Below, one piece after another: positions 1-53,882 of a DNA stretch of 53,882 bases; positions within the stretch are counted from its first letter, which is position 1; every line of letters begins with the position of its first letter. The position numbers and the translations under genes were made by a program. The stretch lies in the NCBI GenBank assembly GCA_945877525.1, contig CAMDVP010000001.1, positions 1 through 53,882 on the forward strand, written 5' to 3'. Source of the DNA: an uncultured Clostridia bacterium (GTDB lineage Bacteria; Bacillota; Clostridia; Christensenellales; Aristaeellaceae). Below the pieces are notes generated by a model. It did no database searches, was not told the origin of the DNA, and saw only the letters and a list, made by a program, of their open reading frames with translations.

Positions 1-169
1 TAGAGCTTTGGACACTCTATTTACCGGTCGAGTGTATTGTAGCAAGCAATGCAATCGTCGGACTTTTTGCATTTTGCTTGTTGGTGGTCCTGCCCCCAAG
101 CCCCTGTAATGCAGAGCAAGCTCTGCGGTTGTGAAGAATTCCTGCGGCATTCTTCGGTTGGGCTTGCGC

Positions 170-228
170 CCAAAAACGAAAAGAAACCCTATGGCTATCA
201 CGCTAATCTGCGTTCGTAGTCATAGGGC
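170..228 (-). terminator. Probable intrinsic terminator after the relaxase gene
   Basis: Minus-strand CCCTATG...CATAGGG stem (227->187) with partly paired interior, followed by TTTCTTTTCGTTTTT, directly downstream of the stop at 235. Confidence 0.45.
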
Positions 229-234
229 TTCGCT

Positions 235-1671
235 TCATCTGTTTTTTCCGGTAGTGCTTTGTACGTGTTCAAGCTCGGTATCCCGCATCCGCTGGGTCTG
301 TTCTTCTTCAAATCGTTCATCATCCAGAAGGGTATCCATATTCGATTTAATGTGCCGGAGATTCTTGAGTTCTTCACTCAGTTGAGATAGCTGCTCACCG
401 GCTTGCCTCTTCTGACTGAGCAAAAGGGCATATTCTTCCGACAGATCAGAAAGCGTAGGCAGTTTGCCACCGGCAACACTGTACACAGTCTGTGCTTCTT
501 TGTGAGCTTCAATATCTGCTTTGTGCTCACGATAGAACGCAGGCGACCATCCGGACTCCCGGTATTGGGTGTAAACGTCTTTGGTTCTTCGATACACCAG
601 AATTGCTTTTTTCTGCTTGCTGATTTCCTGCATACGAGCTTGTGCTGTACTGATTGTGCTTTTCAGTTCCGTTCTTCTGTCTACCGCAGATTGAATCTTG
701 TGCTCAAGCTCAGCGTAGGAACTGATGTGGTTGTCGATGAGATAGAGCATCGAAGATGCCATGACATCGGTATTGTGTCTTTCTGCCCAGCGCTCATATC
801 CTTTTCCTTTCCCGGCTCTCATCTTGGCTTCGATGTTGATGAGCAGTTCAATCTGAGCATGAGGCATTTTGCCCCTGGCCTGTTTTGGGATATGTACATG
901 CTTGCCGGCGAGAGTCATGCGCAATGCTTCTTCCGAATATTCTGCACCCAGAGTATCCAACCTGATATAGCGTTTGCCTCCTGGCGGCTTAATGCTGATC
1001 TGTGCACCACGTTTTATCCAGCAACCTGCATCTTCAAGAAGCTGTATCAGAGCATCAAAGCCTTCTGGCTGCATCCGAAGTGCAGCATCGATAGACATTC
1101 GCAAGATGTTCCGTGAAGAGATTTCACCTTTTGTCATAAGCTCCTGATCATATGGTTTGCTCTGGCTGTTCGGCTCATTGATTACAGACAGATTATGCTC
1201 GGCACAAATCTGATCGCTAAGCTTAGCCAGTAAACGGTCGGAACGATATACATTCCTGAACTTGTGCGTGCAATCCAGGGTTGTTGCGCAAAACACTATA
1301 TGATTGTGAATGTGTCGGCGGTCGTTATGGGTAGCAACGATAAACGCATGATCACCTCTCAGAAACTGGGATGCCAGTTCGTAACCGATTTGGTTCGCCT
1401 CTTCAGGTGTTACCTCGCCCGGCTTAAAGGATTGGCGCAACTGATAAGCGATGACTTCGTTACGATGTGTTCTTCCAGTCGTAGCCAGATACTCATTTCG
1501 GGCAAGAAGGAATTCTGCATCCGCTGTCTCCGGGGAACAGGCATATGCAGTAATCAGCTCTCCGCCATTGGTCTTCTCTGGATTTTTGACATAATCGATT
1601 CGTGCCTTCAGGCTTTGGCTTATGGTTTTGCCTTTGTTATTATGCATCGGAATGATCCGGGTTGTTGCCAT
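235..1671 (-). CDS. Conjugative relaxase, MobA/VirD2 (Relaxase/mobilisation nuclease) family
   Basis: N-terminus MATTRIIPMHNNKGK and histidine triad HNDRRHIHNHIVF. ATG at 1671 is preceded by GGAGGA; the track ORF extends 15 codons further upstream without an SD. Confidence 0.9.
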   Translation of the reverse strand: MATTRIIPMHNNKGKTISQSLKARIDYVKNPEKTNGGELITAYACSPETADAEFLLARNEYLATTGRTHRNEVIAYQLRQSFKPGEVTPEEANQIGYELASQFLRGDHAFIVATHNDRRHIHNHIVFCATTLDCTHKFRNVYRSDRLLAKLSDQICAEHNLSVINEPNSQSKPYDQELMTKGEISSRNILRMSIDAALRMQPEGFDALIQLLEDAGCWIKRGAQISIKPPGGKRYIRLDTLGAEYSEEALRMTLAGKHVHIPKQARGKMPHAQIELLINIEAKMRAGKGKGYERWAERHNTDVMASSMLYLIDNHISSYAELEHKIQSAVDRRTELKSTISTAQARMQEISKQKKAILVYRRTKDVYTQYRESGWSPAFYREHKADIEAHKEAQTVYSVAGGKLPTLSDLSEEYALLLSQKRQAGEQLSQLSEELKNLRHIKSNMDTLLDDERFEEEQTQRMRDTELEHVQSTTGKNR

Positions 1672-1737
1672 ACGTTCCTCCATAAAAAGAAAAGCGGCGA
1701 TCTGTGATGCACACAAACCGCCGCAGACAAGTGATGT

Positions 1738-2028
1738 TCAGCATACTAAGCCCTCGAAGAACCCGATGAGATGATCCAGAAGGTTCAGAAGAAGGTTGGC
1801 GATTGCCGGCAATCCAATAGGGCTTGCCAGAAACGCGAGAACCATGAACGCAATCCCGTTCTGCCAATAGCCAATGAAGAACTCGATCACAGAAAGGAGA
1901 GCGAACAACGATACGGATATTCCCAGCACCGACGAGGCGATAGAAGTAATGAATGCTGCCAGCCCAAGCATCAGGCGAATGGCCAGCATCACAGGGGCTA
2001 AAGTGATTCTCAGCGCAGTCTTCATCAA
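1738..2028 (-). CDS. Small polytopic membrane protein, unknown function
   Basis: 96 aa, almost entirely hydrophobic with about three TM segments, placed between mobC and the relaxase gene. Confidence 0.55.
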   Translation of the reverse strand: MMKTALRITLAPVMLAIRLMLGLAAFITSIASSVLGISVSLFALLSVIEFFIGYWQNGIAFMVLAFLASPIGLPAIANLLLNLLDHLIGFFEGLVC

Positions 2029-2043
2029 GATTATCCTCCTTTT

Positions 2044-2382
2044 TCATTCAGAGCGGTCGAGAAGGGCAAGCAGCTGGTGCATCATCACCCAAAGCTCATT
2101 CTGCTTTTGCTGGACTTCCTCGATCTCTGTTTCGTACATTTGCCCATGTGCGTTCAGGCGCTTGGCAATCTGATTGAGGTTGTTGGTCATGTTACTGAGC
2201 AACCTTGTCATCTCACGAATCTGTGGCAAGTCCAGTTTGAGGATGTATCCGTTCAGGGCCATAGCCCGCATGTAAGCAGACTCATTTCTGATTCCAAGAG
2301 CTTCCATCTTCCTTCGGATCGTTTCTGCTTCAGCCTCAGTTGTCTTGAACGTGTGCTTAATCAGTCGCTTTTCTTTTTCCAT
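2044..2382 (-). CDS. mobC: MobC-type relaxosome accessory protein
   Basis: Motif NNLNQIAKRLNAHG is typical of the bacterial mobilisation protein MobC. ATG at 2382 (MEKEKR) follows GGAGAG. Confidence 0.8.
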   Translation of the reverse strand: MEKEKRLIKHTFKTTEAEAETIRRKMEALGIRNESAYMRAMALNGYILKLDLPQIREMTRLLSNMTNNLNQIAKRLNAHGQMYETEIEEVQQKQNELWVMMHQLLALLDRSE

Positions 2383-2387
2383 CCAGA

Positions 2388-2867
2388 TTATCTCTCCAGA
2401 TTGTCCTTTCTGCAAGGCTGTCGCCGGGGCGGAGAAGGCATGGATCGTTCATGCTTTGGGGTAGATCGTCTGGCAAAGGCTTCGGCGATCTTCTGCAAAG
2501 CGCTGTCCCGGACAGCTTCCATCCTGACTGCAAGCTGCTCAGCCTCTCCGGATGTGAGCAGTTCCAGATTCTCGCCGGTCGTTCGCACAATCACCGCGTT
2601 GCCCATGATGGGATCGCCATGCTGCTCTGTTCCATATAGCGCGCTCGCTATAGCATTGATGAGTGCTCCGCCGGGCTTGAGCTTGCCTTCCTCGTCAATC
2701 ATCATCAGCAGTCTGTCTTTTGCCAGCGGTTCGGCTTCGACGAGTTCGATCCAATCGCAGCCGATGGCCTCCCTGCCAATGTCAAATATGTCCTTGCCGG
2801 AATTGCACGACATGATCTTTACGTCCTGCGTCTCCGTGAGCAGGACGGCATATCGCTTTTCATCCAT
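2388..2867 (-). CDS. DUF3846-like ICE protein
   Basis: IDEEGKLK and GNAVIV motifs as I recall them for DUF3846. ATG at 2867 follows GAGGTGG; the track start at 2879 is a GTG. Confidence 0.6.
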   Translation of the reverse strand: MDEKRYAVLLTETQDVKIMSCNSGKDIFDIGREAIGCDWIELVEAEPLAKDRLLMMIDEEGKLKPGGALINAIASALYGTEQHGDPIMGNAVIVRTTGENLELLTSGEAEQLAVRMEAVRDSALQKIAEAFARRSTPKHERSMPSPPRRQPCRKDNLER

Positions 2868-2880
2868 GTAGATATCCACC

Positions 2881-3951
2881 TCATCTTTCTATGTCATGCG
2901 TCTTTCGTTTGGCTGCTTTCGCAGCGGGAGCAGCTTCCTGAATAGCGTCTTTCTTCACAGTAGGATTCTGACGTTCCCGGATTTCTCTGCGAGCCTGCCA
3001 GATGAAGCCATCCAGCACGGCAGGATGAGAGTCAACGATGTAGTCGCTTCTGCGATCCAAGCCGCTTGCCGACTGTCCTTCCGGCAGATGCACAGAGAAT
3101 GCCCAATCCTTGTTGGAAGAAGAAAAGCGGCCATCCCAGGATTTGTACTGCACAGTTGCCGCAAGCACGATGGAGACGCGCTCTGCACCATACTGGTCGA
3201 GTACCTCCTGGGCCGTCTCTTTGTCCAGGTGCATCCCGTCGAAATGGCGAGATATGGCGTCCTGAATATCATTCTTGCAGGCGATATTCGTGCGATGGGA
3301 GAGTCGGAAAAGCTCCAGCTCGCCGTTCTCGCGCGCATACGCTGCGGTTTCGTAGTATACGGGGGTTTTGTTGATCGGGTCCATATTTCCCTCCTGTTTG
3401 GTTTTCTGATCCTGCAGGTACACTCTTACAACTTCCTGTTTTTCTTGCTCGGCACCAGAGAGAAGAACATCCAGCTGATACTCCACCTCATCCAGATGAC
3501 GGATTGCTTCAAGAAAACACGGGTGAAGATCATCGTCCGGTGTCTGCGGCGCGAACTCTTCCTTCCACTGCACCAACTGGTTTCTGTACGCTGCCAACTC
3601 ATGATAGCAGTAGGATACCTGATGATGAAATCTCTCCGCATCGCTCACCGTTATTGGCGTTTTTGGCTTTGGCGATTTCTCAGGTTCATCGACGACTGCG
3701 ATACCGAAATCGGATGCAATCTTCAATGCAGCATTCCTTGGAGACAGGTCAAACAGACGGGCTGCAAAGTCAACCACATCGCCATCTGCATGACACCCAA
3801 AGCAATGAAAGCGTTTATCGACCTTCATGCTTGGATCATGATCAGAATGGAATGGACATCTGCACATGCCATTTCTACCAACGGGGACGCCATAATGCTC
3901 TGCTGCCTCTCTGGTGGTAACTGCTTTTTTCACTGAATCAAATAGGGACAT
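2881..3951 (-). CDS. CHC2 (primase-type) zinc-finger protein with DUF3849-like C-terminal domain
   Basis: CRCPFHSDHDPSMKV...FHCFGCHADGDVVDF is the CHC2 zinc-finger signature. No TOPRIM catalytic domain is evident. Confidence 0.75.
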   Translation of the reverse strand: MSLFDSVKKAVTTREAAEHYGVPVGRNGMCRCPFHSDHDPSMKVDKRFHCFGCHADGDVVDFAARLFDLSPRNAALKIASDFGIAVVDEPEKSPKPKTPITVSDAERFHHQVSYCYHELAAYRNQLVQWKEEFAPQTPDDDLHPCFLEAIRHLDEVEYQLDVLLSGAEQEKQEVVRVYLQDQKTKQEGNMDPINKTPVYYETAAYARENGELELFRLSHRTNIACKNDIQDAISRHFDGMHLDKETAQEVLDQYGAERVSIVLAATVQYKSWDGRFSSSNKDWAFSVHLPEGQSASGLDRRSDYIVDSHPAVLDGFIWQARREIRERQNPTVKKDAIQEAAPAAKAAKRKTHDIER

Positions 3952-3970
3952 CAGTCACCTCGAATGTATA

Positions 3971-3997
3971 GAAAAAGCGCCGCATTGCTGCGACGCT
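3971..3997 (-). terminator. Intrinsic terminator after the chagasin-like gene
   Basis: Minus strand reads AGCGTCGCAG-caa-TGCGGCGCT followed by TTTTTCT, about 30 nt after the stop at 4030. Confidence 0.6.
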
Positions 3998-4029
3998 CAT
4001 GATTGATAAGCCGTTGTTCAGAGTCCCTT

Positions 4030-5028
4030 TCATTCCATTGTGCCAGATGCCCGCTTGAGTTTTGCGGTCAGCTTCCAGAATTCCTCATCATGAATCAGAT
4101 TGTAGTTGACTCCATCCTTTGACAGCCAGTGCCCATTGAAGGCAACCGTCCAGCACTGGCCATCTGCGCTGGTCATGCGCAATACGGGGTCCCAGTCTGT
4201 CACATACACATCGCTGACATCCCCGATTTCCATCGCCAGCACAGCATCCAGTATCTTCTGAATTTTATCAGGATCATCCGTGGAATACTCCGGGGCAAGG
4301 CTGGAATAACCATCGGAGAACGAAACGGAGACAATGGGATTGTCATCCGTCACCTGGCTCAAAAACGTGCTCAATCCCGTCATCTCCGCAAAAGAAGATG
4401 ACTGCACCGTCTCAGCCTCATTTCTGGCATCCACAGGGGGAATGCAGCACCATGCGAGCACATTCATCATTGCCGGCAAAGAAAGCGTCATTGTTCCATC
4501 CGTGTAGATCACAATCTGTTCATCCACAGTAGGCAAACTCATCTCCGGGGTAAAGCGCGCCAGGATTTCGCCAATCGTGTCATGCGCAATCAATGCGGTA
4601 TGCTCTGCCTCATCAATCGAGAGCACTGTGCCCTGCAGAACGCTAGTTTCCGTCACATCCATCAGGGACAGATTCAGCGCCTGATCCACGACAGCCAAGT
4701 AGACCTTCTGCTCCAGCGACGTATTCTCCCAGCTGCGGCGATAGTCAAAGGTGATGATGCTGCGCCCGGGCTTTACGGCAGTCACCACATACTGCGTTTG
4801 ACCTCCGGCTCCGCAAAGCATACCGGTCTGATCATCCGGGATATAGGTTCCTTCCGCACCGTCAAGCTGTACAGATTCTCCACCCAACACAAAGCCCACC
4901 CAGGAATAGCCGGTGGTGGGATTGGCGTCAAAGGAGAGAATCTCCGTATAAGCTGTGTCCGAAGACTCAGCCATCGCGCAGGATAACGTCAGCAGAACGG
5001 CTGACAGGAGTGCAATCCATTTCTTCAT
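4030..5028 (-). CDS. Secreted or lipoprotein-like protein with N-terminal chagasin-family (MEROPS I42) cysteine-peptidase inhibitor domain
   Basis: Signal peptide MKKWIALLSAVLLTLSCAMA. All three chagasin loop motifs are present: NPTTGYSW, GAGG and RRSW. The roughly 200-aa C-terminal part is unassigned. Confidence 0.75.
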   Translation of the reverse strand: MKKWIALLSAVLLTLSCAMAESSDTAYTEILSFDANPTTGYSWVGFVLGGESVQLDGAEGTYIPDDQTGMLCGAGGQTQYVVTAVKPGRSIITFDYRRSWENTSLEQKVYLAVVDQALNLSLMDVTETSVLQGTVLSIDEAEHTALIAHDTIGEILARFTPEMSLPTVDEQIVIYTDGTMTLSLPAMMNVLAWCCIPPVDARNEAETVQSSSFAEMTGLSTFLSQVTDDNPIVSVSFSDGYSSLAPEYSTDDPDKIQKILDAVLAMEIGDVSDVYVTDWDPVLRMTSADGQCWTVAFNGHWLSKDGVNYNLIHDEEFWKLTAKLKRASGTME

Positions 5029-5092
5029 AGTCTCACGACCTCCTCCACATCTTCAATTATATAGACGATAATGGGCTGGAATAGGTTCCCAT

Positions 5093-8000
5093 TTAGCGCT
5101 CATTATCAGAATGCGAAATGTCCTTTTGCCGAGTACCGGATGATCTGTCCATGTTCAGCGCCGCGTCCAGCTCTGCCAGTCGTGCGCTCTTGGTTCTCAG
5201 TTCAGCTTCCTGCGGGAAGGGTTTCCCGGCTTCCGTCCTGGCTGCTTCAATCTGTTGCCTGATGGTCGTAAGGTGCTCCGTTGTGGCTGCCAGCCTCTTG
5301 GGAATCTGCGCGATGGCGTTATCAAGACGTGTGATATTGCCTCGCGCATCGTTGCCGACCTCCATCGGATGCGAAACAGCGCCGTGCAGCGTGAGTACGA
5401 ATTTGTTGATGAAGGAATCAAACTGTACGCGCATGGGCAGCCCGCGATAGGAGCCAAACTCGACCGGCGCGCCCTTGGCAGCATCCTTGCAGGCCGCGAG
5501 GATGGCCTTGCCCGCTTCTTCCTTGTCCGTGATCAGCTTGTCGCCCACAGTCATGCCCACGAAATCCTCCTGCGGGAGCGGATGCGCCTCAATGGTGGCA
5601 ATGTCCTTTTGGAAACCGGCGATAAGCTGCGTATCCCGCTCAACCTCTTGGGGGAAGTATTTGAGCAGCTGATCTTCCAACCTGAACTGCTTGCTCTGGT
5701 GGTCTGCCTTCATCAGCTTCAGACGTGCTACGTCCACATCCAGATCCATCTTCTCTTTGATTCGCGGGTCGCCGGCGCATAGCGCTTTGATTTCCGCATA
5801 GGAGAGCGCCGTCTCATCCATGTCCTCGCAGGAACGAACGGGGCTTTTGCTGGTCATGATCTGAGAAATGAACTTCTGCTTATTCTCAACCGTCTGCCAG
5901 AGATACGCATCAAACGTCGCCTCCGTGACATAGCGGAAGATGGACACCTCCGGGTTCATGTTGCCCTGACGGACAATACGTCCAGCCCGCTGTTCCAAAT
6001 CGCCGGGACGCCACGGACAGTCGAGATCATGTAGCGCGATTAGTCTATCCTGCACGTTGGTACCCGCCCCCATCTTGGCAGTGCTGCCCATGAGCACACG
6101 CACCTGACCGGAGCGCACCTTGGCGAACAGCTCCTTCTTCTTGACTTCTGTATTGGCTTCATGGATGAAGGCAATCTGCTCGGCAGGAACACCGTGGGCG
6201 ATGAGCTTTTCCCGAATGTCGTCATAGACGTTGAAGGTGTTTTCCTGTGATGGTTCATCCGCAAGAAAGGGTTCGCTTCCATTTTGCGTAGTAGTCGCTG
6301 CACCTGTACCCTTGGGCGTGGAAATATCGCAGAAGACGAGCTGGGTCAGCTTATCCTCCTGACCGGCTTCCCAGATGCGCAGGATGTTGCTGACGCAGGC
6401 GTTGACCTTGCTGGCCGGATCATCCGGCAGCAGCGGATTGATGAGACGCTGATCGAGGCCGAGCTTGCGCCCGTCGCTGGTGATCTTGAGCATGTTGTCC
6501 ACCGTGGGATCGACCTGCTTATTATGGACTGCCGCTGCGCGTTCGGAAAGTGCCTGCACCATTTCCTCCTGCTGCGCGGTGGGCTTGACCACGACCGTTT
6601 CGTATTTCACATCGGGTGTCGGGAGCTGGAGCTGATCCGCCGTCTTGATGTCAGCGACCTCGCGGAAGACGTTCATCAGCTCAGGCAGGTTGAAGAACTT
6701 CGCAAAGCGCGTGCGCGCCCGATAGCCTGTGCCCTCAGGAGCCAGCTCAATCGCTGTCGTGGTTTCGCCAAAGGTGGACGCCCAGCAATCGAAGTGCGTC
6801 ATGCCGCTGCGCTGCAAAGCGCCGTATTGCAGATAGCGCTGCATCGTATACAGCTCCGTCATGGAGTTGCTCACGGGCGTGCCTGTGGCGAAGATGATGC
6901 CGCGCCCGCCGGTCAGCTCGTCCATGTAGCGGCACTTCATGTACATGTCGCTGGATTTCTGCGCCTCGGAGGTAGAAATGCCCGCCACGTTGCGCATTTT
7001 GGTGTATAAAAATAAGTTTTTGTAGCTGTGCGCCTCGTCCACATACAGCCGATCTACACCGAGCTGCTCAAAGGTAACGACATCATCCTTGCGTTCCTCG
7101 GCGCGCAGCTTTTCGAGCTTGAGCTCCAGCTGCTTTCTGGATTTCTCCAGCTGCTTGATGGAAAAGCGCTCGCCGTTGTTGCTTTTCAGCTCCTCGATGC
7201 CCTCCATGATTTCGGCAATCTCGTCCTGGAGCAGCTGCTCCTGACGCTCATGCGAGACAGGGATTTTCTCAAACTGCGAGTGACCAATGATCACCGCGTC
7301 ATAATCGCCCGTGGCAATTCTCGCACAGAATTTCTTTCGGTTGCCAGTCTCAAAATCCTTTTTCGTCGTAACCAGAATGTTGGCGGAAGGGTAAAGACGC
7401 AGGAACTCGGAAGCCCACTGCTCCGTCAGGTGATTGGGCACGACGAACATGCTTTTTTGGCACAGGCCAAGCCGCTTGCTTTCCATGGCAGCCGCTACCA
7501 TCTCGAACGTCTTGCCCGCGCCCACCTGATGGGCAAGCAGCGTGTTGCCGCCGTACAGGACATGGGCGACAGCGTTCCGCTGGTGTTCCCGCAGAGAAAT
7601 CTCCGGGTTCATGCCAGCGAAAACAATATGGCTGCCGTCGTATTCGCGTGGACGAACAGAGTTGAACAGCTCATTGTACTGCGTCACCAGCGTCTGCCGC
7701 CGCTCAGGGTCTTTCCAGATCCATTCGCGGAAGGCATCCTTGATCGCCTGCTGCTTCTGCTGCGCGAGGGTAGTCGCTTTCTGGTTGAGCACGCGCTGCT
7801 CTTTTCCGTCCGCATCCTGCACAGTGTCGTAGATGCGCACATCCCGCAGGTTCAGCGTATCCTCCAGAATCTTGTAGGCATTGGCCCTGTCCGTACCGTA
7901 GGTGGTATACGCGGCGACATTGGAGCGGGACACGACATTCTTGCCGTTGATGCGCCACTCGGCGGTATGGGGCGAGAAGTGTACCTCGATGGCACGGCGC

Positions 8001-11000
8001 TGGTAATACGGGGTATTGAGCAGCTCGTACATGAAGTCCTGAATGTACTCCGGCGCGATCCACGTCGCGCCCAGCCGCACGTCAATGTCGGACGCCTCCA
8101 AATCCTTGGGCTGTGCGGCTTCCAGCGCCGTCACATTGGGCTGAAAGGCAGCGTCCGACTGCACAGCGGTTCTGGCCTCGCGCAGCTTTTGCCGCACATT
8201 GCCGGACAGGTATTCATCTGCCGTCACATACTGCGCCTCGGTGCCGGGGATTCGGAAGATGACGCCTGTCAGCTCCTGAACGATGTCCTCCTCGCTTTTC
8301 CCGGTCAGCTGGGCCATATAGCCGAGGTCAACCCTGGCGCGCTCCCCGATGGACACCGCCAGAGCATCAGCAGAGGTGTCCACATGATCGACGCTGCGCT
8401 GCTGCTTGATCGTCCGCTTTGTAAACATATCCGCCTTCCGCAGCAGCTTGTGATCATCATCGAGGATTTCGAGCGAGCAGAGCAGGTAGTAGGAGGAATC
8501 CGAGGAAAACGCAAGGCGGTTTGCACGGTCATTAATGAGGCCAAAGCGTGCGGAGAAGCTGTCATACAGAGTATTCAGCTCCTGCTGAAGCTGCTCAATT
8601 TCCCCGTCGCCGTGCTCATCGAGCTGCGCGTCGATCAGCTTGCGCACCTGATCCCGCAGGGCAATCATCCCCTTGACGCGCTCCTGCGCCGTCTGATTCA
8701 GGTGTGGCTTCACCATGCGGCTGTTCTCGCGGTAATAGACGGTGCCGTCGATCACCGTATACGAGAAGTTGCGCACGTCGGGATCAGCGGGAATGGATTC
8801 ATCTATCGCTTCATTGTCGCCCAGATCGGGCAGCGCCGCTTCCTGATAGGTGCCGTGGATATGGCCAATTGCCTCATGCAGCTGATCTGCGAGGCTCACG
8901 CCCTCTTTCGGGAGAACGGTGAAGCTCTCCCGGCCGTACTGCGTATTCTCCTTCGCCAGCGTGCCCAGAATCATCTCCGGGTGCTGAACAAAGTAGCTGT
9001 TCATGGTCAAGCCATCTGCGTCTTCACCCACATGCACCCAGTCCGGCTCAATCTCGATGGCTCGATCCCGCTTTTGCAGGAAGATGATGTCCGAAACGAC
9101 TTCTGTGCCCGCGTTGGCGCGAAAGGCGTTGTTGGGCAGCCTGATCGCGCCCAGCAGCTCCGCACGCTGCGCGATATATCTGCGCACCTCCGGGGACTGC
9201 TGATCCATCGTGTAGCGGGAGGTGACAAAGGCAATCACGCCGCCCGGGCGCACCTGGTCGATGGCCTTGGCAAAAAAGTAATTATGAATGGAAAAACCGA
9301 GCTTATTGTAAGCCCGGTCGTTGACCTGATAGTTGCCAAAGGGCACATTGCCGATGGCGAGGTCGAAGAAGTCGCGCCTGTCCGTCGTTTCAAAGCCCGC
9401 GACGGTGATGTTGGCCTTGGGATAAAGCTGCTGTGCGATGCGCCCTGTGATACTGTCCAGCTCTACGCCGTACAGGCGACTGGCCTGCATTCCTTCCGGC
9501 AGCATTCCGAAGAAATTTCCAACGCCCATCGACGGCTCCAGAATGTTGCCGCCGGTGAAGCCCATCTGCGCGACAGCATCGTACATCGCCCGAATGACGA
9601 CAGGGCTGGTGTAGTGTGCGTTGAGCGTCGAGGCGCGCGCCGCCTCGTATTCCTGCGGTGTGAGTATGGCGGCAAGTTGCCGGTATTCATCTGCCCACGC
9701 CGGCTTGTCGGGGTCAAAGGCATCTGCCAGACCGCCCCAGCCCACATAGCGCGAGAGCACCTCCTGCTCCTGCGGCGTTGCTGCACGTCCTTCAGCTTCA
9801 ATCTGCTTGAGCGTTCGGATGGCGGCAAGGTTGTTGCCATACTTGGCCTTCGCACCGCCCTCGCCGAGATGATCATCCGTGATGCGGAAGTTCTCTGCAG
9901 CAGGCTGAGTTGGCTGATGATGTGCAGGTTCTTCCACGCGAAGCCGCTCAATGACCACATCATAGGGCAAGCCGTTTTTCTCACCCGGATAGACGGCTTC
10001 CGTTTCTGTTGTAAATGTGTGTCCTTCTTTTACAGAGTCAGACGAAAGCAGACCCGTATTGCGCTCATCCAACATCAGCAACTGTTCAAAGCGCTCGATG
10101 CTCTCTGAGCGGAAGATGGGATAAGCCTGAGAAGGGTCCTGAAGCTGTATATTGAAATGCCCGATCTGGGTAATGACGAAGGGGCGGTCATCCAGATAGA
10201 CGGTATCGCCGACCTTGTACGGGTGCTCCTGCGCAGCGTATTCGGATGAACCCTCTCCTTCGTTTTGAGCAGGAGATTCTGTGCTATCCCGCTCAGCCTG
10301 AAGCTGCTCCGCCAGCTCCGTTACCTGCTGAATGAACGGGCTGTCTCTGAGTGCTTCCTCATCCACAACCTCGCCATTGACGATGCCCGCGTCAGCCAGA
10401 TGCTCACGCACGGCTTCGGTGTCGATGGATTCGTCATCATCCGGCATTTCTACGTTCGCTTCTACGCCATCCGAGAAATCAGATTCCGGAGCAGGCTCGT
10501 TCGTTTCGGTTTGTACTTCCTCGGCTTCCTGGAACACTCCGATGCTTTCCAGTTCCTTTGGCGTCATATACCGGTCACGCGCGATCATGACGTCAATCCG
10601 CTTTACCACCTGCGCCCAGCTGAGCTGAACAGGCGGGCAGCCTTCCTTTTCCAGTTTGATGCCCTTGCCGTCATGGCTTTCTCCGCTGCGGTCAGAGCCT
10701 GACACCGCATGGGAGCGCCCGCCGATGCCATACTCTTCTTTCAGAAAATCCGCCTTTTCCTTGGGCGTATGCGCGGGATATGCCGTAAAGAAGCGATAGA
10801 TTCTGCCCTTGCCGCCAGCCATGCTGCTCCCACTGGCAAGCTGCGCATCTATCTCATCCTCGGTGATGAAGGCTGCCGGCCTTGCCACCTCCGTCAGCAG
10901 GGATTCGTATTCCCTGCGGGGAAGGGCAAGCTCTCTGAGCGACCGAGCCAGTGCAGCCGGGTTGTGGAAACGGAATCGCAGGAGATTTCGGTTTTGCGCA

Positions 11001-12760
11001 TAGGCCTCGGCAAAGGCATCCATCTCTGCGGTGATGCCGGACAGAAAAGCCGGATGAGCCAGATGTTCAGCCAATCGTGCTGTTTCGTCCGGAAAGCCGC
11101 CGCCGTGAATGGGTTCCAGGGAGGGAAGAAAGGCTTTGCCTTCGGGCGTTGTGTCTCCATACAGATTCCACAGGCGCTGAGCGATCATGGCGCGCTCATG
11201 TGCAGGGGCAGTCGCCAACTCCATCATGCTTGTGAACTGCCCGTTTTCCAACAGTTCGCCGATGCGTTTTGCGGCATCCTCCCAGGACATGACCTGCGCA
11301 ATCCGTGCATACCGAGCAGAGCCACCGGGCGCGAAGCGAATCCCATCCTCCGCATACCATGCGCTGATGCGCCCATGCTCCGTGGCCATGCCGTTGCCGC
11401 CGTGATAAACCTGCCGAAGAACCTGGGCCATTTCTTCAACCGGCTTTCCCTTGGAAAACTCGGCAGCCAGAATCAGACGGTGATTGGTGGTGTTACCGCC
11501 CGTGCGCAGGATGTCATCCATGTCCTCCTGCGGAACAGAAAAAGCGAAGGGCGTCGCCGGGACGCTCTCCGCTTCCATGTGTTCAATCAGCGCAATCTGC
11601 TCCGATTCGCCGGGAATGATGAAGCTCATCTGCTCCAGCACGGGGTCGTAATCCGTCAGGCGTAGATCATCTCCGACAGAATCGTCTCCTCGGCCTGCGC
11701 CTGCAGCGCGTTCATGCTCTGCACCCAGGCCATCTGATCCCGCGCCTTCAGCGCCTCCGTCACGCCCGCCTGCTTCGTCAGCTCGTTCATCAGGCTTTCG
11801 AGCCGGTTCTGCGCCGTCTGCTCGATCTCCTGCAGGTGCTCCATCAGCTTCCCGCTGAGCATCAGCCTCGTGTACAGCCCCGGACGATTCTCCTCCAGAT
11901 AGCGCTGTCTCATCAGGCCGTACTTGCCCAACGGCATTTGCTCCGCTTCGGTCAGCCCCAGGTCGGGCAGCAGATAGTCCCCGCTCTGCCTGTACTTCAG
12001 TTCGATCATGTTCCATGCTCCTTTCTGTCTGCCTGATTGTCATTTCAATCTGCCGCAGCACCTGGCCTGTGATCATGCTGACCGCGTTGCCAAGCTCCCC
12101 GGCAGTTGCAGGGGTGTTGAAGTTTATCACCTCGGTGAAGTCCTCCCGGTACAGCTCCGGCTCCAGTCCGCATCGCAGCTGAAGGCTGTACGCGATGCTG
12201 ACTGTTGCCGCCTGTCTGAAGGACGCTCCGATGTTGAAATCATCATACTCCGATAGGAAGGAATCCGCAACGCTGTCGATGATGTCACGCCTGTGATCGC
12301 GCCAATAGGCCAGCGCCTGCTGGCTGGCAATCTGATTGATCTGCTCCGCGAGAGGCATTTCAGCGTCCGCGTTGTATACCTCTTCCAGCATCCTGCGGAC
12401 AGCTTGCTCCGTCTGTTCGGTTATTCGCCACGGCTCGACATCTCTCGACTCACGACGAGTGCCGGTGTCCGATACATCAAAGACATAGCGCACACCCATT
12501 CCGCCAGAACCGGCTGTCAGCAGCGCAATGCCCTTGGAGCCGCGCCGGATGTACCGGTGCATGGTATTATTCCAGAGATCGTACTCGGCACAGGCCGTTG
12601 CATCCGGGCGCTGGGCATAGATCAGCAGCTGATCACGATATGGGTACTTGTACAGTCTGGATGATGTGCCCAGAAAAGCCGCCCAATCCAAATAATCTCC
12701 AGTAATCTTTCGGGCGGTATCATCAGCCAGTGAAGCGTAAATCTGTGCCTTTGTAGCCAT
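5093..12760 (-). CDS. Polyvalent protein: ArdC-N-like ssDNA-binding domain, low-complexity linker, N6-adenine DNA methyltransferase and SNF2/DEAH helicase
   Basis: The ArdC-N-like part reads YPYRDQLLIYAQRPDATACAEYDLWN..RRGSKGIALL. Methylase motif I is ILEPSMGVGNF (about 9512-9546) and motif IV is GNVPFG (9335-9352). Helicase motif I is AHQVGAGKT (7502-7534), motif II is VDEAHSY (7022-7042) and motif VI is QRAGRIVRQGN (about 5961-5996). ATG at 12760 follows AGGAGAAATAC. Confidence 0.85.
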   Translation of the reverse strand: MATKAQIYASLADDTARKITGDYLDWAAFLGTSSRLYKYPYRDQLLIYAQRPDATACAEYDLWNNTMHRYIRRGSKGIALLTAGSGGMGVRYVFDVSDTGTRRESRDVEPWRITEQTEQAVRRMLEEVYNADAEMPLAEQINQIASQQALAYWRDHRRDIIDSVADSFLSEYDDFNIGASFRQAATVSIAYSLQLRCGLEPELYREDFTEVINFNTPATAGELGNAVSMITGQVLRQIEMTIRQTERSMEHDRTEVQAERGLSAARPGADRSGANAVGQVRPDETALSGGESSGAVHEADAQREADGAPAGDRADGAEPARKPDERADEAGGRDGGAEGAGSDGLGAEHERAAGAGRGDDSVGDDLRLTDYDPVLEQMSFIIPGESEQIALIEHMEAESVPATPFAFSVPQEDMDDILRTGGNTTNHRLILAAEFSKGKPVEEMAQVLRQVYHGGNGMATEHGRISAWYAEDGIRFAPGGSARYARIAQVMSWEDAAKRIGELLENGQFTSMMELATAPAHERAMIAQRLWNLYGDTTPEGKAFLPSLEPIHGGGFPDETARLAEHLAHPAFLSGITAEMDAFAEAYAQNRNLLRFRFHNPAALARSLRELALPRREYESLLTEVARPAAFITEDEIDAQLASGSSMAGGKGRIYRFFTAYPAHTPKEKADFLKEEYGIGGRSHAVSGSDRSGESHDGKGIKLEKEGCPPVQLSWAQVVKRIDVMIARDRYMTPKELESIGVFQEAEEVQTETNEPAPESDFSDGVEANVEMPDDDESIDTEAVREHLADAGIVNGEVVDEEALRDSPFIQQVTELAEQLQAERDSTESPAQNEGEGSSEYAAQEHPYKVGDTVYLDDRPFVITQIGHFNIQLQDPSQAYPIFRSESIERFEQLLMLDERNTGLLSSDSVKEGHTFTTETEAVYPGEKNGLPYDVVIERLRVEEPAHHQPTQPAAENFRITDDHLGEGGAKAKYGNNLAAIRTLKQIEAEGRAATPQEQEVLSRYVGWGGLADAFDPDKPAWADEYRQLAAILTPQEYEAARASTLNAHYTSPVVIRAMYDAVAQMGFTGGNILEPSMGVGNFFGMLPEGMQASRLYGVELDSITGRIAQQLYPKANITVAGFETTDRRDFFDLAIGNVPFGNYQVNDRAYNKLGFSIHNYFFAKAIDQVRPGGVIAFVTSRYTMDQQSPEVRRYIAQRAELLGAIRLPNNAFRANAGTEVVSDIIFLQKRDRAIEIEPDWVHVGEDADGLTMNSYFVQHPEMILGTLAKENTQYGRESFTVLPKEGVSLADQLHEAIGHIHGTYQEAALPDLGDNEAIDESIPADPDVRNFSYTVIDGTVYYRENSRMVKPHLNQTAQERVKGMIALRDQVRKLIDAQLDEHGDGEIEQLQQELNTLYDSFSARFGLINDRANRLAFSSDSSYYLLCSLEILDDDHKLLRKADMFTKRTIKQQRSVDHVDTSADALAVSIGERARVDLGYMAQLTGKSEEDIVQELTGVIFRIPGTEAQYVTADEYLSGNVRQKLREARTAVQSDAAFQPNVTALEAAQPKDLEASDIDVRLGATWIAPEYIQDFMYELLNTPYYQRRAIEVHFSPHTAEWRINGKNVVSRSNVAAYTTYGTDRANAYKILEDTLNLRDVRIYDTVQDADGKEQRVLNQKATTLAQQKQQAIKDAFREWIWKDPERRQTLVTQYNELFNSVRPREYDGSHIVFAGMNPEISLREHQRNAVAHVLYGGNTLLAHQVGAGKTFEMVAAAMESKRLGLCQKSMFVVPNHLTEQWASEFLRLYPSANILVTTKKDFETGNRKKFCARIATGDYDAVIIGHSQFEKIPVSHERQEQLLQDEIAEIMEGIEELKSNNGERFSIKQLEKSRKQLELKLEKLRAEERKDDVVTFEQLGVDRLYVDEAHSYKNLFLYTKMRNVAGISTSEAQKSSDMYMKCRYMDELTGGRGIIFATGTPVSNSMTELYTMQRYLQYGALQRSGMTHFDCWASTFGETTTAIELAPEGTGYRARTRFAKFFNLPELMNVFREVADIKTADQLQLPTPDVKYETVVVKPTAQQEEMVQALSERAAAVHNKQVDPTVDNMLKITSDGRKLGLDQRLINPLLPDDPASKVNACVSNILRIWEAGQEDKLTQLVFCDISTPKGTGAATTTQNGSEPFLADEPSQENTFNVYDDIREKLIAHGVPAEQIAFIHEANTEVKKKELFAKVRSGQVRVLMGSTAKMGAGTNVQDRLIALHDLDCPWRPGDLEQRAGRIVRQGNMNPEVSIFRYVTEATFDAYLWQTVENKQKFISQIMTSKSPVRSCEDMDETALSYAEIKALCAGDPRIKEKMDLDVDVARLKLMKADHQSKQFRLEDQLLKYFPQEVERDTQLIAGFQKDIATIEAHPLPQEDFVGMTVGDKLITDKEEAGKAILAACKDAAKGAPVEFGSYRGLPMRVQFDSFINKFVLTLHGAVSHPMEVGNDARGNITRLDNAIAQIPKRLAATTEHLTTIRQQIEAARTEAGKPFPQEAELRTKSARLAELDAALNMDRSSGTRQKDISHSDNER
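11656..12009 (-). CDS. tnpV: TnpV-family small protein, nested in an alternate frame of the polyvalent ORF
   Basis: The 117-aa product carries GDYLLPDL, LGKYGLMRQRYLEE, SGKL..HLQEIE and GVTEALKARDQMAWVQSMN, matching my recollection of TnpV. GAAAGGAG lies 8 nt upstream of the ATG at 12009. Confidence 0.65.
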   Translation of the reverse strand: MIELKYRQSGDYLLPDLGLTEAEQMPLGKYGLMRQRYLEENRPGLYTRLMLSGKLMEHLQEIEQTAQNRLESLMNELTKQAGVTEALKARDQMAWVQSMNALQAQAEETILSEMIYA

Positions 12761-12776
12761 GTATTTCTCCTTCCTG

Positions 12777-13007
12777 TTAATATTGGTCAATCATGAAATC
12801 AGGTGCGATGTCAGCTACAAGCTGGTCATATTCTTCATCGCTCATCCTGCAAAGACTGGCAATGACCTCTTCAGACAGTCTCTTGAGATCAGTTTCATCG
12901 TATGCCAGGTAGTGCATCATATCTCGCAACTCAGCAATCGTGCCAAGGCGGGTTCCCTCATTGTAAAGACAGATCAGCGTGATCTCTTCCGTGCGAAACT
13001 GGTTCAA
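12777..13007 (-). CDS. Transposon-transfer-assisting (TTA) family small protein
   Basis: 76 aa with EEITLICLYNEGTR and MSDEEYDQL motifs. TTG start follows GAAGGTGA; no in-frame ATG lies nearby. Confidence 0.55.
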   Translation of the reverse strand: MNQFRTEEITLICLYNEGTRLGTIAELRDMMHYLAYDETDLKRLSEEVIASLCRMSDEEYDQLVADIAPDFMIDQY

Positions 13008-13024
13008 GCAGTCACCTTCTTTCG

Positions 13025-13384
13025 TCAGATTTCGTCGCTTTTCGCGCAGTCAGCACAGCACGCAGGTTCACTTGTGGTGTGCCAATATGGCTGCTGACAG
13101 ATGTCGCATTGCCTCAGGCTTTGCGGATATATCTCTTCGGGGGCCTCACTGTCATCCCCGCCATACCATAGCGCATACGCCACGAGATCCTGAAGATCCC
13201 AATCAGCAGGCAGCACAACCTCCAGAAAGTAATCACAGTCGATTGCACCATCCTGAACGGATTGATAATTGGTGTTGATGATGTGGCAGCGTTCATCAGT
13301 CAGCGCGCAATTACCGGCATGGTAGTTGGCACACTCTTCATGAGCAAGCGCCCGGATGTGCTTGAGTATTTGTTTGTTCGTCAT
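13025..13384 (-). CDS. Cysteine-rich VLP protein
   Basis: Multiple Cys clusters plus the family-naming VLP motif (EVVLPADWDL). SD is GAGGT. Confidence 0.65.
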   Translation of the reverse strand: MTNKQILKHIRALAHEECANYHAGNCALTDERCHIINTNYQSVQDGAIDCDYFLEVVLPADWDLQDLVAYALWYGGDDSEAPEEIYPQSLRQCDICQQPYWHTTSEPACCADCAKSDEI

Positions 13385-13436
13385 GGGTACCTCAATTCTC
13401 GCAGGGGCAAGGCTTGCCCCTGACGAGAGAAGGACA

Positions 13437-14072
13437 TCACGCCGGGTGGCGGATGTCCTCCTCAGTCAGATAGATGCCATAACGGCCCAGCTCAGGGATG
13501 GCGTTGTTCTCAGCATCGTTCCGCGCACGCTGAAAGTCGCCGTCACCGCTATTTACATTGAGCGTACTCAGGGAATAGACAGGGGTGTCCAGCCTAAGCT
13601 CCCGATACTCGTTATAGCGGGCAATCTGCCAGATGCCATTCTTTCGGCACAGGTAATCCATGACACCAACCAGGAACAGCGCACAGCGATATTGCCCATC
13701 GTCATAGAGACGCTCGACCCACTCATTCTGGTCGATTCCGTCGATGAACGCCAGATCGCCGGTGGCGCGAAGCCTGCCCAGCATGGAGTCTGCCAGAACG
13801 TAGAAGTTCATCAGGGAGTGATCGTCATGAACAGGAATACGGGTATGAGCAGCACGCCCTAGCGCAAGCTCTTCCCAGTAGTCTTCGAGAATGTCCTCGA
13901 CGCTGACATCCAGCGCATACGCAAGGTTGTACAGGGTTACTGCTTCGCAGCGATCCAACTGCGCTTTGCCGTTCAGAATGTCGCGCAGCGTGGACTCGGG
14001 GATATTGCTGCTGGCGCTCAGTTCAGCGCGGGTCAGGTTTCGGGAGTTCATCAGGTTATTCAGAAACATCAT
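13437..14072 (-). CDS. XRE-family HTH protein with unassigned C-terminal domain of about 140 aa
   Basis: N-terminus NLTRAELSASSNIPESTLRDILNGK is a Cro/C1-type HTH. The start lies 1 nt after the upstream stop. Confidence 0.7.
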   Translation of the reverse strand: MMFLNNLMNSRNLTRAELSASSNIPESTLRDILNGKAQLDRCEAVTLYNLAYALDVSVEDILEDYWEELALGRAAHTRIPVHDDHSLMNFYVLADSMLGRLRATGDLAFIDGIDQNEWVERLYDDGQYRCALFLVGVMDYLCRKNGIWQIARYNEYRELRLDTPVYSLSTLNVNSGDGDFQRARNDAENNAIPELGRYGIYLTEEDIRHPA

Positions 14073-14073
14073 A

Positions 14074-14997
14074 TTATCTCTCCATTTCTTGTGTCTTGGG
14101 TTTGATGGTCGGCGCGGGGGTATTCAGCGTCGTTTTCTGCTCGCGCCTATATGCCCGCTGCGTTTCCTTGTCATAGCAGTAAAGGTAGAAGTTGTAATCC
14201 CCGCGCTGCGGAATGCAGCGGAGGCAGTATTCGTATCGGCTGGTTTCAGCACGATACCCATAATGACCATTTCCAAGGGCTCCATCATAACTGCAGCCCT
14301 TGCGCATCGACGCAAAATTCGACAGCAGACCGCCTTCATTGCGCAGGCCATCGACAATCGTTTGAAGCTCCTGCCGAAATTCCTCATTGTTCAGCTTGGG
14401 CGAATGGTCGAACCAGCTCGTCCAGAACTCAGTGCCGCTTCTGCCGAAATCCCCCCGCAAGTGGCCGACACAGCCGCGCTCAGCATCTGTTTCTTCATGA
14501 CTCGAATACAGCCAGTCCGCCTTTTCTGCTTCAACAGGTTTCCAGGTTATCTGATTATTCAGGTCGTGCTCCACGTCTTTGAGTATGCTTTCAAACGCAT
14601 ACAGCGCGGTGCGGGTATAATCACCATAGATCAATGAGACATCAGGGGTGGACATCCCTTGCTGCTCGGCAAAGGATGATGTATCTGCTGCATCCAGCCA
14701 TGAGGTAAGCTCAGCCTGTAAATCACTCACAAGCTCAGTCATGGATTCGCCTTGGTCACCCGCATACATCAGCTCTTCCACACCCGCATCCGGGTCTTCA
14801 GAGGAAAATGAGAGCATCAGCTCCGAGCTGTTCCCTGTTCGGGTGTAGGTCAGGACTGTATCATTTGGATAGTCAAAGGTGTAGCTTCGCACGATTTGCT
14901 CATCTGGAGTATCGGTGTCCGGCTCCGGACGGTCATATTGGCTGTCGCGCCAGTTCTCAAAGGATTCCATGGACTGATTCATGTACATTCGCATCAC
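14074..14997 (-). CDS. Hypothetical ICE accessory protein
   Basis: Long ORF in operon context with an acidic N-terminal half. Several candidate ATGs exist; the one at 14988 has the best spacing from GAGGAG. Confidence 0.5.
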   Translation of the reverse strand: MMRMYMNQSMESFENWRDSQYDRPEPDTDTPDEQIVRSYTFDYPNDTVLTYTRTGNSSELMLSFSSEDPDAGVEELMYAGDQGESMTELVSDLQAELTSWLDAADTSSFAEQQGMSTPDVSLIYGDYTRTALYAFESILKDVEHDLNNQITWKPVEAEKADWLYSSHEETDAERGCVGHLRGDFGRSGTEFWTSWFDHSPKLNNEEFRQELQTIVDGLRNEGGLLSNFASMRKGCSYDGALGNGHYGYRAETSRYEYCLRCIPQRGDYNFYLYCYDKETQRAYRREQKTTLNTPAPTIKPKTQEMER

Positions 14998-15007
14998 TCC
15001 TCATTGC

Positions 15008-15607
15008 TCAGCGTTCCGGGTCATTCCTGGAAATGCTCCTGGAACGGATATGGGATGAAGCAGGCTTGTCATGGTCATTGAGCAATCTGGGCGCAGAGAA
15101 TTTCGCCGCGCGTTCTTCCTTGGGCCCGTTGTTGACGATCCCGTCGATCATGTTGTAATCATCCTCGAGCATCATTTCGGCGTTCTTCAGTGCGTTTTCG
15201 TGCTCAAGAAAGGCAGGCAGCTTATAGAATCCAAAGCTGTCCGTGTAATAGCATTCGGTTTTTCCGCCCTGGTTGAGAGCAATCACATCGCTGACGCTCA
15301 GGCTGTGACCGCGAAAATCATCGGGACGATTGAGGTTGAAGCGGGTGTACAGTCCTTCGAGAATGGATTCGGGCGTTTTGCAAGAAGCAAGATCAGATGA
15401 GAGCACGCCGGAGTAAACAAGGTCATACCGGCTTTCCGTCACACCAAGCGCGGCGTCTGCGTGGTTGCCTTCCCTTCGGTTGAGGCTGCGCAGCTCTGAC
15501 AGGCTGGCAAAGCGCAGGCTGTGGTACTGAGGATCAGACTTCAGCTGATAAATCGCAAAGCCATTTTCGGGAAGCTCGCGTGGATTCTGACCGGTTTTGT
15601 CCATCAT
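15008..15607 (-). CDS. YodL-like plus DUF4316-like domain protein
   Basis: The YodL-like part reads FAIYQLK...LEGLYTRFNLNRPDDFRGHSLSVSDVIAL and the DUF4316-like part reads EDDYNMIDGIVNNG. SD is GGAGGTGA. Confidence 0.65.
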   Translation of the reverse strand: MMDKTGQNPRELPENGFAIYQLKSDPQYHSLRFASLSELRSLNRREGNHADAALGVTESRYDLVYSGVLSSDLASCKTPESILEGLYTRFNLNRPDDFRGHSLSVSDVIALNQGGKTECYYTDSFGFYKLPAFLEHENALKNAEMMLEDDYNMIDGIVNNGPKEERAAKFSAPRLLNDHDKPASSHIRSRSISRNDPER

Positions 15608-15664
15608 AGGATCACCTCCAAAAGCAGAGCGCCGGCATCGCTGCCAGCGCCCTGCGCAGGTCGT

Positions 15665-16585
15665 TTATTCGCAGACCACCATGTCGCTGGTTCTGGCTCC
15701 ATCGGAGATCACCAGCGAATACTGGTACGAGCCATCCGCCTTGACCTGACGGCAGATGCGCAGGCCGTACTGCTCCGTGGCAGAGCCGCGCGCCAGTGTC
15801 AACTCGAACTCCGATTCATTGAGGTAACGGTCACGGCGGGTATCGTAAAAGTCAATCGACCACGTACCCGACCATTCCATCTCGCGCCCGCTCTCCAGCT
15901 GTGTCCTGCCGGTCATCGTTCCATCCTCGCGGAAGGTGATGCGGCTTGCGTTGATGGAGCTGCCCGCATACAGCCGCCAGCTGCCGAGCATGGCCTGACG
16001 CGCCTCGCTCAGCTCCATCACCGTCTCATACAGGCAGGCGGACGGCACAAAGCCGCGGAACCGCTCCTTGTCTGCCTCGGCTTCAATGTACGTCCATTCG
16101 CCCATGGTGCCCAGGCAAGTTACCCTCGTGTTTTCCGTCAGGCGTGCGAGGGGCGTGCGGCTGACCAGCGGATCATCTGTCACCTCCACATCGTAATGCA
16201 CCACGGAGGGGATGCTCGTGAGATTCAGCTCTGGCACCGTGACACCAGCGGGCAGCGCGTTCTTGTAGATGTAGCCGATGCGGTTGTGCGTATCGGTAAT
16301 GTCGTACTGCACGAGAATCCAGTCGTCCTCGCTGCCAAACACCTGAATCCAGCCGTTGGTGCTGACGCGGGCGCGGCCCTTTGCGCCGCGGATGCTCCTG
16401 CTGTCGGGCGCGGAATAGACGGGATAGGTCTGGTTTGAGGTAAAGGAGATCAGGGAGGCATTCAGCGTCCCCGCGGGAATCGACGGCACATTGGCGGTGT
16501 CGATCATTGTCGTGGCAGGCTCATCGGCCAAAGCAATCGCACAAAGCATAATCAGGGTGAGAATCAGAGTAAGCAGTTTCTTCAT
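15665..16585 (-). CDS. Secreted protein with SH3b-like N-terminal region
   Basis: Signal peptide MKKLLTLILTLIMLCAIALA, followed by repeats resembling bacterial SH3 (YPVYSAPDS...GWIQVFG; RVTCLGTMGEWTYIE). Confidence 0.5.
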   Translation of the reverse strand: MKKLLTLILTLIMLCAIALADEPATTMIDTANVPSIPAGTLNASLISFTSNQTYPVYSAPDSRSIRGAKGRARVSTNGWIQVFGSEDDWILVQYDITDTHNRIGYIYKNALPAGVTVPELNLTSIPSVVHYDVEVTDDPLVSRTPLARLTENTRVTCLGTMGEWTYIEAEADKERFRGFVPSACLYETVMELSEARQAMLGSWRLYAGSSINASRITFREDGTMTGRTQLESGREMEWSGTWSIDFYDTRRDRYLNESEFELTLARGSATEQYGLRICRQVKADGSYQYSLVISDGARTSDMVVCE

Positions 16586-16608
16586 ATTGTATTTTGGCTC
16601 CTTTCTTG

Positions 16609-18705
16609 TCAGTCGAAGGTGGGGCGGAGAATGGGTTTGCCGTCAGCATTGTAGTCAAGATGCAGCGTGGCAGCATATTGGGTATGGGTCTTTGCGGAGC
16701 GCAGGCCGACCTTGCGGACGCAGCCCTTCTCCAGCAGCTCCTTCACATCGCCGGAGGTCAGCGGCTTCTCCGCGTCCTTCAGAATGCCGCCGGTCTTCCA
16801 CAGCGCAAAGCTGCAGGTTCGGTTCTCGCACATATACCCCTTCGCACGCTCGGTGATCGCCGCACCGCACTTTGGACAGGCGCCGAGCGCCTCCCGTAGC
16901 GGCGGGAAAAGCTGCTCAGCATTCTTAGCACGCTTGGTGTCATGAGCTAGCTCATCCACAAACTGTCGAATATCGCGCATGAAGTCCTCAGACTTCTCCT
17001 GTCCCTGCTCGATGCGTCCCAGCCGCTGCTCCCACTCCGCTGTCAGCTGTGCGGAGCTCAGCTTGTCGGGCAGGATGGAGGTTAGCGCCTTTCCCTTGGC
17101 GGTCGGAATCAGGACTTTCTTTCGCTTTTCACCGACGCGCTCCACCAGCTTGGTTTCGATGAGCTTTTCCAGAATCGCCGCCCGCGTGGCAGGCGTGCCG
17201 ATCCCCTTGTGCTCCGCATCCTCCGGCATGTCCTCCTTGCCTGCGCTCTCCATCGCGTGCAGGATCGTCCCTTCGGTGTGATGGGCCGGAGGCGTGGTCT
17301 GCCCCTCACGGATTGCCGCCTTGGGGAAGGGAAACTCGAAGCCTTCGGTCATCTCTTCCGGCACCATCAGGGGATTGTCCGCATCCTTTTCATCGACACC
17401 TGCGCCGATGCTGCCGCGGAAGGCGCACCAGATGCGCTTCCACCCCATTTGCACAATGCGCTTACCTTTTGCAGTGAAGTCATGCCCGGCGCACTCGATA
17501 TGCAGGACGGTTTCCTCATAAACGCAGGGATTGTCCAGCGCGCAGAGCAGTCTTGCACAGACCAGAAACAGAAGATCATGTTCGCCGGTGGTCAGCGCCC
17601 GGATGGCCGCTTCCTGACCGGGCATCATGGTCGTCGGAATCAGCGCATGGTGATCCGTCACCTTGGCGTCATTGATCACCGCTTCAACGCGGATTGCGGG
17701 TTCAAGGCCATCTGCAAAAGGCAGTACGCCACAAACTCTGGAAGCCAGCTCGGGCAGCCCGGCTGCCATGTCATGCGTCAGATACCGGCTGTCGGTTCGC
17801 GGATAGGTCAGCAGCTTCTTTTCATACAGTCCCTGGGCGTAGTCGAGCGTCTGCTGTGCCGTGAAGCCATAGAGCTTGTTCGCGTCCCGCTGCAGGCTGG
17901 TCAGGTCATACAGCGCAGGCGGGTTCTCGTTCCGCTGCGTATGCTCCATCGACTTCACAACCGCATTGCTGTGATTGCAGGCATCCATCAGCTGGCGCGC
18001 TTCGTTGAGATCGGCAAAGCGTTCCGATTCGGCGCTCACGTCGCGCCCGGTATCCAGCACGACCTTGTAGAAGGTCTCCGGCCTGAACTCCGCAATATCC
18101 TTTTCTCTCTGCGAGAGCATGGCCAGCGTCGGGGACATGACGCGCCCGATATGCAGCGTCGGGCCGTAAAGCAGGGAGTACAGGCGCGTGGCGTTCATGC
18201 CGATGAGCCAATCCGCCTGGGCGCGGCAAAGCGCTGCCTGATACAGATTGTCGTAAGCGGACATCGGCTTCATGCTGCGGAAGCCCTCGCGGATGGCGCT
18301 TTCCTCCATCGAGGAGATCCACAGGCGGCGCACAGATTTCCGGCACTGCGCCGCCTGATAGACCAGCCGGAAGATCAGCTCGCCCTCGCGTCCTGCGTCC
18401 GTCGCGCAGATGATGCCCGTGACGCGGGGATCGTTCATCAGCGCCTTGAGGATATCAAACTGCTTTTTGGTTTCTGCGGTGACGGTGTACTGCCATTTCT
18501 CAGGGATGATCGGCAGATCCGCGTAGCGCCAGCGGGCGTACTTGGTATCGTAGACCTCAGGCAGCGCCAGCTCGACGAGATGCCCGACGCACCAGCTGAC
18601 CAGAAATCCCTTGCCCTGCAGATAGCCGTTCTGACGTTCGGTAGCGCCCACAACCTCCGCAATCGCCCTTGCGACACTCGGCTTTTCCGTAATAATCAAT
18701 TCCAT
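16609..18705 (-). CDS. topB: DNA topoisomerase III (type IA)
   Basis: TOPRIM start MELIITEKPS, active-site region LLTYPRTDSRYL and C-terminal zinc ribbon CPKCGAAI...CENRTCSF. Confidence 0.9.
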   Translation of the reverse strand: MELIITEKPSVARAIAEVVGATERQNGYLQGKGFLVSWCVGHLVELALPEVYDTKYARWRYADLPIIPEKWQYTVTAETKKQFDILKALMNDPRVTGIICATDAGREGELIFRLVYQAAQCRKSVRRLWISSMEESAIREGFRSMKPMSAYDNLYQAALCRAQADWLIGMNATRLYSLLYGPTLHIGRVMSPTLAMLSQREKDIAEFRPETFYKVVLDTGRDVSAESERFADLNEARQLMDACNHSNAVVKSMEHTQRNENPPALYDLTSLQRDANKLYGFTAQQTLDYAQGLYEKKLLTYPRTDSRYLTHDMAAGLPELASRVCGVLPFADGLEPAIRVEAVINDAKVTDHHALIPTTMMPGQEAAIRALTTGEHDLLFLVCARLLCALDNPCVYEETVLHIECAGHDFTAKGKRIVQMGWKRIWCAFRGSIGAGVDEKDADNPLMVPEEMTEGFEFPFPKAAIREGQTTPPAHHTEGTILHAMESAGKEDMPEDAEHKGIGTPATRAAILEKLIETKLVERVGEKRKKVLIPTAKGKALTSILPDKLSSAQLTAEWEQRLGRIEQGQEKSEDFMRDIRQFVDELAHDTKRAKNAEQLFPPLREALGACPKCGAAITERAKGYMCENRTCSFALWKTGGILKDAEKPLTSGDVKELLEKGCVRKVGLRSAKTHTQYAATLHLDYNADGKPILRPTFD

Positions 18706-18756
18706 ATTCTTTCCTCCGTGTATGCGTTACCCCGAAGCGGATGCTCCGGGGCTGTG

Positions 18757-20148
18757 TTACTTCTGTTCGGTGCTTTCGTCCTCGTCATCGTCGTCGAGAT
18801 CGAGCTCGCTGTCCGCACGTCGCGCGGTGGGCTGATTCCTGCCTTTCAGGAAAATGACCGCGCCAACGACACCGATGCCCACAATGGCGAAAAGCGCGAG
18901 CAGCGCCGTGGTCTTGTCGGTCGTGGGCTGCGCAGGTGCCTGCGTCGGCTGCGGCGTTATCGCGGGAACCGTAGTCGGTTCAGGGGTCACATAAATGATC
19001 TCCGGCGTAGGCGTGGGCACGGCTTCCTTTTCTTCATCGGACATCAGCGCCAACAGGTCGCGCTCATCGACGAGGTTCAGGAAATACGTCTCGTACATCT
19101 CTGCATCCTCGTCAACCGGCTTGTCGTAGTCGATGACAAGATAGAAAGTATTGCCGTTCTTTGTTTGCAGCGTGATGAACTGCTTGTTGGTTGCCGCAGA
19201 GTACAGCACATCCAGTGTATGGCTGTTGCCGTCCGCCTGATATGGCATACCGGGGCCGATGGTGATGTACTCGGTCTTGATGATCGTCTCCGGCGTGGGT
19301 GCGGCGGTCGGCTCCGTCGTGGGATCAGGCTCGTCCTGCACATAGATGAGCGAGCTGCCCAGGCCGCTAAAGTGGTTGGACGCAGGCGTCGGCGTAGCTG
19401 TGGGTGCAGCAGTCGGCGTGGCTGTCGTCTCATCAGCCGGCTTCTTCGTCGGCTTCGGCGTAGCCGTCGGCACGGGCGTGGGGTCGGCGGGCTTTTCATA
19501 ATGCGGATTGGAAAGCGTGACCGGCTCGGAGAAGTTGCCCGCATAGTCAAAGGCACGGACAGCCAGCTTCTCAAACTGGTTCATGTTCTGATCCAGCTCC
19601 ACATTCAGTGTACCGTTGACCAGCGTGGTGAACAGCATACTGTTGACCTGCACACCGGCGACGCCGGACAGATCATCTTTGGCATCAACCTGAAGGGTCG
19701 TGCCGTTGATGGACGCGGTCAGCACCGGCGCTGTCAGGTCGATGCACGTCACCTCCGCGCTTTCCTCGAACGCATGTCCATGCGGATCGGTCACGCGCAG
19801 GGTGAAAGTGCCATTTTCGTGGAGCGTCAGCTCAGCGCGGCCATCTGCAAACAGGTTTTCGCAGTCCACCCAGTTGCCGTCATCCATCCGGTACTCGATT
19901 CTCTGCCAGCCCAGCCTGTCTTTGTCCGTGATGGACACCTTCATGACGGCTCCGTTGCCGCTTGTCCAGCCGCCCGGCGCAGTCAGGATGATTCTGTACG
20001 GCGAGACGCTTTCCATGGGCACCTCCGTGGGCGCAGGCGCACCCTCCGCGATAGCCAAAGCGGGCGAAAAAGCTGCTGCACATGCAGCCAGCAGAAGAAA
20101 TACCGCCATACCCAGCGGCAGAACACGCTTACACATCGTCATCATCAT
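18757..20148 (-). CDS. DUF4366/CD1107-family mobile-element surface protein (signal peptide, Ig-like domain, Pro/Thr linkers, C-terminal TM)
   Basis: FYLVIDYDKP...YFLNLVDERDLLALM core, PT-rich linkers, C-terminal TM ALLALFAIVGIGVVGAVIF and an acidic tail. Confidence 0.7.
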   Translation of the reverse strand: MMMTMCKRVLPLGMAVFLLLAACAAAFSPALAIAEGAPAPTEVPMESVSPYRIILTAPGGWTSGNGAVMKVSITDKDRLGWQRIEYRMDDGNWVDCENLFADGRAELTLHENGTFTLRVTDPHGHAFEESAEVTCIDLTAPVLTASINGTTLQVDAKDDLSGVAGVQVNSMLFTTLVNGTLNVELDQNMNQFEKLAVRAFDYAGNFSEPVTLSNPHYEKPADPTPVPTATPKPTKKPADETTATPTAAPTATPTPASNHFSGLGSSLIYVQDEPDPTTEPTAAPTPETIIKTEYITIGPGMPYQADGNSHTLDVLYSAATNKQFITLQTKNGNTFYLVIDYDKPVDEDAEMYETYFLNLVDERDLLALMSDEEKEAVPTPTPEIIYVTPEPTTVPAITPQPTQAPAQPTTDKTTALLALFAIVGIGVVGAVIFLKGRNQPTARRADSELDLDDDDEDESTEQK

Positions 20149-20455
20149 CCATCACCTCCTCATCAGGCAGCGTGGCAGGAGCATCTGCATCGGCAAGCGC
20201 AGCCTGCACATCTTTGGGCAGCTCAGGCACCAGCCTGTCCCCAAACATGGATTTCATGATTTCCGCGAGCTGCTCCGGGGTCACGTTGTACAGCTCCGCC
20301 GTCGCATGGATGGCCGTGCGGTCAGCCTGCTTGACAAGGCCGCGCAGGTCTTCCACCTCTGCCTGAAGCTCGATCAGCTCCTGCTCCCGTCTGTCAAGCA
20401 GCGCATGGAGCTTCTGTCGGTCGGCGGGATAGCGCTTCTTTTTCTTTTCAGTCAT
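20129..20455 (-). CDS. DUF4315-like coiled-coil protein
   Basis: 108 aa with a coiled-coil N-terminus and acidic tail. SD is AAGGAGGAACC. It overlaps the next gene by 20 nt. Confidence 0.55.
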   Translation of the reverse strand: MTEKKKKRYPADRQKLHALLDRREQELIELQAEVEDLRGLVKQADRTAIHATAELYNVTPEQLAEIMKSMFGDRLVPELPKDVQAALADADAPATLPDEEVMDDDDDV

Positions 20456-20464
20456 GGTTCCTCC

Positions 20465-21163
20465 TTAAAGTGGCAGGCGGCCAAAGCCATACAGTCGCTT
20501 GGACCATTTTTCGCTTTTCAGGTCGGCAAAACCGACCGGGTCGCCTGCGTGAATCATCATGTCATTGCCCACATAGATGCCTACATGGGTGATGCCCTTG
20601 ACATCCGCGCCCATTGTTTTCTCGAAAAAAACGAGATCGCCGGGGCGCGCGTCCTCCTTGCTGACATCGCTGCACAGGGAGTAGAGCCCATTGGCGCCCA
20701 TCCGCCCTACGTCACATACACCGGATTTACAGAATACCCAGCAGACGAAGCCGGAACAGTCAAAGCCGGTATCGGGATTGCTGGCACCGTATACATAGGG
20801 ATAGCCGATGTACTTCTCTGCTTCAACCATCAGGGCAAGGAAATCGGGATCGGCCCGAAGAAGCTGCTCCGGTATGGTGTAGTTGACCAGCTTGTATTTG
20901 GACTGCACACCGCGAATCTTCACGTTAGTTTTGCCAACCGAGGAAATCACGGGGATGTCATCGTCTTCAACGCCCATGAAATACTGAGGGTCTTCCAGAA
21001 TCACGGATTCGCCGTTCCAGTTGTCCATGTCAAAGGTGCTTAAATCTTCCGCCGCTGCGCTCCGAACGGAGAGAAACAGGGAAAGCAGGAACAGCGCTGC
21101 GATGGCAGCGATCACCTGGCGGGCGATGGTCACAGTGCGGTTTTCGTTGTTCCGATTCATCAT
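20465..21163 (-). CDS. Secreted NlpC/P60 (C40) cell-wall hydrolase
   Basis: GYPYVYGASNPDTGFDCSGFV (catalytic Cys) and ITHVGIYVG (His), with an N-terminal signal/TM segment. ATG at 21163 follows AAAGGAG. Confidence 0.85.
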   Translation of the reverse strand: MMNRNNENRTVTIARQVIAAIAALFLLSLFLSVRSAAAEDLSTFDMDNWNGESVILEDPQYFMGVEDDDIPVISSVGKTNVKIRGVQSKYKLVNYTIPEQLLRADPDFLALMVEAEKYIGYPYVYGASNPDTGFDCSGFVCWVFCKSGVCDVGRMGANGLYSLCSDVSKEDARPGDLVFFEKTMGADVKGITHVGIYVGNDMMIHAGDPVGFADLKSEKWSKRLYGFGRLPL

Positions 21164-21235
21164 CAATGGGATACTCCTTTCTTATCTGTGCATGGAAAAG
21201 GAGCCCTGCAGATGCAAGGCCCCTTGTATCGATCA

Positions 21236-23215
21236 TCAGTTGGGTACTCGTCCAAACGAGTGGAAATGCGTCTGCCAATAGGCATCGCTGAGATCGGCAT
21301 AGCCGATGGGGTTGCCGCAGTGCAGCATCATCCCGTTGCCCACATAGATGCCGCAATGCGTGATTCCAGCGACATCCGCGCCCATCGTGCCTTCAAAAAA
21401 CACGATGTCTCCGGGCTTCGCCTGGTCATCCGGCACGGTGCGGCACAGGCTGCGCAGCCCCTTGGCTCCCAGCCTGCCGGTGTTGTAAACACCGCTGTTT
21501 GTGAATACATACGAGACAAAGCCGGAGCAGTCAAAGCTGGTTTCCGGGCTTGCACCGCCCCAGACATAGGGATAGCCGATGTACTTGGTTGCCTCCTCCA
21601 TCAGCGCGGCGAATGAAGGATCGGCATCCAGGGTTTCCTGCGGAATGTCGTAGAGGGTTGGGTCGCGGAGTGGTACTGCATACGGGTTGCCGGAGAAGAT
21701 GCCCTCCATATTGCCATGCGAGGCCATGTACAGCGCGTACATGCCCATGGTGTGATGGCTCATGCTGACAACCGGCAGATGGGAGAGGTTCTTGTTTTCC
21801 AGCTTCACGTTGCAGATGCTGTACGCATAGGGCACCTGCACGTCATAGGTGTACGTTTCAGTGTGCTGCTGCCCGGTGACAGGGTCGGTCACGATGCGTG
21901 TGCCGGTTCTCGTCTCCGTCCGGTATCGGGTTTCCGTTGAGACGGTCTGGGTCACAACGTATTGCAGATCGAAATATTTCTCAATGACCGGATAAGCCGA
22001 ATCCAGCGTCCAATCCTGCCCGTCGTAATACGCGGAAATGATGGCGATGAGCACATAGGGATCATGCCAGATTTCATCGGCATCCACATGGTATTCGTCA
22101 TAGCCGGGATGGTACTGCTCATAGCGATCCATTTCGTCCTGAAGCTCCCGCTCCTTGGCCGCAAAGGCGCGCTCCGCGGCGCGCACATCGTCCTCCGTCG
22201 CCGGATAGGTGCCGATGATGAGCGATTCCAGCACCGATTGCGCTAGCGGCGTGCAGGATTGCAGACTGCCCATGAGGATCAGCAGCATTCCACACAGGAG
22301 GAGAATCATCAGGGAGGACGGATGGCTTTGGAAGAACTCTGCCATCCGTCCCGTGACATTACCCGCTCCGCGAACGGTCTTGCCCGTGGCAGCGGCGCTT
22401 TTTCCTGCGTCGCTCACGGCATTACCGGCAGCCTTCATCGCGGCGTATTCCTTGCGAATGGCGCGCTTTTGCTGCCAGCGGGACAGCGGGTTGCTGGTGA
22501 ATTGCGGATTCTCCGCTCGCTGTTTGGCCTCCAGATACCGAATGTTGGCTTCATCCAGCGCACGTTCAGCCTTTTGCGCCTGCTGATAGGGACGCAGCTT
22601 GTGCGCATGATAGGCATGTTCGCCCATCTGCAAGGCGGAGGTATTGAGCCTGTCGCCCTGCAGCCCCGCGCTTACCGCAGCATTGTCATCCTCATTGGCC
22701 TCCGCAAGCTGCTGGTGCAGCTGCTCATGCGCCGATTCTATCGGACGGTGAACAGGATGCCGGAGACGGGAGGGCGGCTTTGCCTCGGTTTCCTCAAAAC
22801 GGAGACGGAGTTTCTTTTTCCTGGCATGGGGCGCAGAAGCATTGCCCGTCTCTGCTGTTCGTGTCGCCGGACACGCGGAAATGGGCACTTTCCCGGAGGG
22901 GTTTGCGCCAGCGGGAGAGCGTCCACCCTTTGCTGCCTGTTTCTTCTGCTGGGAAGGCTCAGGGGATGGTGATGCCGGTTCATGCAGTTCAGCCGCATCC
23001 ACTTCACTCTGCTGAATGGCACTCTGCTCGGTTTGAACCTCCTCGGCGGTCAGTTTCAGGCGGCGCTTTTGCAGCGTCTTTTTAGCCTCATCGTATCGGT
23101 CGGCAGCTTTTTCTGCCTTTTCCGCCTTTTTTGCCAGCTTCGGGTTTTCCAGCTCCTCCTTCGAGAAGCGAAGCCGGGGAGAATCGCGGTTATGGAGTTC
23201 ACTCAATTCAATCAC
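21236..23215 (-). CDS. CD1108-like membrane protein with C-terminal NlpC/P60 hydrolase domain
   Basis: Charged coiled-coil N-terminus, TM segment SSLMILLLCGMLLILMG, and C-terminal GYPYVWGGASPETSFDCSGFV...ITHCGIYVG. The start is uncertain: GTG at 23215 abuts the SD, and TTG at 23206 is better spaced. Confidence 0.8.
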   Translation of the reverse strand: MIELSELHNRDSPRLRFSKEELENPKLAKKAEKAEKAADRYDEAKKTLQKRRLKLTAEEVQTEQSAIQQSEVDAAELHEPASPSPEPSQQKKQAAKGGRSPAGANPSGKVPISACPATRTAETGNASAPHARKKKLRLRFEETEAKPPSRLRHPVHRPIESAHEQLHQQLAEANEDDNAAVSAGLQGDRLNTSALQMGEHAYHAHKLRPYQQAQKAERALDEANIRYLEAKQRAENPQFTSNPLSRWQQKRAIRKEYAAMKAAGNAVSDAGKSAAATGKTVRGAGNVTGRMAEFFQSHPSSLMILLLCGMLLILMGSLQSCTPLAQSVLESLIIGTYPATEDDVRAAERAFAAKERELQDEMDRYEQYHPGYDEYHVDADEIWHDPYVLIAIISAYYDGQDWTLDSAYPVIEKYFDLQYVVTQTVSTETRYRTETRTGTRIVTDPVTGQQHTETYTYDVQVPYAYSICNVKLENKNLSHLPVVSMSHHTMGMYALYMASHGNMEGIFSGNPYAVPLRDPTLYDIPQETLDADPSFAALMEEATKYIGYPYVWGGASPETSFDCSGFVSYVFTNSGVYNTGRLGAKGLRSLCRTVPDDQAKPGDIVFFEGTMGADVAGITHCGIYVGNGMMLHCGNPIGYADLSDAYWQTHFHSFGRVPN

Positions 23216-23227
23216 CTCCTTGGAACA

Positions 23228-25627
23228 TCACGACGCATTGACCTCCGTAGGCTTCGTCGTCATGATGCTGTACAGCTTGGTATTCTTCGGGAACCGATCC
23301 TGGAAAGGCAGAATGACGTTGCCGTAGAACAGCAGGCCCTCGCCTTCGCCGCTCTGGGTGACATAGGACAGCTGATGCGGGGAAATGCCCAGCTTCTTTG
23401 CCAGAATCTCACGATCACCCGCCGCCTGGTTGAGCATGTAGATGTAGTCGCTGTTCTCGAAGATGTTCTCGATTTCCTGACTGGCCAGAAGATCTTTCAC
23501 GTTCTGCGTGATGCCCGTCGGGATGCCACCCCACTTTCGGAATCTCTTCCAGATTTCCACGGAGTATGCCGACGTCTGCTCTTCTTTGAGCAGCAAGTGG
23601 AACTCGTCCATGTAGTACCGGGTGGATTTGCCTTCAGCGCGGTTGGCGGTGACGCGGCCCCATACCTGATCCTGCACGATGAGCATACCCAGCTTCTTGA
23701 GCTGCTTGCCCAGCTCCTTGATGTCGTAGCAGACCAGCCGGTTGTTCACGTCCACGTTGGTACGATGGTTGAACACATTCAGGGAGCCGGTCACGTAGAT
23801 TTCCAGCGCAGTGGCCAGCGTCTGCGCTTCCTTTTCCTCCTGCTCTCTCAGGGCGTTGTACAGATCCTCCAGAATGGGGATGTTCTCCGGCCTCGGGTCG
23901 CTCAGGTAGGGCTGATAGATGATGTGCACCGCACGGTCGATGATGGTCTTCTCAATGGGCTGCAGTCCGTCGCGCCCGCCGACGATCAGCTCGCACAGCG
24001 ATAAAATGAAATCGGACTTGAGCGCCAGCGGATTGTCATCATCACTGTAGTTGAGGTTGATATCCATCGGGTTGATGTAGCTGTTGCTGGACGGGGAAAT
24101 GCGAATCACCTGTCCGCGGAATGTCTTGACCAGAGGGTAATACTCGCCCTCGGGATCACAGATGATGATGTCATCATCGGTCAGCAGAATGACGTTGCAG
24201 ATCTCGCGCTTTGCCGCAAACGATTTGCCGGAGCCCGGCGTGCCCAGAATCAGGCCGTTCGGATTCTTCAGCTTCTTGCGATCCACCATGATCAGGTTGT
24301 GGGACAGGGCGTTCAGCCCGCAGTACAGCGCCTCGCCGCCGGACTGGAACAATTCCTGCGAGGTGAAGGGTATGAAGATCGCGGTGGACGAGGTCGTCAG
24401 CCCGCGTTGAATGCTGATTTTGTTGAGGCCAAGCGGCAGGCAGGATACCATGCCGTTTTCCTGCTGAAAATCCAGCGGTATCAGCTGGCAGTTGTGCTGC
24501 TGGGCAAGGCTCTGCGCCTGTTTGACATTGAGCGCAAGCTGCTTCTTATTGTCCGCCGTATTCATCACCAGGAAGGTGATGAGGAACATGCGCTCGTTGC
24601 GGCTCTGCAAATCTTCCAGCAGCTTCTTTGCTTCGCCGCCGTAGGTGGCCAGATCGGACGGAATAATGTCCATGTCATATCCGGCACGGACGGCCTTCTT
24701 CTGTTCCTCGATCTTCATCTTATCGAGGTCGGTGATCTTGCGCTTCACATCCCGTATGGCCGCCACCTGGTCGATGGCCTGAATGTGCAGGGACACGACG
24801 AGGCTGGATTCCATGGCGAGGAAGTCCGCAAGGCAGCGGTCGTTGAGATCAGAAGCCAGAATCGAAAAGAAACTGACTGCCGCTTGCTTCTTTCCCATGC
24901 CAAAGCTGCGCTTTTCGCGGAAATCAAAGCTGGACGGCGCGATGAAGTCCTTGGTGGACAGGCCGGAGGGCGGCAGCCACTTCCAGTCGAACAGGAAAGG
25001 TGCCTGGGTGTCCATGTGGAACATATCGTGCATCAGCTTCAGCCGCTCATGCCCGTCAAGCGGAGATGCCGAAACTCCCAGCCGCTTGAAGTTGTTCAGC
25101 AGGTCGATCTCTATGCGCTCCAGCCTCGGCTTTGCGGTCTTGATGTTCTCCGCGTTCACCCCGAAGGTGATGTACTTGGTCTTGGTCAGACCGTTGTTGC
25201 CCTTAGCCTGTTGGTTCTGCAGCATTTCCGCATACTCGTGGCGGATTTCATTGTTACCGTCATCCCTGTCGGGAATCAGAATGCTCTGCTCAAAGGCTTC
25301 CGAGCCGGCAGTCAGATCAAGGAACGAAAACTGCAGGTGAATGCTGCTGTCGAAATAATTGAGGAAATCGCACCAGCCCTCGAAGATCGCCGTCTTATCA
25401 TCGTTCTGCGCGAGCTGATAATTGATGTCCTGAAACTGGATGGTCTTGGTGTAATACTGATCCGTGACGCGGCAGATGCCGTCCGGCCACATGCGCTGAT
25501 AGGGAATGGTGTCCTGTGCGGTATGCGGCCCCTTCTTGCCCTTCTGCTGATTCCGGGCCATGAGCGCCTTGAGCTGCTGCTTTTCTGCGCGCGTCAGCTT
25601 GATCTTCTTAGTGTGGTGATTTACCAT
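23228..25627 (-). CDS. virB4: VirB4-like conjugal transfer ATPase (CD1110 family)
   Basis: 799 aa with Walker A GTPGSGKSF and Walker B-like IIICDPEGEY. Its position next to PrgI and the VirB6-like gene fits. Confidence 0.9.
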   Translation of the reverse strand: MVNHHTKKIKLTRAEKQQLKALMARNQQKGKKGPHTAQDTIPYQRMWPDGICRVTDQYYTKTIQFQDINYQLAQNDDKTAIFEGWCDFLNYFDSSIHLQFSFLDLTAGSEAFEQSILIPDRDDGNNEIRHEYAEMLQNQQAKGNNGLTKTKYITFGVNAENIKTAKPRLERIEIDLLNNFKRLGVSASPLDGHERLKLMHDMFHMDTQAPFLFDWKWLPPSGLSTKDFIAPSSFDFREKRSFGMGKKQAAVSFFSILASDLNDRCLADFLAMESSLVVSLHIQAIDQVAAIRDVKRKITDLDKMKIEEQKKAVRAGYDMDIIPSDLATYGGEAKKLLEDLQSRNERMFLITFLVMNTADNKKQLALNVKQAQSLAQQHNCQLIPLDFQQENGMVSCLPLGLNKISIQRGLTTSSTAIFIPFTSQELFQSGGEALYCGLNALSHNLIMVDRKKLKNPNGLILGTPGSGKSFAAKREICNVILLTDDDIIICDPEGEYYPLVKTFRGQVIRISPSSNSYINPMDINLNYSDDDNPLALKSDFILSLCELIVGGRDGLQPIEKTIIDRAVHIIYQPYLSDPRPENIPILEDLYNALREQEEKEAQTLATALEIYVTGSLNVFNHRTNVDVNNRLVCYDIKELGKQLKKLGMLIVQDQVWGRVTANRAEGKSTRYYMDEFHLLLKEEQTSAYSVEIWKRFRKWGGIPTGITQNVKDLLASQEIENIFENSDYIYMLNQAAGDREILAKKLGISPHQLSYVTQSGEGEGLLFYGNVILPFQDRFPKNTKLYSIMTTKPTEVNAS

Positions 25628-25985
25628 GAAGGATTTTCTTCACCTCCCGCCTTGTGCGGATATTCTGGTCGATGGTTGCGTAGAAGTTTTCGGTCTGGTA
25701 CACCCGCGTGCGAGGACGGATGAAGCGCGCCTGAATGTAGTGCTGCAGGAGCACCTCAAGCGGCTGCCCATGCTGCTCATAGATGGCGAACATGAAAAAA
25801 GGCATCATAGCCGCGATCATGATCAATGCGGCCATGCTGGGACCCATGGTGTCCTTGGTCAGAAAAAACAAAGGCACGCCGACGAGCGCGCCCAGACCGA
25901 AGCAAAAGACCTGACGCTTGGTCAGGTTGAACAGGAACTTGGTTTTGACCCTTGTCAGGTCCTTGGGAACAGGCACATATGCCAT
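25608..25985 (-). CDS. PrgI-family membrane protein
   Basis: MAYVPVPKDLTRVKTKFLFNLTKRQ followed by two TM segments. ATG at 25985 follows AAGGAGA; the track start at 26027 lacks an SD. Confidence 0.75.
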   Translation of the reverse strand: MAYVPVPKDLTRVKTKFLFNLTKRQVFCFGLGALVGVPLFFLTKDTMGPSMAALIMIAAMMPFFMFAIYEQHGQPLEVLLQHYIQARFIRPRTRVYQTENFYATIDQNIRTRREVKKILHGKSPH

Positions 25986-26197
25986 GATGATTCTCCTTTC
26001 CTGCAGCGAAGGTTTTGCTGCTGCCAACTGCGATGAACAGGCTGAAAGGGCATGGACCGTCTTTGCGGCAGATGCTTGCCAGTCTGACTGCGGCTTCCCT
26101 GCCGCTTGGGCTTGCGCTTTCGCAGTACGTTGTGCCGCTTCCGGCTTTGACTTTCCGGTGTATGGGCAGCGGATGAATGGTTTCTGTTGTAGCTCAT
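25955..26197 (-). CDS. Possible small, highly basic protein (80 aa)
   Basis: ATG at 26197 lies 6 nt after GAGGAG and 20 nt after the VirB6-like stop. The product is Arg/Lys-rich low complexity and overlaps the prgI start by 31 nt. Confidence 0.3.
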   Translation of the reverse strand: MSYNRNHSSAAHTPESQSRKRHNVLRKRKPKRQGSRSQTGKHLPQRRSMPFQPVHRSWQQQNLRCRKGESSWHMCLFPRT

Positions 26198-26216
26198 GGT
26201 GTTCTCCTCATGAGGC

Positions 26217-27086
26217 TCAATGGGCATTGAAGATCGATTTTGCGACGCTGCTGCTCTTAAACAGCGTGAAGCACAGCAGCACTGTATACCCGATGCACGT
26301 CCAGAGCGCCGTGCTCACATCGCTGTCCACGCTGATGTTTTGCACCAGTACCGCATAGATACCGACGCAGACCATGATGAGAAACGCCTGAAAGCCCAGC
26401 GCAAACAGGGAGCGCAGATAGTTCTGTCCCATCTGTCCCCACTCGCGGTTGACCATGGTTGCCATCGGGATGGGCGCGACCGAGGTGATCATGTAGATTT
26501 CGATCATTCGCCCATAGGTGATGATGAAGATGCAGATGCTCAGCGCCCAGGCGATGATGCCGATCAGAGAGGATTGGAACCACAGACCGAACAGCGGCCC
26601 GATGTCCATATCCATGAGCCGGGCTTCGATATCGCCCATCAGCTCGCTGACGTTCATCGCGGTGTCGCCGATGATGACGCCCGCCGCCTGGTTGACCACA
26701 TGCTGCGCCACGTCAAACACGCCCATGACGATGTTCCAGGTATTCGTCACGATGAGCACCGCAGCGAAGGTCTTGAACACCCACTTGAAGAAGATGAACG
26801 TGTCGAAATCGTGCATGTTGTTGCGGTCAATCAGCATCTGGATCAGCTCCAGGCACATGACGAAGGTCAGGATGATGCCGGCGATGGGAACCATGACGTT
26901 CTCGGACAGACTTTTGATCATGCCGAAGATGCTGCCATTCCACGCCTGCGGAGAAGCGCCTACTGTTCCGGCGACATCCGCCACTTGGGAATTGATGCTG
27001 TCAAACAGCCCTGACAGGTTGCTGACCACGCCGCCAACCAGCAGCTCTTTAAGCCATTCAGTGATTTTGTCCCAGATAAAGTTCAA
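26217..27086 (-). CDS. VirB6/TrbL-like polytopic membrane protein (CD1112 family)
   Basis: 289 aa with at least five TM segments. TTG start follows AAAGGAGGG at about 9-nt spacing. Confidence 0.7.
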   Translation of the reverse strand: MNFIWDKITEWLKELLVGGVVSNLSGLFDSINSQVADVAGTVGASPQAWNGSIFGMIKSLSENVMVPIAGIILTFVMCLELIQMLIDRNNMHDFDTFIFFKWVFKTFAAVLIVTNTWNIVMGVFDVAQHVVNQAAGVIIGDTAMNVSELMGDIEARLMDMDIGPLFGLWFQSSLIGIIAWALSICIFIITYGRMIEIYMITSVAPIPMATMVNREWGQMGQNYLRSLFALGFQAFLIMVCVGIYAVLVQNISVDSDVSTALWTCIGYTVLLCFTLFKSSSVAKSIFNAH

Positions 27087-27105
27087 AGGGGCATCCCTCC
27101 TTTGC

Positions 27106-27133
27106 GCCCTCTCCCGGAACCCCGGGAGAGGGC
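27106..27133 (-). promoter_or_regulatory. Perfect 12-bp GC-rich stem-loop between the Maff2 and VirB6-like genes
   Basis: GCCCTCTCCCGG-aacc-CCGGGAGAGGGC. No U-tract follows on the minus strand; the next gene's SD follows immediately. Confidence 0.6.
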
Positions 27134-27153
27134 AAAAGACTGGTTGGTGTGCA

Positions 27154-27369
27154 TCAGCCGAAGAGGCCGGAGAGCAGCGGGACGAGGGTCGTGCCGATCA
27201 GGGCCACGCCGCCGCCCGCCATGAGCTGCTTCATGCCCTGGGACTTCGCGCCGGGGTTGTCATTGCCATAACCTTCGAGCAGGTTGATTACGCCCCAGAT
27301 ACCAAGGCCAGCGCCGATGGCGATCACGAGGGTCTGGAGAACGGTGATTGCAGAATTGAAAAAAGCCAT
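27154..27369 (-). CDS. Maff2-family small membrane protein
   Basis: MAFFNS...GAGLGIWGVINLLEGYGNDNPGAKSQGMKQLMAGGG. ATG at 27369 follows GGAGG. Confidence 0.8.
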   Translation of the reverse strand: MAFFNSAITVLQTLVIAIGAGLGIWGVINLLEGYGNDNPGAKSQGMKQLMAGGGVALIGTTLVPLLSGLFG

Positions 27370-27385
27370 AGAATACCTCCGTATA

Positions 27386-29239
27386 TTATAAAAGGCCGCC
27401 ATATCCGGCAGCCTGTAGCTGAGTTGTATCCGTCCATTCCTCCAGAAGCGCCTCATCGTCCCGCGAGTTATCGCTTATGGATATCTCGAATGCCTCGTAC
27501 TCCTCTTCCAGCCTGAGTTTCAACTGGCGTGACAGGTACTTCTCGATGTCAAAGGCGTTCCTCTTGTTGGAATCAGACAGATATTTGTAGTTGGGGTGAC
27601 TTGTGATGTCGTACTTATCCGACAAAAAGGGTCGGACGCCGCGCAGCTGGAGAATACATTTTCCTCCATCCATGACGGCGAGCTCGTCAATCGACATCAA
27701 AGATTTGCCGAGCTTTTGGTAATTGAGACTGTGAGAAATCTCACGTCCGCGGCTTTCGCCGGTGTTATATGTGTCGATGGTCTCCTTGCCGAGCAGCTCC
27801 TCCATCTCCTTGAGCGTAGTCTTCTCCTTGCCGCCCAGGAACAGCAACGTGTCGCAGTTACCGGTGATGGTATCAGCGTTGTCCTTGTAGATGGACTTGA
27901 GCTGACTCTGTGCCTGCAGGATGATACTGGCGGAGATCTCACGGCTGCGGATGGTGGCGATGAGCTTTTCAAAATTGGGGATCTGTCCGATGTTGGCAAA
28001 CTCATCAATCAGGCAGCGGACATGCACCGGCAGCCTGCCGCCGTATACATCGTCTGCCTTTTCGCAGAGCAGATTGAACAGCTGACTATAGGCCAGGCTG
28101 ATGAGAAAGCTGAAGCTGGCATCCGTATCCGACATGATCAGGAACAGCGCGGTTCGCTTGTCGCCGATGGTGTCCAAGGACAGCTCATCGTAGGAAGTGA
28201 TCTCCCGCAGCTCCTCGATGTCAAAGACGGCAAGGCGCGCGCCGCAGCTCACCAGAATGGACTTTGCCGTTTTGCCGGACGCCATCTTGTACTTCTGGTA
28301 TTGCCGAACCGCAAAGTGCCCCGGCTTCCGCTGAGCAAGATCGTCGAATATCTCATCAATCTCGTTGCGAAAGTCCTCGTCGTCCTCCCGCACCTGCATC
28401 TTGTCCAGCATGTCGATCAGCGTCGCAAAGTTCTGCTTCTCCTGTGGTAGCTCATAATGGATGTAGCCGATCAGGGCGATGTACAGCAGCGTTTCGGCCT
28501 TGACCCAAAAATCCTCTCCGGCTTTGCCTTCACCCTTGGTGTTGGCAATCAAAGCCGTGACGAGCTTCAGGATGTCCGTTTCGCTGTGGATGTACGAGAG
28601 TGGATTGTAGTGCATCGACTTTTTGAAGTTGATGGTGTTGAGAATACGCACGTCGTAGCCAGCGGCAGCCAGCATCTTGCCGCACTCCACGACAAGGGTT
28701 CCCTTCGGATCAGTTACTACGAGGGAGGTGCCCTTGGTCTTGGTGCATTGCATGATGTTGGGCTTTACGAAGAATCTCGTTTTGCCGCTGCCGGAGCCGC
28801 CGATGACGAGCACGTTTTTATTGCGCGCATATTGCGGATTCTTAGGACGACTGTTCATCGTCAGGCGCTCGGTTTTCGTGAGGATCACGTTGTTCCATGG
28901 GTCCGGGTCAATGAACGGCTGAATATCGCCGGGCTTGCCCCATCTGGCAGAGCCATATTCAACGTTGTGCCGGTACTTCTTGGCATTCCTGCCTTTTTCG
29001 TAGACGACCAGCCGCAGCAGGCAGCCAAGGGTGATGCCCAACAGAAGGTCTGCGGGAACAAAGCTGGGCCAGGGTGAGCGAAACGCTGCGGCAAAACCGT
29101 CCATGAGGTGGAGCAGCTTTCCCGACATGTCCGTTCCCTCAGCCAAGCGCCATGCCTCTCCCAGCTTGGTGGCATACAGACCGATGAGCACATAGGGAAG
29201 ATTGAGGATCAGCAGCTTCTTGAGCTGTGCTTTGTTCAT
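27386..29239 (-). CDS. virD4: VirD4-like type IV coupling protein (CD1115 family)
   Basis: N-terminal TM segments and Walker A VIGGSGSGKTRF. ATG at 29239 forms an ATGA overlap with the pcfB stop. Confidence 0.9.
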   Translation of the reverse strand: MNKAQLKKLLILNLPYVLIGLYATKLGEAWRLAEGTDMSGKLLHLMDGFAAAFRSPWPSFVPADLLLGITLGCLLRLVVYEKGRNAKKYRHNVEYGSARWGKPGDIQPFIDPDPWNNVILTKTERLTMNSRPKNPQYARNKNVLVIGGSGSGKTRFFVKPNIMQCTKTKGTSLVVTDPKGTLVVECGKMLAAAGYDVRILNTINFKKSMHYNPLSYIHSETDILKLVTALIANTKGEGKAGEDFWVKAETLLYIALIGYIHYELPQEKQNFATLIDMLDKMQVREDDEDFRNEIDEIFDDLAQRKPGHFAVRQYQKYKMASGKTAKSILVSCGARLAVFDIEELREITSYDELSLDTIGDKRTALFLIMSDTDASFSFLISLAYSQLFNLLCEKADDVYGGRLPVHVRCLIDEFANIGQIPNFEKLIATIRSREISASIILQAQSQLKSIYKDNADTITGNCDTLLFLGGKEKTTLKEMEELLGKETIDTYNTGESRGREISHSLNYQKLGKSLMSIDELAVMDGGKCILQLRGVRPFLSDKYDITSHPNYKYLSDSNKRNAFDIEKYLSRQLKLRLEEEYEAFEISISDNSRDDEALLEEWTDTTQLQAAGYGGLL

Positions 29240-29721
29240 CGCTCCATCCCCTTCTGGCGGATGCGCTCCACCTTCTTGCCCGGCGTTTCTCTGGTCGGAT
29301 CGAGCGTCGGTTCGGTGGCAAAGCGCTCCTGCTTTTGCTGCCTGGCCCATGCAACCGAGTAGGCAGCCATCGCCTGATTGATCGCGCTCCGGTCGCGCGC
29401 CTTGAAGTACAGGATGTATCGAGGCTTGCCATCCTGAGAGAAGCCCTTCTGGATGGCGTAGTCCACACCGTATTGCCGGGCATACCGGTCAAAGGATTTC
29501 GCCTCGTTCCGGTCAGCCAGCTCGGTGTTTTCAACGCCCTGATTCTGCGCGATGAGCTGCTTCACGGACTGTTTTCCCTGAGGCTTCACGTTCTGATGCT
29601 CCCGTACCTTGTTTTTGGAGTACCGCAGAAACTTCATGAACGCAGTCGCCAGCGTGCGCGCGGTCAGTTTGCTTGTGTTGATGATCAGGGTAAGCGATTT
29701 GTTTTCAATGTCTTCCTGCAT
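29236..29721 (-). CDS. pcfB: PcfB-family protein (DUF3801)
   Basis: GKQSVKQLI...ARQYGVDYAIQK...YILYFKARD pattern, located immediately upstream of the coupling protein gene. Confidence 0.7.
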   Translation of the reverse strand: MQEDIENKSLTLIINTSKLTARTLATAFMKFLRYSKNKVREHQNVKPQGKQSVKQLIAQNQGVENTELADRNEAKSFDRYARQYGVDYAIQKGFSQDGKPRYILYFKARDRSAINQAMAAYSVAWARQQKQERFATEPTLDPTRETPGKKVERIRQKGMER

Positions 29722-29871
29722 GGGCAGTTACCTCCTATGTCAGAATCAAAAGCGGATGCCACGGAGGCACCTCCAGACGATGAAGGTAGTACATGCGTAT
29801 GACAAATCTATGAGTCATGAGCATTCACCCCTTTCCGCGAATCATCCGGGGATCGAGAAGTACTCTCTTCG

Positions 29872-30234
29872 TCAGTCGTTATCACCGAAGGAGTAATCGT
29901 GGAACATGCTCTCGATCGCATCGTCCTTCGCCTTCGCTTCGGAACGCTGCATACAGGCATCCAGCAGAATCGTGGTGATGCTTTCAACCAGCAGGTTCAT
30001 CTCGCTGTTGCGCAGGGGAATGGCGGAAACAATATCCGGAATGTCGATCCGGCCAGCATCGCGCTTCTCAAGTCGGGTGAGCAGTTCAGAGTACTCCATG
30101 TGTTCGCGCAAGTCATGGAGAAAGACAGCGCTTTCGGTGAGCGCCCTGAACATGCGGTGGCGCTCGTCAAGGCTCGAAAAGCCCATAACATAAAACGCCT
30201 CGCTCTTGGAATTGGTAAAGGAACGAATCATCAT
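29872..30234 (-). CDS. Hypothetical protein
   Basis: 120-aa ORF with GAGGAGGA SD in operon context. No motif recognised. Confidence 0.45.
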   Translation of the reverse strand: MMIRSFTNSKSEAFYVMGFSSLDERHRMFRALTESAVFLHDLREHMEYSELLTRLEKRDAGRIDIPDIVSAIPLRNSEMNLLVESITTILLDACMQRSEAKAKDDAIESMFHDYSFGDND

Positions 30235-30248
30235 CGCTTATGTCCTCC

Positions 30249-32621
30249 TCAGTTGTTTCTTGTATTTCTGCTTGAACGACGCTTGCGAATCAGCCCTGCA
30301 GTGCCGCTGATGACCATCAGGCCAATGCCCACCCACATCACGCCGGTCACAGCCAGATTCACGCCGGTCTGAATGGTCGTGTAGTTGACAAATTTCCTCA
30401 TTTCATCAGGCACGACGTAGGCTTCGTTGATCTTCACCCGGATGACCTCGCCGGAAACACTGTAACCCTCAAGCGTTTCGACTTCCTTGACGAAGTATTC
30501 GCCCGGCTCAAGATCACGGATGCTGACGATGCCGTCCTCGCCGGATTCATAGGTGCCGATGATTCTGCCTCTGGCATCCTCCACGGTGAACTTCGCGCCC
30601 GCCAGCGGAACGCCGGAGCTGTCCGTCTTGATGAACTCATAGTGATTCGGGATGTTCACGCACATGATGGGCTTGGGCTCCGTCCAGTCATCCCCGACAT
30701 GAATACGAATGTCCTCCATGCGGCAATAGCCATTGGGCGCGGCATCTTCACGGATGATCCAGTCGCCATAGTCGAATTGGCTGAAGGTGAATACGCCATC
30801 CTGATTGCTGACAGCGGTTTCCACTTTTTCCATGGTGCTGGCATTGTACAGGCTGAACGTGATACCGGGCATCGGCGTGCCCGCGGTATCGACCTTGATG
30901 CAGGTGATCTTCTTCAACTGATTGACCACCGTGGCCAGAGGCACATCGCTGTTGGTATAGCCCTCGTCGATGGTGACGTGGATCACATCCTTGCTCGTCA
31001 GATACCCGTCAGGCGCTGTGAGCTCGCGGATCGTGTACTTGCCAACTGCGGCACCCACAAAACGCACCAGACCCTCCGCATCCGACACGGCGGTCATGAC
31101 CAGTTCATCCTTATCATCGAAGAGGCCGAACTGTGCGCCGGCCAGGGAGACATTGTTCTGATCGACCTTCTGAACCAGCAGCTCTGTCGGACAGTTGGTC
31201 AGCGTGGCGATGGGCTCGTCCGGGTTTTGGAAGGTACCGTCCACCGTGATCGGCGTCTTCGTATGGTCCTTCACATAGCCGGGCAGGGGCTTGATCTCCT
31301 CAATGGTGTAGGAGCCGTAGGGAATCTGCTCAAAGGTCGCCAGACCTTCGCTGTCCGTAACAGCGGTCGAATGGAGCGTGCCGTCCTTGCGGAAAAGCCC
31401 GTATTCAACGCCTTCCAGCGGCCTGTGCTGCGGATCGACCTTTCGGATGGAGAACCGGGTAACGTCATCCGCAAGCGCAGTCTGCCCGACTACCTCACCC
31501 TGTTCATTGACGGTGAAGGTCATCTCGGTATCATCCAGCGCATAGCCCTCCGGGGCCAGCACCTCCCGGTAGGTGTAGGTACCGGGTACGGCCGGGAATG
31601 CGGGCAGATAACTGTCCTCGCCGGTATAGTCGCGGCAGACGATTTCACCCTCGCCGTTCCGCACCTCAATCAGCGCGCCGGGCAGGGCTGCAGAGCCAGT
31701 TTTGTCGGTCTTTGCGATCCGCACATCCGCGTGGACGATCTCATTGTGGATGGGCAGCCCCACCTGGAAAACAACCTCGTGCTGCTCGTCAGCGAACTCG
31801 TCCGTGATGGTGACGCGGTATCGGGCATCGCTGAGCACCCATCCCTCCGGGGCAGCCAGCTCCTGCACATAGTATTCCCCGTGGGGATAGTCACCGACAA
31901 AGGTCAGAGAACCGTCCGTATCGGTGATGCCGGTTTCGATCAGCGTATCGGCGGGCAGCGTGCCGCCGGCATGCTCGATGGGATCGCTGCTATACAGACC
32001 GAAGACAAAGCCCTCGCCGGGCACGTTCATCAGCCTGGAATGAACCATGCCGTCTTCGTCATGCTGCGTGGCTACGATTTCCTTTTCTTTCGTCAGCGTG
32101 ATGCGCGCGGGCATATGCTCATTGACGGCAGAAAGGCGCGCCGTCACCACCGGGGTGGTGTGATCTGATGCTGTCAGCGCAAGCTCATGGCGCGTTTCAT
32201 CCAGCATATACCCGGCAGGGGCAGAAACCTCGGTCACGATGTATCGCCCAAGGGGCAGCGGGTCTGTAACAACGCTGCTGTCTGCCGTCGTGGTCAGCGT
32301 CGCAGCCAGCTCGCCCTCCCGGAACCAGACCGTCTGATCCTTTCCAACAATGTCCTCGGCAGCGCGCACCTCATACACCGCACCGGGCAGCCAGTCATCC
32401 TGATACAGCGGTGTGTGTACCGTATAGCCGAGTGTATCTTGGTTTTCGCTGAAGCCCTTCAGCACGGAGCCCCACTTGTTGATCTCAATCGTGCCCTTGA
32501 TGGGCGTGTTGGATACCGCGATCTCCTGCACAGCCATTTCACCGGCTTCTGCAAATGCCAGGATGGGGATTGCGAGGATAAGAAGCAGCAGGAAAAAGCT
32601 GCGCATTCGTCTCAACTTCAT
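30249..32621 (-). CDS. Cna-B/SpaA-type repeat surface protein with C-terminal sorting signal
   Basis: Signal peptide MKLRRMRSFFLLLLILAIPILAFA and multiple Cna-B-like repeats (e.g. GAQFGLFDDKDEL...GKYTIRELTAPDGYL). The C-terminus has TIQTG, a hydrophobic segment and RKRRSSR. ATG at 32621 follows AAGAGG. Confidence 0.8.
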   Translation of the reverse strand: MKLRRMRSFFLLLLILAIPILAFAEAGEMAVQEIAVSNTPIKGTIEINKWGSVLKGFSENQDTLGYTVHTPLYQDDWLPGAVYEVRAAEDIVGKDQTVWFREGELAATLTTTADSSVVTDPLPLGRYIVTEVSAPAGYMLDETRHELALTASDHTTPVVTARLSAVNEHMPARITLTKEKEIVATQHDEDGMVHSRLMNVPGEGFVFGLYSSDPIEHAGGTLPADTLIETGITDTDGSLTFVGDYPHGEYYVQELAAPEGWVLSDARYRVTITDEFADEQHEVVFQVGLPIHNEIVHADVRIAKTDKTGSAALPGALIEVRNGEGEIVCRDYTGEDSYLPAFPAVPGTYTYREVLAPEGYALDDTEMTFTVNEQGEVVGQTALADDVTRFSIRKVDPQHRPLEGVEYGLFRKDGTLHSTAVTDSEGLATFEQIPYGSYTIEEIKPLPGYVKDHTKTPITVDGTFQNPDEPIATLTNCPTELLVQKVDQNNVSLAGAQFGLFDDKDELVMTAVSDAEGLVRFVGAAVGKYTIRELTAPDGYLTSKDVIHVTIDEGYTNSDVPLATVVNQLKKITCIKVDTAGTPMPGITFSLYNASTMEKVETAVSNQDGVFTFSQFDYGDWIIREDAAPNGYCRMEDIRIHVGDDWTEPKPIMCVNIPNHYEFIKTDSSGVPLAGAKFTVEDARGRIIGTYESGEDGIVSIRDLEPGEYFVKEVETLEGYSVSGEVIRVKINEAYVVPDEMRKFVNYTTIQTGVNLAVTGVMWVGIGLMVISGTAGLIRKRRSSRNTRNN

Positions 32622-32691
32622 TTGATTGCCTCTTTTCTGAATAGGAATAGGTAAGGAAAAGGCAGCGGTTTGGCCCGCTGCCTTCTTCAGT

Positions 32692-34725
32692 TTACTCTTC
32701 GAGAGATACCGGCTGCGGCTCAGCCTCCGCAGGAATCCAAACCGTGGTGGAATACCCGTCGTCCAGATAATCATCCGGCACGACGGTTTCGACGATCTCG
32801 TATTCGCCCCAGGTCAGCAGCGGCGTCTGCGCAATGCCGTTTTCATCCGTCGTGATCACAGCGACCACCTCGCCGTCTCCCTCGCCGTTATGGGAGGGCA
32901 GGCCAGAGATGCGCGTCACGGTGAACTCCGCACCGGGCAGGCCGTTGGCGGTCTCGCTGTCCGTCTTGACAATGCGGATGACGCCCTGAATCGGCATGTT
33001 GGTCACGGTGCGTGTCACAAGCTCATCCATGCCCACGGTGATTTTCTCGCTCCAGAGCGTATCCTCATAGCCGGTGGGGTTGGCGTGCTCACGCACGATG
33101 TAGTCAGCAGGGAACAGGTCGGGCGATTCCGCGATTCCCTGTTCATTCGTCGTCATCTGCGCAACGCGATCCATGGCGTTCCCGCCCTCGTCCACCGAGT
33201 AAATGTCAAACTGAACGCCGGCAATCGTGTGCTGATCCAGCGCATCCTGCTTCGTGATCCTGATTCGGCCCGGCGCATCCTCATTGACTACCGTCGCCAG
33301 CAGCGTGGTGGGATTGAGGTAGGTGCCGTCAATCGTCACCGACCACTCCTCCGCAGACGGATGATAGCCATAGGGCGCGCTGAGCTCGCGGATGGTGTAC
33401 TCGCCATATGCAATCTGCTGGAACAGCACGGAACCATCCGCAGCGGAGGTGGCCTCCTGCACCTTGGTGCCATCGCTGTCAAACAGACCAAACACCGCGC
33501 CCGCCAGCGCCTCGCCGTTCTGCTTGGTCTTTTTCAGCATCACCCTGTTGATCTCATCCCGGATCACGGTATCTCCCGTCACCTTGCCGTCGGCGGTCAC
33601 CGTGAAGGTTTTGACAGCCACATTCAGCGCATAGCCGCTGGGGGCGTAGGTTTCCTTGAAGGTGTAGGTACCGGGCACAACGGGGATGTTGGGGATTTCG
33701 CCGTTCTCATTGGTGTATTCGCGGTAGATGGTGTTGCCGTCCGAATCGTACACCTCAATGAGCGCGCCCGGCAGCTTCTTCGCGCTGGTAATGTCCGTCT
33801 TGGTAATCGTCACGGGCGTGTAGATCAGGCGATTCAGGATCGGGTTTTCCAGATACACGGTGATGACGTTTTCGCTGACGGCTTTATTAGCAGAAGTCAG
33901 CGTCACAGGGTACTTCTCCGTGCTGAGCAGCCAGCCGTCCGGCACGGACAGCTCCCTGATGTAGTAATTGCCATGCGGATACAGGCCGGAGAAGGTCAGA
34001 TTGCCCTGCGCATCCGTCGTGCCGGTGGCCACCAGCGTATTGGCAGGCAGCTTCTGGCTGTCACCATAGGTGATAATCTCGCCTGTGTACAGGCCAAACA
34101 CAAAGCCCTCGCCGGGATAGACCTCAACCGTCTGGTGAATCATGCCCGCCTGCGTCTGCGTGAGCAGCAGATCCTCCTTCTGCTTGCGCAGAGTCACACG
34201 CACCGGCAGATAGGTATTGCTGGCGGACACCTTGACCTCGACAATCGCAGTCTGCTTATCCACGGCAGCCAGCGTGAAGGGGTGAGGTGTGCTATCAAAT
34301 ACATAGCCGTCCGGTGCGGAGATTTCCGTGAGGGTATACTTGCCCAGCGGCAGCACCTTGGATTTGACTGAGCCGGCTTTGCTGGTGGTCAGCGTCTCGA
34401 TCAGCTCGTCCTTCTGATAGAACACGGAGCCTTCCTTGCCCACAATGTCCTCGGCAGCGCGCAGCTCAAAGACAGCGCCGGCCAGATAACCGTTTTGGAA
34501 AACCGGGCGCATGACGGTGTTGCCGTAAGCATCCTGCTCGTCCTCGAAGCGAACCAGCTGCAGGCCGGTCTTTTCCAGCAGCACATCGCCGCGCACAGGC
34601 GTGTTGGTCACGTTCACCGTGATGGTCGCAGTTTCGGCAGCCAGAGCGGTTGCCGCCGTGAAGGACAACAGCAGAAGCATGGTCATGCCCAAATGAAGCA
34701 GTCTTTTCATGAATCTCATCATCAT
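32692..34725 (-). CDS. Cna-B/SpaA-type repeat secreted protein without a recognisable sorting signal
   Basis: Signal peptide and repeated Cna-B-like modules (GAVFGLFDSDGTKV...GEYTIRELSAPYGY). It ends ...PAEAEPQPVSLEE with no TM or charged tail. Confidence 0.8.
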   Translation of the reverse strand: MMMRFMKRLLHLGMTMLLLLSFTAATALAAETATITVNVTNTPVRGDVLLEKTGLQLVRFEDEQDAYGNTVMRPVFQNGYLAGAVFELRAAEDIVGKEGSVFYQKDELIETLTTSKAGSVKSKVLPLGKYTLTEISAPDGYVFDSTPHPFTLAAVDKQTAIVEVKVSASNTYLPVRVTLRKQKEDLLLTQTQAGMIHQTVEVYPGEGFVFGLYTGEIITYGDSQKLPANTLVATGTTDAQGNLTFSGLYPHGNYYIRELSVPDGWLLSTEKYPVTLTSANKAVSENVITVYLENPILNRLIYTPVTITKTDITSAKKLPGALIEVYDSDGNTIYREYTNENGEIPNIPVVPGTYTFKETYAPSGYALNVAVKTFTVTADGKVTGDTVIRDEINRVMLKKTKQNGEALAGAVFGLFDSDGTKVQEATSAADGSVLFQQIAYGEYTIRELSAPYGYHPSAEEWSVTIDGTYLNPTTLLATVVNEDAPGRIRITKQDALDQHTIAGVQFDIYSVDEGGNAMDRVAQMTTNEQGIAESPDLFPADYIVREHANPTGYEDTLWSEKITVGMDELVTRTVTNMPIQGVIRIVKTDSETANGLPGAEFTVTRISGLPSHNGEGDGEVVAVITTDENGIAQTPLLTWGEYEIVETVVPDDYLDDGYSTTVWIPAEAEPQPVSLEE

Positions 34726-34740
34726 TGTATTTCCTCCTCC

Positions 34741-37548
34741 TCATTGGATGGTTACGGTAGTTGTGTACCCGGCATCCAGATAGCCATTCGGCACGCCGGT
34801 TTCGGTGACGCTGTACTTCCCCCAGGGAAGAAGCCCTGTTTCAGCGATGCCCTGGGCATTGGTCGTGATGGTCGCAACGACCCTGCCAATGTCGGCGGCA
34901 TTGTCAGAAGCCGGGCCGGAAAGGCGCGTAACAGAAAAGACAGCTCCAGCCAGCGGTTTGCCGGTCAGGCTGTCCGTCTTGACCACCCGGATGCGGCCTG
35001 TGATGCGGTCATTGGTAAAGGAGACATTGGTAGTCGTACCCGCAGCGACGGTCACGCCGGACGAAGACGATGCAGACAGCGCATAGCCCTCAGGCGCACT
35101 CTTTTCCCGAACGGTGTAGGTGCCGGGCGTAAGATCGGCAAAGAGCACCACGCCGTCAGAACCAGTCGTTTTTGTCGCCAGAACAGAGCCGCTGCTGCTC
35201 AGCAGTTCAAAGACTGCACCCTTCAGGAGAATGCCATCCGAAGATTTCTTCGTGACCTTGATCTCGCCCGTGCTCAGCTCAAAGGTCACGCTGGCAGACT
35301 GCAGCGCATACGGGGAGCCGTAGAGCGGAACCATGATTTTTTGAATGGCCACGCTGGGGATACCGACGAGAAAATAGGCTTCCTCGTCGTCCGAGGAGAC
35401 GGATTCCATGGAGATAGCAAACCGGCTGCTCGATGATGTCACCCGGATGGTATCCCCGCTTTTGATGTAGTAGTAGCTGCCGTCCGAGCCGCCGCTGTTG
35501 CCAGTCAGCGTGCCGACCGACCTCGGAATGCGGATCAGGTCGGCATCCGTGGTCAGCGTGACGGTGCCGATGTAGCTGGAGCCGGACACGCTCAGGCTCT
35601 GATTGGAGGCTGTGATCTTGCCCGTGATGGAGGCGCGGGCAATGCCGTTTTCCGCAAGCCATCTAGCATAGGTGAGGTAGACAGCAGGCGCGCCGCCGGA
35701 GAAGGCATAAAAGCTGTCCATGTCCCAGTAGCTGCGGACATACTGCGAGCCTTCGAGCTGCTTGATCACCTCGCGCATGGCAAACTGACCAGCGACGCGC
35801 GACCAGACCTCGTTGTTGGAATCGCTGCGGTTGAGCGCCATGAAGGGGTAGGTGTGGCGCAGCACCCAAGCAAGCGCGTGCATGGTTTTTGCGGAAAAGC
35901 GCACGCCCGAAACACCGCCGCCGCCGGAGTTGTTGACGAAGTAGTCCATGTCCACCAGCACATACGGGCCCTTCGCGGTCTGATTGGAGCCGGAACCCTC
36001 ACCGGGGCCAGATAGATTGTGCTCCAGACAGTACACCGTATAGCCCTCCAGATAGTGCGGCGTGGCATAGATCGTGCCGTGAGAGGCGGACTTGGCGATC
36101 TGGGGATAAGCGCTGTCCCTGCCCGAGCTGCCATACAGGGAGGACTGCCAGGCGTAAAAGCCGCCGATGCTTCCATTGATGTTTTTCAGGGAGAAGCCGT
36201 TCATCGGGGTTGTAAAGAGACTGATGTCCATTGCCTGCAGTGCCTCAAGAAACTCCTGCGAATAGGCAAAATCCGTCACTGTACAGGCATCGCTATCCGC
36301 GGGGCCGGTTTCTGCAGCCATGACCCAGCAGGTGGCGTAGTCCGTCCACTTCATGGTGCCGTCTGCAAAATCATCGCCATACAGGAATCGCACCTCGTAC
36401 CAGCCGTTGCCCAGCTCATCGGTGGTGACGGACAGCACCTGCACGGTCGCATCACTCACAAACTGACCGAGGTACCCGTCACAGTAATCATCCTCGATGG
36501 CGTATTCGTTGACGTACTCCAGGACGCGCGTATCGGTCGTAACGCTGACATAATCGCCGGGTACGGCAAGCACCGGCGCATCGGGGTTTTCTTCGAGAGG
36601 CAGGATTTCTTCCATGTCCGTAACAGGAAGCAGATCGGCTGCATCACCAAGTTCATCCTGTTCGGGCTGAAGCCCGGCAGCATCATCCGGCGTTTCCGCA
36701 TCAGTCTGCTGTTCGTCGGGCACAGTGTCCACCTGCGTTTCCGCAGAATCATCTTCCGCATCCGCTGTCGGCTGTTCACTGCTGACGATGAACAGAGGCA
36801 TCAGGCCGATGTCCGTCATGCCCTCGCCTGCGGGGAAGAAACTGATCTGTGGAATATCCTCATCCAGCAGATAGCTGCTGTCCAGATCATCCGCGCGGAC
36901 ATAGCCGCAGATGACTTCGCCCGTTTCGTTCAGGAACCACACCTTCACCGATGCGGGAGCGACAAACTCGGTTGCCAGGACAAGGAAGACATCCTCCGTC
37001 GTGGTGTAAACCAGCGATTCTTCTGTCATCGCGGCGTCGCTGTACACGGCTGCTTTGTGGACGGTGGCGACGTAGACATGACCGTGTTCGTCAAGAGCCG
37101 CCTGAATCGGGAGCCTGTTGTCAGGCTCAGCTTCCTCCTTGGGTGTATTGTCCTCATTTTCTTCTTCCGATGCGTCCGCAGGCTCATCGGGGAGCGCATC
37201 CTGTGCATCATCTCCCTGCGGATTGTCAGCAGGCGCGCCGTCAGTGTTGTCATCTGCGGATTCTTCCTGCTCGGAAGCAGGGTCATCCTCAGGGGGATCG
37301 CTGTCGCCATGGGATTCATCAGGGTCTACCGAATTCTCCGGGGCAGGCTCGCCTTCTGTTTGCTCGGCCTCCTGTTCATCGGAAGGAAGCGTCGGCTCCG
37401 GTACTGCCTCGCCATCCGTGGCGATAATTGTGGGCAGATCGGTGGGCGTTGTGGTTTCTGCCCATGCGCCCACAGGCATACAGCCGAGTGCCATGCTCAT
37501 CGCCAGCACAAGCGCTGCAAACCGTTTTGTTTTTCGTCTCAACTGCAT
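34741..37548 (-). CDS. Large secreted adhesin-like protein: acidic N-terminal region, unassigned central domain and two C-terminal Cna-B repeats; no sorting signal
   Basis: Signal peptide, D/E/P-rich region of about 150 aa, and C-terminal repeats GAVFELLSSSGSV...GTYTVREKSAPEGY and GAVFSVTRLSG...GKYSVTETGVPNGY. It ends ...TTTVTIQ. Confidence 0.75.
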   Translation of the reverse strand: MQLRRKTKRFAALVLAMSMALGCMPVGAWAETTTPTDLPTIIATDGEAVPEPTLPSDEQEAEQTEGEPAPENSVDPDESHGDSDPPEDDPASEQEESADDNTDGAPADNPQGDDAQDALPDEPADASEEENEDNTPKEEAEPDNRLPIQAALDEHGHVYVATVHKAAVYSDAAMTEESLVYTTTEDVFLVLATEFVAPASVKVWFLNETGEVICGYVRADDLDSSYLLDEDIPQISFFPAGEGMTDIGLMPLFIVSSEQPTADAEDDSAETQVDTVPDEQQTDAETPDDAAGLQPEQDELGDAADLLPVTDMEEILPLEENPDAPVLAVPGDYVSVTTDTRVLEYVNEYAIEDDYCDGYLGQFVSDATVQVLSVTTDELGNGWYEVRFLYGDDFADGTMKWTDYATCWVMAAETGPADSDACTVTDFAYSQEFLEALQAMDISLFTTPMNGFSLKNINGSIGGFYAWQSSLYGSSGRDSAYPQIAKSASHGTIYATPHYLEGYTVYCLEHNLSGPGEGSGSNQTAKGPYVLVDMDYFVNNSGGGGVSGVRFSAKTMHALAWVLRHTYPFMALNRSDSNNEVWSRVAGQFAMREVIKQLEGSQYVRSYWDMDSFYAFSGGAPAVYLTYARWLAENGIARASITGKITASNQSLSVSGSSYIGTVTLTTDADLIRIPRSVGTLTGNSGGSDGSYYYIKSGDTIRVTSSSSRFAISMESVSSDDEEAYFLVGIPSVAIQKIMVPLYGSPYALQSASVTFELSTGEIKVTKKSSDGILLKGAVFELLSSSGSVLATKTTGSDGVVLFADLTPGTYTVREKSAPEGYALSASSSSGVTVAAGTTTNVSFTNDRITGRIRVVKTDSLTGKPLAGAVFSVTRLSGPASDNAADIGRVVATITTNAQGIAETGLLPWGKYSVTETGVPNGYLDAGYTTTVTIQ

Positions 37549-37567
37549 GTTTTTCTCCTTTTAACTT

Positions 37568-38521
37568 CTACTCTTGGACTGCCATGACAATCAGCCGTCC
37601 GCTGGCTCCCCCATAGCTGCGGTCGCAGGTAATCAGCGTCAGGATATGGTCATCTTCTTTCACCTCGACACCCGTGCTGTACAGTGCCTTCCGCTTGGCA
37701 CGGTTCACGAACTGAAGAAACGCCTTGCCACTGCCAAAGGACGCAGCAGCCGGGTCCCAATCGCTGACTTTCATGTTCAGCACGGCAAAGATGCGGTAGC
37801 TGCGCCTGCCGTAGATACTGTCCAGCGTGATGACGCTGTGCTCCGCGTAATACGCTTCCTGCTTATAGTCAATCAGGGTGCTGAACATCGCGTCGCTGTG
37901 GCTCAGATGGTGCCCATAGATGGCAATGTTCTGGCTGGGTTTTCGATAGTCTGAGCTTTTCAATGAAAACAGGCATCCCAGCTTGCTTTTCTTCCCATTG
38001 AACAGGTGGCTCAGGTAGTACGCGGAATCATCCGAGCGCACGACAGGGTAGCTGATCACGGTGCCGGGAATCGAAAGCCAGGCAACGAAGTCCTTGTTTT
38101 GGGCCAGACACGCCTCCAGATCAATGCCGGAATCGACAACAGAATGAGCATCCGGGGAGGGAGAAGCGGTCTGCTGGGGATTCGGTGTATTGGGTGGTAG
38201 AGAAGAGGATGCCCAAACATCGGTTGCCATGCCCGCCTGAGGATACGACTCTGCTACCGGCAACGGCGAGGGTTCTGCGTCGTTCTCTGTGCTGCCGGTT
38301 GGCGCAGGAAGCGGAATGATCGGCATAGGGCTGGGGGATGGAGCATGAATGCTCATCTCTGCAATCGCCGCATACGCATTCTCATCCGCTCGGTACGCAG
38401 CCAGTTCCGAGGCGAGCGGCAGCACAAACGCTGCTGCACCGCTGATGAACATAGCGAGCAGCAATATGGAAGAAAGGGCTATTCTATGTTTCTGCAAGCA
38501 ATCACTCCAATCAAAAAGCAC
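37568..38521 (-). CDS. srtB: Class B sortase
   Basis: NKDFVAWLSIPGTVISYPVV, catalytic His in IAIYGHH and catalytic Cys in TLITCD, with an N-terminal TM segment. The start is uncertain: GTG at 38521, or TTG at 38497 after GGAGTGA. Confidence 0.85.
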   Translation of the reverse strand: MLFDWSDCLQKHRIALSSILLLAMFISGAAAFVLPLASELAAYRADENAYAAIAEMSIHAPSPSPMPIIPLPAPTGSTENDAEPSPLPVAESYPQAGMATDVWASSSLPPNTPNPQQTASPSPDAHSVVDSGIDLEACLAQNKDFVAWLSIPGTVISYPVVRSDDSAYYLSHLFNGKKSKLGCLFSLKSSDYRKPSQNIAIYGHHLSHSDAMFSTLIDYKQEAYYAEHSVITLDSIYGRRSYRIFAVLNMKVSDWDPAAASFGSGKAFLQFVNRAKRKALYSTGVEVKEDDHILTLITCDRSYGGASGRLIVMAVQE

Positions 38522-38543
38522 ACCCGCATTTCATCAGGTGTGC

Positions 38544-39482
38544 TCATCGTTCTTGTGCTCTCTGGCGGCTTCTCAGCCAGTTATCCAGCAGCTTTATGAT
38601 GACCTTTTCCATCTGCTTCGCCGTATAGGATTTGGGGAAATACTTTTTCAGCGTGTCATGGCTGAGCGTGACCGAGTTATAAAGAGGTTTCTTTTCCTCC
38701 GACATGATCTCCATCACGCCCTGCTCCGACAGCGTTCCTTCTTTGCTTTCCTTTTTGATACGTTGGGCCTGCGAAAGCGAGGGAGTCTGTTGCGTGACTT
38801 CAAGCGCGTTTTGCAGCCACTGCTGCTCCTCCGGCTTCAAATAGGAAAGCTCAACGGCGGGCGTAAAGGCCAGTTCGCCGCTATCCACCTTATCACGCAA
38901 GGGCTGTTCGAGGCTGTTAAGCCGGATATAGCGATGAATCTGATTCTTACTATCCGGGGCATCTTCAGCCAAAATTTCAAGCGAGCGCTTACCATCGGAA
39001 TTGTTCCCAAGTTGGGAACAATTTTCTCTTGAAGGCCGACCAGCCTTTCTTCTGATGGCTTCCAGCTTCATCTGATATGCCTTTGCCCGTTCACTTGGCA
39101 GGATATTCTCGCGTTGGAGATTGCTGTCCACCATGATGATTACCGATTCATCATCATCGAGGTCGCGGACAATAACCGGCATGGTGTCCATGCCTGCCAG
39201 CTCACAGGCACGTTTTCGCCGGTGTCCTGCGACGATCTCATACCCGCCATCCTCCATAGGACGCGCAATGGCCGGCACCAGCACCCCATACGCCTTGACG
39301 CTCTCCACGGTTTCCATCATGCGATCATCATCCACAACGCGGAATGGATGATCTTTGAATGGATGCAGCTCAGAAAGAGGGATCTGCTGAATCTGTTCCC
39401 GCGCATCTGCCTGCCGTGTTTCCTCCGTGGAAAAGAGATCATCGTATGAGGTCAGACTGATGTTTCTGCCGCTGCCTTTCAA
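38544..39482 (-). CDS. parB: ParB/Spo0J-family partition/nuclease-like protein
   Basis: ParB N-terminal domain: IPLSELHPFKDHPFRV...YEIVAGHRRKRACELAG...DSNLQRENILPSE. Confidence 0.85.
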   Translation of the reverse strand: MKGSGRNISLTSYDDLFSTEETRQADAREQIQQIPLSELHPFKDHPFRVVDDDRMMETVESVKAYGVLVPAIARPMEDGGYEIVAGHRRKRACELAGMDTMPVIVRDLDDDESVIIMVDSNLQRENILPSERAKAYQMKLEAIRRKAGRPSRENCSQLGNNSDGKRSLEILAEDAPDSKNQIHRYIRLNSLEQPLRDKVDSGELAFTPAVELSYLKPEEQQWLQNALEVTQQTPSLSQAQRIKKESKEGTLSEQGVMEIMSEEKKPLYNSVTLSHDTLKKYFPKSYTAKQMEKVIIKLLDNWLRSRQRAQER

Positions 39483-40263
39483 GCTGCAACACCTCCTTTG
39501 TCAGCGCATGATATGCCTGCGCAACCTTGCCCGCAGGATCATGTGCGAAGATGCTTTTTCCCTCGGCGCTGATTTCCGCCGCGCGTACTGAACGGGGAAT
39601 CTCTGTATCAAACACCTTGATTCTGGAACCATAGGTGCTGCGAAGCAGGGAAGCAATCTCGCGGCTGTTGTTTGTACGGCTGTCAACCATGGTCAGCAGA
39701 ACGCCATCGATGCGCAGCTTGTGGTTGATGTTTCGCTTCACGCGGGCAACAGTAGCCAAAAGCTGCTCAACGCCTTTTGCCGAAAGATACTGAGCCTGGA
39801 CAGGAATGATAATCCGATCAGCAGCAGCCAGTGCGTTGATCGTCAGCATTCCGAGCGAAGGACCACAGTCCAGCAGAATGTGATCATAGTCTTTGCGGTA
39901 ATTGGCAAGCACCTGCTTGAGTGTAGTCTCCCTGCTCATGGCGTTGACGAGGGACACTTCCATGCCAGCCAGCGTAATGTTCGCAGGAAGAATATCCACG
40001 CCTTCCTCATGGTGAAGAATACCCTCCCCATGAGAAAGTGGCACATCATTGAGTACCTTGCACATGAGATCGCTCAGCGTCACTGGCAGGGCATCTGGCT
40101 GAGAATGGCCAAGACTGATGGTCGCACTACCTTGGGGATCACAATCAGCGATGAGCACCTTCTTTCCTTCACGGGCGAGGTCAATACCCAGGTTTACGCA
40201 ACTGGTCGTTTTACCGGTACCGCCCTTCTGGTTGACAATCCCGATAATGTTTGCTTCGGCCAT
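39439..40263 (-). CDS. parA: ParA-family ATPase
   Basis: Deviant Walker A NQKGGTGKTT. ATG at 40263 follows AAAGGAGG. The 3' end overlaps parB by 44 nt. Confidence 0.9.
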   Translation of the reverse strand: MAEANIIGIVNQKGGTGKTTSCVNLGIDLAREGKKVLIADCDPQGSATISLGHSQPDALPVTLSDLMCKVLNDVPLSHGEGILHHEEGVDILPANITLAGMEVSLVNAMSRETTLKQVLANYRKDYDHILLDCGPSLGMLTINALAAADRIIIPVQAQYLSAKGVEQLLATVARVKRNINHKLRIDGVLLTMVDSRTNNSREIASLLRSTYGSRIKVFDTEIPRSVRAAEISAEGKSIFAHDPAGKVAQAYHALTKEVLQLERQRQKHQSDLIR

Positions 40264-40378
40264 GATCAAACCTCCTTTCGTTGGGCCAGCCATAATAGAT
40301 AATCATCCGTCGTGAAGGATAAAGAAAAGCACCAGGCTGCGTGGCCTGATGCTCTCTCGTCCTTTTTTGACAGTTTAC

Positions 40379-40407
40379 ATTATAGCACATATTGCCTTGG
40401 GCGTCTC
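40379..40407 (-). promoter_or_regulatory. Candidate extended -10 promoter for parA and the long leftward operon
   Basis: Minus strand has TGcTATAAT (40387->40379). The -35 is weak (GAGACG). Confidence 0.4.
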
Positions 40408-40443
40408 GCGACTTTTGGCGACATCGTGCGACATCATGCGACA
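40408..40443. repeat. Four direct GCGACA repeats at exact 10-bp phasing upstream of the parA promoter
   Basis: GCGAC(T/A) starts at 40408, 40418, 40428 and 40438. It reads TGTCGC on the coding strand of parA. Confidence 0.7.
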
Positions 40444-40447
40444 ACTT

Positions 40448-40906
40448 TCAGGAATCGTTTCGGGACAAACTCGAGAGATCACCGTTCTCGATCAGATCGT
40501 TAAGCTTAATCTGAAATTCAGCCAATGCGTCAATCATACGGCGCTCAATCTGCCGCCTCGACAAAAACAGGACAACCCCAAGCTCTTTCACAGATTTTCC
40601 TTCGATAAAGCGTCCGGAAAGCACGGTTGCATATTCGGGCTCCATTTTATCCAGTATGGTCAGGATTTCCCTCTGCCGTTTACACATACTGTTTCTCAGC
40701 TCCGAGATTTCTTCTTCGATATCGAGGATCATCGCCATTGTATCGGCCATTGTACTGACATTCGTGGTATGTGAGACCCGCTCCTTGTCCATTGGCGCAG
40801 TGATATTGCCTAAAGAGTCCCGCAGATGCTGTGCCTGGCGGATTTTGAGCTGTATTTTTTTCTCCATTGTTCGGATTGAATCAAGATAATCAAATGCCTT
40901 CAACAT
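40448..40906 (-). CDS. Sigma-70 region-4-like HTH protein (DUF1492/ArpU/RinA-like activator)
   Basis: C-terminus ATVLSGRFIEGKSVKELGVVLFLSRRQIERRMIDAL. ATG at 40906 follows GGAGGTG. Confidence 0.55.
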   Translation of the reverse strand: MLKAFDYLDSIRTMEKKIQLKIRQAQHLRDSLGNITAPMDKERVSHTTNVSTMADTMAMILDIEEEISELRNSMCKRQREILTILDKMEPEYATVLSGRFIEGKSVKELGVVLFLSRRQIERRMIDALAEFQIKLNDLIENGDLSSLSRNDS

Positions 40907-41174
40907 TGCCCAACACCTCCAAATCAAGCATCTTCAGAATTGCGGGGCCATTGTCCAGCCCGCTGAGTTTTTGGTACCAGATACCGAAGAAAAACTGGCT
41001 GATCGAGGTCATTTGTTGTCGGATATGCTTTTGCTCAGGGATACTTGGACTCTTATCAAGCTTCTTTGCCAAGTGTCTGTAATCGTCAGCAGCCTGTTTA
41101 ATCACAGCAATAGCAAGCTCCTGATAAGGATCACAAACCTGATTATCAGTTGTTTCAGGATGGATCAGCTTCAT
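40890..41174 (-). CDS. Hypothetical protein
   Basis: 94 aa with SD GGGAGGAAACGA and an ATGA overlap with the upstream gene. Confidence 0.5.
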   Translation of the reverse strand: MKLIHPETTDNQVCDPYQELAIAVIKQAADDYRHLAKKLDKSPSIPEQKHIRQQMTSISQFFFGIWYQKLSGLDNGPAILKMLDLEVLGNVEGI

Positions 41175-41452
41175 TCGTTTCCTCCCGTTCCGTTCAATTT
41201 GGTTGCCTCAGGCTTCGGCCAGGCCTTTACCCAGGTCAGTGAGTCATAATAGGCTTTGCGCTGCTTTTTCCGAATCAACCGCTGTTGCTTTTCACTCTCC
41301 GTTTTTTTGAGAGCTTCAATAGCTGCGGCTGCTTCGGCGGCCTTCTTCTGTTTCTGTGCAGCCATTCTTCTCTTCTTTCGTTCTTCATAAGCGATACGAG
41401 CAAATGCACGTCCTACCGTGGGATCGGCGTAGCCTTCACAGTTCCTGTACAA
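41171..41452 (-). CDS. Hypothetical small basic protein
   Basis: TTG start follows AAGGAGGT. The N-terminus CEGYADPTVGRA resembles small phage/ICE proteins, and the centre is a Lys/Ala-rich helix. Confidence 0.5.
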   Translation of the reverse strand: MYRNCEGYADPTVGRAFARIAYEERKKRRMAAQKQKKAAEAAAAIEALKKTESEKQQRLIRKKQRKAYYDSLTWVKAWPKPEATKLNGTGGNE

Positions 41453-41930
41453 ATTCAGCTACCTCCTTGGTATTCTCTTTTGCCTTAAATTCCATATGTT
41501 CATAGATTGCAATCAACAGACTGCGCATCAGCGGGTATTCCTGCCATTTGGCATCAAGCTCTCCGACCTCTTGGGCCGCGTCTGACCACCACTCAACCGC
41601 ATCATCACTCTGGTTTGCCGGTGGGTCACAGTACTTGGAGTAGAAGGTAAATGCTTCCCGGAAGATCGTCCGATCCTCACGGGTTACACAGTCGGAAGCG
41701 GTTTTCTCATCTGTCTTGGTGCCAATGTAGTCATAGATGGCAAACAGAAGACTGCGCATCAGCGGGTATTCCTGCCATTTGGCATCGAGGGCTCCGACCT
41801 CCCGGGCTGCGTCTGACCACCATTCAACCGCTTCATCACTTCGATTTGAGGGCGGATTGCAGTATGAGGAGTAGAAGATAAATACTTCCCGAAAGATCAT
41901 CCTCTCCTGATGTGTCACACAATCGTGCAT
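41436..41930 (-). CDS. Hypothetical protein made of two tandem 77-aa repeats
   Basis: The repeat unit CVT(H/R)..R.IFRE.F.FYS.YC.PP.N.SD.AVEWWSDAA.EVG.LDAKWQEYPLMRSLL.AIY occurs twice. ATG at 41930 follows TGGAGGA. Confidence 0.6.
   Translation of the reverse strand: MHDCVTHQERMIFREVFIFYSSYCNPPSNRSDEAVEWWSDAAREVGALDAKWQEYPLMRSLLFAIYDYIGTKTDEKTASDCVTREDRTIFREAFTFYSKYCDPPANQSDDAVEWWSDAAQEVGELDAKWQEYPLMRSLLIAIYEHMEFKAKENTKEVAEFVQEL
41460..41921 (-). repeat. In-frame tandem duplication, 2 x 231 bp
   Basis: Period 231 bp. A 38-nt identical stretch AGACTGCGCATCAGCGGGTATTCCTGCCATTTGGCATC starts at 41518 and again at 41749. Confidence 0.85.
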
Positions 41931-41932
41931 GG

Positions 41933-43969
41933 TTACGTCCTCCATTCTTCGGGAAGTTCGGCATCATCGACAGGCGTGAATTCGTGCATGGAGACTTGGG
42001 AAATTCTCTCGCTCCATGCGTGCTGTGGCGGTAAGCCCTTAACATCCGACATGGTTCGACTGCGTTTGTCGAAATACAGCATTACCATTTCATCCACTAC
42101 GCCAAGGTCACGGTTTTTCATGATCTCCAGCGCATTTCCTGTACCATCAGGAATGACCAGCTTGGGGTACACCATCTTGTAGCGTGATAGAAAATCTGCA
42201 TTGATCCGGTGAACCATGAATACATTGTCCGCTACATTGGTAATGTCGGACGTGCCACTGATGTCTCCTTTACGAAGAAATGCTTCGGTTTTGCGCGGGT
42301 GACAGATGAAGTGCAGATGGATGTTCAGTTCCTTTGCCATTGCTGAAAACCGCTTGACAATTCGCGTCTGCATATCGTATTTGTCCAGTGCACCGGTGGG
42401 AAGATCCAGCGCCATCAGGTTATCAATGATGGCAACAGATGCGCTGTTCTGCTTGACCCAGTCATAGACCGTATTCAACACTACTTCCCAGTCCGTTCCG
42501 AAGTCGTTGTCGTAGATGGCGAGCATACCGGAAAGCATGTCGTCCAGCTTTTGTTCGATACCCGGCTTCAGGCAATAGTGTCCGTGGCTCAACTTATCGG
42601 CTTCAACATTCTCTGGCCCCGCTGCTTGAAGAAGAATCCACTCGCGGACGCGGGATGCTGTCATTTCCCCAGAGAATAGTGCCACCTTGTATCCCTGAGT
42701 GATAGCAGCCAGCCCCAGCTGGCTCACGAGCGTACTCTTCCCGGATGCGTTGCTGCCACTCCAAACAGATAACTCACCTTTATTGAATCCACCAATCTTG
42801 GCATCCAGCTTGTCCAGGCGGGACCGTATCACGACGATTTTGCTGCGGTCATAGTTTGGAATTGAAGCAAAATCCAGCATCCGCGGATGAGTAGCCCCGC
42901 CCTCTATCGGGGATGAGCCAGACTGTGTTACCATTCTCTTTGGGGGCTCAAGAATTTTCGCAGCCTTATGGATGGAATAGGGGCTGTTTGCGTATGCTTC
43001 TGGATCGAGCTTCTCACGGAATTCGTGCCAATGATAGCCGGAGCAACTGTTGTGGAAACAGTGAAAGCCAAAGCTGCCGTCGTTGTAAGCAAATACCGCA
43101 GCATCACCATTGCGATGCGTACTATCAAAGGGACACTCTTCAAGCTGGTATTTGGTGCCGGTACTTATGACGATCTTCTTCAGGACTTGCACGGAATGGT
43201 CTGCCAGAAACTGCTCAAGGTTGAAAGCCTTTCCGTTGCGCTGCTTCGGATTCTCCGATGCCGATACCATGTCGCGGCGCACATTCGCTATGTTCTGTAC
43301 AAGCGCCATGGATGTTTCCTTAACCGGGTTGGGGTAACGGATTATCCTGCTGAAGCGATGCGGGCGTTCCGGCGTATCAGCGCCTTTTTGTGCCAATGTA
43401 CCATATAGCTTGGTTATCCGCGCTGGGTTAAACACAGAAGTGTCAATCTTTACGGTATCCGTGCTGAACCACATATCGAGTACCGCCAGCAAGTCGGCGA
43501 GTACTTGTTTTTCGTTGAGGCCTGCGTGAATCCTGAACAGAAGGTGATAGCCGTTGCCACTATCAGCGACGATCGGCTCACTGAAACCCATCGCCATCAG
43601 TTTCTTCATGGCTGTTCCCGCCACCTTACGGGCAGCTTCCTTCTCAGCCTTGGACGAACTGATACCGCTTGGCCTTACGGGATCGGCATCTACCAGAATC
43701 CATTGGTATCCGACAATGTCATTATCGCTGGTTGTTACATTCGGGCGCTCAACCAGCCTTTCATGCTGTTCTCTGGAATAGCACCCCTTCTTGATTCTGT
43801 TCAGTGTCTGATAAAAGGTTCTGTTAGGATACCGACTGAGCTCAGATTGAATGGCAGGACTGTTTGCTCTGAAGTAGCCGCTGACGATAGGCTTTGGCTC
43901 AATACTCCGAATTTCTACGATGTCCTCAGGGGCGTGGAGGAGGGAAAGCCAGTTTACCGAGAAACCCAT
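41933..43969 (-). CDS. Primase-helicase: AEP (Prim-Pol)-type primase, Cys/His zinc module and DnaB/RecA-like helicase ATPase
   Basis: AEP motifs WILVDADPVRP and ADSGNGYHLLF. Zinc-like module CPFDSTHRNG...FHCFHNSCSGYHWHEF. Walker A GSNASGKST and Walker B VAIIDNLMAL. ATG at 43969 follows GAGGAGGAAGAACT. Confidence 0.8.
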   Translation of the reverse strand: MGFSVNWLSLLHAPEDIVEIRSIEPKPIVSGYFRANSPAIQSELSRYPNRTFYQTLNRIKKGCYSREQHERLVERPNVTTSDNDIVGYQWILVDADPVRPSGISSSKAEKEAARKVAGTAMKKLMAMGFSEPIVADSGNGYHLLFRIHAGLNEKQVLADLLAVLDMWFSTDTVKIDTSVFNPARITKLYGTLAQKGADTPERPHRFSRIIRYPNPVKETSMALVQNIANVRRDMVSASENPKQRNGKAFNLEQFLADHSVQVLKKIVISTGTKYQLEECPFDSTHRNGDAAVFAYNDGSFGFHCFHNSCSGYHWHEFREKLDPEAYANSPYSIHKAAKILEPPKRMVTQSGSSPIEGGATHPRMLDFASIPNYDRSKIVVIRSRLDKLDAKIGGFNKGELSVWSGSNASGKSTLVSQLGLAAITQGYKVALFSGEMTASRVREWILLQAAGPENVEADKLSHGHYCLKPGIEQKLDDMLSGMLAIYDNDFGTDWEVVLNTVYDWVKQNSASVAIIDNLMALDLPTGALDKYDMQTRIVKRFSAMAKELNIHLHFICHPRKTEAFLRKGDISGTSDITNVADNVFMVHRINADFLSRYKMVYPKLVIPDGTGNALEIMKNRDLGVVDEMVMLYFDKRSRTMSDVKGLPPQHAWSERISQVSMHEFTPVDDAELPEEWRT

Positions 43970-44874
43970 AGTTCTTCCTCCTCGTCTTCTGCAGGCATAA
44001 CATAGTCTCGCCAGGTTTCTTTTTGCAGCCATTTGCTTATCCCCGGAATGAACCTTCCACCATCCTGCTGCCATGACTCAGAACACTTCGCAGCATTAAG
44101 GGCATCCATAATGGCTTGCGGTGTGGCTCCAAGAGAGATTGCCATTTGATACTGTCGAACTGCCTCGCTACGATCTGTGCGTCGGTCTTCAGGATAGGCG
44201 CACCACAACCCAACAAACCCATCCGGTTCACTTGAAAAGCATGTATTATTCTTATATTCTTGGTTAGGCCTAATTATTGGGCCACCACCGGCATGATTAT
44301 TAGGCCACTGTGGCCCGGTTTCTGGGCCATCGCCGGCCTGATTATTGGGCCACTGTGGCCTAATTTCCGAGCCACTCCCGGCCTGATTATTGGGCCACTG
44401 TGGCCTAATTTCCGAGCCATTCCCGGCCTGATTATTGGGCCACTGTGGCCTGGTTTCCGGGCCACAGGCGGTCTGATTATTGGGCCACTGTGATACGTGT
44501 GTTGTAACGGTAAGCGATTGGTTCCCTGACTCTTCTGAACTACCTGTTCTACGGCTGGTATAGCTGTCGAGCCAGCTCGTGACCCGAACCAGTGTTCCTG
44601 AGGATGTCTTTTTCATACAGATGCAACCAAGTTGCTCGAGTTCTGCGAATTTCTTTGCCAGTTTCTCGCGTGACCAGCGAAGTTCTGCAGCAGCATGACG
44701 AATAGACATTGGGAACTCGCCCGGATTGATTTTGTGTCCCTGCCAGAAATACGTATTCCAACTGGCTTTATACAGGCAGTAGTGATACAGCTTGAATAAG
44801 CCGTCATCGGGCCATATTGGACTACTTTGGAGGGACGGATACGACTTGACAAATCGCTCGTCCTTACTTGCCAT
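43954..44874 (-). CDS. Putative replication initiator/replisome organiser (winged-helix N-terminus, five 15-aa repeats, DnaD-like C-terminus)
   Basis: Its position directly upstream of the primase-helicase gene fits. The C-terminus reads WCAYPEDRR..SEA...Y......G...QAIMDAL......SWQQDGGRFIPGISKWLQKETWRDY. ATG at 44874 follows AAGGAGATTGTC. Confidence 0.55.
   Translation of the reverse strand: MASKDERFVKSYPSLQSSPIWPDDGLFKLYHYCLYKASWNTYFWQGHKINPGEFPMSIRHAAAELRWSREKLAKKFAELEQLGCICMKKTSSGTLVRVTSWLDSYTSRRTGSSEESGNQSLTVTTHVSQWPNNQTACGPETRPQWPNNQAGNGSEIRPQWPNNQAGSGSEIRPQWPNNQAGDGPETGPQWPNNHAGGGPIIRPNQEYKNNTCFSSEPDGFVGLWCAYPEDRRTDRSEAVRQYQMAISLGATPQAIMDALNAAKCSESWQQDGGRFIPGISKWLQKETWRDYVMPAEDEEEELWVSR
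44268..44492. repeat. About five tandem 45-bp repeats inside the initiator gene, each carrying the 13-bp palindrome GGCCACTGTGGCC; candidate iterons
   Basis: The palindrome occurs at 44303, 44348, 44393 and 44438, exactly 45 bp apart, with a truncated copy at 44483. Adjacent units differ by only 0-3 nt. Confidence 0.8.
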
Positions 44875-44987
44875 GACAATCTCCTTGTATTGGAGGTCGG
44901 CCGGCAGCACCAATGGCTGCCAGCCAAACCTCCGAATTTTTGAGCACTGTTACCGAAGTGCCGGTTCAACTTGTGCCGTTCATCGAA

Positions 44988-45425
44988 TCAGGGATGAATC
45001 ATCCCAAAGAGGAGGCTGCTCAGCAGCAAGCGTGCCTGCTGCTCATATTCCTCGTCCGGAAGCTGATCATTGCGGCATTCTTCTGCGCCATCACCTTCAT
45101 CATCATCCGGTTCATGCTGCCAACGCACTTCACCCTGTTCATCTGCTGCTTCGTCCGCTTCATATTCCTCATCATGCACATCATTGATTTCCTCCTCCGT
45201 TTCAATCACGGTGTCATTCTGATCATCGGTCACAAAGTGGCTGGAAACGTGAGCACACACATGCTCATTTACACAATACTCATGGATTGTCTCAATTCCC
45301 GATGTCTGGACAGCGCTTCCGAGCGACTGCTTCACGATATCAACAGATACAATAGTTTTGTTGGAACACAAAACTAATGAGGTGCTGGCAGCGTGATGAA
45401 GTGTGTTGTGAATCCTGTGCTGCAT
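44988..45425 (-). CDS. Hypothetical, strongly acidic protein
   Basis: Excellent SD AAGGAGGAAATCA. The C-terminal half is D/E-rich (DDQNDTVIETEEEINDVHDEEYEADEAADEQGE...DDDEGDGAEE). Confidence 0.55.
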   Translation of the reverse strand: MQHRIHNTLHHAASTSLVLCSNKTIVSVDIVKQSLGSAVQTSGIETIHEYCVNEHVCAHVSSHFVTDDQNDTVIETEEEINDVHDEEYEADEAADEQGEVRWQHEPDDDEGDGAEECRNDQLPDEEYEQQARLLLSSLLFGMIHP

Positions 45426-45514
45426 TGATTTCCTCCTTCTCAGGGAATTCGTATTTTCCCCTTCACTTAAGACATGGGTGAAAAACTGTCGAATGGAACC
45501 CTTGATACGGAAAT

Positions 45515-45994
45515 TCAGAAAAAAAGCTCTTTGTTCGCACGCAGCTGAGTAAGAAGCTTGAGCAGACGCCGGTTGATGCAGGAGTGTGACACATGCATCA
45601 GTCGCGCGATTTCTCGTTTTGAACGATGCTGCATGTAATGCATGGTCAACAGTGTGGCGCCAGATTCTGTGACCTGGTTGGCAAACTGCATGATTTCGTT
45701 GATGGTGTCCTTAAGCAAGAAGTCAGCTTCAATGTCTGTATCATCGACAAGGTTATATCGCGCTTCGGCTTCTTCAAAGTTTTCAATGATTCCCATACAT
45801 TTCCAGCGACATAGCTGACAATCACCACAGCAGAGCGAGTAGTTTGGCTGCGCACAACGATGTTCACGACGAGCTAAGTATCTGACATGGTTGTTTTCCT
45901 TGCGGATAGCTTTGATAACAGATTCGGGAACAGGTATTCTCTCTCGATTGATCGTAAGGTACATCGTGCTGACATGGTCAGCGGCCTGAGGCAT
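45515..45994 (-). CDS. Sigma-70 region-4-type HTH regulator with Cys-rich N-terminal part
   Basis: C-terminus ATLLTMHYMQHRSKREIARLMHVSHSCINRRLLKL and an N-terminal CCGDCQLCRWKC cluster. AAAGGAGGG lies 8 nt upstream of the ATG at 45994. Confidence 0.6.
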   Translation of the reverse strand: MPQAADHVSTMYLTINRERIPVPESVIKAIRKENNHVRYLARREHRCAQPNYSLCCGDCQLCRWKCMGIIENFEEAEARYNLVDDTDIEADFLLKDTINEIMQFANQVTESGATLLTMHYMQHRSKREIARLMHVSHSCINRRLLKLLTQLRANKELFF

Positions 45995-46000
45995 GGATAA

Positions 46001-46031
46001 GCCCTCCTTTCGGATGAGCCGAATGGAGGGC
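46001..46031 (-). promoter_or_regulatory. SD-sequestering hairpin in the leader of the sigma-like gene
   Basis: Minus-strand RNA reads GCCCUCC-A-UUCGG-CUCAU-CCGAA-A-GGAGGGC. This gives 12 bp plus one A.A mismatch, and the 3' arm contains the SD. Confidence 0.7.
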
Positions 46032-46081
46032 TAAAGCAAACACTGTCAGTGCATAGCTGAACAGCCGTTTGAAGAAGCAAT

Positions 46082-46093
46082 CTCCATTCGGCT
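46082..46093 (-). promoter_or_regulatory. Upstream 12-nt perfect complement to the anti-SD arm (candidate anti-anti-SD)
   Basis: AGCCGAAUGGAG (46093->46082) is the exact complement of CUCCAUUCGGCU (46028->46017). Confidence 0.6.
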
Positions 46094-46260
46094 ACAGCGG
46101 CACTTCCGATGCTGGCTGTATCGTATGATGTTCGAGGTGTTTCATGCGGAAGCGACTTTGATCAGAAGCCATCATGATTCATCTCGGCGATCTTTTTCCG
46201 GATCGCGTACATACAGTACCAGATTTCGCTTGAAAACCAAATTCAGTTTTTGAAAGATGA

Positions 46261-46285
46261 AAAGCCTTATAAATCAAGGCTTTTT
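46261..46285. terminator. Bidirectional-looking intrinsic terminator in the intergenic region
   Basis: AAAGCCTT-ataaatc-AAGGCTTT is followed by TT on the plus strand and by a T-rich tract on the minus strand. Confidence 0.5.
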
Positions 46286-46383
46286 GGGAATGCGTTATTT
46301 CGGCGGTTTTGAAAAACCTAGATATTTCAACGCTTTTTCGTTTTCGAGAATTTCAGGCTTTGAAATCCGAAAATGAAATTCTT

Positions 46384-46413
46384 CAAAAAAAAGGAACCGC
46401 TTCACAGCGGTTC
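46384..46413 (-). terminator. Intrinsic terminator after the 621-aa gene
   Basis: Minus strand reads GAACCGCT-gtga-AGCGGTTC followed by CTTTTTTTT, about 10 nt after the stop at 46422. Confidence 0.8.
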
Positions 46414-46421
46414 GAAACATC

Positions 46422-48287
46422 TTACTTATCAAATAGTTGCTTGTGTGTCTCTGTAATTGCGTAAATGTCGTCCATAAACATGCAGTCTATGATGCATTGG
46501 TACCTATAGTATCTAACCATGATTGTGCGTGTAAAGCCAACAATATCAAGAAACAAAGCAGAAAGGGGCGGGGGCAGTCGCAGTCCAACAACCAGCCGTG
46601 TCACGTCTTGAATGGAGTACCTGTAATTATCATCCTTGCACATTCTGCTAATTGTGGCAGGGCTTAAGCCGGAGTTCAATGACAACTCATTTTGCGTTCC
46701 AACACGATCAGCAATCAATTTCTTAAGTGCTGTTGTAGGGCGGCGAGGGAACGTATCCAGGTATTCCATGTTTTTCTCGATGACGTCTTCCGTAGTCATA
46801 CCTGTAATTTCCATCGTATGGATCGTCAGGTATACTTCATTATAGTCGGCGTCAGAGTGCAGTTCTCCCACCTGATAGCCAGTGGTCTCTGAAACATGAT
46901 AGGATTTATGGAAGCGCAAGCAGCATTCGTCGATGTGAGCCAGCGCCCACGCGGTCAACATGGCACGGTTTCCACTATTTCGAATAAACGGTGGAAGGTT
47001 ACAGCACACATGACCATCCGCATAGATATATTGATGTGTGCTGATCAGATTTCGGAAATCAGCATCCGTTTCATATAGGGCGGTGAACTGACTCCGGCTG
47101 ATGACAAAAGTATCATTTGAGCAGAGATTATCTGGATTGAAGGCAAATGGTTCAATATACTTGCCATCGACGAAGTTGTATGCGCCTTTCGCGCCAACAG
47201 ACCCCATCGTAATAAGCCTGGTCTTGATGAGCGACTTGGATTTTTGCTTGTCAGACGCAATCTGATATATTACATTTGAGATCTTTTGCCCCAAATTGAC
47301 CTGCGTATTGGCAACTTCGGCCCAATACTTATTTACAAGGGGAGTAATCACGGGACGAGGAAACATTGCGGCAATGCCAACAAAACTGGCCTGCCGTTCA
47401 ACCCATCGCACATCCTTCTCAGCTGGTTTGGAATGCTTGTCAGCTTCCACATATTTCAGCAGCCGAAGATCTGCAGCATGGAGTTCCTGCAGTTCAAAAA
47501 ACATGGAATGCCACTCGTAGTGCCCACATTCATGATAGATTTCACGCTCCATATCTCCTTGATGAAGCCTGTTCTCATTGATTAGGATTGTCTTTTCTGG
47601 GACTGTCATATCTTGAAAGCCTTCATCATCTGTCGCTGAACCTATTGCCCCGGAAGCAACTACTCGAGCATGTCCCTCTTTGAAATACAAAATGGCAGAA
47701 GTGTGATGATTACGATAAAGGGAAACGCGCTTAATCTTCAGCCCCATAGCTTCTGCCAGTGCTGTTGCGCCGTTTTCCTGATACGTCATGGCGGCATGCT
47801 CACCTATATACCTACGCAGCAACTGTAACACCATGATTTCCATCTCATCATAGGTTAGAACTGGCACAAGGTATTTCGACAGCCGTGGAAATTTGCGCTC
47901 AGGAAGACAACAGGTACTGAGCTCCTTGATACCCGGATGCAGCGTGATGCCGCCATCAAGCGTGAATTCAGTAGAAAAGTTGATGTAGCGGACATAGTAT
48001 CTGGGAATACCGCTGTCTTGAGATAGTCCGATTTTGGTTCGCATTCGGATATCAGCGAGAAGATGAGTCCTGTCTTTCCACCACAGATCCGTGCGAACAA
48101 TCTTGCTATCGTTCCGATCAACAACCACTTTTCCATTGCCAACATCAATTTCCAGGTTTTCAACGATGCCAAGTTCAATCCCGGCACAGACTTCATCCAG
48201 CAGTTCATCCATATAGTGATTGCTGATGTAGTCCTGCATGTTCTGCAACACAGGAGCAACTGCTTTTTTCTTACCCTGTTCGCTCAT
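46422..48287 (-). CDS. Large ImmA/IrrE (M78)-type HExxH metallopeptidase-domain protein with C-terminal HTH
   Basis: ALAEAMGLKIKRV...ILINEN...EREIYHECGHYEWH...VERQASFVGIAAMFP matches the ImmA/IrrE pattern. The C-terminus TQNELSLNSGLSPATISRMCKD is HTH-like. The N-terminal part (about 150 aa) and the middle part (about 190 aa) are unassigned. Confidence 0.7.
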   Translation of the reverse strand: MSEQGKKKAVAPVLQNMQDYISNHYMDELLDEVCAGIELGIVENLEIDVGNGKVVVDRNDSKIVRTDLWWKDRTHLLADIRMRTKIGLSQDSGIPRYYVRYINFSTEFTLDGGITLHPGIKELSTCCLPERKFPRLSKYLVPVLTYDEMEIMVLQLLRRYIGEHAAMTYQENGATALAEAMGLKIKRVSLYRNHHTSAILYFKEGHARVVASGAIGSATDDEGFQDMTVPEKTILINENRLHQGDMEREIYHECGHYEWHSMFFELQELHAADLRLLKYVEADKHSKPAEKDVRWVERQASFVGIAAMFPRPVITPLVNKYWAEVANTQVNLGQKISNVIYQIASDKQKSKSLIKTRLITMGSVGAKGAYNFVDGKYIEPFAFNPDNLCSNDTFVISRSQFTALYETDADFRNLISTHQYIYADGHVCCNLPPFIRNSGNRAMLTAWALAHIDECCLRFHKSYHVSETTGYQVGELHSDADYNEVYLTIHTMEITGMTTEDVIEKNMEYLDTFPRRPTTALKKLIADRVGTQNELSLNSGLSPATISRMCKDDNYRYSIQDVTRLVVGLRLPPPLSALFLDIVGFTRTIMVRYYRYQCIIDCMFMDDIYAITETHKQLFDK

Positions 48288-48302
48288 TCATAAGCCTCCA
48301 CA

Positions 48303-49544
48303 TTATGAGTACATCATACTGGGCATGTGAACCAAATGCCGGTCATCTTTAGGCATATGCAGATCACCCAGCAACGCAGCTGGAATAATTGCCTGATTGC
48401 CAAAGCGCCCACGTATTGCATCAATGCAATCGTCCAGTTTCTGCCTACGCATTCGCTTTTCCATGTCACCAAACATATCAATCTGAATGCTCTGCGTGCT
48501 TGATACCAGGTTGATTCCCGTAACAGTAATCGCGCGAACTGGCTTTAGCCAACGATACCGCTGATTGAACAGCAATCTCGCAGCCTGAGCAATCTCAAGC
48601 GGACTCTGTGACGGGTATGAAAGCTGCGCCTGCGCGATTTCGTACCCCAATTCATTATCACGTACACAAACTCTTACCCCTCTTGCAGATAGCCCATAGC
48701 AGCGCAGACGATGCCCAATGTCCTGGGAAAGATCCAATATGACTTTCCAGACTTCATCCTCTGAGTGTAAGTCTGCATTACAGGTGATCCCGTGCCCGAC
48801 GCTTTTAATTGGTTCTTCATAGCCGTCCGGCTTGATTCTGTAGCGATCCTCTCCATTGGCAGTGATCCAGAGATCTATACCGTTTTTGCCAAACCAGCTC
48901 CGAAGATACTGTGGATCGGTATGGGCAAGGTCGCCAATTGTGAGTACGTTGCGATCCATGAGCTTCTTTGCTGTTCGGGGGCCAACAAAAAGCAGATCCG
49001 ATACGGGCAGTTGCCAAACACGCTCCCTCCAGTGTTCAGTATCCAGCACGGTAATGGCATCCGGCTTCTTCATGTCGCTCCCGAGTTTCGCTAAGATTTT
49101 GCTAAAAGAGACACCAATCGACACAGTAATGCCCAATTCATCTTTAACTGTTTGTCGAATGTCTTCGGCAATTTGGGTACCATTACCATGGATTTTGTCG
49201 CTTCCTGTAACATCGAGCCAGCATTCGTCCATGCCATAAGGTTCTACGAGATCTGTGTATCGACGATAGATATTTCGAAGCAGCATGGAAAAGCGATTGT
49301 ACTGCTCATAGTGTGGCGGAACACAGATCAGCCCCGGACAGGCTTGCCGTGCTTCCCAATTTGCTTGCCCCGTCTTCACGCCCATCCGCTTTGCCTTCTC
49401 GCTTTTCGCCAGGACGATTCCATGCCGATCATCCTCGCTTCCGCATACAGCGACGGCCTTGCCTTGCAGTTCCCGGTTGAGGAGCATTTCAACAGCGGCA
49501 TAAAAACAGTTCGCATCACTATGCAAGATAACGCGGTCGTTCAA
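48303..49544 (-). CDS. dinB: Y-family DNA polymerase (DinB/Pol IV-like)
   Basis: HSDANCFYAAVE, GIVLAKSEKAKRMGVKTG and MDECWLDVTG motifs. TTG start follows AAGGAGGTG. Confidence 0.85.
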   Translation of the reverse strand: MNDRVILHSDANCFYAAVEMLLNRELQGKAVAVCGSEDDRHGIVLAKSEKAKRMGVKTGQANWEARQACPGLICVPPHYEQYNRFSMLLRNIYRRYTDLVEPYGMDECWLDVTGSDKIHGNGTQIAEDIRQTVKDELGITVSIGVSFSKILAKLGSDMKKPDAITVLDTEHWRERVWQLPVSDLLFVGPRTAKKLMDRNVLTIGDLAHTDPQYLRSWFGKNGIDLWITANGEDRYRIKPDGYEEPIKSVGHGITCNADLHSEDEVWKVILDLSQDIGHRLRCYGLSARGVRVCVRDNELGYEIAQAQLSYPSQSPLEIAQAARLLFNQRYRWLKPVRAITVTGINLVSSTQSIQIDMFGDMEKRMRRQKLDDCIDAIRGRFGNQAIIPAALLGDLHMPKDDRHLVHMPSMMYS

Positions 49545-49592
49545 ATCGTCAGCACCTCCTTGATGATGCTAAACATCTCATCACAAAGACTA

Positions 49593-49621
49593 TTGACATT
49601 TAACCACACATTCGCTATAAT
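49593..49621 (+). promoter_or_regulatory. Perfect-consensus sigma-A promoter directed rightward toward the XRE gene
   Basis: TTGACA (49593-49598), a 17-nt spacer and TATAAT (49616-49621). Confidence 0.75.
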
Positions 49622-49649
49622 GCGTATGTGGTTAAACATCGCATTTAGG

Positions 49650-49678
49650 ATTATAGCGCGGTTAAACATCATTGTCAA
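49650..49678 (-). promoter_or_regulatory. Perfect-consensus sigma-A promoter directed leftward toward dinB
   Basis: Minus strand has TTGACA (49678->49673), a 17-nt spacer and TATAAT (49655->49650). Confidence 0.75.
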
Positions 49679-49716
49679 CATGGTATTGTGATGTTTAACA
49701 TTACAGGAGGGTGCCT

Positions 49717-50142
49717 ATGACATTCGGAGAGAAGATCAAAACGCTGAGAAACGAAAAAGGCTGGTCTCAGGATGAACTGGCGAAGAAGTTGGGCGTAAAT
49801 AGGCGCGCAATCAGTTGTTACGAAAACGGGACTTCATATCCGCGCACCATGGAACGCTATCAACAGCTGGCAGAGATCTTTGGTGTCGAAGTGAATTACT
49901 TGCGCACCGAGAATGAGGTGTTCATGGAGGAAGTCGGCGCACAGTATGGGCGACGCGGCATACTGCAGGCGAAAGACATCCTCGAGCAGACAGCGCAGCT
50001 TTTTGCCGGTGGCAGTCTTTCGGACGAGGATCAACTCGCGTTTATGACAGAAATGCAGCAGCTGTATCTGGACTCGAAGCAGCGTGCCAAGAAGTACACA
50101 CCGAAGAAGTATTTGAAGGTTCAGCTACCCGATGAAGAATAA
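49717..50142 (+). CDS. XRE/Cro-C1-type repressor (ImmR-like)
   Basis: MTFGEKIKTLRNEKGWSQDELAKKLGVNRRAISCYENG. ATG at 49717 lies 6 nt after AGGAGG; the track start at 49711 is a GTG inside the spacer. Confidence 0.85.
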   Translation: MTFGEKIKTLRNEKGWSQDELAKKLGVNRRAISCYENGTSYPRTMERYQQLAEIFGVEVNYLRTENEVFMEEVGAQYGRRGILQAKDILEQTAQLFAGGSLSDEDQLAFMTEMQQLYLDSKQRAKKYTPKKYLKVQLPDEE

Positions 50143-50169
50143 GATTTCTGATGAAGGGAGCTGATTCAT

Positions 50170-50697
50170 GTGAATTTGGATATATATGAAGATGCAGAAC
50201 GCTTGGCAAAACGTTACGGAACTCGCGATCCATTTGAGCTGCTGGACGTTATGAATGTGGTTGTGAAGTTTACGGATAAGTTTCCGAAGGATGGCTTAAA
50301 GGGATTTTGCACCTTTATGAATAAAACGAAGTATGTCGTCATCAACGATAGACTATCCTCAATTGAGGCGCGTGTCGTTGCCGGTCATGAAGCTGGACAT
50401 ATCATCCGGCATGCCACTGAACTGAAAGTCGGTGCATTCCAGGACAATGACATTTATATGGCCACCGGGAAAAAGGAGCGCGAGGCAAATGTCTTTGCGG
50501 CTGATTTTCTGATTCGTGACGCTGATGTCCTCGAACTGATGCAGTCCTGTGACTCCAATTTTTTCAATGTTTCCAAAGCGTTGCGTATTCCCGCCCCGTT
50601 CTTTGCGTTCAAACTGTACAGTATGGTGGAGAGGGGCCATGCTATGCGGATGCCCGTTGATCTGGACAGCACATTTCTTGCGCGAAAGAGGTGTTGA
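50170..50697 (+). CDS. ImmA/IrrE-family metallopeptidase (anti-repressor protease)
   Basis: HEAGHIIRH (HExxH) and EREANVFAADFLI. GTG start follows GGGAG. The gene lies immediately downstream of the XRE gene. Confidence 0.8.
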   Translation: MNLDIYEDAERLAKRYGTRDPFELLDVMNVVVKFTDKFPKDGLKGFCTFMNKTKYVVINDRLSSIEARVVAGHEAGHIIRHATELKVGAFQDNDIYMATGKKEREANVFAADFLIRDADVLELMQSCDSNFFNVSKALRIPAPFFAFKLYSMVERGHAMRMPVDLDSTFLARKRC

Positions 50698-50700
50698 CGG

Positions 50701-50988
50701 ATGAAAGATGAGAGAGCGCGAAAGGTATATGTTCAGGTGAAAGTGGATTTTTCACCTGAAGGCCAGATGCGCCCACGCGAACTGATATGGGAAGATGGAG
50801 CGAGGTATGAGATTGATCGCATTCTTGATGTAAAGCAAGCTGCTGAGCTAAAGTGCGGTGGGCAAGGAGACCGATACACGATCATGGTGCGAGGGAAGGA
50901 AAGGCATTTGTTTTTTGAGCGCAATGGATCTGTCACTGGGAGAAACATTGGGCGTTGGTTTGTCCCCTGCTCCCGTTCGGCGAGCTAG
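50701..50988 (+). CDS. Hypothetical protein, third gene of the XRE/ImmA operon
   Basis: 95-aa ORF whose ATG lies 3 nt after the ImmA stop, followed by a terminator. Confidence 0.5.
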   Translation: MKDERARKVYVQVKVDFSPEGQMRPRELIWEDGARYEIDRILDVKQAAELKCGGQGDRYTIMVRGKERHLFFERNGSVTGRNIGRWFVPCSRSAS

Positions 50989-51025
50989 AATCACAAGAGT
51001 TGATAAAGAACCCCATATCGGTTTT

Positions 51026-51053
51026 CTCCGGGATAGTTTTCCCGGAGTTTTTT
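51026..51053 (+). terminator. Intrinsic terminator
   Basis: CTCCGGG-atagtttt-CCCGGAG followed by TTTTTT. Confidence 0.8.
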
Positions 51054-51182
51054 ATTGCAGTCCAAAGAAAAATCGCAACAAGAATCACATTTGCCGCTTG
51101 GTAGGATTCCATTTGGCATCGCTCCGCACATGTCTTAGATGAGGGAAGAATACGAACTTCGTCCTAAGGAGGAGATGATAAG

Positions 51183-51413
51183 ATGCAAATGAACATCATG
51201 CAGGAACAGAAAACTACCCATATGACGCCTGCTGAATCCACCAAACCGGAACGGCGCTGCTATACCGTAGATGAAGTGATGGAATTTCTGGGCGTTGGAC
51301 GCAAAGCAGTTTATTCGCTGATTCACAGGAAGGCGTTCCCTGCCATTCGCATCAACAATCTGGGGTACCGCATTCCTAAGGAGTCTTTCAATTCCTGGCT
51401 GCTTCAGAAGTGA
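51183..51413 (+). CDS. xis: Excisionase-type (MerR-like HTH_17) small DNA-binding protein
   Basis: CYTVDEVMEFLGVGRKAVYSLIHRKAFPAIRINNLGYRIPKESFNSWL. SD is AAGGAGGAG. Confidence 0.7.
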   Translation: MQMNIMQEQKTTHMTPAESTKPERRCYTVDEVMEFLGVGRKAVYSLIHRKAFPAIRINNLGYRIPKESFNSWLLQK

Positions 51414-51506
51414 AGCAGCCAAGCTCGAAAGCTCATCGACAGCCTCAAACTTTTGCGAGCGCTGTGCTATCATCTTTATTAGCAGTCTGAAAGAAAGGGG
51501 GGAATC

Positions 51507-52322
51507 TTGGCTATGGACAGGGAAGCAACGACCATGTCTGTCCGTGAAATGAGGGAGCTGTTGGGGATCAAAAAAACTGACAGCTACTGGCTGCTCAAGA
51601 AAAACTGCTTTGAAGTCGTAAAGATTGCCGGGAAGATGCGGATTGTGAAGAAGAGTTTTGAAAACTGGTATGCTGGACAGACGCATTATCGCAAGGTCAG
51701 CGGAGAAGAACCCGGAAAGCAGCTTGAGACAGAGTTTTACTCCGCACAGAAAATCGGTGAAATGCTGGGCATTAAGACCTGCAGCGTTTATGACCTCATC
51801 CAGTCTGCAGGACTGAGGACAGTCGTAATCGACAACAGGCTGAGGGTTCCGCGAGAAGTGTTCGATACATGGTATGCAGGCCAGAATCATTACCGTGTTG
51901 CGCAGGATCGAGAACGTGACCGATTGCTTGAGGAAAGCTCCATGACCGTTCCGGAACTTGGCAGACTGCTGGGCTTGGATCGCAGACAGGCTTGGAAGCT
52001 ACACACCAAGGTGAAATCCGCGTTCGTTACCATCCGTGTTGCAGGAAAACCAAGGGTAACGAAACAGAGCTTTGAGTCCTGGTATCAGAATCAGGCAGAG
52101 TATACCAAGGTTACTGTCCAAGCATCTGATGGGTTTTCTTGCGCCGTCAGTAATAAGCCTTTCTGCCCACTGAATGAGGCGTCTCAGCTATCGGGTATTC
52201 CTGAGCGGGATCTTTACAGAATGATACAATCCCATGATCTCCAAGGAAAGAAGATTGGGAAGAACTGGTATATCCGTCAAGAAGAAATGCAGGACATAAT
52301 GAACCAGAGAAAAGGAACTTGA
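51507..52322 (+). CDS. Protein made of four tandem excisionase-type HTH modules
   Basis: The pattern (S/T)xxExxxLLGxxxxxxYxLxxx....(V/I)xxxGxxR(V/I)xxxSFExWYxxQxxY occurs four times. The start is either TTG at 51507 or ATG at 51513, after AAAGGGGGG. Confidence 0.7.
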   Translation: MAMDREATTMSVREMRELLGIKKTDSYWLLKKNCFEVVKIAGKMRIVKKSFENWYAGQTHYRKVSGEEPGKQLETEFYSAQKIGEMLGIKTCSVYDLIQSAGLRTVVIDNRLRVPREVFDTWYAGQNHYRVAQDRERDRLLEESSMTVPELGRLLGLDRRQAWKLHTKVKSAFVTIRVAGKPRVTKQSFESWYQNQAEYTKVTVQASDGFSCAVSNKPFCPLNEASQLSGIPERDLYRMIQSHDLQGKKIGKNWYIRQEEMQDIMNQRKGT

Positions 52323-52340
52323 TTGAGAGGAGGACGTTCA

Positions 52341-53747
52341 ATGGCTTCAATTACGACGAGGAATGATCGCTTCTGCGTCATCTATTCATATGTTGATGAC
52401 AAGGGGAACCGGAGGCAGAAATGGGAAACCTTTCAGACACTACAGGAAGCGAAAGCGCGTAAAGCAGAAATCGAGTACAGTCAGCAGTTGGGAACCTTTA
52501 CGATTCCGAACTGCACTACTGTATCGGAACTTCTCTCTGAATATGTCTCTCTGTATGGAAAAACCAAATGGTCTATATCTGCATACACCGCGAACACAGC
52601 GCTTATTGCGCACTATATTGAGCCCTATCTGGGCAACCAGAAGATCAGAGAGATCACAGCACGGTCACTTGAAAAGTACTACCAAACGCTCCTCAAAACG
52701 CCGGCTGTACATAAAATGACGGATAGGAAGAGCAAAAAGACCAATACAACGGTAACGCCTTCAACGGTGCGCAGGGTTCATAGCCTGCTGAGAAGTGCCT
52801 TCAATCAAGCTGAGAAATGGGACTTGGTTGATAAGAATCCCGCTCGATATGCCACCGTCCCCAAGGCACAACCAAAGGAGCGTGAAATCTGGGATGCGTC
52901 CACACTCTTTCAGGCCATCGAATGCTGTGAGGACGAGCGGCTGAAGCTGTGCTTGAATCTGGCGTTCGCCTGTTCGCTCCGAATTGGTGAACTACTTGGC
53001 CTGACTTGGGACTGCGTTGATATTTCCGAAGAGAGTATTCTGAAAAACGAAGCGTCCATCTACATCAATAAGGAGTTGCAGCGTGTCAGTAAGAAGGCCA
53101 TGAAAACGTTGGAATCGAAGGATATCATCTACGCATTTCCTGAACAGGGGCAAGGAAACAAAACGCAGTTGGTTCTGAAGAAGCCGAAAACTCTTTCCAG
53201 TGTCCGTAAGGTATTCCTTCCAACGTCGGTTGCCAAAATGCTTGTTGCATGGAAGATGGAGCAGGATGCAATTATTGAGGCCATCGGAAGCGAATATGCG
53301 GATTACAAGCTGGTTATTGCAACCGCTAATGGCTTGCCCACTGAAGCATCCCGCATCAGAAAAGCGATGAAAGACCTTATCGCCGATAATGACCTTCCTC
53401 CGGTAGTGTTTCACAGTCTGCGTCACTCAAGCATCACCTATAAGCTCAAGCTGAATGGTGGCGACATCAAGGCTGTGCAAGGTGATTCCGGGCATTCTCA
53501 GGCACAGATGGTTACTGACCAGTATTCGCACATTCTCGACGAAAACCGGCGGCAAAATGCGCAGCTTGTCGAAAGGGCGTTTTATCAGGGGAAAGGTGCC
53601 GAAGTAGCCAGCATTGATCAGAAGGAGAGGTCTTCTGCAGCTGAGCAGGCAGCTGCGTCCGGTATCGATGCGGAGCTGTTGATGAAGATACTCAGCAACC
53701 CTGAGATGGTAAAGGTATTGCAGATGCTCTCGAAAACTGTGGGGTAA
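52341..53747 (+). CDS. int: Tyrosine recombinase/integrase with Tn916-Int-like arm-binding N-terminus
   Basis: SLRIGELLGLTW (Arg), HSLRHS (HxxR) and GHSQAQMVTDQYSHI (catalytic Tyr region). ATG at 52341 follows GGAGGA. Confidence 0.9.
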   Translation: MASITTRNDRFCVIYSYVDDKGNRRQKWETFQTLQEAKARKAEIEYSQQLGTFTIPNCTTVSELLSEYVSLYGKTKWSISAYTANTALIAHYIEPYLGNQKIREITARSLEKYYQTLLKTPAVHKMTDRKSKKTNTTVTPSTVRRVHSLLRSAFNQAEKWDLVDKNPARYATVPKAQPKEREIWDASTLFQAIECCEDERLKLCLNLAFACSLRIGELLGLTWDCVDISEESILKNEASIYINKELQRVSKKAMKTLESKDIIYAFPEQGQGNKTQLVLKKPKTLSSVRKVFLPTSVAKMLVAWKMEQDAIIEAIGSEYADYKLVIATANGLPTEASRIRKAMKDLIADNDLPPVVFHSLRHSSITYKLKLNGGDIKAVQGDSGHSQAQMVTDQYSHILDENRRQNAQLVERAFYQGKGAEVASIDQKERSSAAEQAAASGIDAELLMKILSNPEMVKVLQMLSKTVG

Positions 53748-53753
53748 TAATTT

Positions 53754-53795
53754 AGGCTCTTCCGTTCATAGCGAACCGAAGAGCCTTGTGTTTTC
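53754..53795 (+). terminator. Intrinsic terminator after int
   Basis: AGGCTCTTCCGTTC-atagc-GAACCGAAGAGCCT (one mismatch) followed by TGTGTTTTC. Confidence 0.7.
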
Positions 53796-53882
53796 AAAAT
53801 ATGAAAAAATGTGGTGACAAACGACCATATGTGAATGCTAAAATGGACTTGAGCCACTTTGGGTAAAATGCCAACGAATATT

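Follow-up and report, generated by a model that had tools for sequence, protein, structure and literature searches.

Likely dual coding of a nested tnpV gene and a disordered linker within a polyvalent-protein gene of integrative conjugative elements in Clostridia

The window analysed here, meaning the whole stretch of 53,882 nucleotides from an uncultured Clostridia bacterium (GCA_945877525.1, CAMDVP010000001.1:1-53882), is an integrative conjugative element encoding a relaxase, a coupling protein, a VirB4-like ATPase and an integrase, in which a polyvalent ORF is flanked by conjugation genes. The following features, numbered from the first letter of the window, were delineated in and around this ORF.

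5093..12760, minus strand: polyvalent ORF, 2,555 codons from ATG 12760; open from TTG 12790
12002..12760, minus strand: N-terminal folded domain, aa 1-253 (AlphaFold), with a putative ArdC-N-like core motif
12018-12025, minus strand: Shine-Dalgarno sequence GAAAGGAG, followed by an 8-nt spacer and then the tnpV ATG
11656..12009, minus strand: tnpV ORF, 117 aa, from ATG 12009 to TGA 11658-11656
11606..12001, minus strand: predicted disordered interdomain linker, aa 254-385 (AlphaFold), coinciding with the tnpV overlap (aa 251-368)
10931..11605, minus strand: first folded domain after the linker, aa 386-610 modelled, pLDDT 74-95 from aa 411
9152..9394, minus strand: DNA methyltransferase-like region (Pfam Eco57I, E 3.6e-4, below the family cut-off; NCBIfam MAD2 methyltransferase, E 8e-6, partial)
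5963..7600, minus strand: SNF2-type helicase module (Pfam hits)
7016-7600, minus strand: ResIII/SNF2 N-lobe (SNF2-rel_dom, E 1e-10; ResIII, E 1e-6)
5963-6181, minus strand: Helicase_C (Pfam, E 1.5e-5)

The large ORF satisfies the criterion for a polyvalent protein, which is that several unrelated effector domains are combined in one polypeptide within a conjugation module: it has SNF2/ResIII/Helicase_C domains, a region resembling a methyltransferase and, towards its N-terminus, two more folded domains. It crosses the tnpV bases without a stop, and homologues of 44-91% identity read through the same stretch. The N-terminal domain was modelled by AlphaFold mostly with pLDDT values of 83-97, residues 51-110 reaching only 44-58; the putative ArdC-N-like core region is poorly modelled. 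An earlier note, made without database searches, had called this domain ArdC-like, and the label was upheld only in part: its sole support is a pairwise BLASTP match of residues 26-81 (56 residues, E 6e-12) to a polyvalent protein with ArdcN in its precomputed Pfam list. No Pfam match was obtained at E values up to 1, ArdC-N (PF08401) included, a sequence search of the PDB with the domain returned nothing, and the Foldseek comparison with ArdC 6i89 was not significant (E 2.2, TM 0.36). A promoter scan of positions 11400-13100 identified no sigma-70-like site; three weak terminator-like hairpins in the same interval were judged uninformative.

The product of the tnpV ORF was matched to Pfam PF14198 (TnpV) with an E value of 3.2e-42 and 143.4 bits (cut-off 27), residues 5-115 of the 117-aa product being aligned to positions 1-111 of the 111-position profile, that is, over its full length. 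PHROG 24764 also matched (E 1.9e-36), and NCBIfam contained no model matching TnpV. Two requirements for membership of the family are fulfilled: a full-length PF14198 match above the gathering score, and a small ORF of about 115-125 aa that lies in a mobile element and has a ribosome-binding site, a start and a stop of its own. The claims of the earlier note that a 117-aa ORF runs from ATG 12009 to a stop at 11656, with a Shine-Dalgarno sequence 8 nt upstream, and that it belongs to the TnpV family, both held, the former with unchanged coordinates and the latter by the positive outcome of the HMM check (PF14198) that the note had proposed. The AlphaFold model of TnpV consists of a beta hairpin plus helices (mean pLDDT 82); it had no significant structural match in the PDB or BFVD, and no relative was found in a sequence search of PDB chains. 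An Xis-like role has been postulated, and no more than postulated, for TnpV in Tn4451 (PMC3158075).

Between positions -30 and +36 relative to the tnpV start, the only near-invariant bases in 73 unique loci were GAAAGGA(G) and the ATG, the spacer between them being variable, and standalone tnpV genes are preceded by the same Shine-Dalgarno motif in the same layout. Read in the large frame, GAAAGGAG encodes Glu-Arg, and both residues (E246 and R247) are invariant in protein alignments. No extra synonymous constraint upstream of the Shine-Dalgarno sequence, of the kind that would mark a hidden regulatory element, was seen. The criterion of an independent inner start is met by the near-invariant signals in these 73 loci, on sequence evidence only; TnpV is likely to be made from its own internal start, an inference from sequence alone.

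An internal Shine-Dalgarno-like element upstream of a frame change is known from prfB and dnaX, and the same signals could be read as a programmed +1 frameshift near the start of the overlap that would give an N-domain-TnpV fusion, with GAAAGGAG stimulating the shift instead of, or besides, initiation. In favour of this reading are the resemblance to those two genes and two database proteins (P0378 and P0437) in which the N-domain is joined in frame to TnpV. However, no conserved slippery, stop or hungry codon was present between -30 and +36; the ATG, which is needed for initiation and not for frameshifting, is kept in every locus; the layout is shared with standalone genes, as noted above; and the fusion proteins change frame at differing positions, as random indels would. 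A programmed frameshift is accordingly considered very improbable.

The overlap is 354 nt long, and the tnpV reading frame is +1 relative to the large ORF, tnpV codon position 3 coinciding with large-frame position 1. Residues 254-385 of the large protein were predicted by AlphaFold to lack secondary structure (pLDDT 22-46) between two confidently modelled domains. The overlap read in the large frame comprises 73% Gly, Ala, Arg, Asp and Glu, as against 40% in the whole protein, and 8% hydrophobic or aromatic residues, as against 29%. At the tnpV wobble position the base composition is G 66%, C 24%, A 5% and T 5%, and at the wobble position of the flanking large-ORF codons it is G 34%, C 34%, T 20% and A 12%. 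The composition of the linker follows from the placement of the tnpV wobble positions at large-frame position 1; the suggestion, made on first inspection, that this composition is a by-product of tnpV coding was upheld by these wobble composition analyses.

The same nesting, with the ATG, the Shine-Dalgarno sequence and both frames open, was found in all of 80 related loci from different Clostridia genomes, in each of which a TnpV ORF of 114-119 aa occupies the corresponding position in the corresponding frame. The nesting recurred in 22 additional unique copies from metagenome, IMG/VR and other contigs. No stop was present in either frame in any of the 102 unique nested copies, and the third frame over the overlap contains 12-16 stops; the dual-coding criterion, that both frames be open throughout the overlap among relatives, was met. 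These nested sequences are phylogenetically related and form 26 clusters at 80% nucleotide identity. Complete genomes with the two-frame arrangement include AP012044.1, CP102274.1, AP025576.1 and CP173695.1, single clusters of nested TnpV at 90% identity contain from hundreds to thousands of sequences, and each of two exact nested sequences occurs on at least 1,000 contigs. Among Clostridia of the human and animal gut the nesting is very common; culturable carriers include Hungatella hathewayi DSM 13479, Roseburia inulinivorans DSM 16841, Oscillibacter valericigenes Sjm18-20 and Agathobaculum butyriciproducens DSM 100391. Variants with an in-frame deletion that lack the tnpV or linker segment (P0373 and P0377) and a related clade with a different, plain linker and no tnpV at the same position (P0497, P0498 and P0506) were also identified, and the arrangement is therefore not indispensable to the polyvalent family. 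A search of a plasmid collection for annotated examples gave one weak partial match, without annotation.

A sequencing or assembly indel in this window, a possibility raised by the earlier note, would produce an apparent overlap as an artefact. Some database proteins do switch between the frames part-way (P0103, P0378, P0405, P0413, P0437, P0483 and P0493), so indels occur in some contigs. However, such proteins are a minority, numbering 6 against 85 with the full linker among the 150 best cluster representatives, and 80 independent genome assemblies, complete genomes included, show the same arrangement, as do dozens of metagenome contigs. An artefact is all but ruled out by these assemblies.

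Frame-specific constraint, which the earlier note had asked to be tested, was assessed with an overlap-aware dN/dS estimator that was checked by simulation; the estimator, the codon nulls and the neighbour-joining (NJ) trees were our own quick implementations. Nucleotide diversity at tnpV codon positions 1, 2 and 3 is 0.27, 0.21 and 0.40 and so follows the TnpV frame, for which dNN/dSN was 0.21-0.34 with no bootstrap replicate reaching 1. The TnpV frame is under purifying selection, residue by residue. These data bear on the view that tnpV is a dead relic, that only the large protein is made, and that the TnpV frame is open through recent capture or chance. In its favour, no function has been demonstrated for TnpV, and tnpV-deleted variants exist (P0373 and P0377, above). 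Against it stand a dN/dS of 0.2-0.3 in the TnpV frame compared with about 1.3 in the large frame, a diversity by codon position that tracks the TnpV frame, the retention of ATG and Shine-Dalgarno sequence in 80/80 loci despite a TnpV identity of only 47-95%, and a third frame full of stops. We regard a dead tnpV as very unlikely.

The large frame gave dNN/dNS values of 1.3-1.4, and residue-level constraint is absent from it; dSN/dSS was uninformative for this frame, only about three doubly synonymous sites being available per pair. The case for translation of the linker therefore rests on openness, composition and frame continuity. When TnpV was re-encoded with the codon usage of the same locus, a mean of 5.8 large-frame stops (range 3-11) was expected in the 73 unique sequences and none was observed; the probability of an open large frame had a median of 0.001 and a maximum of 0.05 over these sequences, and for this window alone, conditional on the TnpV sequence and the codon usage around it, it was P = 0.02. 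The frame corresponding to the linker carries 1-9 stops (mean 4.4) in 61 standalone tnpV genes. T at the wobble position was found at none of 3,778 sites preceding AA, AG or GA, compared with 9.9% elsewhere. At four-fold degenerate wobble positions G has a frequency of 0.62 in nested tnpV, 0.31 in standalone tnpV and 0.29 in the flanks, and T one of 0.04, 0.21 and 0.20, respectively; nested wobble T is still only 0.07 where the creation of a stop is impossible. We infer that the large frame is selected for openness and a linker-like composition and not for residue identity. Detectable selection on each frame, a further criterion, was thus met by dN/dS for TnpV and by stop avoidance and first-position G bias for the large frame.

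A conventional alternative is that the locus consists of three genes, encoding the N-domain, TnpV and a large protein starting after tnpV, and that the open frame between them is not functionally translated. The gene calls for GCA_025149285.1 (CP102274.1) and several metagenome contigs do list TnpV followed by a large protein, the called starts of which lie 15-120 nt or more past the tnpV stop. However, the N-domain lacks a stop of its own in 102/102 unique copies; in the absence of selection 3-11 large-frame stops would be expected, standalone tnpV genes containing 1-9; and in all loci conserved sequence resumes, without a change of frame, immediately past the overlap. The domain after the linker is conserved from its first residues, the motif ...QLxLF..P(T/S)ExEQI..I.EAE starting directly after the tnpV stop. 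No restart codon is conserved: the distance to the first in-frame ATG downstream varies between 3 and 831 nt and is 777 nt in 14 unique loci. The gene calls cited above assign no gene to the 250-codon N-domain or place an antisense ORF over it, apparently a shortcoming of the gene caller. Three conventional genes are very unlikely, and the initial claim that the locus cannot be split in this way was borne out by the absence of in-frame stops. The indel artefact, the dead tnpV and the three separate genes were rejected outright.

The explanation that we favour is true dual coding, in which an ordinary, pre-existing tnpV cassette with its Shine-Dalgarno sequence, ATG and stop is embedded in the giant polyvalent gene of an integrative conjugative element. 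Translation from the polyvalent ATG would pass through the tnpV DNA with a shift of one base and give a disordered linker, some 130 residues long and enriched in Gly, Ala, Asp, Glu and Arg, that joins the N-terminal header to the remaining domains, and initiation at the internal GAAAGGAG-N8-ATG would yield the 117-aa TnpV. Selection on the linker frame would work through the synonymous positions of tnpV, leaving almost no T, few A and a doubled G. The data show that both frames are conserved and open, how constraint is distributed between them, that the start signals are conserved and that disorder is predicted for the linker; dual coding itself is likely, both products being inferred. That both are made, that the tnpV frame predates that of the linker, and that the arrangement arose by insertion into, or fusion across, an interdomain junction are inferences from sequence evolution without expression data. 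Overprinting and fusion across a tnpV gene, offered in the earlier note as two competing readings, are not alternatives: overprinting describes the present state and fusion the likely origin.

A bolder reading reverses this polarity and has the TnpV family originate de novo from the alternative frame of the disordered linker, to escape later as the standalone tnpV of Tn4451-type elements. Standalone copies of the L081 type look like such escapes (84.5% nucleotide identity, 89 nt of N-domain coding sequence upstream and one linker-frame stop), and nested copies are as diverse as standalone ones on an unrooted, sample-biased tree. NJ trees built for TnpV and for the N-domain, with biased sampling and no outgroup, place a few standalone copies within the range of the nested ones, and nothing more about polarity is concluded from them. 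Given the L081-type copies, the nested diversity and the plain-linker clade, the reverse polarity is not excluded, but we consider it very unlikely.

Under the favoured reading of an embedded tnpV cassette, the locus resembles comS nested in srfAB of Bacillus subtilis and gndA nested in gnd of E. coli (PMC12915044; PMC11230408) in having a small same-strand gene wholly inside a larger coding sequence, in another frame and with its own internal start. ComS and GndA are peptides of 36-46 aa that arose on an older enzyme gene and their expression is demonstrated, whereas TnpV is a 117-aa Pfam member that is widespread and also standalone, and expression of its nested form is only inferred. Unlike in those cases, the host ORF here would use the newer, unconstrained frame as a disordered linker. 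With viral overprinting, in which de novo frames lie over disordered regions, as in polyomavirus ALTO/middle T over large T (PMC3494269, PMC8227390, PMC4446436), the locus shares one DNA stretch for two proteins, a constrained folded frame paired with a fast-evolving disordered one, and distorted codon usage. It differs in belonging to a bacterial conjugative element and in that its disordered frame forms part of a multidomain protein of 2,555 aa and does not encode a small protein of its own. The standalone tnpV genes of Tn4451/Tn4453 and of other mobilisable or conjugative transposons share the PF14198 family, size and Shine-Dalgarno-ATG layout and likewise lie in mobile elements, near genes for relaxases or recombinases (PMC3158075), but they have no overlap, 1-9 stops in the linker frame and ordinary wobble composition (T 0.21 and G 0.31, against 0.04 and 0.62 when nested). 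Polyvalent proteins of conjugative elements were surveyed by Iyer et al. 2017 (PMC5512222), and the present protein shares with them its giant multidomain form, a putative ArdC-N-type header, a methylase-SNF2 helicase pair and a type IV secretion context. The embedded second gene present here is not part of the polyvalent-protein concept in that survey, from which the words TnpV, overlapping, frameshift and linker are absent.

No published description of a tnpV gene nested in a polyvalent ORF was found in the open-access literature searched, in agreement with the remark in the earlier note that neither of its readings had been seen described. Bacteria rarely have long overlaps between same-strand genes in which both frames are conserved and under selection, only comS and rpmH having been characterised before 2019 (PMC11230408), and the tnpV overlap differs by its size (354 nt), its age (TnpV identity down to 47%) and its spread in gut Clostridia. 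Gene callers cannot represent the arrangement, and public gene calls usually truncate the giant protein; those for GCA_025149285.1 (CP102274.1) list TnpV and a later-starting giant protein and leave the 250-residue header unannotated, so that surveys of polyvalent domain architecture would miss or mis-assign the header. The polarity is also unusual, in that a folded, pre-existing gene would have been engulfed and its alternative frame would yield new protein sequence, the linker. The locus may thus be a natural example of how disordered segments are recruited and of how the synonymous sites of one gene are taken over by another, and the overlap would link the production of TnpV to the mRNA for a protein with a presumed early role in the recipient cell.

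The tnpV ORF runs on the minus strand from ATG 12009 to TGA 11656 and encodes 117 aa, with GAAAGGAG at 12025-12018 leaving a spacer of 8 nt to the ATG. Its product was matched to Pfam PF14198 over residues 5-115 (profile positions 1-111 of 111, E 3.2e-42, 143 bits with a cut-off of 27) and also matched a PHROG of unknown function. All of its bases are contained in the polyvalent ORF of the same strand, which starts at ATG 12760 (with the frame open as far up as TTG 12790), ends at 5093 and comprises 2,555 codons; the third codon position of tnpV falls on the first of the large frame. The large protein carries a SNF2, ResIII, Helicase_C module and a methyltransferase-like region. Read in the large frame, the overlap forms a linker in which Gly, Ala, Arg, Asp and Glu make up 73% of residues (40% in the whole protein) and hydrophobic residues 8% (29% in the whole protein). 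The earlier note had claimed that a complete tnpV gene with its own SD is nested out of frame in the large ORF, and this held in every detail, including the Pfam match, the open large frame and the composition of the linker. At 11543-11565 (minus strand), approximately 100 nt past the tnpV stop and inside the large ORF, lie two weak, mutually overlapping hairpins that resemble terminators and have T-rich tails; the 1.7 kb scanned contained 3 terminator-like sites versus 0.8 expected.

The window is an integrative conjugative element, with the following features.

235-1716, minus strand, MobA/VirD2-type relaxase
2881-3951, minus strand, DUF3849 / primase zinc-ribbon protein
5093-12760, minus strand, polyvalent ORF
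13025-13384, minus strand, Cys-rich VLP protein
13437-14072, minus strand, HTH protein
15008-15607, minus strand, YodL / DUF4316 protein
16609-18705, minus strand, topoisomerase
18757-20148, minus strand, CD1107-like protein
21236-23215, minus strand, NlpC/P60 hydrolase
23228-25627, minus strand, VirB4-like ATPase
27386-29350, minus strand, coupling protein
30249-37548, minus strand, SpaA-type surface proteins
41933-44074, minus strand, DnaB-like helicase (cargo or maintenance gene)
48303-49544, minus strand, Y-family (ImpB/MucB) polymerase (cargo or maintenance gene)
52323-53747, plus strand, tyrosine integrase

Cargo or maintenance genes span 41933-49544 (minus strand). The SpaA-type region consists of three big tandem genes (841, 677 and 935 aa) with repeated SpaA or prealbumin-fold domains, which might encode adhesins or a pilus. 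Long plus-strand ORFs lie antisense to the polyvalent gene (7028-10108, 1,026 aa) and to the topoisomerase and CD1107-like genes (17209-20259, 1,016 aa). The sense genes make little use of TTA, CTA and TCA codons (17/2,556 in the large ORF, 0 between 10108 and 7015), and codon usage is the probable cause of both antisense ORFs.

Residues 1-610 of the large ORF, used as a query, retrieved 2,477 proteins, and homologues of only 44-49% identity still read through the linker. Scanning one genome per species identified at least 591 related loci. The analysis continued with the 80 best, some of them in complete genomes, whose hosts belong to Christensenellales, Oscillospiraceae, Lachnospiraceae and others. 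A full-length TnpV ORF is present in every one of the 80: it is 114-119 aa long, shares 47-96% identity with that of the window, occupies the same position and relative frame, starts with ATG and is preceded at 7-9 nt by GAAAGGAG or GAAAGGA, and the large frame stays open across it. A further 22 unique nested copies were found in metagenome contigs, IMG/VR contigs and contigs with a close TnpV relative; unique nested sequences total 102, and the 73 unique genome copies form 26 clusters at 80% nucleotide identity. An indel artefact in the window, which the earlier note had wished to exclude, is ruled out by this recurrence of both open frames in 80/80 best related loci and 22 other copies.

Nested products are listed as 'TnpV protein' by NCBI and UniRef (e.g. 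UWO85139.1, Hungatella hathewayi). For the related locus L180 in the complete genome CP102274.1 (Hungatella hathewayi DSM 13479), the recorded calls are TnpV at 9001-9357 and a large protein of 2,540 aa from 9477, with no gene in the N-domain (aa 1-253 of the window protein) except a 103-aa antisense ORF deemed spurious; from ATG 8229, however, the region 8229-17099 is one ORF of 2,956 codons. Other gene callers likewise start the large protein after tnpV. In the calls for L180 and L086-L089 it begins 15-120 nt past the tnpV stop, and the 250-codon N-domain is uncalled or lies under an antisense ORF. The calls on record may differ from the current RefSeq annotation. The words TnpV, overlapping, frameshift and linker are all absent from a survey of polyvalent proteins (PMC5512222), and nothing relevant was found for TnpV and overlap in the open-access literature searched, although a description elsewhere is not ruled out.

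Across the 73 unique loci, GAAAGGA(G) and the ATG are the only near-invariant bases from -30 to +36 around the tnpV start, the spacer and first codons being variable. Read in the large frame, the SD gives a Glu-Arg pair that is invariant in protein alignments. A programmed frameshift as the source of TnpV is unsupported, as no slippery motif was found in this interval. Because only the SD and ATG are near-invariant, no such motif is present and standalone tnpV genes (those without an overlapping large ORF) share the same SD-ATG layout, internal initiation is the simplest reading and probably the correct one; it is inferred, and expression has not been shown.

The N-terminal part of the large protein was modelled using AlphaFold with a 48-sequence alignment. 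Residues 254-385 were predicted without secondary structure (pLDDT 22-46), coinciding with the overlap (aa 251-368) and flanked by two domains modelled with confidence, the N-domain and the one downstream. Conserved large-frame sequence (…QLxLF..P(T/S)ExEQI..I.EAE…) resumes right after the overlap in all loci. No start codon with SD conserved among loci was found after the overlap; the distance to the first in-frame ATG ranges among loci from 3 to 831 nt (777 nt in 14 unique loci). Residues 26-81 of the N-domain gave a BLASTP hit (E 6e-12) to an ArdcN-bearing protein, suggesting an ArdC-N-like motif, which was confirmed by neither Pfam nor Foldseek. The best-conserved block of the N-domain (12760-12002, minus strand), with YVFDVSDTG and RRGSKGIALL, is its worst AlphaFold part (aa 51-110, pLDDT 44-58); as this block is the ArdC-N-like core, the fold can be assigned only tentatively.

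Nucleotide diversity at codon positions 1/2/3 of the overlap was 0.27/0.21/0.40 in the TnpV frame (amino-acid diversity 0.36) and, with the same sites renumbered, 0.40/0.27/0.21 in the linker frame (0.54); the two large-ORF flanks gave 0.29-0.33/0.23-0.25/0.52-0.54 (0.38-0.44). The usual coding signature is thus that of the TnpV frame and is reversed in the large frame. A dN/dS estimator of our own, which accounts for the overlap and is modelled on OLGenie, yielded dNN/dSN of 0.21-0.34 for the TnpV frame, with no bootstrap replicate reaching 1, and dNN/dNS of 1.3-1.4 for the large frame. In simulations on the window sequence, the estimator returned 0.86 (range 0.60-1.49) for an unconstrained large frame; omega values of 0.5 and 0.2 lowered it to 0.44 and 0.18, respectively. 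TnpV is thus conserved residue by residue, and the conservation seen in the linker merely mirrors this. The test of frame-specific constraint proposed in the earlier note therefore found residue constraint in the TnpV frame and none in the large frame.

Openness of the large frame was assessed by re-encoding each TnpV with the codon preferences found in its own locus outside the overlap. A mean of 5.8 stops was expected (2.7-11.0 per locus), and P(open) reached at most 0.05, the median being 0.001 (0.02 for the window alone); 0 stops were observed in 73 unique sequences. Synonymous shuffling within the gene gave a median P(open) of just 0.07. As a control, 61 unique standalone tnpV genes, which adjoin relaxase, ParAB or serine-recombinase genes, contain 1-9 stops in the equivalent frame (mean 4.4). 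Wobble T before AA, AG or GA occurs at 0/3,778 nested sites versus 9.9% at other sites; in standalone genes the values are 13.5% and 23.5%. All statistics come from our own scripts and phylogenetically related sequences.

Base frequencies at four-fold wobble positions
Nested tnpV: G 0.62, C 0.27, A 0.07, T 0.04
Standalone tnpV: G 0.31, C 0.33, A 0.15, T 0.21
Flanks of the same loci: G 0.29, C 0.37, A 0.14, T 0.20

Wobble T in nested genes is 0.07 even at four-fold sites unable to form a stop. G-first codons encode Gly, Ala, Asp, Glu and Val, and T-first codons aromatics, Cys, Leu and Ser; favouring G and avoiding T at large-frame position 1 therefore makes the linker small, acidic and non-hydrophobic. 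This bias, which also accounts for the lower wobble diversity of the overlap than of the flanks, most plausibly reflects composition-level selection on a translated linker, an inference from sequence alone, as translation has not been shown. Taken with the absence of stops, the standalone control, frame continuity and predicted disorder, the avoidance of T and the bias towards G make it likely that the large frame is under selection.

Because both frames are open, the outcome of one indel is a chimeric ORF and not a truncated one. The homologues P0103, P0378, P0405, P0413, P0437, P0483 and P0493 pass from the N-domain/linker frame into the TnpV frame at differing points and terminate where tnpV does. 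The full linker is present in 85/150 best 50%-cluster representatives of the N-domain. In P0373 and P0377, placed among linker-bearing relatives in the tree, in-frame deletions have removed tnpV and linker and fused the N-domain straight to the next domain; a small separate clade (P0497, P0498, P0506) has another linker, rich in Pro, Ala, Glu and Gln, at the same position without tnpV. Two small standalone groups are placed inside the nested diversity. In the first (L081-L085, 5913-6354), tnpV is 84.5% nucleotide-identical to that of the window and adjoins DUF5699 and relaxase genes; homology to the window begins 89 nt upstream, in N-domain coding sequence, and ends exactly at the tnpV stop, and the linker frame has one stop, 5 nt past the ATG. 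The standalone copies at L149 and L162 have 4 linker-frame stops. Both groups appear to be copies escaped from nested loci, their second frame decaying.

The nearest known cases are comS in srfAB and gndA in gnd, and viral overprinting is a further close one. The role of TnpV itself is merely postulated, as Xis-like (PMC3158075). As to origin, a tnpV cassette may have been inserted into an interdomain linker, or neighbouring genes may have fused across tnpV; either route is inferred and not shown. The opposite polarity, in which TnpV was born within the linker, is unlikely but retains a small probability. The data do not show that either product is made, and the interpretation rests on sequence alone; on that basis, the locus is best regarded as a selected dual-coding region, in which tnpV would be the older, residue-constrained gene and the linker the newer reading, constrained just in its openness and composition.

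Follow-up and report, generated by a model that had tools for sequence, protein, structure and literature searches.

The window, that is, the whole stretch of 53,882 nt that was analyzed (one contig of an uncultured Clostridia bacterium), carries genes for a relaxase (235-1716), a CHC2 zinc-finger primase-like protein (2881-3951), a VirB4-like protein (23228-25627), VirD4 (27386-29350), TrbL_2, ParA, ParB and a tyrosine integrase (52323-53747). Judged by this gene content it is an integrative conjugative element (ICE) of gut Clostridia. All genes from 235 to 48287 lie on one strand. ICEs are copied mostly along with the chromosome, and relatives of this element were found integrated in contigs of 216 kb and 1.73 Mb. 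It is therefore on the excised form that a replicon of its own would act.

Gut metagenomes of pigs, humans and ruminants commonly contain this element family, for which no replication functions are annotated. The species-representative genome collection yielded three distant relatives only, all of them Clostridia MAGs, and neither the PLSDB plasmids nor the INPHARED phages gave a nucleotide match to the 1.1-kb region. This ICE family did not come up when the literature was searched for theta replication or iterons in ICEs.

A putative initiator gene followed by a helicase gene

The genes and domains of the region are as follows.

43954-44874, minus strand: gene for a replisome-organizer/DnaD-like protein (putative initiator) of 306 aa (PHROGs, AlphaFold2, BFVD, tblastn)
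44563-44844, minus strand: predicted winged-helix N-terminal domain, aa 11-104 (AlphaFold2)
43993-44232, minus strand: predicted helical C-terminal domain, aa 215-294 (AlphaFold2)
41933-43969, minus strand: gene for a DnaB-like helicase (SF4) of ~678 aa that has a long N-terminal extension (Pfam, PHROG)

The 306-aa reading frame starts with ATG and has AAGGAG 7 nt upstream. Its product had no name in any source examined and no family in Pfam or NCBIfam. The window protein gave no RepA_N match in Pfam at E <= 0.01, and none of 20 family members matched RepA_N (PF06970), DnaB_2, Phage_rep_org_N or Phage_rep_O at E <= 5. Matches were obtained in PHROGs, where aa 8-134 correspond to phrog_2514, 'DnaD-like helicase loader' (1.5e-11), and aa 209-298 to phrog_270 (2.2e-9) and phrog_9474 (7.2e-9), both 'replication initiation protein'. 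The BFVD fold search returned phage 'Replisome organizer' entries with E values of 1.3e-6 and below, and one weak structural match annotated GpO N-terminal (E 0.013). By tblastn the N-terminal domain is similar to DnaD-like and replication protein O genes of S. aureus phages (2e-8); identity to S. aureus phage and SPP1-type organizers is ~27% and is limited to this domain. A PDB sequence search with the single protein found nothing, a PDB search with the family profile gave only weak GntR/FadR/Rrf2 winged helices, and Foldseek against PDB gave only generic wHTH regulators (E >= 0.03). The RepA N-domain structures 4pt7 and 4pql were weakly similar in fold (E ~0.13). Taken by its sequence and its modelled fold, the putative initiator is akin to DnaD-like proteins and phage replisome organizers.

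In the AlphaFold2 model two confident domains are separated by a disordered linker at residues 105-214 (pLDDT 22-28), in agreement with the initial annotation of this DNA, which had called the repeat segment linker-like. The C-terminal domain is built of helices at residues 220-226, 235-247, 252-263, 266-270, 279-284 and 287-291. The model has the parts of a RepA_N-style plan: an N-terminal winged helix, a linker encoded by the candidate origin, and a helical C-terminal domain, which in RepA_N initiators has five helices.

The helicase gene lies immediately downstream and overlaps the putative initiator gene by 16 nt. Its product matches Pfam DnaB_C (6.7e-14) and AAA_25 as well as the PHROG annotations 'DnaB-like replicative helicase' and 'DNA primase/helicase'. 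Its start was placed at the ATG at 43969 on the basis of a ribosome-binding site and of relatives of 678-684 aa, the reading frame itself being open back to 44074. Initiator and helicase genes are kept in this order in relatives L044-L051, and no recognisable loader gene is present between them. The helicase is the presumed partner loaded at the origin.

A 45-bp repeat array inside the putative initiator gene

Within the linker-coding part of the gene the following features are present.

44267-44492, minus strand: array of 45-bp units, five copies in frame, each a 15-aa repeat; GC 0.58; candidate iterons
44483-44492, no strand assigned: truncated copy of the palindrome, GGCCACTGTG, located at the array's 5' edge (coding direction; exact match)
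44438-44450, no strand assigned: 13-bp palindrome GGCCAC-N-GTGGCC, copy 1 (exact match; dyad scan 6+1+6)
44393-44405, no strand assigned: 13-bp palindrome, copy 2 (exact match; dyad scan)
44348-44360, no strand assigned: 13-bp palindrome, copy 3 (exact match; dyad scan)
44303-44315, no strand assigned: 13-bp palindrome, copy 4 (exact match; dyad scan)
44267-44463, minus strand: G-x4-P dyad position (GGNNNN-N5-NNNNCC), five copies at 44447-44463, 44402-44418, 44357-44373, 44312-44328 and 44267-44283
44224-44268, minus strand: AT-rich tract (GC 0.33) adjoining the last unit on its 3' side, candidate DNA-unwinding element

Tandem Repeats Finder placed one array at 44267-44492, with a period of 45, 5.0 copies, 85% matches and a score of 289, and no other tandem repeat of the window comes near it in strength. 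An exact search of the whole 53.9-kb window with GGCCACTGTGGCC found it only at 44303, 44348, 44393 and 44438, at a spacing of exactly 45 bp. These two analyses bear out what the initial annotation had described, namely phased 45-bp repeats with these palindrome starts and a truncated copy. Its reading of the repeats as five in-frame 15-aa units was likewise correct: in the minus-strand gene they translate as SQWPNNQTACGPETR, PQWPNNQAGNGSEIR, PQWPNNQAGSGSEIR, PQWPNNQAGDGPETG and PQWPNNHAGGGPIIR and occupy aa 128-202, between the winged helix-turn-helix (11-104) and the helical domain (215-294). The program also suggested a 23-bp sub-period; by eye the two halves of a unit are alike at ~15/22 positions, which could not be cleanly told apart from the 45-bp periodicity.

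The 13-bp palindrome consists of arms of 6 nt around one unpaired central base and encodes R-P-Q-W-P. Its symmetry makes it a candidate site for a dimeric winged-helix domain. Short palindromes as such (arms of at least 6) are not enriched in the window, which contains 59 compared with 50.6 in shuffles; the kilobase with the array holds 6 of the 59.

The units at 44404-44448 and 44359-44403 differ by 1 nt (AAT/AGT, Asn/Ser), so that neighboring units can indeed be as close as had been noted; the other pairs of units are 7-12 nt apart. The initial annotation had taken the identity at wobble positions as conservation. It reflects recent duplication and loss of units instead, and is therefore no evidence of constraint by itself: otherwise identical genes contain either 4 or 5 units, and a variant with a 45-bp unit deleted occurs in sequencing runs (assembled contigs). 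Unit number ranges from 4 to 5 in the lineage of the window and from 2 to 6 in a sister clade, units having been lost independently; this is contrary to the expectation of a constrained repeat number. An origin is still compatible with such variation, since the same gene contains 4 iterons in lambda but 6 in Stx phages (PMC7466680). The linker is probably dispensable, since unit copy number varies freely.

The palindrome itself was also less telling than first proposed. Given the encoded amino acids, ~10% of random synonymous recodings contain it (P ~0.1), which is not significant alone. It occurs only in the clade of the window, and in one of the four units of L004 (91% identical) it is disrupted by a synonymous CCA->CCG change together with an R->K replacement. 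It is not the element that the family conserves. These facts, together with the predicted disorder of the linker, the free copy number and the prevalence of non-synonymous differences between units, are what would be expected if the array were a mere coding tandem repeat, that is, a disordered, low-complexity linker expanding and contracting by replication slippage or unequal recombination, in which palindromes are by-products of Gly, Pro, Trp and Ser codons (GGN, CCN, TGG, NCC) and of recent duplication. The comparison of relatives speaks against this.

Covariation of dyad arms in the family

Relatives of the window gene carry the same repeat region. Once per unit they contain a GGNNNN-N5-NNNNCC dyad, encoding the G-x4-P position, with compensatory changes in its arms across clades. 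At least five arm pairs were found: GGCTCC/GGAGCC, GGTTCC/GGAACC, GGATTC/GAATCC, GGCCTG/CAGGCC and GGTCTT/AAGACC. At this position 21 of 53 distinct family instances are complementary at all 4 free pairs. The mean is 2.85/4 in the units compared with 1.06/4 at G-x4-P sites elsewhere in the element (shuffle P = 2e-4), and no family dyads were found elsewhere in the 4-6 kb flanks of any locus. An independent count gave 80.5% paired compared with 69.4% in shuffles (0/500), and 62 double-change cells compared with 27.8 (0/500). These shuffle statistics overstate independence, because the family sequences are related; however, the covariation score was 0.367 for the true partners and 0.05-0.13 for slid partners, which speaks against kinship as the whole explanation. 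From the covariation we infer that the dyads are binding sites. In the conserved peptide motif G-S-x-M-E-P one can read a translated TGGCTCCA-N3-TGGAGCCA.

In the window the G-x4-P dyads are degenerate, with 3/4, 1/4, 1/4, 3/4 and 3/4 free pairs complementary, the two youngest units having just 1/4. The family-conserved dyad sits 11 bp 5' of the 13-bp palindrome in the coding direction, and the two overlap, the 3' arm (AGGCC) of the former with the 5' arm of the latter. The palindrome corresponds codon for codon to ACCGC-A-GCGGT of the P0002 clade, with two compensatory pair changes. A change of CCA/TGG to CCG/CGG, considered as a case of clean covariation, was dropped. L044 pairs CCG with TGG in one unit, and the family-wide counts were relied on for this reason. 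The initial annotation had proposed to look among homologues for conservation of the palindrome at the DNA level; the dyad conserved there is the G-x4-P one, with its covarying arms, and not the 13-bp sequence.

Permutation of synonymous codons revealed an excess of dyads in the repeat region of L029, L002 and L003 (z = 3.3-3.6), in which the units are old and have diverged, and of L032 (z = 2.8), the window (z = 3.6) and L044 (z = 7.4). The N- and C-domain controls had no excess except the L032 N segment (z = 4.2), the ORF-defined boundary of which includes sequence upstream of the real start. There was no excess in 5 of 12 clades (L010, L018, L022, L042 and L001), and this is in favor of a purely coding repeat; L001 and L042 have a 12-bp (EPQx) repeat in place of the 45-bp-type unit. 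Peptides rich in Gly, Pro, Ser and Thr (GGN with NCC codons) raise the odds of dyads over random sequence. A coding repeat nevertheless leaves several observations unexplained: the compensatory covariation of arms across clades, the codon-level excess in the old-unit clades L029, L002, L003 and L032, the reading of G-S-x-M-E-P as a translated dyad, and the base composition of the DNA following the array (below). We therefore consider it quite unlikely that the array is only a coding repeat. Overall, the alignments and permutations point to DNA-level selection on dyads in the family.

Covarying arms are also the product of base-paired stems. The dyads could act as single-strand hairpins, either as priming or single-strand-origin signals on transferred or displaced DNA, or as mRNA structures modulating translation or decay. 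Hairpins with arms of 6-8 nt around a spacer of 5 nt would be stable. Transfer of the element takes place as single-stranded DNA, and the CHC2 primase-like protein is among its products. The array RNA folds better than shuffles (z = -3.5), although tandem palindromic repeats do so trivially. Among the 57 non-Watson-Crick pairs, 20 are A.C on the sense strand (equal to antisense G.T), somewhat oftener than others, whereas sense-strand G.U is not enriched (12/57), a point against mRNA stems. In many dyads complementarity extends inward as far as a single central nucleotide, 6+1+6 here and 8+1+8 or 10+1+10 in L032, L036 and L044. Inner pairs of this kind are usable by a dimer on duplex DNA and not by a hairpin loop. 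Hairpins would also leave the AT-rich tract and the initiator and helicase context unexplained, and on balance this explanation is very improbable.

An AT-rich tract adjoining the array

The tract at 44224-44268, which encodes PNQEYKNNTCFSSEP, has a GC content of 0.33, compared with 0.58 in the array; its lowest 30-bp stretch is 44233-44262 (GC 0.23). The lowest-GC 30-mer of the gene lies directly 3' of the last unit in the window and in 18 of 20 relatives, and the peptide encoded there is not conserved among relatives. The bias resides in synonymous positions. GC3 of the tract is 0.21 in the window compared with 0.51 in the rest of the gene; in the representatives it is 0.28 compared with 0.56, and at four-fold sites 0.19 compared with 0.55 (14/14, Wilcoxon 6e-5). 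The family mean is 0.30 for the tract and 0.52-0.59 for other parts. In 11 of 11 representatives GC3 of the tract is below that of the repeat region, which is itself normal (0.52). Four-fold sites are enriched in A and T only over the 45 bp that follow the array, and GC3 is normal in the remainder of the linker; it is this restriction that a coding repeat does not account for.

An internal promoter was considered as a cause of the AT-rich tract; a simple scan, which did not extend to other promoter types, gave no sigma-70-like match on the coding strand. DnaA boxes with one mismatch number 8 in the window, with 8.0 expected, and none is near the array.

Partition genes and possible non-origin binding sites

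Selection on dyads at the DNA level would equally fit any sequence-specific dimeric binder. The array might thus consist of protein-binding sites acting in cis that are not an origin: an operator for autoregulation or copy control (by handcuffing or initiator titration), or a centromere for ParAB. In iteron replicons the same sites are commonly used for both initiation and copy control. The F plasmid centromere sopC has 12 units of 43 bp, each with an inverted repeat, which the array recalls in its head-to-tail units of ~43-45 bp with one short inverted repeat or palindrome each, and ParA and ParB genes lie ~4 kb downstream of it. However, sopC is non-coding, directly follows sopB and is bound by a ParB-type protein, whereas the array lies inside the putative initiator gene and is followed by the AT-rich tract. 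A ParB centromere is in or adjoining the par operon; the array is ~4 kb from parA.

The parB gene contains a perfect 12+1+12 palindrome of 25 bp (38999-39023). At the same place in parB, L044 and L001 have a different and still perfect 13+1+13 palindrome, produced by compensatory changes. In addition, a phased array of four GTCGC-N5 motifs is present at the parA promoter. The parB-internal palindrome is a better candidate for the ParB site than the 45-bp array. An operator, for its part, would be oddly placed in the middle of a gene and far from any promoter that it could repress. For operator and centromere alike, the synonymous-site AT tract abutting the array, a hallmark of unwinding elements, would be unneeded. 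A role of the array as operator or centromere in place of an origin is therefore unlikely.

A proposed intragenic origin

We consider it reasonably probable, from the sequence features and by analogy with known replicons, that the 45-bp array and the adjoining AT-rich tract form a vegetative (theta-type) origin inside the linker-coding region of the initiator. An iteron origin inside this gene was already the proposal of the initial annotation; it is retained here for other reasons, since the 13-bp palindrome, the wobble argument and the constrained repeat number have been replaced by the covarying dyads of the family, the codon-level excess, the AT-rich tract and the organizer-type protein encoded beside a helicase. 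The spacing counts against an origin: 45 bp is ~4.3 helical turns, and successive sites are not on one face of the helix.

In the proposed mechanism the N-terminal winged helix would bind, as a dimer or higher oligomer, to dyad sites every 45 bp. The sites bound in the window would be GGCCAC-N-GTGGCC and, possibly, the degenerate GGNNNN-N5-NNNNCC that overlaps it. The nucleoprotein complex on the array would destabilize the adjacent AT-rich tract at 44224-44268, and the DnaD-like helical C-terminal domain would recruit or load the helicase encoded at 41933-43969. The excised circular element would be copied in this way and then segregated by ParA/ParB. Binding by the 306-aa protein, unwinding, helicase loading and autonomous replication are all steps that we infer. 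The 15-aa peptide repeats would mainly be translated DNA sites, with a role as a flexible tether only, and for this reason unit number and sequence could change freely beside constant flanking domains.

If the origin is correctly placed, a vegetative origin has been located for a family of conjugative elements, and these ICEs carry a complete phage- or plasmid-like replicon consisting of initiator, intragenic origin, helicase and ParAB, which bears on their persistence after excision and on incompatibility. It would also be a natural case of overlapping codes, in which an array of DNA palindromes dictates a peptide repeat. Peptide repeats in the linkers of initiators may thus be features of the DNA, a point to be remembered in annotation, and arm covariation combined with synonymous AT enrichment could be used to find origins in other uncultured elements.

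More speculatively, the array may be a fast-evolving, dual-coding specificity module. Gain and loss of units and concerted change of the dyads and of the winged-helix recognition surface would create new replication-specificity (incompatibility) groups among related gut ICEs that share hosts, while unit number would tune episomal copy number. We regard this as possible, though not probable. If it were true, G-S-x-M-E-P, within the linker the motif that the family conserves most, would be a translated DNA palindrome and no protein motif, and this widespread group of ICEs of gut Clostridia would be maintained partly as phage-like theta-replicating episomes, beyond integration and rolling-circle replication.

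Comparison with known intragenic origins

Intragenic origins are known from phage lambda, SPP1 and staphylococcal plasmids, and for this ICE family such an origin has most likely not been described before. Because the arrangement is classical, the advance lies in its placement and in the evidence, and not in the principle. The features in common with such origins are the repeats between domains (as predicted sites), the flanking AT-rich tract and the DNA-level constraint in the family.

In lambda O, the middle of the gene contains iterons and an AT-rich tract (PMC7466680). The window has the same succession of dyad repeats and AT-rich tract, between a DNA-binding N-terminal and a partner-binding C-terminal domain as predicted. 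Repeat number varies between relatives in both cases and adds residues to the protein, the 6 iterons of Stx phages adding 13 aa relative to the 4 of lambda (PMC7466680). Synonymous recoding, used for Stx phages, is an established test of intragenic iterons (PMC7466680). In contrast to the window, lambda iterons are ~19 bp long at a spacing of ~2 turns and are not exact in-frame tandem copies, the helicase is host DnaB delivered by the P loader, and the host is Gram-negative; by sequence the window family is outside Phage_rep_O.

Phage replisome organizers of Firmicutes are the best relatives in sequence and fold (PHROG, BFVD, tblastn), although the context here is an ICE with ParAB and no phage. 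The SPP1 origin oriL lies within gene 38 and has direct repeats together with an AT-rich unwinding element, and a DnaB-family helicase gene follows (PMC6316719). The window thus agrees with SPP1 gp38 in a (candidate) origin inside the organizer's own gene and in the helicase gene that follows, whereas in SPP1 the loader is a protein of its own, gp39, and there is a second origin, oriR.

A further counterpart is pSK41 Rep, together with other RepA_N-type theta replicons of Firmicutes plasmids. Rep boxes are central in the rep gene of pSK41, and the linker of Rep is dispensable (PMC5703833). Differences are that the window family is without a PF06970 match and has weak fold similarity to 4pt7/4pql, that its element has long in-frame 45-bp dyad units and integrates, and that it encodes its own DnaB-like helicase, whereas the pSK41 type relies on host DnaG/DnaC. 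The two proteins are nevertheless of similar size (319 and 306 aa) and share the same three-part plan, with an N-terminal winged helix that by analogy would bind the repeats central in its own gene, a middle segment that the (candidate) origin DNA encodes and that would be no more than a linker, and a compact helical C-terminal domain, both domains being structurally DnaD-like (PMC5703833 for Rep; the AlphaFold2 model here). In both cases the replicon, proposed for the window, belongs to a conjugative element.

The repeat array and its turnover

Analysis of the window with Tandem Repeats Finder gave a single outstanding tandem array (period 45, 5.0 copies, 85% matches, score 289). The features concerned are as follows.

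43954-44874, minus strand: putative initiator gene, 306 aa from an ATG with AAGGAG ahead, the start position being common to all relatives
44267-44492: the array, in frame with this ORF, giving five repeats of 15 residues each with the pattern PQWPNNQAGxGxExR
44303, 44348, 44393 and 44438: starts of the 13-mer palindrome GGCCACTGTGGCC, which occurs exactly four times in the 53.9-kb window
44483: truncated copy of the 13-mer, the 45-bp phasing being exact

The array, its period, the palindromes and the translation of the units had all been described in the initial annotation and are present in the window. Two neighbouring units differ by 1 nt and other pairs by 7-12 nt.

The palindrome itself proved not to be remarkable. 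With the peptide fixed and synonymous codons drawn from the element's own usage, a 6+1+6 palindrome had a P of about 0.10, because Pro-Gln-Trp-Pro flanked by Arg easily yields CCA...TGG and GG...CC. Under the same null the unit of a sister clade, with three overlapping dyads, was unusual (P about 0.002 for summed arms). When the 13-mer was aligned codon for codon with that clade's ACCGC-A-GCGGT, two compensatory pair changes were seen. In L004, a 91%-identical relative, the palindrome is gone from one of four units through a synonymous CCA->CCG change and an R->K replacement, and neither the 52% nor the 43% clade has it. The 13-mer as such is therefore confined to its clade.

We found 53 homologues, whose lengths step by 15 aa (321, 306, 291, 276 and 261). 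The window's own cluster (at least 90%) contains 306- and 291-aa forms in which different units were lost, and a 31-kb pig-gut contig from another sample (run X1) matches the window exactly over 1 kb apart from a clean 45-bp skip, 44375->44421, of exactly one unit. Copy number of the array is thus a live polymorphism; exact in-frame units that vary in number at the population level go beyond routine annotation. A 45-bp unit peculiar to the sister clade (~60% identity) is present there 2 to 6 times, with flanking domains 92-100% identical in DNA. Together, these length steps, losses and copy ranges indicate that copy number is unconstrained and that units are homogenised within a lineage. Identity at wobble positions, initially taken as a sign of constraint, is explained by this recent duplication and is not evidence by itself. 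Differences between units are mostly non-synonymous, so selection on the peptide is weak, as expected of a tether. A repeat that is coding only would explain why copy number is free, why the peptide is weakly constrained and why the window's 13-mer alone is not significant.

Selection on dyads at the DNA level

Synonymous codons were shuffled within each gene and short dyads were counted per region. An excess was observed in the repeat region of the window (z = 3.6) and of the related loci L044 (z = 7.4), L029, L002 and L003 (z = 3.3-3.6) and L032 (z = 2.8). In the last four, whose units have diverged over a long time, duplication cannot inflate the statistic. Outside the repeat region, neither the N- nor the C-domain had a dyad excess, except for one segment that takes in upstream non-coding DNA; five clades had no excess in this permutation.

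These dyads appear one to a unit, at the position where the repeat is best conserved, Gly-x4-Pro (typically T-G-S-x-M-E-P). Their form is GGNNNN-N5-NNNNCC, often extended to TGGCTCCA-N3-TGGAGCCA and even to 10+1+10. All four pairs not fixed by Gly/Pro were complementary in 21 of 53 distinct instances, with a mean of 2.85/4 against 1.06/4 where this peptide pattern occurs in other parts of the element (shuffle P = 2e-4), and at least five different arm pairs are in use. Pair counting gave 80.5% of cells paired versus 69.4% in shuffles (0/500) and 62 double-change cells versus 27.8 (0/500). The covariation score was 0.367, compared with 0.05-0.13 when partners were slid by 1-3 columns. No further dyads of this type turned up in the flanking 4-6 kb at any of the loci. 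In the window they are degenerate (GGCCCG..CAGGCC, GGCTCG..TAGGCC twice, GGCCCA..CGGGCC and GGCCCA..TAGGCC), and the perfect 13-mer sits 11 bp 3′ in the coding direction, the AGGCC arm being common to both.

Hairpins in mRNA or single-stranded DNA would likewise produce covariation. However, there is no G.U tolerance on the sense strand, and complementarity in many dyads reaches a 1-nt centre, too tight for a hairpin loop. We consider it likely that in this family the repeat region is selected as a DNA element. These sequences also provide evidence that the linker's conserved 'peptide motif' may be a translated palindrome, a point beyond routine annotation.

In the linkers of L001 and L042, from two distant clades, the 15-aa units are replaced by a 4-aa (12-bp) repeat, EPQT/EPQM/EPQS, in 5-11 copies, with no dyad excess. 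This branch has either a different solution or a loss of sites.

The adjoining AT tract

In 18 of 20 representatives, with gene GC from 0.45 to 0.61, the lowest-GC 30-mer of the whole gene lay in the same place, directly 3′ of the last unit. The peptide encoded at this place varies (QEYKNNTCFS, GNKKEYIHSP, PIEKKSSTPL, HNINNNTINT and others). Third-position GC was 0.28 in the tract versus 0.56 in the rest of the gene, and GC at four-fold sites was 0.19 versus 0.55 (14/14 representatives; Wilcoxon 6e-5). The enrichment is not general to the disordered segment, because the repeat region of the same linker has a normal GC3 of 0.52 (11/11). In the window the tract (44224-44268) has a GC of 0.33, with a minimum of 0.23 at 44233-44262, and the array 0.58. 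No promoter-like site on the coding strand was found to account for the AT richness, and DnaA boxes were at chance level in the window. A purely coding repeat leaves this tract unexplained, together with the covariation and the region-specific codon-level excess.

The initiator protein and its neighbours

The 306-aa protein had no sequence match in Pfam, NCBIfam or PDB and no name in any source. Its N-terminal third (aa 8-134) matched the PHROGs 'DnaD-like helicase loader' (1.5e-11) and its C-terminal part (aa 209-298) PHROGs 'replication initiation protein' families. An AlphaFold2 model built on 20 relatives gave:

aa 11-104: winged-helix domain, confident
aa 105-214: low-confidence region, the repeats (pLDDT 22-28)
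aa 215-294: helical domain, confident

Foldseek placed phage 'Replisome organizer' proteins at the top among viral models (E about 1e-6); against PDB it gave only generic winged-helix regulators and weak matches to the N-domain of staphylococcal RepA initiator. By tblastn the N-domain shows 27-28% identity to genes of S. aureus phages that carry the annotation DnaD-like helicase loader, replication protein O or replication initiation protein. The nearest relatives, at remote similarity, are thus phage replisome organizers and DnaD-like loaders.

A DnaB-like helicase is encoded by the next gene downstream (41933-43969), which overlaps by 16 nt. Its long N-terminal extension of ~400 aa has no Pfam hit and contains ADSGNGYHLLFRI, by eye like an archaeo-eukaryotic primase-polymerase motif; a real resemblance would make the protein a primase-helicase fusion. 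The initiator gene is directly preceded by a conserved 145-aa ORF (44988-45425, minus strand) with an extremely acidic C-terminal half (D/E runs) and no match in Pfam, PHROGs or NCBIfam. It is syntenic in all close relatives, with a sigma-70 region-4-like gene (45515-45994) on one side and the initiator gene on the other.

A probable intragenic origin

Initiator-dependent origins have tandem dyad-symmetric sites abutting an AT-rich tract. Tandem dyad sites selected as DNA and an adjoining tract kept rich in AT at synonymous sites lie here in the linker-encoding stretch of a winged-helix initiator gene, with a helicase gene after it; for this reason we read the array and the tract as the probable theta-type replication origin of the element. 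The initial proposal of an intragenic origin finds partial support: it was right in kind, but the 13-mer and wobble identity were wrongly taken as evidence. We infer that the N-domain of the gene's own product would bind the array and that the helicase encoded next to it would be recruited by the C-domain, with unwinding and autonomous replication.

The same arrangement is found in the experimentally established origins of lambda O, SPP1 gp38 and pSK41 Rep. In lambdoid phages iteron number is 4 or 6, the larger number giving O 13 more residues, and synonymous recoding of O iterons abolishes replication (PMC7466680). In the SPP1 gp38 system the partner is a helicase of the DnaB family (PMC6316719). 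The 319-aa pSK41 Rep uses an N-terminal winged helix to bind four Rep boxes central in rep; its origin-encoded central domain is a dispensable linker, and its N- and C-domains both resemble DnaD in structure (PMC5703833). The protein of the window fits this plan almost residue range for residue range. It is of one class with lambda O, SPP1 gp38 and RepA_N plasmids by function and architecture (intragenic origin), and by sequence belongs to none of their Pfam families. Nothing on replication of this ICE family was found in the searchable literature.

An operator, copy-control or centromere site would fit the dyad evidence equally well, but would not need the AT tract. For a centromere, moreover, ParB has a better candidate inside its own gene, and phased repeats are also present at the parA promoter:

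38544-39482, minus strand: parB
38999-39023: perfect 25-bp palindrome within parB, 12+1+12, AATTGTTCCCAA-g-TTGGGAACAATT
39439-40293, minus strand: parA
about 40411-40450: four 10-bp-phased direct repeats GTCGC-N5, GTCGCATGAT GTCGCACGAT GTCGCCAAAA GTCGCGAGAC (40418-40443 by Tandem Repeats Finder), just upstream of a TATAAT-like box before parA

At the corresponding place in parB, L044 (11848-11874) and L001 (12348-12374) have different yet perfect 13+1+13 palindromes, AACTTCGTCGCAA-g-TTGCGACGAAGTT and AACTTCTCGCCAA-g-TTGGCGAGAAGTT. This is likely a parS centromere embedded in parB, a second cis site inside a coding region of this element. The GTCGC-N5 repeats are a candidate operator or partition site of the par operon.

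The element and its hosts

The whole window is an integrative conjugative element, with genes for:

relaxase, CHC2 primase-like protein, 2565-aa SNF2/methylase protein, topoisomerase III
VirB4-like, TrbL/VirB6-like, VirD4
SpaA-type surface proteins with sortase; ParB, ParA
Y-family polymerase, ImmR/ImmA-like pair, tyrosine integrase

Relatives were found in gut metagenomes of humans, pigs and ruminants and in Clostridia MAGs; some are contained in 216-kb and 1.73-Mb contigs and are therefore integrated. The data suggest that an ICE family widespread in the gut possesses a complete phage-like or plasmid-like replicon and its own segregation system, which again goes beyond routine annotation.

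Two small sigma-70 region-4 / ECF-like proteins are encoded in the maintenance region (40448-40927 and 45515-45994, both minus strand), one upstream of parA and the other ahead of the replication genes, and may serve as transcription factors specific to the element. In L044 (1-2573) the Y-family polymerase gene (IMS) is cut to its C-terminal part, as compared with L045 (1332-2573) and the window (48303-49544); the window has an intact copy (413 aa). Ahead of the shortened gene is one for a group II intron reverse transcriptase/maturase (RVT_1, Intron_maturas2, HNH), which suggests that an intron inserted there. Other long perfect inverted repeats are present, of which some are intergenic and may be terminators or protein sites: 13402-13422 (10+1+10, with the 2565-aa gene on one side and an HTH gene on the other, in neither of them), 27106-27133 (12+4+12), 32659-32684 (10+6+10) and 51396-51421 (11+4+11).

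Follow-up and report, generated by a model that had tools for sequence, protein, structure and literature searches.

The regulatory gene of an ICE from an uncultured Clostridia bacterium is preceded by a structured leader of ~210 nt (~46206 to 45995, minus strand, in the window, i.e., the whole 53,882-nucleotide stretch of DNA analyzed here) that is probably an undescribed RNA switch timing ICE activation. It is considered fairly likely that this leader is a cis-acting structured RNA with its own extended -10 promoter and two mutually exclusive global folds. Its helices are designated P0, Px, P2, a pseudoknot, P3/P4, P1, and the SD hairpin; the SD, anti-SD, and anti-anti-SD elements, which an initial annotation had assembled into a three-part switch, form its 3' end. 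The elements of that model and their conservation stand, but the model missed P1, the P3/P4 pair, a conserved 5' domain of ~120 nt, and a possible terminator.

The Element and the Regulated Gene

A T4SS, an integrase, and an ImmR/ImmA-like module at the locus bear out the earlier assignment of the region to an ICE. The regulated gene (45515..45994, minus strand; start codon at 45994-45992) encodes a 159-aa protein with a sigma region-4-like HTH, which belongs to a family of ~120 clusters at 50% identity. The N-terminal half of the protein is a 4-Cys module, the four Cys being invariant across the family, and Pfam and NCBIfam sigma matches are restricted to the C-terminal half and lie under the curated cut-offs. 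In an AF2 model (pLDDT 87), the C-terminal domain is predicted to superpose on sigma region 4; Foldseek aligned region 4 well (TM 0.65-0.79 on sigma-4 chains), with no match at E<=0.001. The combination of region 2 (-10 recognition and core binding) with region 4 that characterizes the Sigma-70 family was not found in the protein; the region-4-like C-terminal domain is in keeping with the earlier label "sigma-like". Gene order, the one basis for the proposal, suggests that the protein may be a "master activator" of the ICE.

ICE lineages with the leader occur commonly in the gut metagenomes of humans and pigs, and an associated protein has index entries in 672 blocks of an assembly collection; a search of genome contigs returned one locus, in an Acetatifactor MAG. 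The leader region lies just upstream of a replication module with a DnaD-like protein and a DnaB-like helicase.

The SD Hairpin and the Upstream 12-mer

The alignment comprised 20 leaders; a homologue profile added three proteins, and more lineages were reached via a representative search and cluster look-ups. The SD hairpin and an upstream 12-mer are present in at least 13 divergent lineages (labeled L001, L007, and so forth) of the same ICE gene, whose proteins are 26-37% identical, and the leader occurs once per locus, always in this position before the homologous gene. Leader identity amounts to 95-98% with L001 (vs 88-93% for flanking CDSs) and 90-93% with L007 (vs 75-88%), and the intergenic DNA just upstream of the leader is ~50% identical. 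Every leader copy in the loci examined was recovered by nhmmer, to which the leader of a 14th, very distant lineage (L054) is invisible. The L038-type leader is the commoner type.

On the minus strand, the SD-sequestering hairpin (46000..46032) has the sequence GCCCUCC-A-UUCGG-CUCAU-CCGAA-A-GGAGGGC (46031->46001), with the anti-SD at 46031-46019, the SD GGAGG at 46007-46003, and a U-rich tract at 46000-45995 thereafter; the start codon lies 8 nt past the SD sequence AAAGGAGGG. The hairpin alone has 12 bp and a calculated energy of -22.5 kcal/mol (z = -3.4). Across the leaders, it is 97% paired, with one compensatory pair, 15 G.U cells, and loops that differ by lineage, and it always holds the SD, its 3' arm ending 6-9 nt ahead of the start codon in every lineage. 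The hairpin had been proposed at exactly these positions, and its conservation, its wobble-compatible and compensatory changes, and its freely varying loop support it. An RNA thermometer was rejected, as a hairpin of this energy and length (16 perfect bp in L053) would be too stable to melt.

The second element, the invariant 12-mer AGCCGAAUGGAG (46093->46082, minus strand), is a pseudo-SD that may serve as an anti-anti-SD or antiterminator strand, and it is the exact reverse complement of CUCCAUUCGGCU in the anti-SD arm (46028->46017). In the 53.9-kb window, the two partners are the only two exact matches to the 12-mer, 0.39 matches being expected over the whole window on both strands with one mismatch allowed; an exact 12-mer complement within 100 nt has a chance of ~1e-5 by our own arithmetic. 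Over 11 positions in 20 distinct leaders, 219/220 cells (99.5%) pair between the 12-mer and the anti-SD, and all three one-sided changes in the anti-SD (3/3) give G.U with the 12-mer. Opposite A202, the 12-mer has U, whereas the SD arm has a mismatching A in 18/20 leaders; the 12-mer thus matches the anti-SD better than the SD arm does. The L054 leader has the same three-part layout, with a P1 hairpin carrying GAAUGGAG, an anti-SD UUCUCCAUUC, and an SD arm GAAUGGAGGA, and it keeps the 12-mer/anti-SD complementarity in a shifted register. The upstream 12-nt element was correctly placed by the initial annotation, and its complementarity is kept across the leaders compared. Because the 12-mer is invariant, the putative alternative helix has zero compensatory (double-sided) changes, and the argument for its reality is one of conservation and complementarity rather than covariation.

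CsrA-type binding to two sites (the GGA of the 12-mer and that of the SD) was set aside, given that the first GGA is paired in P1 in the main family; it lies in a loop in L054 alone.

Architecture and Covariation of the Leader

The 201-nt leader folds with a calculated energy of -71.8 kcal/mol (z = -3.9; 0/200 shuffles as good). At the 5' terminus of the ~210-nt leader, the P0 hairpin GCGAUC-loop-GAUCGC (46187..46206; this and all following helices on the minus strand) has a counterpart in every lineage, each time with a different sequence. Helix Px (46133..46186; CGAGAUG 46186-46180 with CACCUCG 46139-46133), which encloses P2 and one pseudoknot strand, is likewise a duplex in every lineage with differing sequences (L007, CGAGAUG/CAUCUCG; L036, CCGCUGCA/UGCAGCGG; L053, CAGGAAAGCA/UGCUUCCUG). 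In the P2 stem-loop GGCUU-CUGAUCA-AAGUC (46154..46170), the loop is conserved, 3/5 pairs have double-sided changes, and pairing holds in 95% of cells. The pseudoknot joins CUUCCG (46147..46152) to CGGAAG (46108-46103); all 120/120 cells are paired, with G-C exchanged for A-U, both partners changing, in L017, L021, and L053.

Two further helices compete for a single strand, S1 (46119-46111). In the P3 hairpin ACAGC-CA-GCAU-CGGAA-GUGC-C-GCUGU (46094..46119), S1 is the 5' strand, pairing is complete (100%), and the outer pair alternates between A-U and G-C. In P4, S1 pairs instead with S3 (GCACUGACAGU, 46042..46052); four pairs are changed on both sides, with covariation in L007, L047, L053, and L018, and 90% of cells are paired, the helix being weak in the window (two mismatches). 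Repeated GCAGC/GCUGC/CAGCC/GGCUG segments thus yield P3 and P4, both supported by covariation, which cannot coexist. The 12-mer is itself the 5' strand of P1 (46063..46093; AGCCG/CGGCU plus UGGAGA/UCUUCA) in the minimum-energy fold, and P1 is also present in the consensus fold and is 97-99% paired. The 3' strand of P1 shifts register by lineage (UCUUCA, UUCCAU, UCCAUU) and the 12-mer stays put; because its partner strand changes in both sequence and register, P1 alone does not explain the conservation of the 12-mer. An extension of P1 by GCUG/CAGC, seen in the minimum-energy fold of the window, is unsupported, its 3' partner varying without compensation.

Taken as a set, P2, the pseudoknot, P4, P1, and the SD hairpin have 96% of cells paired (97.6% for the set with P3), and sliding the partners lowers pairing to 34-51%. 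Nine double-changed pairs were observed vs 4.6 in shuffles, and 0/500 shuffles reach nine, in a sample of ~14 lineages of shared ancestry, for which it should be noted that related sequences can exceed shuffle controls. G.U cells outnumber A.C cells (49 vs 17), and the structure is thereby assigned to the transcribed sense strand. Homologous leaders, in which covariation had been proposed as a check, show it in P0, Px, P2, the pseudoknot, P3, P4, and the SD hairpin, and the leader accordingly has the conserved, structured domain with covariation support that is looked for in a riboswitch.

Transcription of the Leader

The leader is transcribed in vivo, by prediction from its own extended -10 promoter. 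Two terminators had been placed between it and the upstream operon (an IMS polymerase and a 621-aa gene). The one at 46384..46413 (minus strand), a stem of 8 bp (46413-46394) with a T run after it, was found by the terminator scan as the intrinsic terminator of that operon, whereas the other (46260..46285, minus strand) was not flagged; read from the sequence, it is a short, bidirectional, terminator-like hairpin of 5 bp (GCCUU-GAUUUAU-AAGGC) with A and U runs on either side, a T run following it. Hairpins of other sequence occupy the equivalent position in L021 and L053.

The predicted promoter (46213..46240, minus strand) combines a weak -35 (TTGGTT, 46240-46235), because of which it is missed by a consensus scan, with an extended -10 (TGgTACTGT, 46221-46213); TGnTAYnnT occurs 6-8 nt ahead of P0 in the window type, L019, L017, L021, and L053. 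The -35 region is overlain by an imperfect inverted repeat, CTGAAnnnGGTTTTCAG (46229..46246, minus strand), a possible operator that is kept in the window type, L001, L007, L019, and L053. Transcription is predicted to start at ~46206, the 5' end of P0. In six metatranscriptome runs, the RNA contigs, being assemblies that do not record the strand, have their upstream ends at 46199, 46199, 46197, 46196, 46188, and 46173, just downstream of the conserved promoter; no RNA contigs cover 46210-46480 in four metatranscriptomes, and in two runs (X1 and X6), contigs also cross the predicted start, from read-through or DNA. As RNA contigs start from about 46199, the 12-mer at 46082-46093, whose presence in transcripts had been raised as a point to check, is included. 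Three RNA contigs are limited to the leader.

Proposed Mechanism

Expression would be governed by four or more elements competing in a chain (the SD, the anti-SD, the 12-mer, and P1). In the OFF fold, the 12-mer would be locked in P1, S1 and S3 would form P4, and the anti-SD arm would lie on the SD and block ribosome binding; in those lineages where the U tract is good, transcription would probably also stop just ahead of the start codon. In the ON fold, S1 and S2 would form P3, whose loop may dock on the 5' domain via the CUUCCG:CGGAAG pseudoknot, and the 12-mer would pair with the anti-SD arm (11 bp, no mismatch), leaving the SD single-stranded and preventing the terminator. The choice would be set by whatever stabilizes or destabilizes P1/P4 relative to P3 plus the pseudoknot.

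By calculation, the full-length minimum-energy fold is OFF in all lineages but one, and the ON fold is 5-26 kcal/mol less stable in most lineages, so that it would need a kinetic route or a factor; in the window, forcing the long-range pairing costs 2.4-7.9 kcal/mol, depending on the transcript boundaries used. For a nascent transcript ending after the anti-SD, the 11-bp alternative helix together with P3 is the minimum-energy fold in 10/14 lineages. Since transcription reaches the SD arm only after the 12-mer and the anti-SD, the fold is probably chosen co-transcriptionally. The two folds would interconvert in vivo, with the Px-P2-pseudoknot 5' domain as the presumed sensor and a small molecule, a protein, or folding kinetics as candidate signals. 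A more specific version, possible if doubtful, is that the leader represents a new riboswitch class, in which Px-P2, the pseudoknot, and P3/P4 would bind a metabolite or second messenger and thereby gate the sigma-like activator of a derepressed element in gut Lachnospiraceae.

Alternative Explanations

It is unlikely that the leader is instead static, its 5' hairpins stabilizing the mRNA and its SD hairpin keeping a possibly toxic regulator low, with no switching and with the 12-mer conserved for P1 or for protein binding. Stabilizing 5' stem-loops are known in Firmicutes, and the position of P0 at the predicted 5' end, the standing of OFF as the minimum-energy fold nearly everywhere (by up to 26 kcal/mol), and the lack of compensatory change in the alternative helix agree with a static leader. 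Nevertheless, the 12-mer is invariant despite the changing sequence and register of its P1 partner and is a better complement of the anti-SD than the SD arm is; the L054 leader, which cannot be aligned, shows the triple relation again; P3 and P4 are both covariation-supported and mutually incompatible; and an SD locked at -22 kcal/mol would leave the gene hardly expressed.

That the leader is mainly a transcription attenuator, with the 12-mer as antiterminator, P1 as anti-antiterminator, and premature termination rather than translation as the controlled step, is quite improbable. The SD hairpin may double as an intrinsic terminator in some lineages: that of L053, with its 16 bp followed by UUUUUUU, is flagged as one; 5-6 U follow the stem in 9/20 aligned leaders (L001, L007, L016, L018, L021, L042, L047, L049, and L052); and most natural variants have U at position 45998, where the window has A. 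The U count in the 8 nt after the stem ranges from 3 to 7 by lineage, however, and the window (4, interrupted; tract UUAUCC), L019, L036 (3), and L037 have just 3-4 interrupted U and L054 has none, such that a terminator function in the window itself is doubtful. Termination control is the usual mode of Firmicute riboswitches, and leader-only RNA contigs do end at 45994 and 45984, but at a depth of 2-3x these ends are weak evidence, and a hairpin that always holds the SD, with its 3' arm ending 6-9 nt from the start codon, is placed as a translational sequestor. Attenuation overlaps with the preferred explanation, as the hairpin could do both jobs.

The initial annotation had also proposed a leader peptide: a ribosome translating a 27-codon ORF (46092..46175, minus strand) and terminating at its UAG (46094-46092), which overlaps the 12-mer, would occlude the latter, so that the SD hairpin forms. 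This part of the proposal is very unlikely to be correct, even though an in-frame AUG or GUG is found at the same place in 19/19 complete leaders. The 16 nt before the start contain no SD-like sequence in any lineage, and the ORF varies in length from 14 to >63 codons. Its stop overlaps the 12-mer only in window-type lineages (the window, L001, L007, and L016); it falls 35-42 nt before the 12-mer in L017, L036, L037, and L047 and 53 nt after it in L053, and L019, L021, L042, and L049 have no stop before the main start. Codons 2-7 coincide with the P2 stem-loop, both sides of which change together (GGCUU/AAGUC, GGUUC/GAACC, GGCCC/GGGUC), a pattern of nucleotide pairing and not of amino-acid conservation; the seemingly conserved N-terminal codons are thus the P2 stem-loop and the pseudoknot strand. 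Neither a ribosome-binding site of its own nor a stop or stall that decides between helices, the hallmarks of a leader-peptide attenuator, was found for this ORF, which is judged not to encode a conserved functional leader peptide.

Least probable of all is a role at the DNA or ssDNA level (a single-strand origin, a single-strand promoter of the transferred strand, or operators) or as a trans-acting small RNA, for although one strand of a conjugative element passes through a single-stranded stage, the region adjoins the replication module, and a stable small RNA could account for the leader-only RNA contigs, the 49:17 ratio of G.U to A.C fits only an RNA or sense strand, RNA is made from a promoter exactly at the 5' end of the structure, in every lineage the last helix holds the SD, with 6-9 nt between its end and the start, and the single copy per element is always attached to the regulated gene.

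Relation to Known RNA Elements

Searches with the 4227 models of Rfam 15 gave 0 matches at gathering threshold over the whole window; at E<=10, positions 45400-46800 gave chance matches (<=16.7 bits vs gathering thresholds of 41-279), none of them over 45995-46206 on the minus strand. Likewise, BLASTN of the leader against phage and plasmid collections gave no match, pattern scans of viral contigs for the leader returned nothing, and nothing was found on the leader in the literature searched. A likeness to T-box, hammerhead, or thermometer RNAs was considered and dropped, as there is no Rfam match and the core sequences disagree. In five related loci (E<=1), Rfam identified only the gut-2 RNA motif (RF02990), away from the leader in L042 (49.9 bits vs a gathering threshold of 39.8). 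This motif occurs in the same operons, its place in L042 being after the first small gene and ahead of the terminator preceding the leader; it differs from the leader in being a separate 48-nt motif ~60 nt upstream, and it is absent from the window.

Some Firmicute riboswitches, S-box/SAM-I among them, set a terminator or SD-sequestor against an antiterminator or anti-sequestor, with an anti-antiterminator as the third competitor. The leader resembles riboswitches of the S-box/SAM-I type in its long conserved 5' domain, its covarying helices and pseudoknot, its putative expression platform of mutually exclusive helices, and its last hairpin, which contains the SD and is followed by a U tract in some lineages; transcription order would decide the outcome. 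Unlike them, it matches no Rfam 15 model, its anti-sequestor is an invariant SD look-alike, and it precedes a mobile-element regulator rather than a metabolic gene or transporter, a context that hints at no ligand. Leader-peptide attenuation is exemplified by the orf12 leader of Tn916 tet(M), ermC, and the trp operon; Tn916 has a sigma-like gene, orf7, among those downstream of its attenuator. The present leader shares with such systems alternative helices before conjugative-element regulatory genes and a short ORF overlapping the first helices, but its ORF lacks an SD, the length and stop of the ORF are not conserved, and the conserved part is an RNA stem-loop. Finally, the MS2 maturation gene and hok mRNA have kinetically controlled leaders, only the nascent RNA being translatable. 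The modeled behavior of the ICE leader is similar, in that the full-length equilibrium fold would hide the SD and a co-transcriptional intermediate would expose it; it differs in having an elaborate conserved 5' domain, which would be superfluous for a simple timer.

Implications for ICE Activation

ICEs of gut Firmicutes carry resistance and fitness genes between bacteria, and to our knowledge, their activation is little understood past the repressor/antirepressor step. The leader would constitute a second, post-initiation checkpoint that has been kept across many ICE lineages in the form of an elaborate RNA without an Rfam match. It also provides a concrete case of a covarying stem-loop that mimics a conserved leader peptide, as well as a defined, mutable element with which the gating of ICE induction can be studied. 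If the RNA is a folding timer, the regulator would be limited to a pulse; if it senses a signal, conjugation would be under host-derived control. Should the leader prove to be a new riboswitch class, it would directly link host physiology and horizontal gene transfer at the RNA level.

Conserved structure of the leader RNA

The leader (about 46206 to 45995, minus strand; ~210 nt) lies 5' of the gene for a 159-aa sigma-like regulator (45515-45994, minus strand), and the elements described in the initial annotation are borne out by the minus-strand sequence: the regulator's start codon at 45994, the SD hairpin GCCCUCC-A-UUCGG-CUCAU-CCGAA-A-GGAGGGC at 46031->46001 with the SD inside its 3' arm, the upstream 12-mer AGCCGAAUGGAG (46093->46082) as exact complement of 46028->46017 in the anti-SD (5') arm, and a 27-codon ORF (46175-46092) whose UAG overlaps the 12-mer. 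The hairpin (-22.5 kcal/mol, z = -3.4), the fold of the 201-nt leader (-71.8 kcal/mol, z = -3.9), and the complementarity of the 12-mer, which has exactly two occurrences in 53.9 kb, the two pairing partners, are far beyond chance.

Among related loci (designated by L numbers), the leader (46280-46040) is a local peak of identity, at 95-98% against L001 and 90-93% against L007, with the flanking genes at 88-93% and 75-88%, respectively, and the 100 nt just upstream at ~50%. It is recognisable before family members with only 26-37% protein identity and is present in L017, L018, L036, L037-41, L042-46, L047-48, L049-52, and L053; a single copy per locus is recovered by nhmmer, in every case adjoining the start codon of the sigma-like gene. 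A metagenome search with the pattern of P1, the hairpin holding the 12-mer, returned the leader in 16 of 17 matches (L030 being a chance match), and the leader was not found in the phage collection, the plasmid collection, or viral contigs.

Twenty distinct leaders from about 13 lineages were aligned and analyzed by RNAalifold and explicit pair counts. A 5'-end hairpin (P0) differs in sequence in every lineage, and the helix closing the 5' domain (Px) covaries in all of them (CGAGAUG/CAUCUCG in L007, CCGCUGCA/UGCAGCGG in L036, CAGGAAAGCA/UGCUUCCUG in L053). P2 (GGCUU-CUGAUCA-AAGUC) has double changes in three of five pairs and a conserved loop; the pseudoknot CUUCCG:CGGAAG is 100% paired, with G-C replaced by A-U in three sequences; P3 (S1:S2) is likewise 100% paired, its outer pair alternating between A-U and G-C; and P4 (S1:S3), exclusive with P3, has double changes in four pairs. 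P1 and the SD hairpin complete the structure. Overall, 96% of cells are paired, a share that drops to 34-51% once partners are displaced by 1-3 columns, and both-sided changes occur in nine pairs where shuffles give 4.6 (none of 500 reaches nine). Since G.U cells outnumber A.C cells (49 versus 17), the structure belongs to the transcribed strand. A conserved, structured cis-leader RNA thus very probably exists, and no Rfam 15 model matches it. Separately, a gut-2 RNA (Rfam RF02990; 49.9 bits, gathering score 39.8) was located at L042:2684-2730, in the interval from the derepressed operon's first small gene to the intrinsic terminator immediately before the leader; this block is conserved in L036, L047, and L049 and absent from the window, so that two structured RNAs stand in series in those four loci.

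Pairing of the 12-mer and order of folding

The proposed switch element has the pairing claimed for it, but it is not free in the minimum-energy fold, a point omitted from the initial annotation: there it forms the 5' strand of P1 (46093-46063). Of the 220 cells at its 11 central positions, 219 are paired to the anti-SD arm; the 12-mer is invariant, and the arm varies at three positions, by transitions only, each of which retains a G.U pair with the SD arm as well as with the 12-mer. The P1 partner varies in sequence and register (UCUUCA, UUCCAU, UCCAUU) while the 12-mer stays fixed, so its invariance is not explained by P1 pairing alone. The SD arm and the anti-SD mismatch at a single position (A.A in 18 of 20 leaders), and there the 12-mer offers the anti-SD its complementary U. 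Together, the partner variation and this U argue for a complementarity that was selected rather than accidental. The very distant leader of L054, not alignable by nhmmer, has the same layout, namely a long P1 hairpin with GAAUGGAG, anti-SD UUCUCCAUUC, and SD arm GAAUGGAGGA, and lends the relation independent support. The main weakness of the switch model is that the 12-mer:anti-SD helix has no strictly compensatory change.

With a single exception, every lineage has OFF (P4, P1, and the SD hairpin) as the minimum-energy fold of its full-length leader; the ON state, with the 12-mer paired to the anti-SD and the SD free, costs -3 to +26 kcal/mol across lineages, and in the window the long-range helix can be imposed for only 2.4-7.9 kcal/mol. 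For a nascent transcript ending just after the anti-SD, the minimum-energy fold in 10 of 14 lineages is the full 11-bp alternative helix plus P3, as would be expected of an antiterminator or anti-sequestor acting before synthesis of the 3' arm. The decision would then rest with any influence that tips the balance towards P1/P4 and away from P3 and the pseudoknot. On balance, we lean towards a leader that switches via 12-mer:anti-SD pairing.

Participation of a leader peptide, as initially suggested, is highly improbable, and the peptide was rejected: every leader has a start codon (AUG or GUG) but none has an SD for it; the ORF runs to 14, 15, 16, 27, or 45 codons or stays open to the main start; its stop lies at the 12-mer in the window type only; and the conserved-looking start M-x-x-D-Q-x-R-F is the P2 stem-loop and pseudoknot strand, its codons 2-3 and 6 covarying so as to preserve base pairs.

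Transcription and termination

An extended -10 (TGnTAYnnT), located 6-8 nt upstream of P0, is common to the window type, L019, L017, L021, and L053, as is an inverted repeat covering the -35 region; the window's copy of this repeat (CTGAAnnnGGTTTTCAG, 46229-46246, minus strand) overlaps the -35 of the predicted promoter and could be an operator. The position of the extended -10 predicts a start site at about 46206. Leader RNA contigs from six metatranscriptome runs (four studies) have upstream ends at 46199, 46199, 46197, 46196, 46188, and 46173, and transcripts therefore begin upstream of 46031, as the switch presupposes; 46210-46480 is uncovered in four paired-end gut metatranscriptomes of study P2. 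Three contigs are leader-only (45994-46188, 45984-46173, and 46031-46197), weak evidence of a stable or prematurely terminated leader RNA. The leaders of L036, L042, L047, and L049 lack a promoter of their own and directly follow an intrinsic terminator, the operon being driven by a strong repressor-divergent promoter ~500 nt upstream. A 33-nt piece of the window (46252-46284, the GCCUUGAUUUAUAAGGC hairpin region) recurs, between wholly unlike flanks, in RNA contigs from three runs and thus appears common to another, unrelated transcribed locus.

UUU always follows GGAGGGC of the SD hairpin. The L053 version, with 16 bp and seven U, scores as an intrinsic terminator, and in nine other aligned leaders the 8 nt after the stem include 5-6 U; the window reads UUAUCCAU, with A at 45998 (minus strand, CUUAUCC) where close relatives and most RNA or metagenome variants have U (CUUUUCC). 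The window copy may be a weakened-terminator variant, and the hairpin may act in termination as well as in SD sequestration, in lineage-dependent proportions.

The regulated protein and its mobile element

The window is an integrative conjugative element (ICE), encoding a VirD4-type coupling protein, a VirB4/TraG-like ATPase, an NlpC/P60 hydrolase, a CD1107-like protein, topoisomerase III, SpaA-type surface proteins, and a tyrosine integrase, with an HTH_3 repressor and M78 (ImmA/IrrE-like) peptidase divergent from the operon holding the leader. Relatives keep the order repressor/Y-family polymerase, 621-aa (or 60-aa) protein, terminator, leader, 159-aa gene, 145-aa gene, DnaD-like gene, and DnaB-like helicase; among species-representative genomes, the sole match is an Acetatifactor MAG (Lachnospiraceae). 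The 621-aa protein (46422-48287, minus strand) has an HExxH-like motif (YHECGHYEWH) and, at its C-terminus, an HTH of the Cro/C1 type, matches phrog_4031 (E = 7e-60), and, being replaced by the 60-aa gene in other lineages, is dispensable for the leader. The DnaD-like 319-aa ORF (43954-44913, minus strand) contains four tandem ~14-aa units, RPQWPNNQAGxGxE, at about 44270-44480, the least conserved stretch of the region among relatives (47-70% identity).

At 50% identity, the 159-aa family splits into about 120 clusters. Sigma region 3/4 models match its C-terminal domain below their cut-offs, a confident AF2 model allows that domain to be overlaid on sigma region 4, and region 2 is absent, so the protein is sigma-like in its DNA-binding half only. 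Four invariant cysteines (RCxQ...CxGDCxxCxW; C47, C55, C59, and C62) ahead of that domain suggest a zinc-binding module replacing region 2, and from the gene position we infer an activator role. A second 159-aa ORF in the ICE (40448-40927, minus strand), with sigma region-4 and ECF Pfam matches, has neither sequence similarity to this protein (BLASTP E = 11) nor a long leader.

Relation to known leaders

The leader's logic resembles that of a riboswitch or attenuator from Firmicutes, combining a structured 5' domain with a chain of anti-anti, anti, and sequestor elements. The tet(M) leader of Tn916 is a leader-peptide attenuator upstream of the sigma-like orf7; the present leader shares the position before a sigma-like gene but differs from leader-peptide attenuators. 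Kinetic control may be common to the MS2 and hok leaders and the present RNA. The leader is outside all described families, and we rate it as a new RNA motif with an expression platform of a familiar type in an unusual place, gating the regulator of a conjugative element.

Follow-up and report, generated by a model that had tools for sequence, protein, structure and literature searches.

Facing consensus promoters and a candidate operator array as the likely on/off switch of conjugative elements and phages in gut Clostridia

In gut Clostridia (Lachnospiraceae, Oscillospiraceae), little is known of how conjugative elements and prophages are silenced and induced. The window analysed here, a stretch of 53,882 nucleotides (53.9 kb) from an uncultured Clostridia bacterium, carries the relaxase, VirD4, VirB4, Xis and Int genes of a real conjugative element. 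In a gap of 172 bp flanked by the genes for a repressor and for an error-prone DNA polymerase, it also holds two perfect promoters and five candidate repressor sites. Is this gap where the element is kept silent or induced? Most likely yes: the face-to-face layout described below would be the on/off switch of gut Clostridia conjugative elements and phages.

Promoters and candidate operators in the 172-bp gap

The two promoters match the sigma-A consensus at every position.

49593-49621, plus strand: P-right, TTGACA (49593-49598), 17-nt spacer, TATAAT (49616-49621), 12/12
49650-49678, minus strand: P-left, TTGACA-17-TATAAT, read as TGTCAA (49673-49678) and ATTATA (49650-49655), 12/12

No other 12/12 match, and no 11/12 match, was found across the 53.9-kb window, where P-right and P-left also form the only face-to-face pair. 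When the sequence was re-read, all coordinates and strands given for them in a first-pass annotation of this DNA proved correct. P-right is the predicted promoter of an operon made of the XRE repressor gene, an ImmA-like protease gene and p95, and P-left that of an operon made of the Y-family polymerase gene and p621; each hexamer pair points at a gene with its own ribosome-binding site. The gap between the two -10 hexamers is 28 nt. From the usual distance between -10 and start, transcription is predicted to begin at ~49628 for P-right and ~49643 for P-left, so that the 5′ ends of the two transcripts are predicted to overlap by ~15-16 nt. An alternative promoter for XRE, TTGTCA-18-TAACAT (49672-49701, 9/12), was rejected because its start would land in the ribosome-binding site.

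The 10-mer copies listed in the first-pass annotation, and their positions, were likewise all found in place. Perfect copies of GTTAAACATC occupy 49631-49640 and 49661-49670, with a third, inverted, at 49690-49699; 49568-49577 matches it at 9 of 10 positions and 49595-49604, again inverted, at 8 of 10. Three perfect copies were thus observed within 70 bp, versus ~0.1 expected in the window, and every copy with at most one mismatch in the window sits inside 132 bp of the switch interval. After comparison with the related loci L085, L007 and L002, the model of an oriented 10-mer was dropped, and the repeat is better read as part of a putative 13-bp pseudo-palindrome, GATGTT-N-AACATC. The orientation of the “convergent pairs of sites”, which had been described as bracketing each -35, consequently has little physical meaning. 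The five candidate operators, scored against the 13-bp dyad, are listed below.

49565-49577: OA, GATGCTAAACATC, 11/12, upstream of the P-right -35
49595-49607: OB, GACATTTAACCAC, 8/12, the weakest site, overlapping the P-right -35 and spacer
49628-49640: OC, the central site, GTGGTTAAACATC, 10/12
49658-49670: OD, GCGGTTAAACATC, 10/12, within the P-left spacer
49690-49702: OE, GATGTTTAACATT, 11/12, upstream of the P-left -35 and directly before the XRE ribosome-binding site

Their centres (49571, 49601, 49634, 49664 and 49696) are 30, 33, 30 and 32 bp apart, meaning that the proposed spacing of ~30 bp holds approximately, not strictly. The layout of the sites is nearly mirror-symmetric. OC is centred 1.5 bp off the midpoint between the two -10 hexamers, and spans ~+1 to +13 of P-right and +4 to +16 of P-left. 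Six 13-mer matches with at most two mismatches were counted in the window, versus 2.3 expected; this is a modest statistic when taken alone, and the argument for the 13-bp dyad is therefore based on clustering and comparison.

Conservation of the layout among related loci

A near-consensus face-to-face pair was found in 70 of 77 loci; counted as distinct loci, 61 of 68 have it upstream of their XRE homologue (54-67% identical). Controls gave 6 such pairs in 3850 shuffles and 2 in 2882 random windows (~0.1%). The P-right equivalent stands at the same relative position in the relatives and scores 9-12/12, that of P-left scores 12/12 in most loci, and the -10 to -10 gap is constrained to 27-29 or 33-34 nt. 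The convergent geometry claimed for the window is borne out and kept across a large family. As judged from this conservation, the comparative data show that the face-to-face layout is functional.

Altogether, 536 protein clusters were found in the repressor family. Homologues of XRE occur in a widespread gut phage lineage and in cultured strains, among them Blautia luti, Dorea hominis, Coprococcus comes MSK.16.63, Anaerobutyricum hallii DSM 3353 and Holdemanella biformis DSM 3989. Gene order is kept, with the Y-family polymerase on one side of the switch and XRE, ImmA and p95 on the other. ImmA adjoins XRE in nearly all loci, and in most of them the polymerase gene, divergent from XRE, is the first leftward gene. 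In L009 and L127 there is no polymerase gene, and a p621 homologue lies directly at the switch.

The candidate operators have equivalents as well. In the examined set of 10 representative type I loci, a 13-bp dyad equivalent to OC has its centre at -1 to -2 relative to the midpoint. Full dyads equivalent to OA lie at -64 to -70 (L085, L007, L002, L005, L009, L010), sites equivalent to OD at +28 to +29 (L085, L002, L024, L056) and dyads equivalent to OE at +57 to +61 (L085, L007, L002, L005), whereas the equivalent of the weakest site, OB, is a half-site at the same place in L085. In 31-36% of loci, versus 1-5% of shuffles, the central region has words of at least 8 nt in common with A, D or E. 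Substitutions among the 98%-identical relatives L081-L084 fall outside the hexamers and the OC, OD and OE cores.

In L085, whose XRE is 72% identical, the same five positions are occupied by another sequence, GAAGAT-N-ATCTTC. The XRE proteins of the window and L085 are 54% identical in their N-terminal part and 87% in their C-terminal part, and their operators differ; L085 and L007, with 78% N-terminal and 62% C-terminal identity, have the same operator. Since the positions of the sites are kept while their sequence changes in step with the DNA-binding domain of XRE, this argues that XRE binds the candidate sites. Such putative heteroimmune relatives share the layout and differ in operator and, as predicted, in repressor specificity. 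Sequence and comparison thereby show both promoters, the sites, how well they are conserved, and that site sequence goes with the DNA-binding domain.

Proposed working of the switch and alternative explanations

The genes and terminators around the gap are as follows.

46394-46413, minus strand: strong intrinsic terminator directly after the p621 stop codon, GAACCGCTGTGAAGCGGTTC then CTTTTTTTT
46422-48287, minus strand: p621, second leftward gene (phrog_4031, weak C-terminal HTH_26 match, HECGH motif)
48303-49544, minus strand: Y-family (DinB/Pol IV-like) DNA polymerase gene, first gene from P-left
49717-50142, plus strand: XRE-family repressor gene, 141 aa (N-terminal HTH_3, E 3e-13, and a conserved helical C-terminal domain)
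50170-50697, plus strand: ImmA/IrrE-like metalloprotease gene (Peptidase_M78, E 6.7e-13, HEAGH motif), predicted anti-repressor
50701-50988, plus strand: p95, conserved small gene, last in the rightward operon
51026-51047, plus strand: intrinsic terminator ending the rightward operon (8-bp stem with 6 GC pairs, then a T run), upstream of xis (51183)

In the scheme that follows, XRE binding, start sites, interference, proteolysis and cascade are all inferred from sequence. XRE would be a repressor of the short phage type, combining an HTH with a helical domain for oligomerisation, and would most likely bind as a dimer to the 13-bp pseudo-palindromes. OA, OC and OE, ~63 bp apart, would be its main sites, and OB and OD, inside the two promoters, auxiliary ones. 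P-left would be the early promoter and P-right the repressor's own. Lying exactly between the -10 hexamers and over both starts, OC would silence P-left together with OD and OE. P-right would be negatively autoregulated, yet leaky, as it would be contacted from OC and the weak OB only. Judging solely by site quality (10/12 for OD versus 8/12 for OB), P-left would be more strongly repressed than P-right.

RNA polymerase has a footprint of ~-55 to +20. With starts overlapping by ~15 nt, two polymerases would be unable to hold both promoters simultaneously. Upon inactivation of the repressor by the ImmA-like protease, the consensus P-left would fire and suppress P-right through occlusion or collision, leaving the element committed. 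By analogy, this commitment scheme is the logic of P2/186 switches.

How far would P-left reach? The first-pass annotation had it ultimately driving regulator, replication and transfer genes, a claim that is not supported here, as the terminator (46413 to 46394) follows the second leftward gene. P-left would directly transcribe just the Y-family polymerase gene and p621, up to that point. Because the terminators after p621 and p95 stand between the switch and the genes for transfer, Xis and Int, activation of transfer and excision genes would require read-through or a cascade, acting via p621 or a sigma-like 159-aa protein. p621 may be a next-tier regulator; its family search returned phrog_4031 only, a family without assigned function. 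No family match was found for p95, and no informative family for the proteins of 145 aa and 319 aa.

On balance, the XRE-ImmA cassette is probably the immunity/induction switch of a mobile element. The proposal that it is an ICE master switch was right in part: XRE and ImmA do lie beside xis and int on a conjugative element, but the cassette is not ICE-specific, as it is also found at the head of prophage-like elements and of a gut phage of the Heliusvirales. Evtepia phage NatCom_42594 has the same layout, and almost its entire lytic programme (genes for Y-family polymerase, replication, packaging, head, tail and lysis) follows downstream of it on the P-left strand; XRE is the sole annotated repressor within positions 1-55462 of 63373 bp.

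A wider proposal is possible, with the balance tipping somewhat against it. In gut Clostridia, conjugative elements and Heliusvirales-type phages would share one portable cassette that switches their life cycles as an occlusion toggle. Polymerase binding at its two consensus promoters would be mutually exclusive because the starts overlap by just ~15-20 nt; one repressor dimer on the central operator would gate both promoters, and immunity types would diversify by joint swap of DNA-binding domain and operator.

Alternatively, the cassette could be a self-contained damage-inducible mutagenesis module, resembling the streptococcal HdiR-UmuC cassette, in which the switch controls the polymerase operon only and not a life cycle. 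The polymerase is indeed the first leftward gene at most loci, and in the window a strong terminator follows the second. At L081-L084, moreover, the cassette survives beside chromosomal-type or metabolic genes, with no transfer genes, meaning that it can persist without controlling a life cycle. These four loci nevertheless resemble decayed remnants, since ImmA is uncalled in three of them. A recombinase or integrase is found downstream in L081-L084 and in L088-L089, and everywhere the cassette keeps the position of a lysogeny module, beside an integrase or recombinase. L009 and L127, which have p621 at the switch in place of the polymerase, also speak against a mutagenesis module, as does the Evtepia phage, with its sole annotated repressor and its replication, structural and lysis genes following on the P-left strand. 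We consider this explanation unlikely, and an immunity/induction switch the better one.

Control could also be exerted on RNA, with the antisense 5′ overlap and inverted-repeat 5′ hairpins setting mRNA stability or pairing, as in IS10 RNA-IN/RNA-OUT or pCF10 Anti-Q. The repeats would then matter as RNA structure, not as protein sites. One further feature is relevant here.

49595-49640, minus strand: 46-bp imperfect palindrome formed by OB and OC, centred on the P-right -10

In the leftward RNA, this palindrome is predicted to fold into a 5′-terminal stem of ~19 pairs with one small internal loop. The leftward leader folds at -37.7 kcal/mol over 114 nt (z -3.7), and at -23.3 kcal/mol over its first 60 nt (z -6.3). 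Together with the ~15-nt overlap of the predicted transcripts, and with stable leftward leaders in some relatives (L085, L030, L015, L045), this strong stem is what speaks for RNA-level control. Among 64 distinct loci, however, z is below -2 in just 38% of leftward and 27% of rightward leaders, and the rightward leader of the window is unstable (z +1.2 and -0.4 in two folds). An Rfam scan of 49300-49900 at E <= 1 returned nothing, and the sequence of the sites tracks the DNA-binding domain of XRE. That OA lies upstream of P-right is a weak point against RNA-level control, since transcription from P-left still covers it. A hairpin conserved in the 5′ leader was rejected as core mechanism: strong in the window, it is not family-wide, with only 38% of relatives reaching z < -2. 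RNA-level control is thus improbable, and the repeats are preferably taken as protein sites.

Would the protein then be one other than XRE, namely p621, a host factor, or a Xis-like directionality factor in the manner of 186 Apl or P2 Cox? Such a protein is slightly less probable still. There is a precedent in 186 Apl, which binds repeats between pR and pL (PMC7498355), and the window encodes p621 and two HTH_17 proteins. The HTH_17 Xis-like genes lie on the side opposite the leftward operon. Operators are retained in elements without p621 or HTH_17 genes, and in the mosaic comparisons operator type goes with the N-terminal domain of XRE. As for a host factor, a LexA-type box is the central site in some viral loci, but no LexA (Cheo) box, GAAC-N4-GTTC, was found at the switch of the window, whose sole match, at 44586, equals chance expectation, so that a direct action of LexA on the polymerase gene is unsupported. 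Finally, that just one hexamer pair is a real promoter, the other being a by-product of the strong dyad symmetry of the region, is hardly credible: consensus matches alone are no proof of function, but both pairs score 9-12/12 across diverged loci, with a fixed 17-nt spacer and a constrained gap, and each faces a gene with its own ribosome-binding site.

An immunity/induction switch under XRE control would be concrete and mappable from sequence alone, with its predicted promoters, operators, repressor and anti-repressor. The family offers natural heteroimmune operator/repressor sets suited to specificity studies and orthogonal genetic parts, and the very tight promoter geometry would be useful for studies of RNA polymerase mutual exclusion. 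An error-prone polymerase as first induced gene would, if confirmed, link element induction to mutagenesis.

Comparison with known switches

No paper describing this cassette was found in our literature searches. In ICEBs1 (Bacillus subtilis), the PimmR and Pxis promoters are back to back. A difference in arrangement from ICEBs1 had been claimed and is upheld: PimmR and Pxis are counter-transcribed from a shared intergenic region, whereas here the promoters are face to face with overlapping predicted 5′ ends. The array is not more elaborate than that of ICEBs1, as had also been claimed, since ICEBs1 has six ImmR sites (PMC8960796). The two elements are alike in that an HTH, XRE-type repressor gene is followed by a co-directional HExxH M78/COG2856 protease gene, on the integrase side of an integrative conjugative element. 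In ICEBs1 the protease inactivates the repressor (PMC8960796, PMC6540685), cleaving ImmR at F95-M96 (PMC8960796). In the XRE family F69, just after the DNA-binding domain, is invariant and is followed by M, L or I. The likeness of XRE to ImmR is confined to the DNA-binding domain (7t8i matches XRE residues 1-63 only, E 1.6e-5), and no full-length homology was found. Furthermore, xis is first induced in ICEBs1, whereas here the Y-family polymerase comes first and xis is on the repressor side, past the terminator.

A profile search of the PDB with XRE returned HTH_3 proteins of the 434, P22, SinR, ImmR and AimC types. Its closest full-length solved relative is the AimC repressor of phage phi106 (9sf2, ~28% identity). 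Foldseek, used only to name 9sf2, gave weak whole-chain matches with the XRE model (best E 1.4e-3, TM ~0.4), the low TM reflecting the uncertain relative position of the two domains. AimC, from the arbitrium phages, shares with XRE its short length, its HTH and its helical oligomerisation domain. According to a preprint (bioRxiv 10.1101/2025.11.23.689978), AimC is dimeric, represses a divergent early promoter and does not cleave itself, being inactivated by a separate anti-repressor. Instead of an M78 protease, this anti-repressor is the small protein AimX, which AimR and LexA control, and the sections of the preprint consulted describe no face-to-face promoter geometry for AimC-AimL.

Closely apposed promoters and a multi-site repressor are also found in other Gram-positive conjugation switches, pLS20 Pc/Pr and pCF10 prgQ/prgX. 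The pLS20 promoters are divergent and overlapping, with DNA looping (PMC4207663), not face to face. pCF10 has convergent PQ/PX promoters and an antisense RNA (PMC6540685), and its long overlap acts through this dedicated RNA; the ~15-nt predicted overlap, the lack of an Rfam match and the unconserved leader structure set the present locus apart from that type. Rco and PrgX are unrelated to XRE, and induction goes through peptide signalling. In Ecl18kI, the promoters Pm and Pr face each other, the front ends of bound polymerases interfere, and one DNA-binding protein tips the balance (PMC2760811); this is nevertheless a restriction-modification system, with a methyltransferase as regulator, a single operator and no role in the life cycle of a mobile element.

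P2, W-phi and 186 have convergent promoters (Pe/Pc, pR/pL) between divergent lysogenic and early operons, as found here. Their heteroimmune relatives retain the layout and alter the operator sequence, and their half-sites are two or three helical turns apart. Their hosts are Gram-negative and their repressor families unrelated: no 186 CI chain appeared at E <= 0.01 in the PDB profile search, and homology of XRE to P2 C or 186 CI was not found. The operators of P2 are direct repeats where those here are dyads, no second repressor of the Cox/Apl type heads the early operon here, and induction is predicted to go via a separate metalloprotease. Transcripts overlap by ~35 nt in P2 and 82 nt in W-phi (PMC1904263), compared to a shorter predicted overlap of ~15-21 nt here. 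Transcriptional interference contributes to switches of this type, according to Dodd 1990 and Callen 2004 as cited in PMC2760811 and PMC3675496. By its layout, the switch described here is one that would work like the P2/186 face-to-face type, with parts of the ImmR/ImmA type.

The proposed switch region and its candidate operators

In the window, 172 bp separate the leftward Y-family polymerase gene from the rightward XRE repressor gene, and two promoters face each other in this gap: P-right, directed towards XRE, and P-left, directed towards the polymerase gene.

Features of the switch and its flanks (window coordinates)
45515-45994, minus strand: 159-aa sigma-70-like/antiterminator-Q-like gene, after the p621 terminator
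46413->46394, minus strand: strong intrinsic terminator after p621, GAACCGCTGTGAAGCGGTTC then a T run
46422-48287, minus strand: p621, second leftward gene, 15 bp after the polymerase gene; phrog_4031, HECGH motif, weak C-terminal HTH_26 match
48303-49544, minus strand: Y-family polymerase gene, TTG start, GGAGGTG ribosome-binding site
49593-49621, plus strand: P-right, TTGACA-17-TATAAT
49678-49650, minus strand: P-left, TTGACA-17-TATAAT
49717, plus strand: ATG of the XRE gene (HTH_3 domain match), AGGAGG just before
Right of the switch, after XRE, plus strand: ImmA/IrrE-like M78 protease gene, HEAGH motif
50701-50988, plus strand: p95, conserved small gene (95 aa)
51026-51047, plus strand: strong intrinsic terminator closing the rightward operon
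51183-53747, repressor's strand: xis, a 271-aa HTH_17 protein and int (tyrosine integrase); the two HTH_17 proteins are Xis-like

A whole-window scan returned these two promoters as the only 12/12 matches, none at 11/12, and just this one face-to-face pair. Together with a rereading of the sequence, it upheld the two consensus promoters of the first-pass annotation, coordinates and convergent layout included. With the usual 7 nt between -10 hexamer and start, transcription is predicted to begin near 49628 (P-right) and 49643 (P-left), so that the 5′ ends of the two RNAs would share ~15-16 nt.

The same annotation had described a 10-mer, GTTAAACATC, exact at 49631 and 49661, exact and inverted at 49690, with a 9/10 copy at 49568 and an inverted 8/10 copy at 49595. 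All five positions and match grades are correct, and beyond the gap no copy with one mismatch or fewer occurs in the 53.9 kb. The repeat is real, but the 13-bp dyads and the relatives indicate that it is the better-conserved right-hand part of a 13-mer. Scoring against the 6-1-6 dyad GATGTT-N-AACATC (12 scored positions) gave five candidate XRE operators, spaced 30, 33, 30 and 32 bp centre to centre.

Candidate operators in the gap, with matches to the dyad
49565-49577: OA, GATGCTAAACATC, 11/12
49595-49607: OB, GACATTTAACCAC, 8/12
49628-49640: OC, GTGGTTAAACATC, 10/12
49658-49670: OD, GCGGTTAAACATC, 10/12
49690-49702: OE, GATGTTTAACATT, 11/12

Relative to the predicted starts, OC spans ~+1 to +13 on the P-right side and +4 to +16 on the P-left side. 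The P-left spacer contains OD, and OE is found ~53 bp before the predicted P-left start. Three sites touch P-right: OC, the weak OB, and OA, located ~57 bp before the predicted P-right start.

Conservation of the layout and variation of the candidate operators

The XRE family comprises 536 clusters at E <= 1e-5. We compared 80 genomic loci of Clostridia, Lachnospiraceae and Oscillospiraceae among them (XRE homologues 54-99% identical), most of which keep the order leftward polymerase gene, gap, rightward XRE and ImmA. A near-consensus face-to-face pair upstream of the XRE gene (total score at least 20/24, 20-40 nt between -10 hexamers) was found in 70 of the 77 loci with enough flank, or 61 of 68 distinct sequences; the same search picked out 6 of 3850 shuffles and 2 of 2882 windows drawn at random from these loci. 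Most loci have a 12/12 P-left, and P-right often scores 10-11/12. The -10 to -10 gap falls into two classes, type I of 27-29 nt (28 nt in the window) and type II of 33-34 nt, the latter mainly in Lachnospiraceae. The relatives L081-L084, 98% identical, vary by substitutions and small indels that leave all four hexamers and the OC, OD and OE cores untouched.

Type II loci, e.g. L030, L045, L065, L016 and L020, carry a dyad TGTGATTCACA adjoining the P-left -10, ~12 bp right of the -10/-10 midpoint. It is kept across lineages with differing immunity operators, and may bind a common host or element factor rather than the lineage-specific repressor.

Ten representative type I loci have a 13-bp dyad (6-1-6) centred 1-2 bp off the -10/-10 midpoint, and other dyads or half-sites near -68, -31, +28 and +60. 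Dyads are lineage-specific (GTAGTT-G-AACTAC; GAACTT-G-AAATTC; GAAAAT-T-ATTTTC; GGAAA-N4-TTTCC; GGCAA-N4-TTGCC), each paired with its own recognition helix. Locus L085, whose XRE is 72% identical to that of the window, uses the same five positions with a different motif.

Sites of locus L085
Upstream of the P-right -35: TGAAGATTATCTTCA
P-right spacer: ATCTTCA
Between the -10 hexamers: TGAAGATGAACTTCA
P-left spacer: GATAATCTTCA
Upstream of the P-left -35: GAAGATATTCTTC

The window and L085 repressors are 54% identical over residues 1-63 and 87% over the remainder, and their operators differ. Those of L085 and locus L007 are 78% identical in the N-terminal part and 62% in the remainder; both have GAAG...CTTC operators, with recognition helices STRTIASYEAG and SSRTIASYEAG. 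From this natural domain mosaic, the strongest argument available, we infer that the operator motif follows the XRE DNA-binding domain.

Reach of the proposed switch and its occurrence elsewhere

The window is a Clostridia-type conjugative element whose minus strand encodes DNA-processing proteins (relaxase, primase-like protein, giant SNF2/methylase protein, topoisomerase III, DnaB-like helicase), transfer and surface proteins (CD1107-like protein, NlpC/P60 hydrolase, VirB4-like and VirD4-like ATPases, sortase-dependent pilins) and ParAB. That P-left ultimately drives the transfer genes, as first proposed, was not borne out, since terminators bound both short operons. With those after p621 and p95, the switch directly drives just two leftward and three rightward genes; to reach transfer and excision, its control would have to pass through a cascade or read-through. 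As candidate second-tier regulators we note p621 and the 159-aa sigma-70-like protein. The xis, HTH_17 and int genes, past the rightward terminator and on the same strand as the repressor gene, are oddly sited for excision genes if meant for induction. No match to p95 was found in Pfam, NCBIfam or PHROGs; homologues (36-72% identical) follow ImmA in many type I and several viral loci and were not detected in most type II loci. The induction module could include p95 as a third component.

The main rival reading is a self-contained mutagenesis cassette, which the terminator after p621 favours, as do metagenome contigs L081-L084 (gene 10001-10426). These carry a near-identical cassette (XRE 98% identical) with xis and int, adjoining ABC-transporter and nitrogenase-like genes and without transfer genes. 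In three of the four contigs no ImmA gene is called. The two promoters and most operators survive, and the contigs look like decayed remnants. However, some loci have no polymerase gene, L009 and L127 having a p621 homologue directly at the switch, and the cassette also holds its position in real phages. The deposited Evtepia phage NatCom_42594 (Ca. Heliusvirales; XRE 48% identical) has this layout ahead of its Y-family polymerase gene, and genes for replication, packaging, head, tail and lysis come next on that strand. In L085-L090 the cassette heads prophage-like replication modules (PolA, PDDEXK nuclease, D5 or PriCT primase) adjoining a serine recombinase or other cargo. Judged from these comparisons, the switch cassette is portable across settings. 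Control at the RNA level, suggested by the strong stem at the 5′ end of the leftward leader (49640->49595), is disfavoured by the lack of conservation of this stem across the family and of any Rfam family match.

Downstream of XRE, ImmA and p95 in L085-L087 (~11290-16117 in L085) lie genes for an S24 (UmuD/LexA-like) peptidase, an SRAP protein and a metallo-beta-lactamase-fold protein (weak Apyc1 match), a cluster of cargo related to DNA damage and possibly to anti-defence.

An independent IMG/VR scan for perfect pairs (12/12 + 12/12, 27-34 nt between -10 hexamers) yielded 42 viral contigs, with well under one expected by chance if the collection holds ~1e11 bases. About half of the pairs flank XRE, ImmA or polymerase relatives; next to the others no XRE homologue was detectable, which argues that the geometry is used beyond this one repressor family.

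In viral contigs L093, L095, L097, L113, L120, L122, L126, L129 and L131, perfect pairs with a 27-nt -10 gap (L093: 5544-5628) surround a central palindrome, GGTTAAAGAACTTAACC; no XRE, ImmA or polymerase homologue lies next to them, and the geometry seems to serve another repressor family. Viral loci L100 (4766-4855), L106, L107, L116 and L130 (XRE homologue ~33% identical) have AGAACGTTCGTTCG between the -10 hexamers, a match to GAAC-N4-GTTC, the LexA (Cheo) box of Firmicutes, so that the central operator position may be taken by host LexA in these loci. The window switch contains no LexA box.

Proposed mechanism and known systems

The XRE model (pLDDT 79) predicts an HTH domain of five helices with two long helices after it, and among solved structures the phi106 AimC repressor (9sf2) is the closest full-length relative. 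AimC is a dimer that represses the divergent early promoter ~100-fold; by itself it is unresponsive to DNA damage, and a separate anti-repressor inactivates it (bioRxiv 10.1101/2025.11.23.689978).

The placement of OC, OD and OE on P-left, versus OC, weak OB and OA on P-right, leads us to propose tight, cooperative repression of P-left and, for P-right, negative autoregulation that is leaky. Polymerases would exclude each other from the two promoters, because in this geometry their footprints (textbook -55 to +20) would overlap. The ImmA-like protease presumably inactivates the repressor, as in ICEBs1 (PMC6540685, PMC8960796). F69 is invariant, has M, L or I as the next residue, stands just past the DNA-binding domain and recalls the ImmR cleavage site F95-M96 (PMC8960796), which is only a lead. 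Once the repressor is inactivated, P-left would fire and hold P-right down. The switch is readily testable.

In the searchable literature we found no description of a face-to-face switch combined with an XRE + M78 module, of a predicted overlap as short as this, with one operator placed exactly between the starts, of a Y-family polymerase as first induced gene, or of one cassette common to conjugative elements and Heliusvirales phages of gut Clostridia. Face-to-face switches whose operator sets are heteroimmune (P2, W-phi, 186) are already established, as are XRE + M78 protease modules (ICEBs1, DdrO/IrrE). The proposed firing of P-left at the expense of P-right has the logic shown for 186 and P2 (PMC1904263; Dodd 1990 and Callen 2004, cited in PMC2760811), and front-end polymerase interference in Ecl18kI (PMC2760811) follows that same logic.
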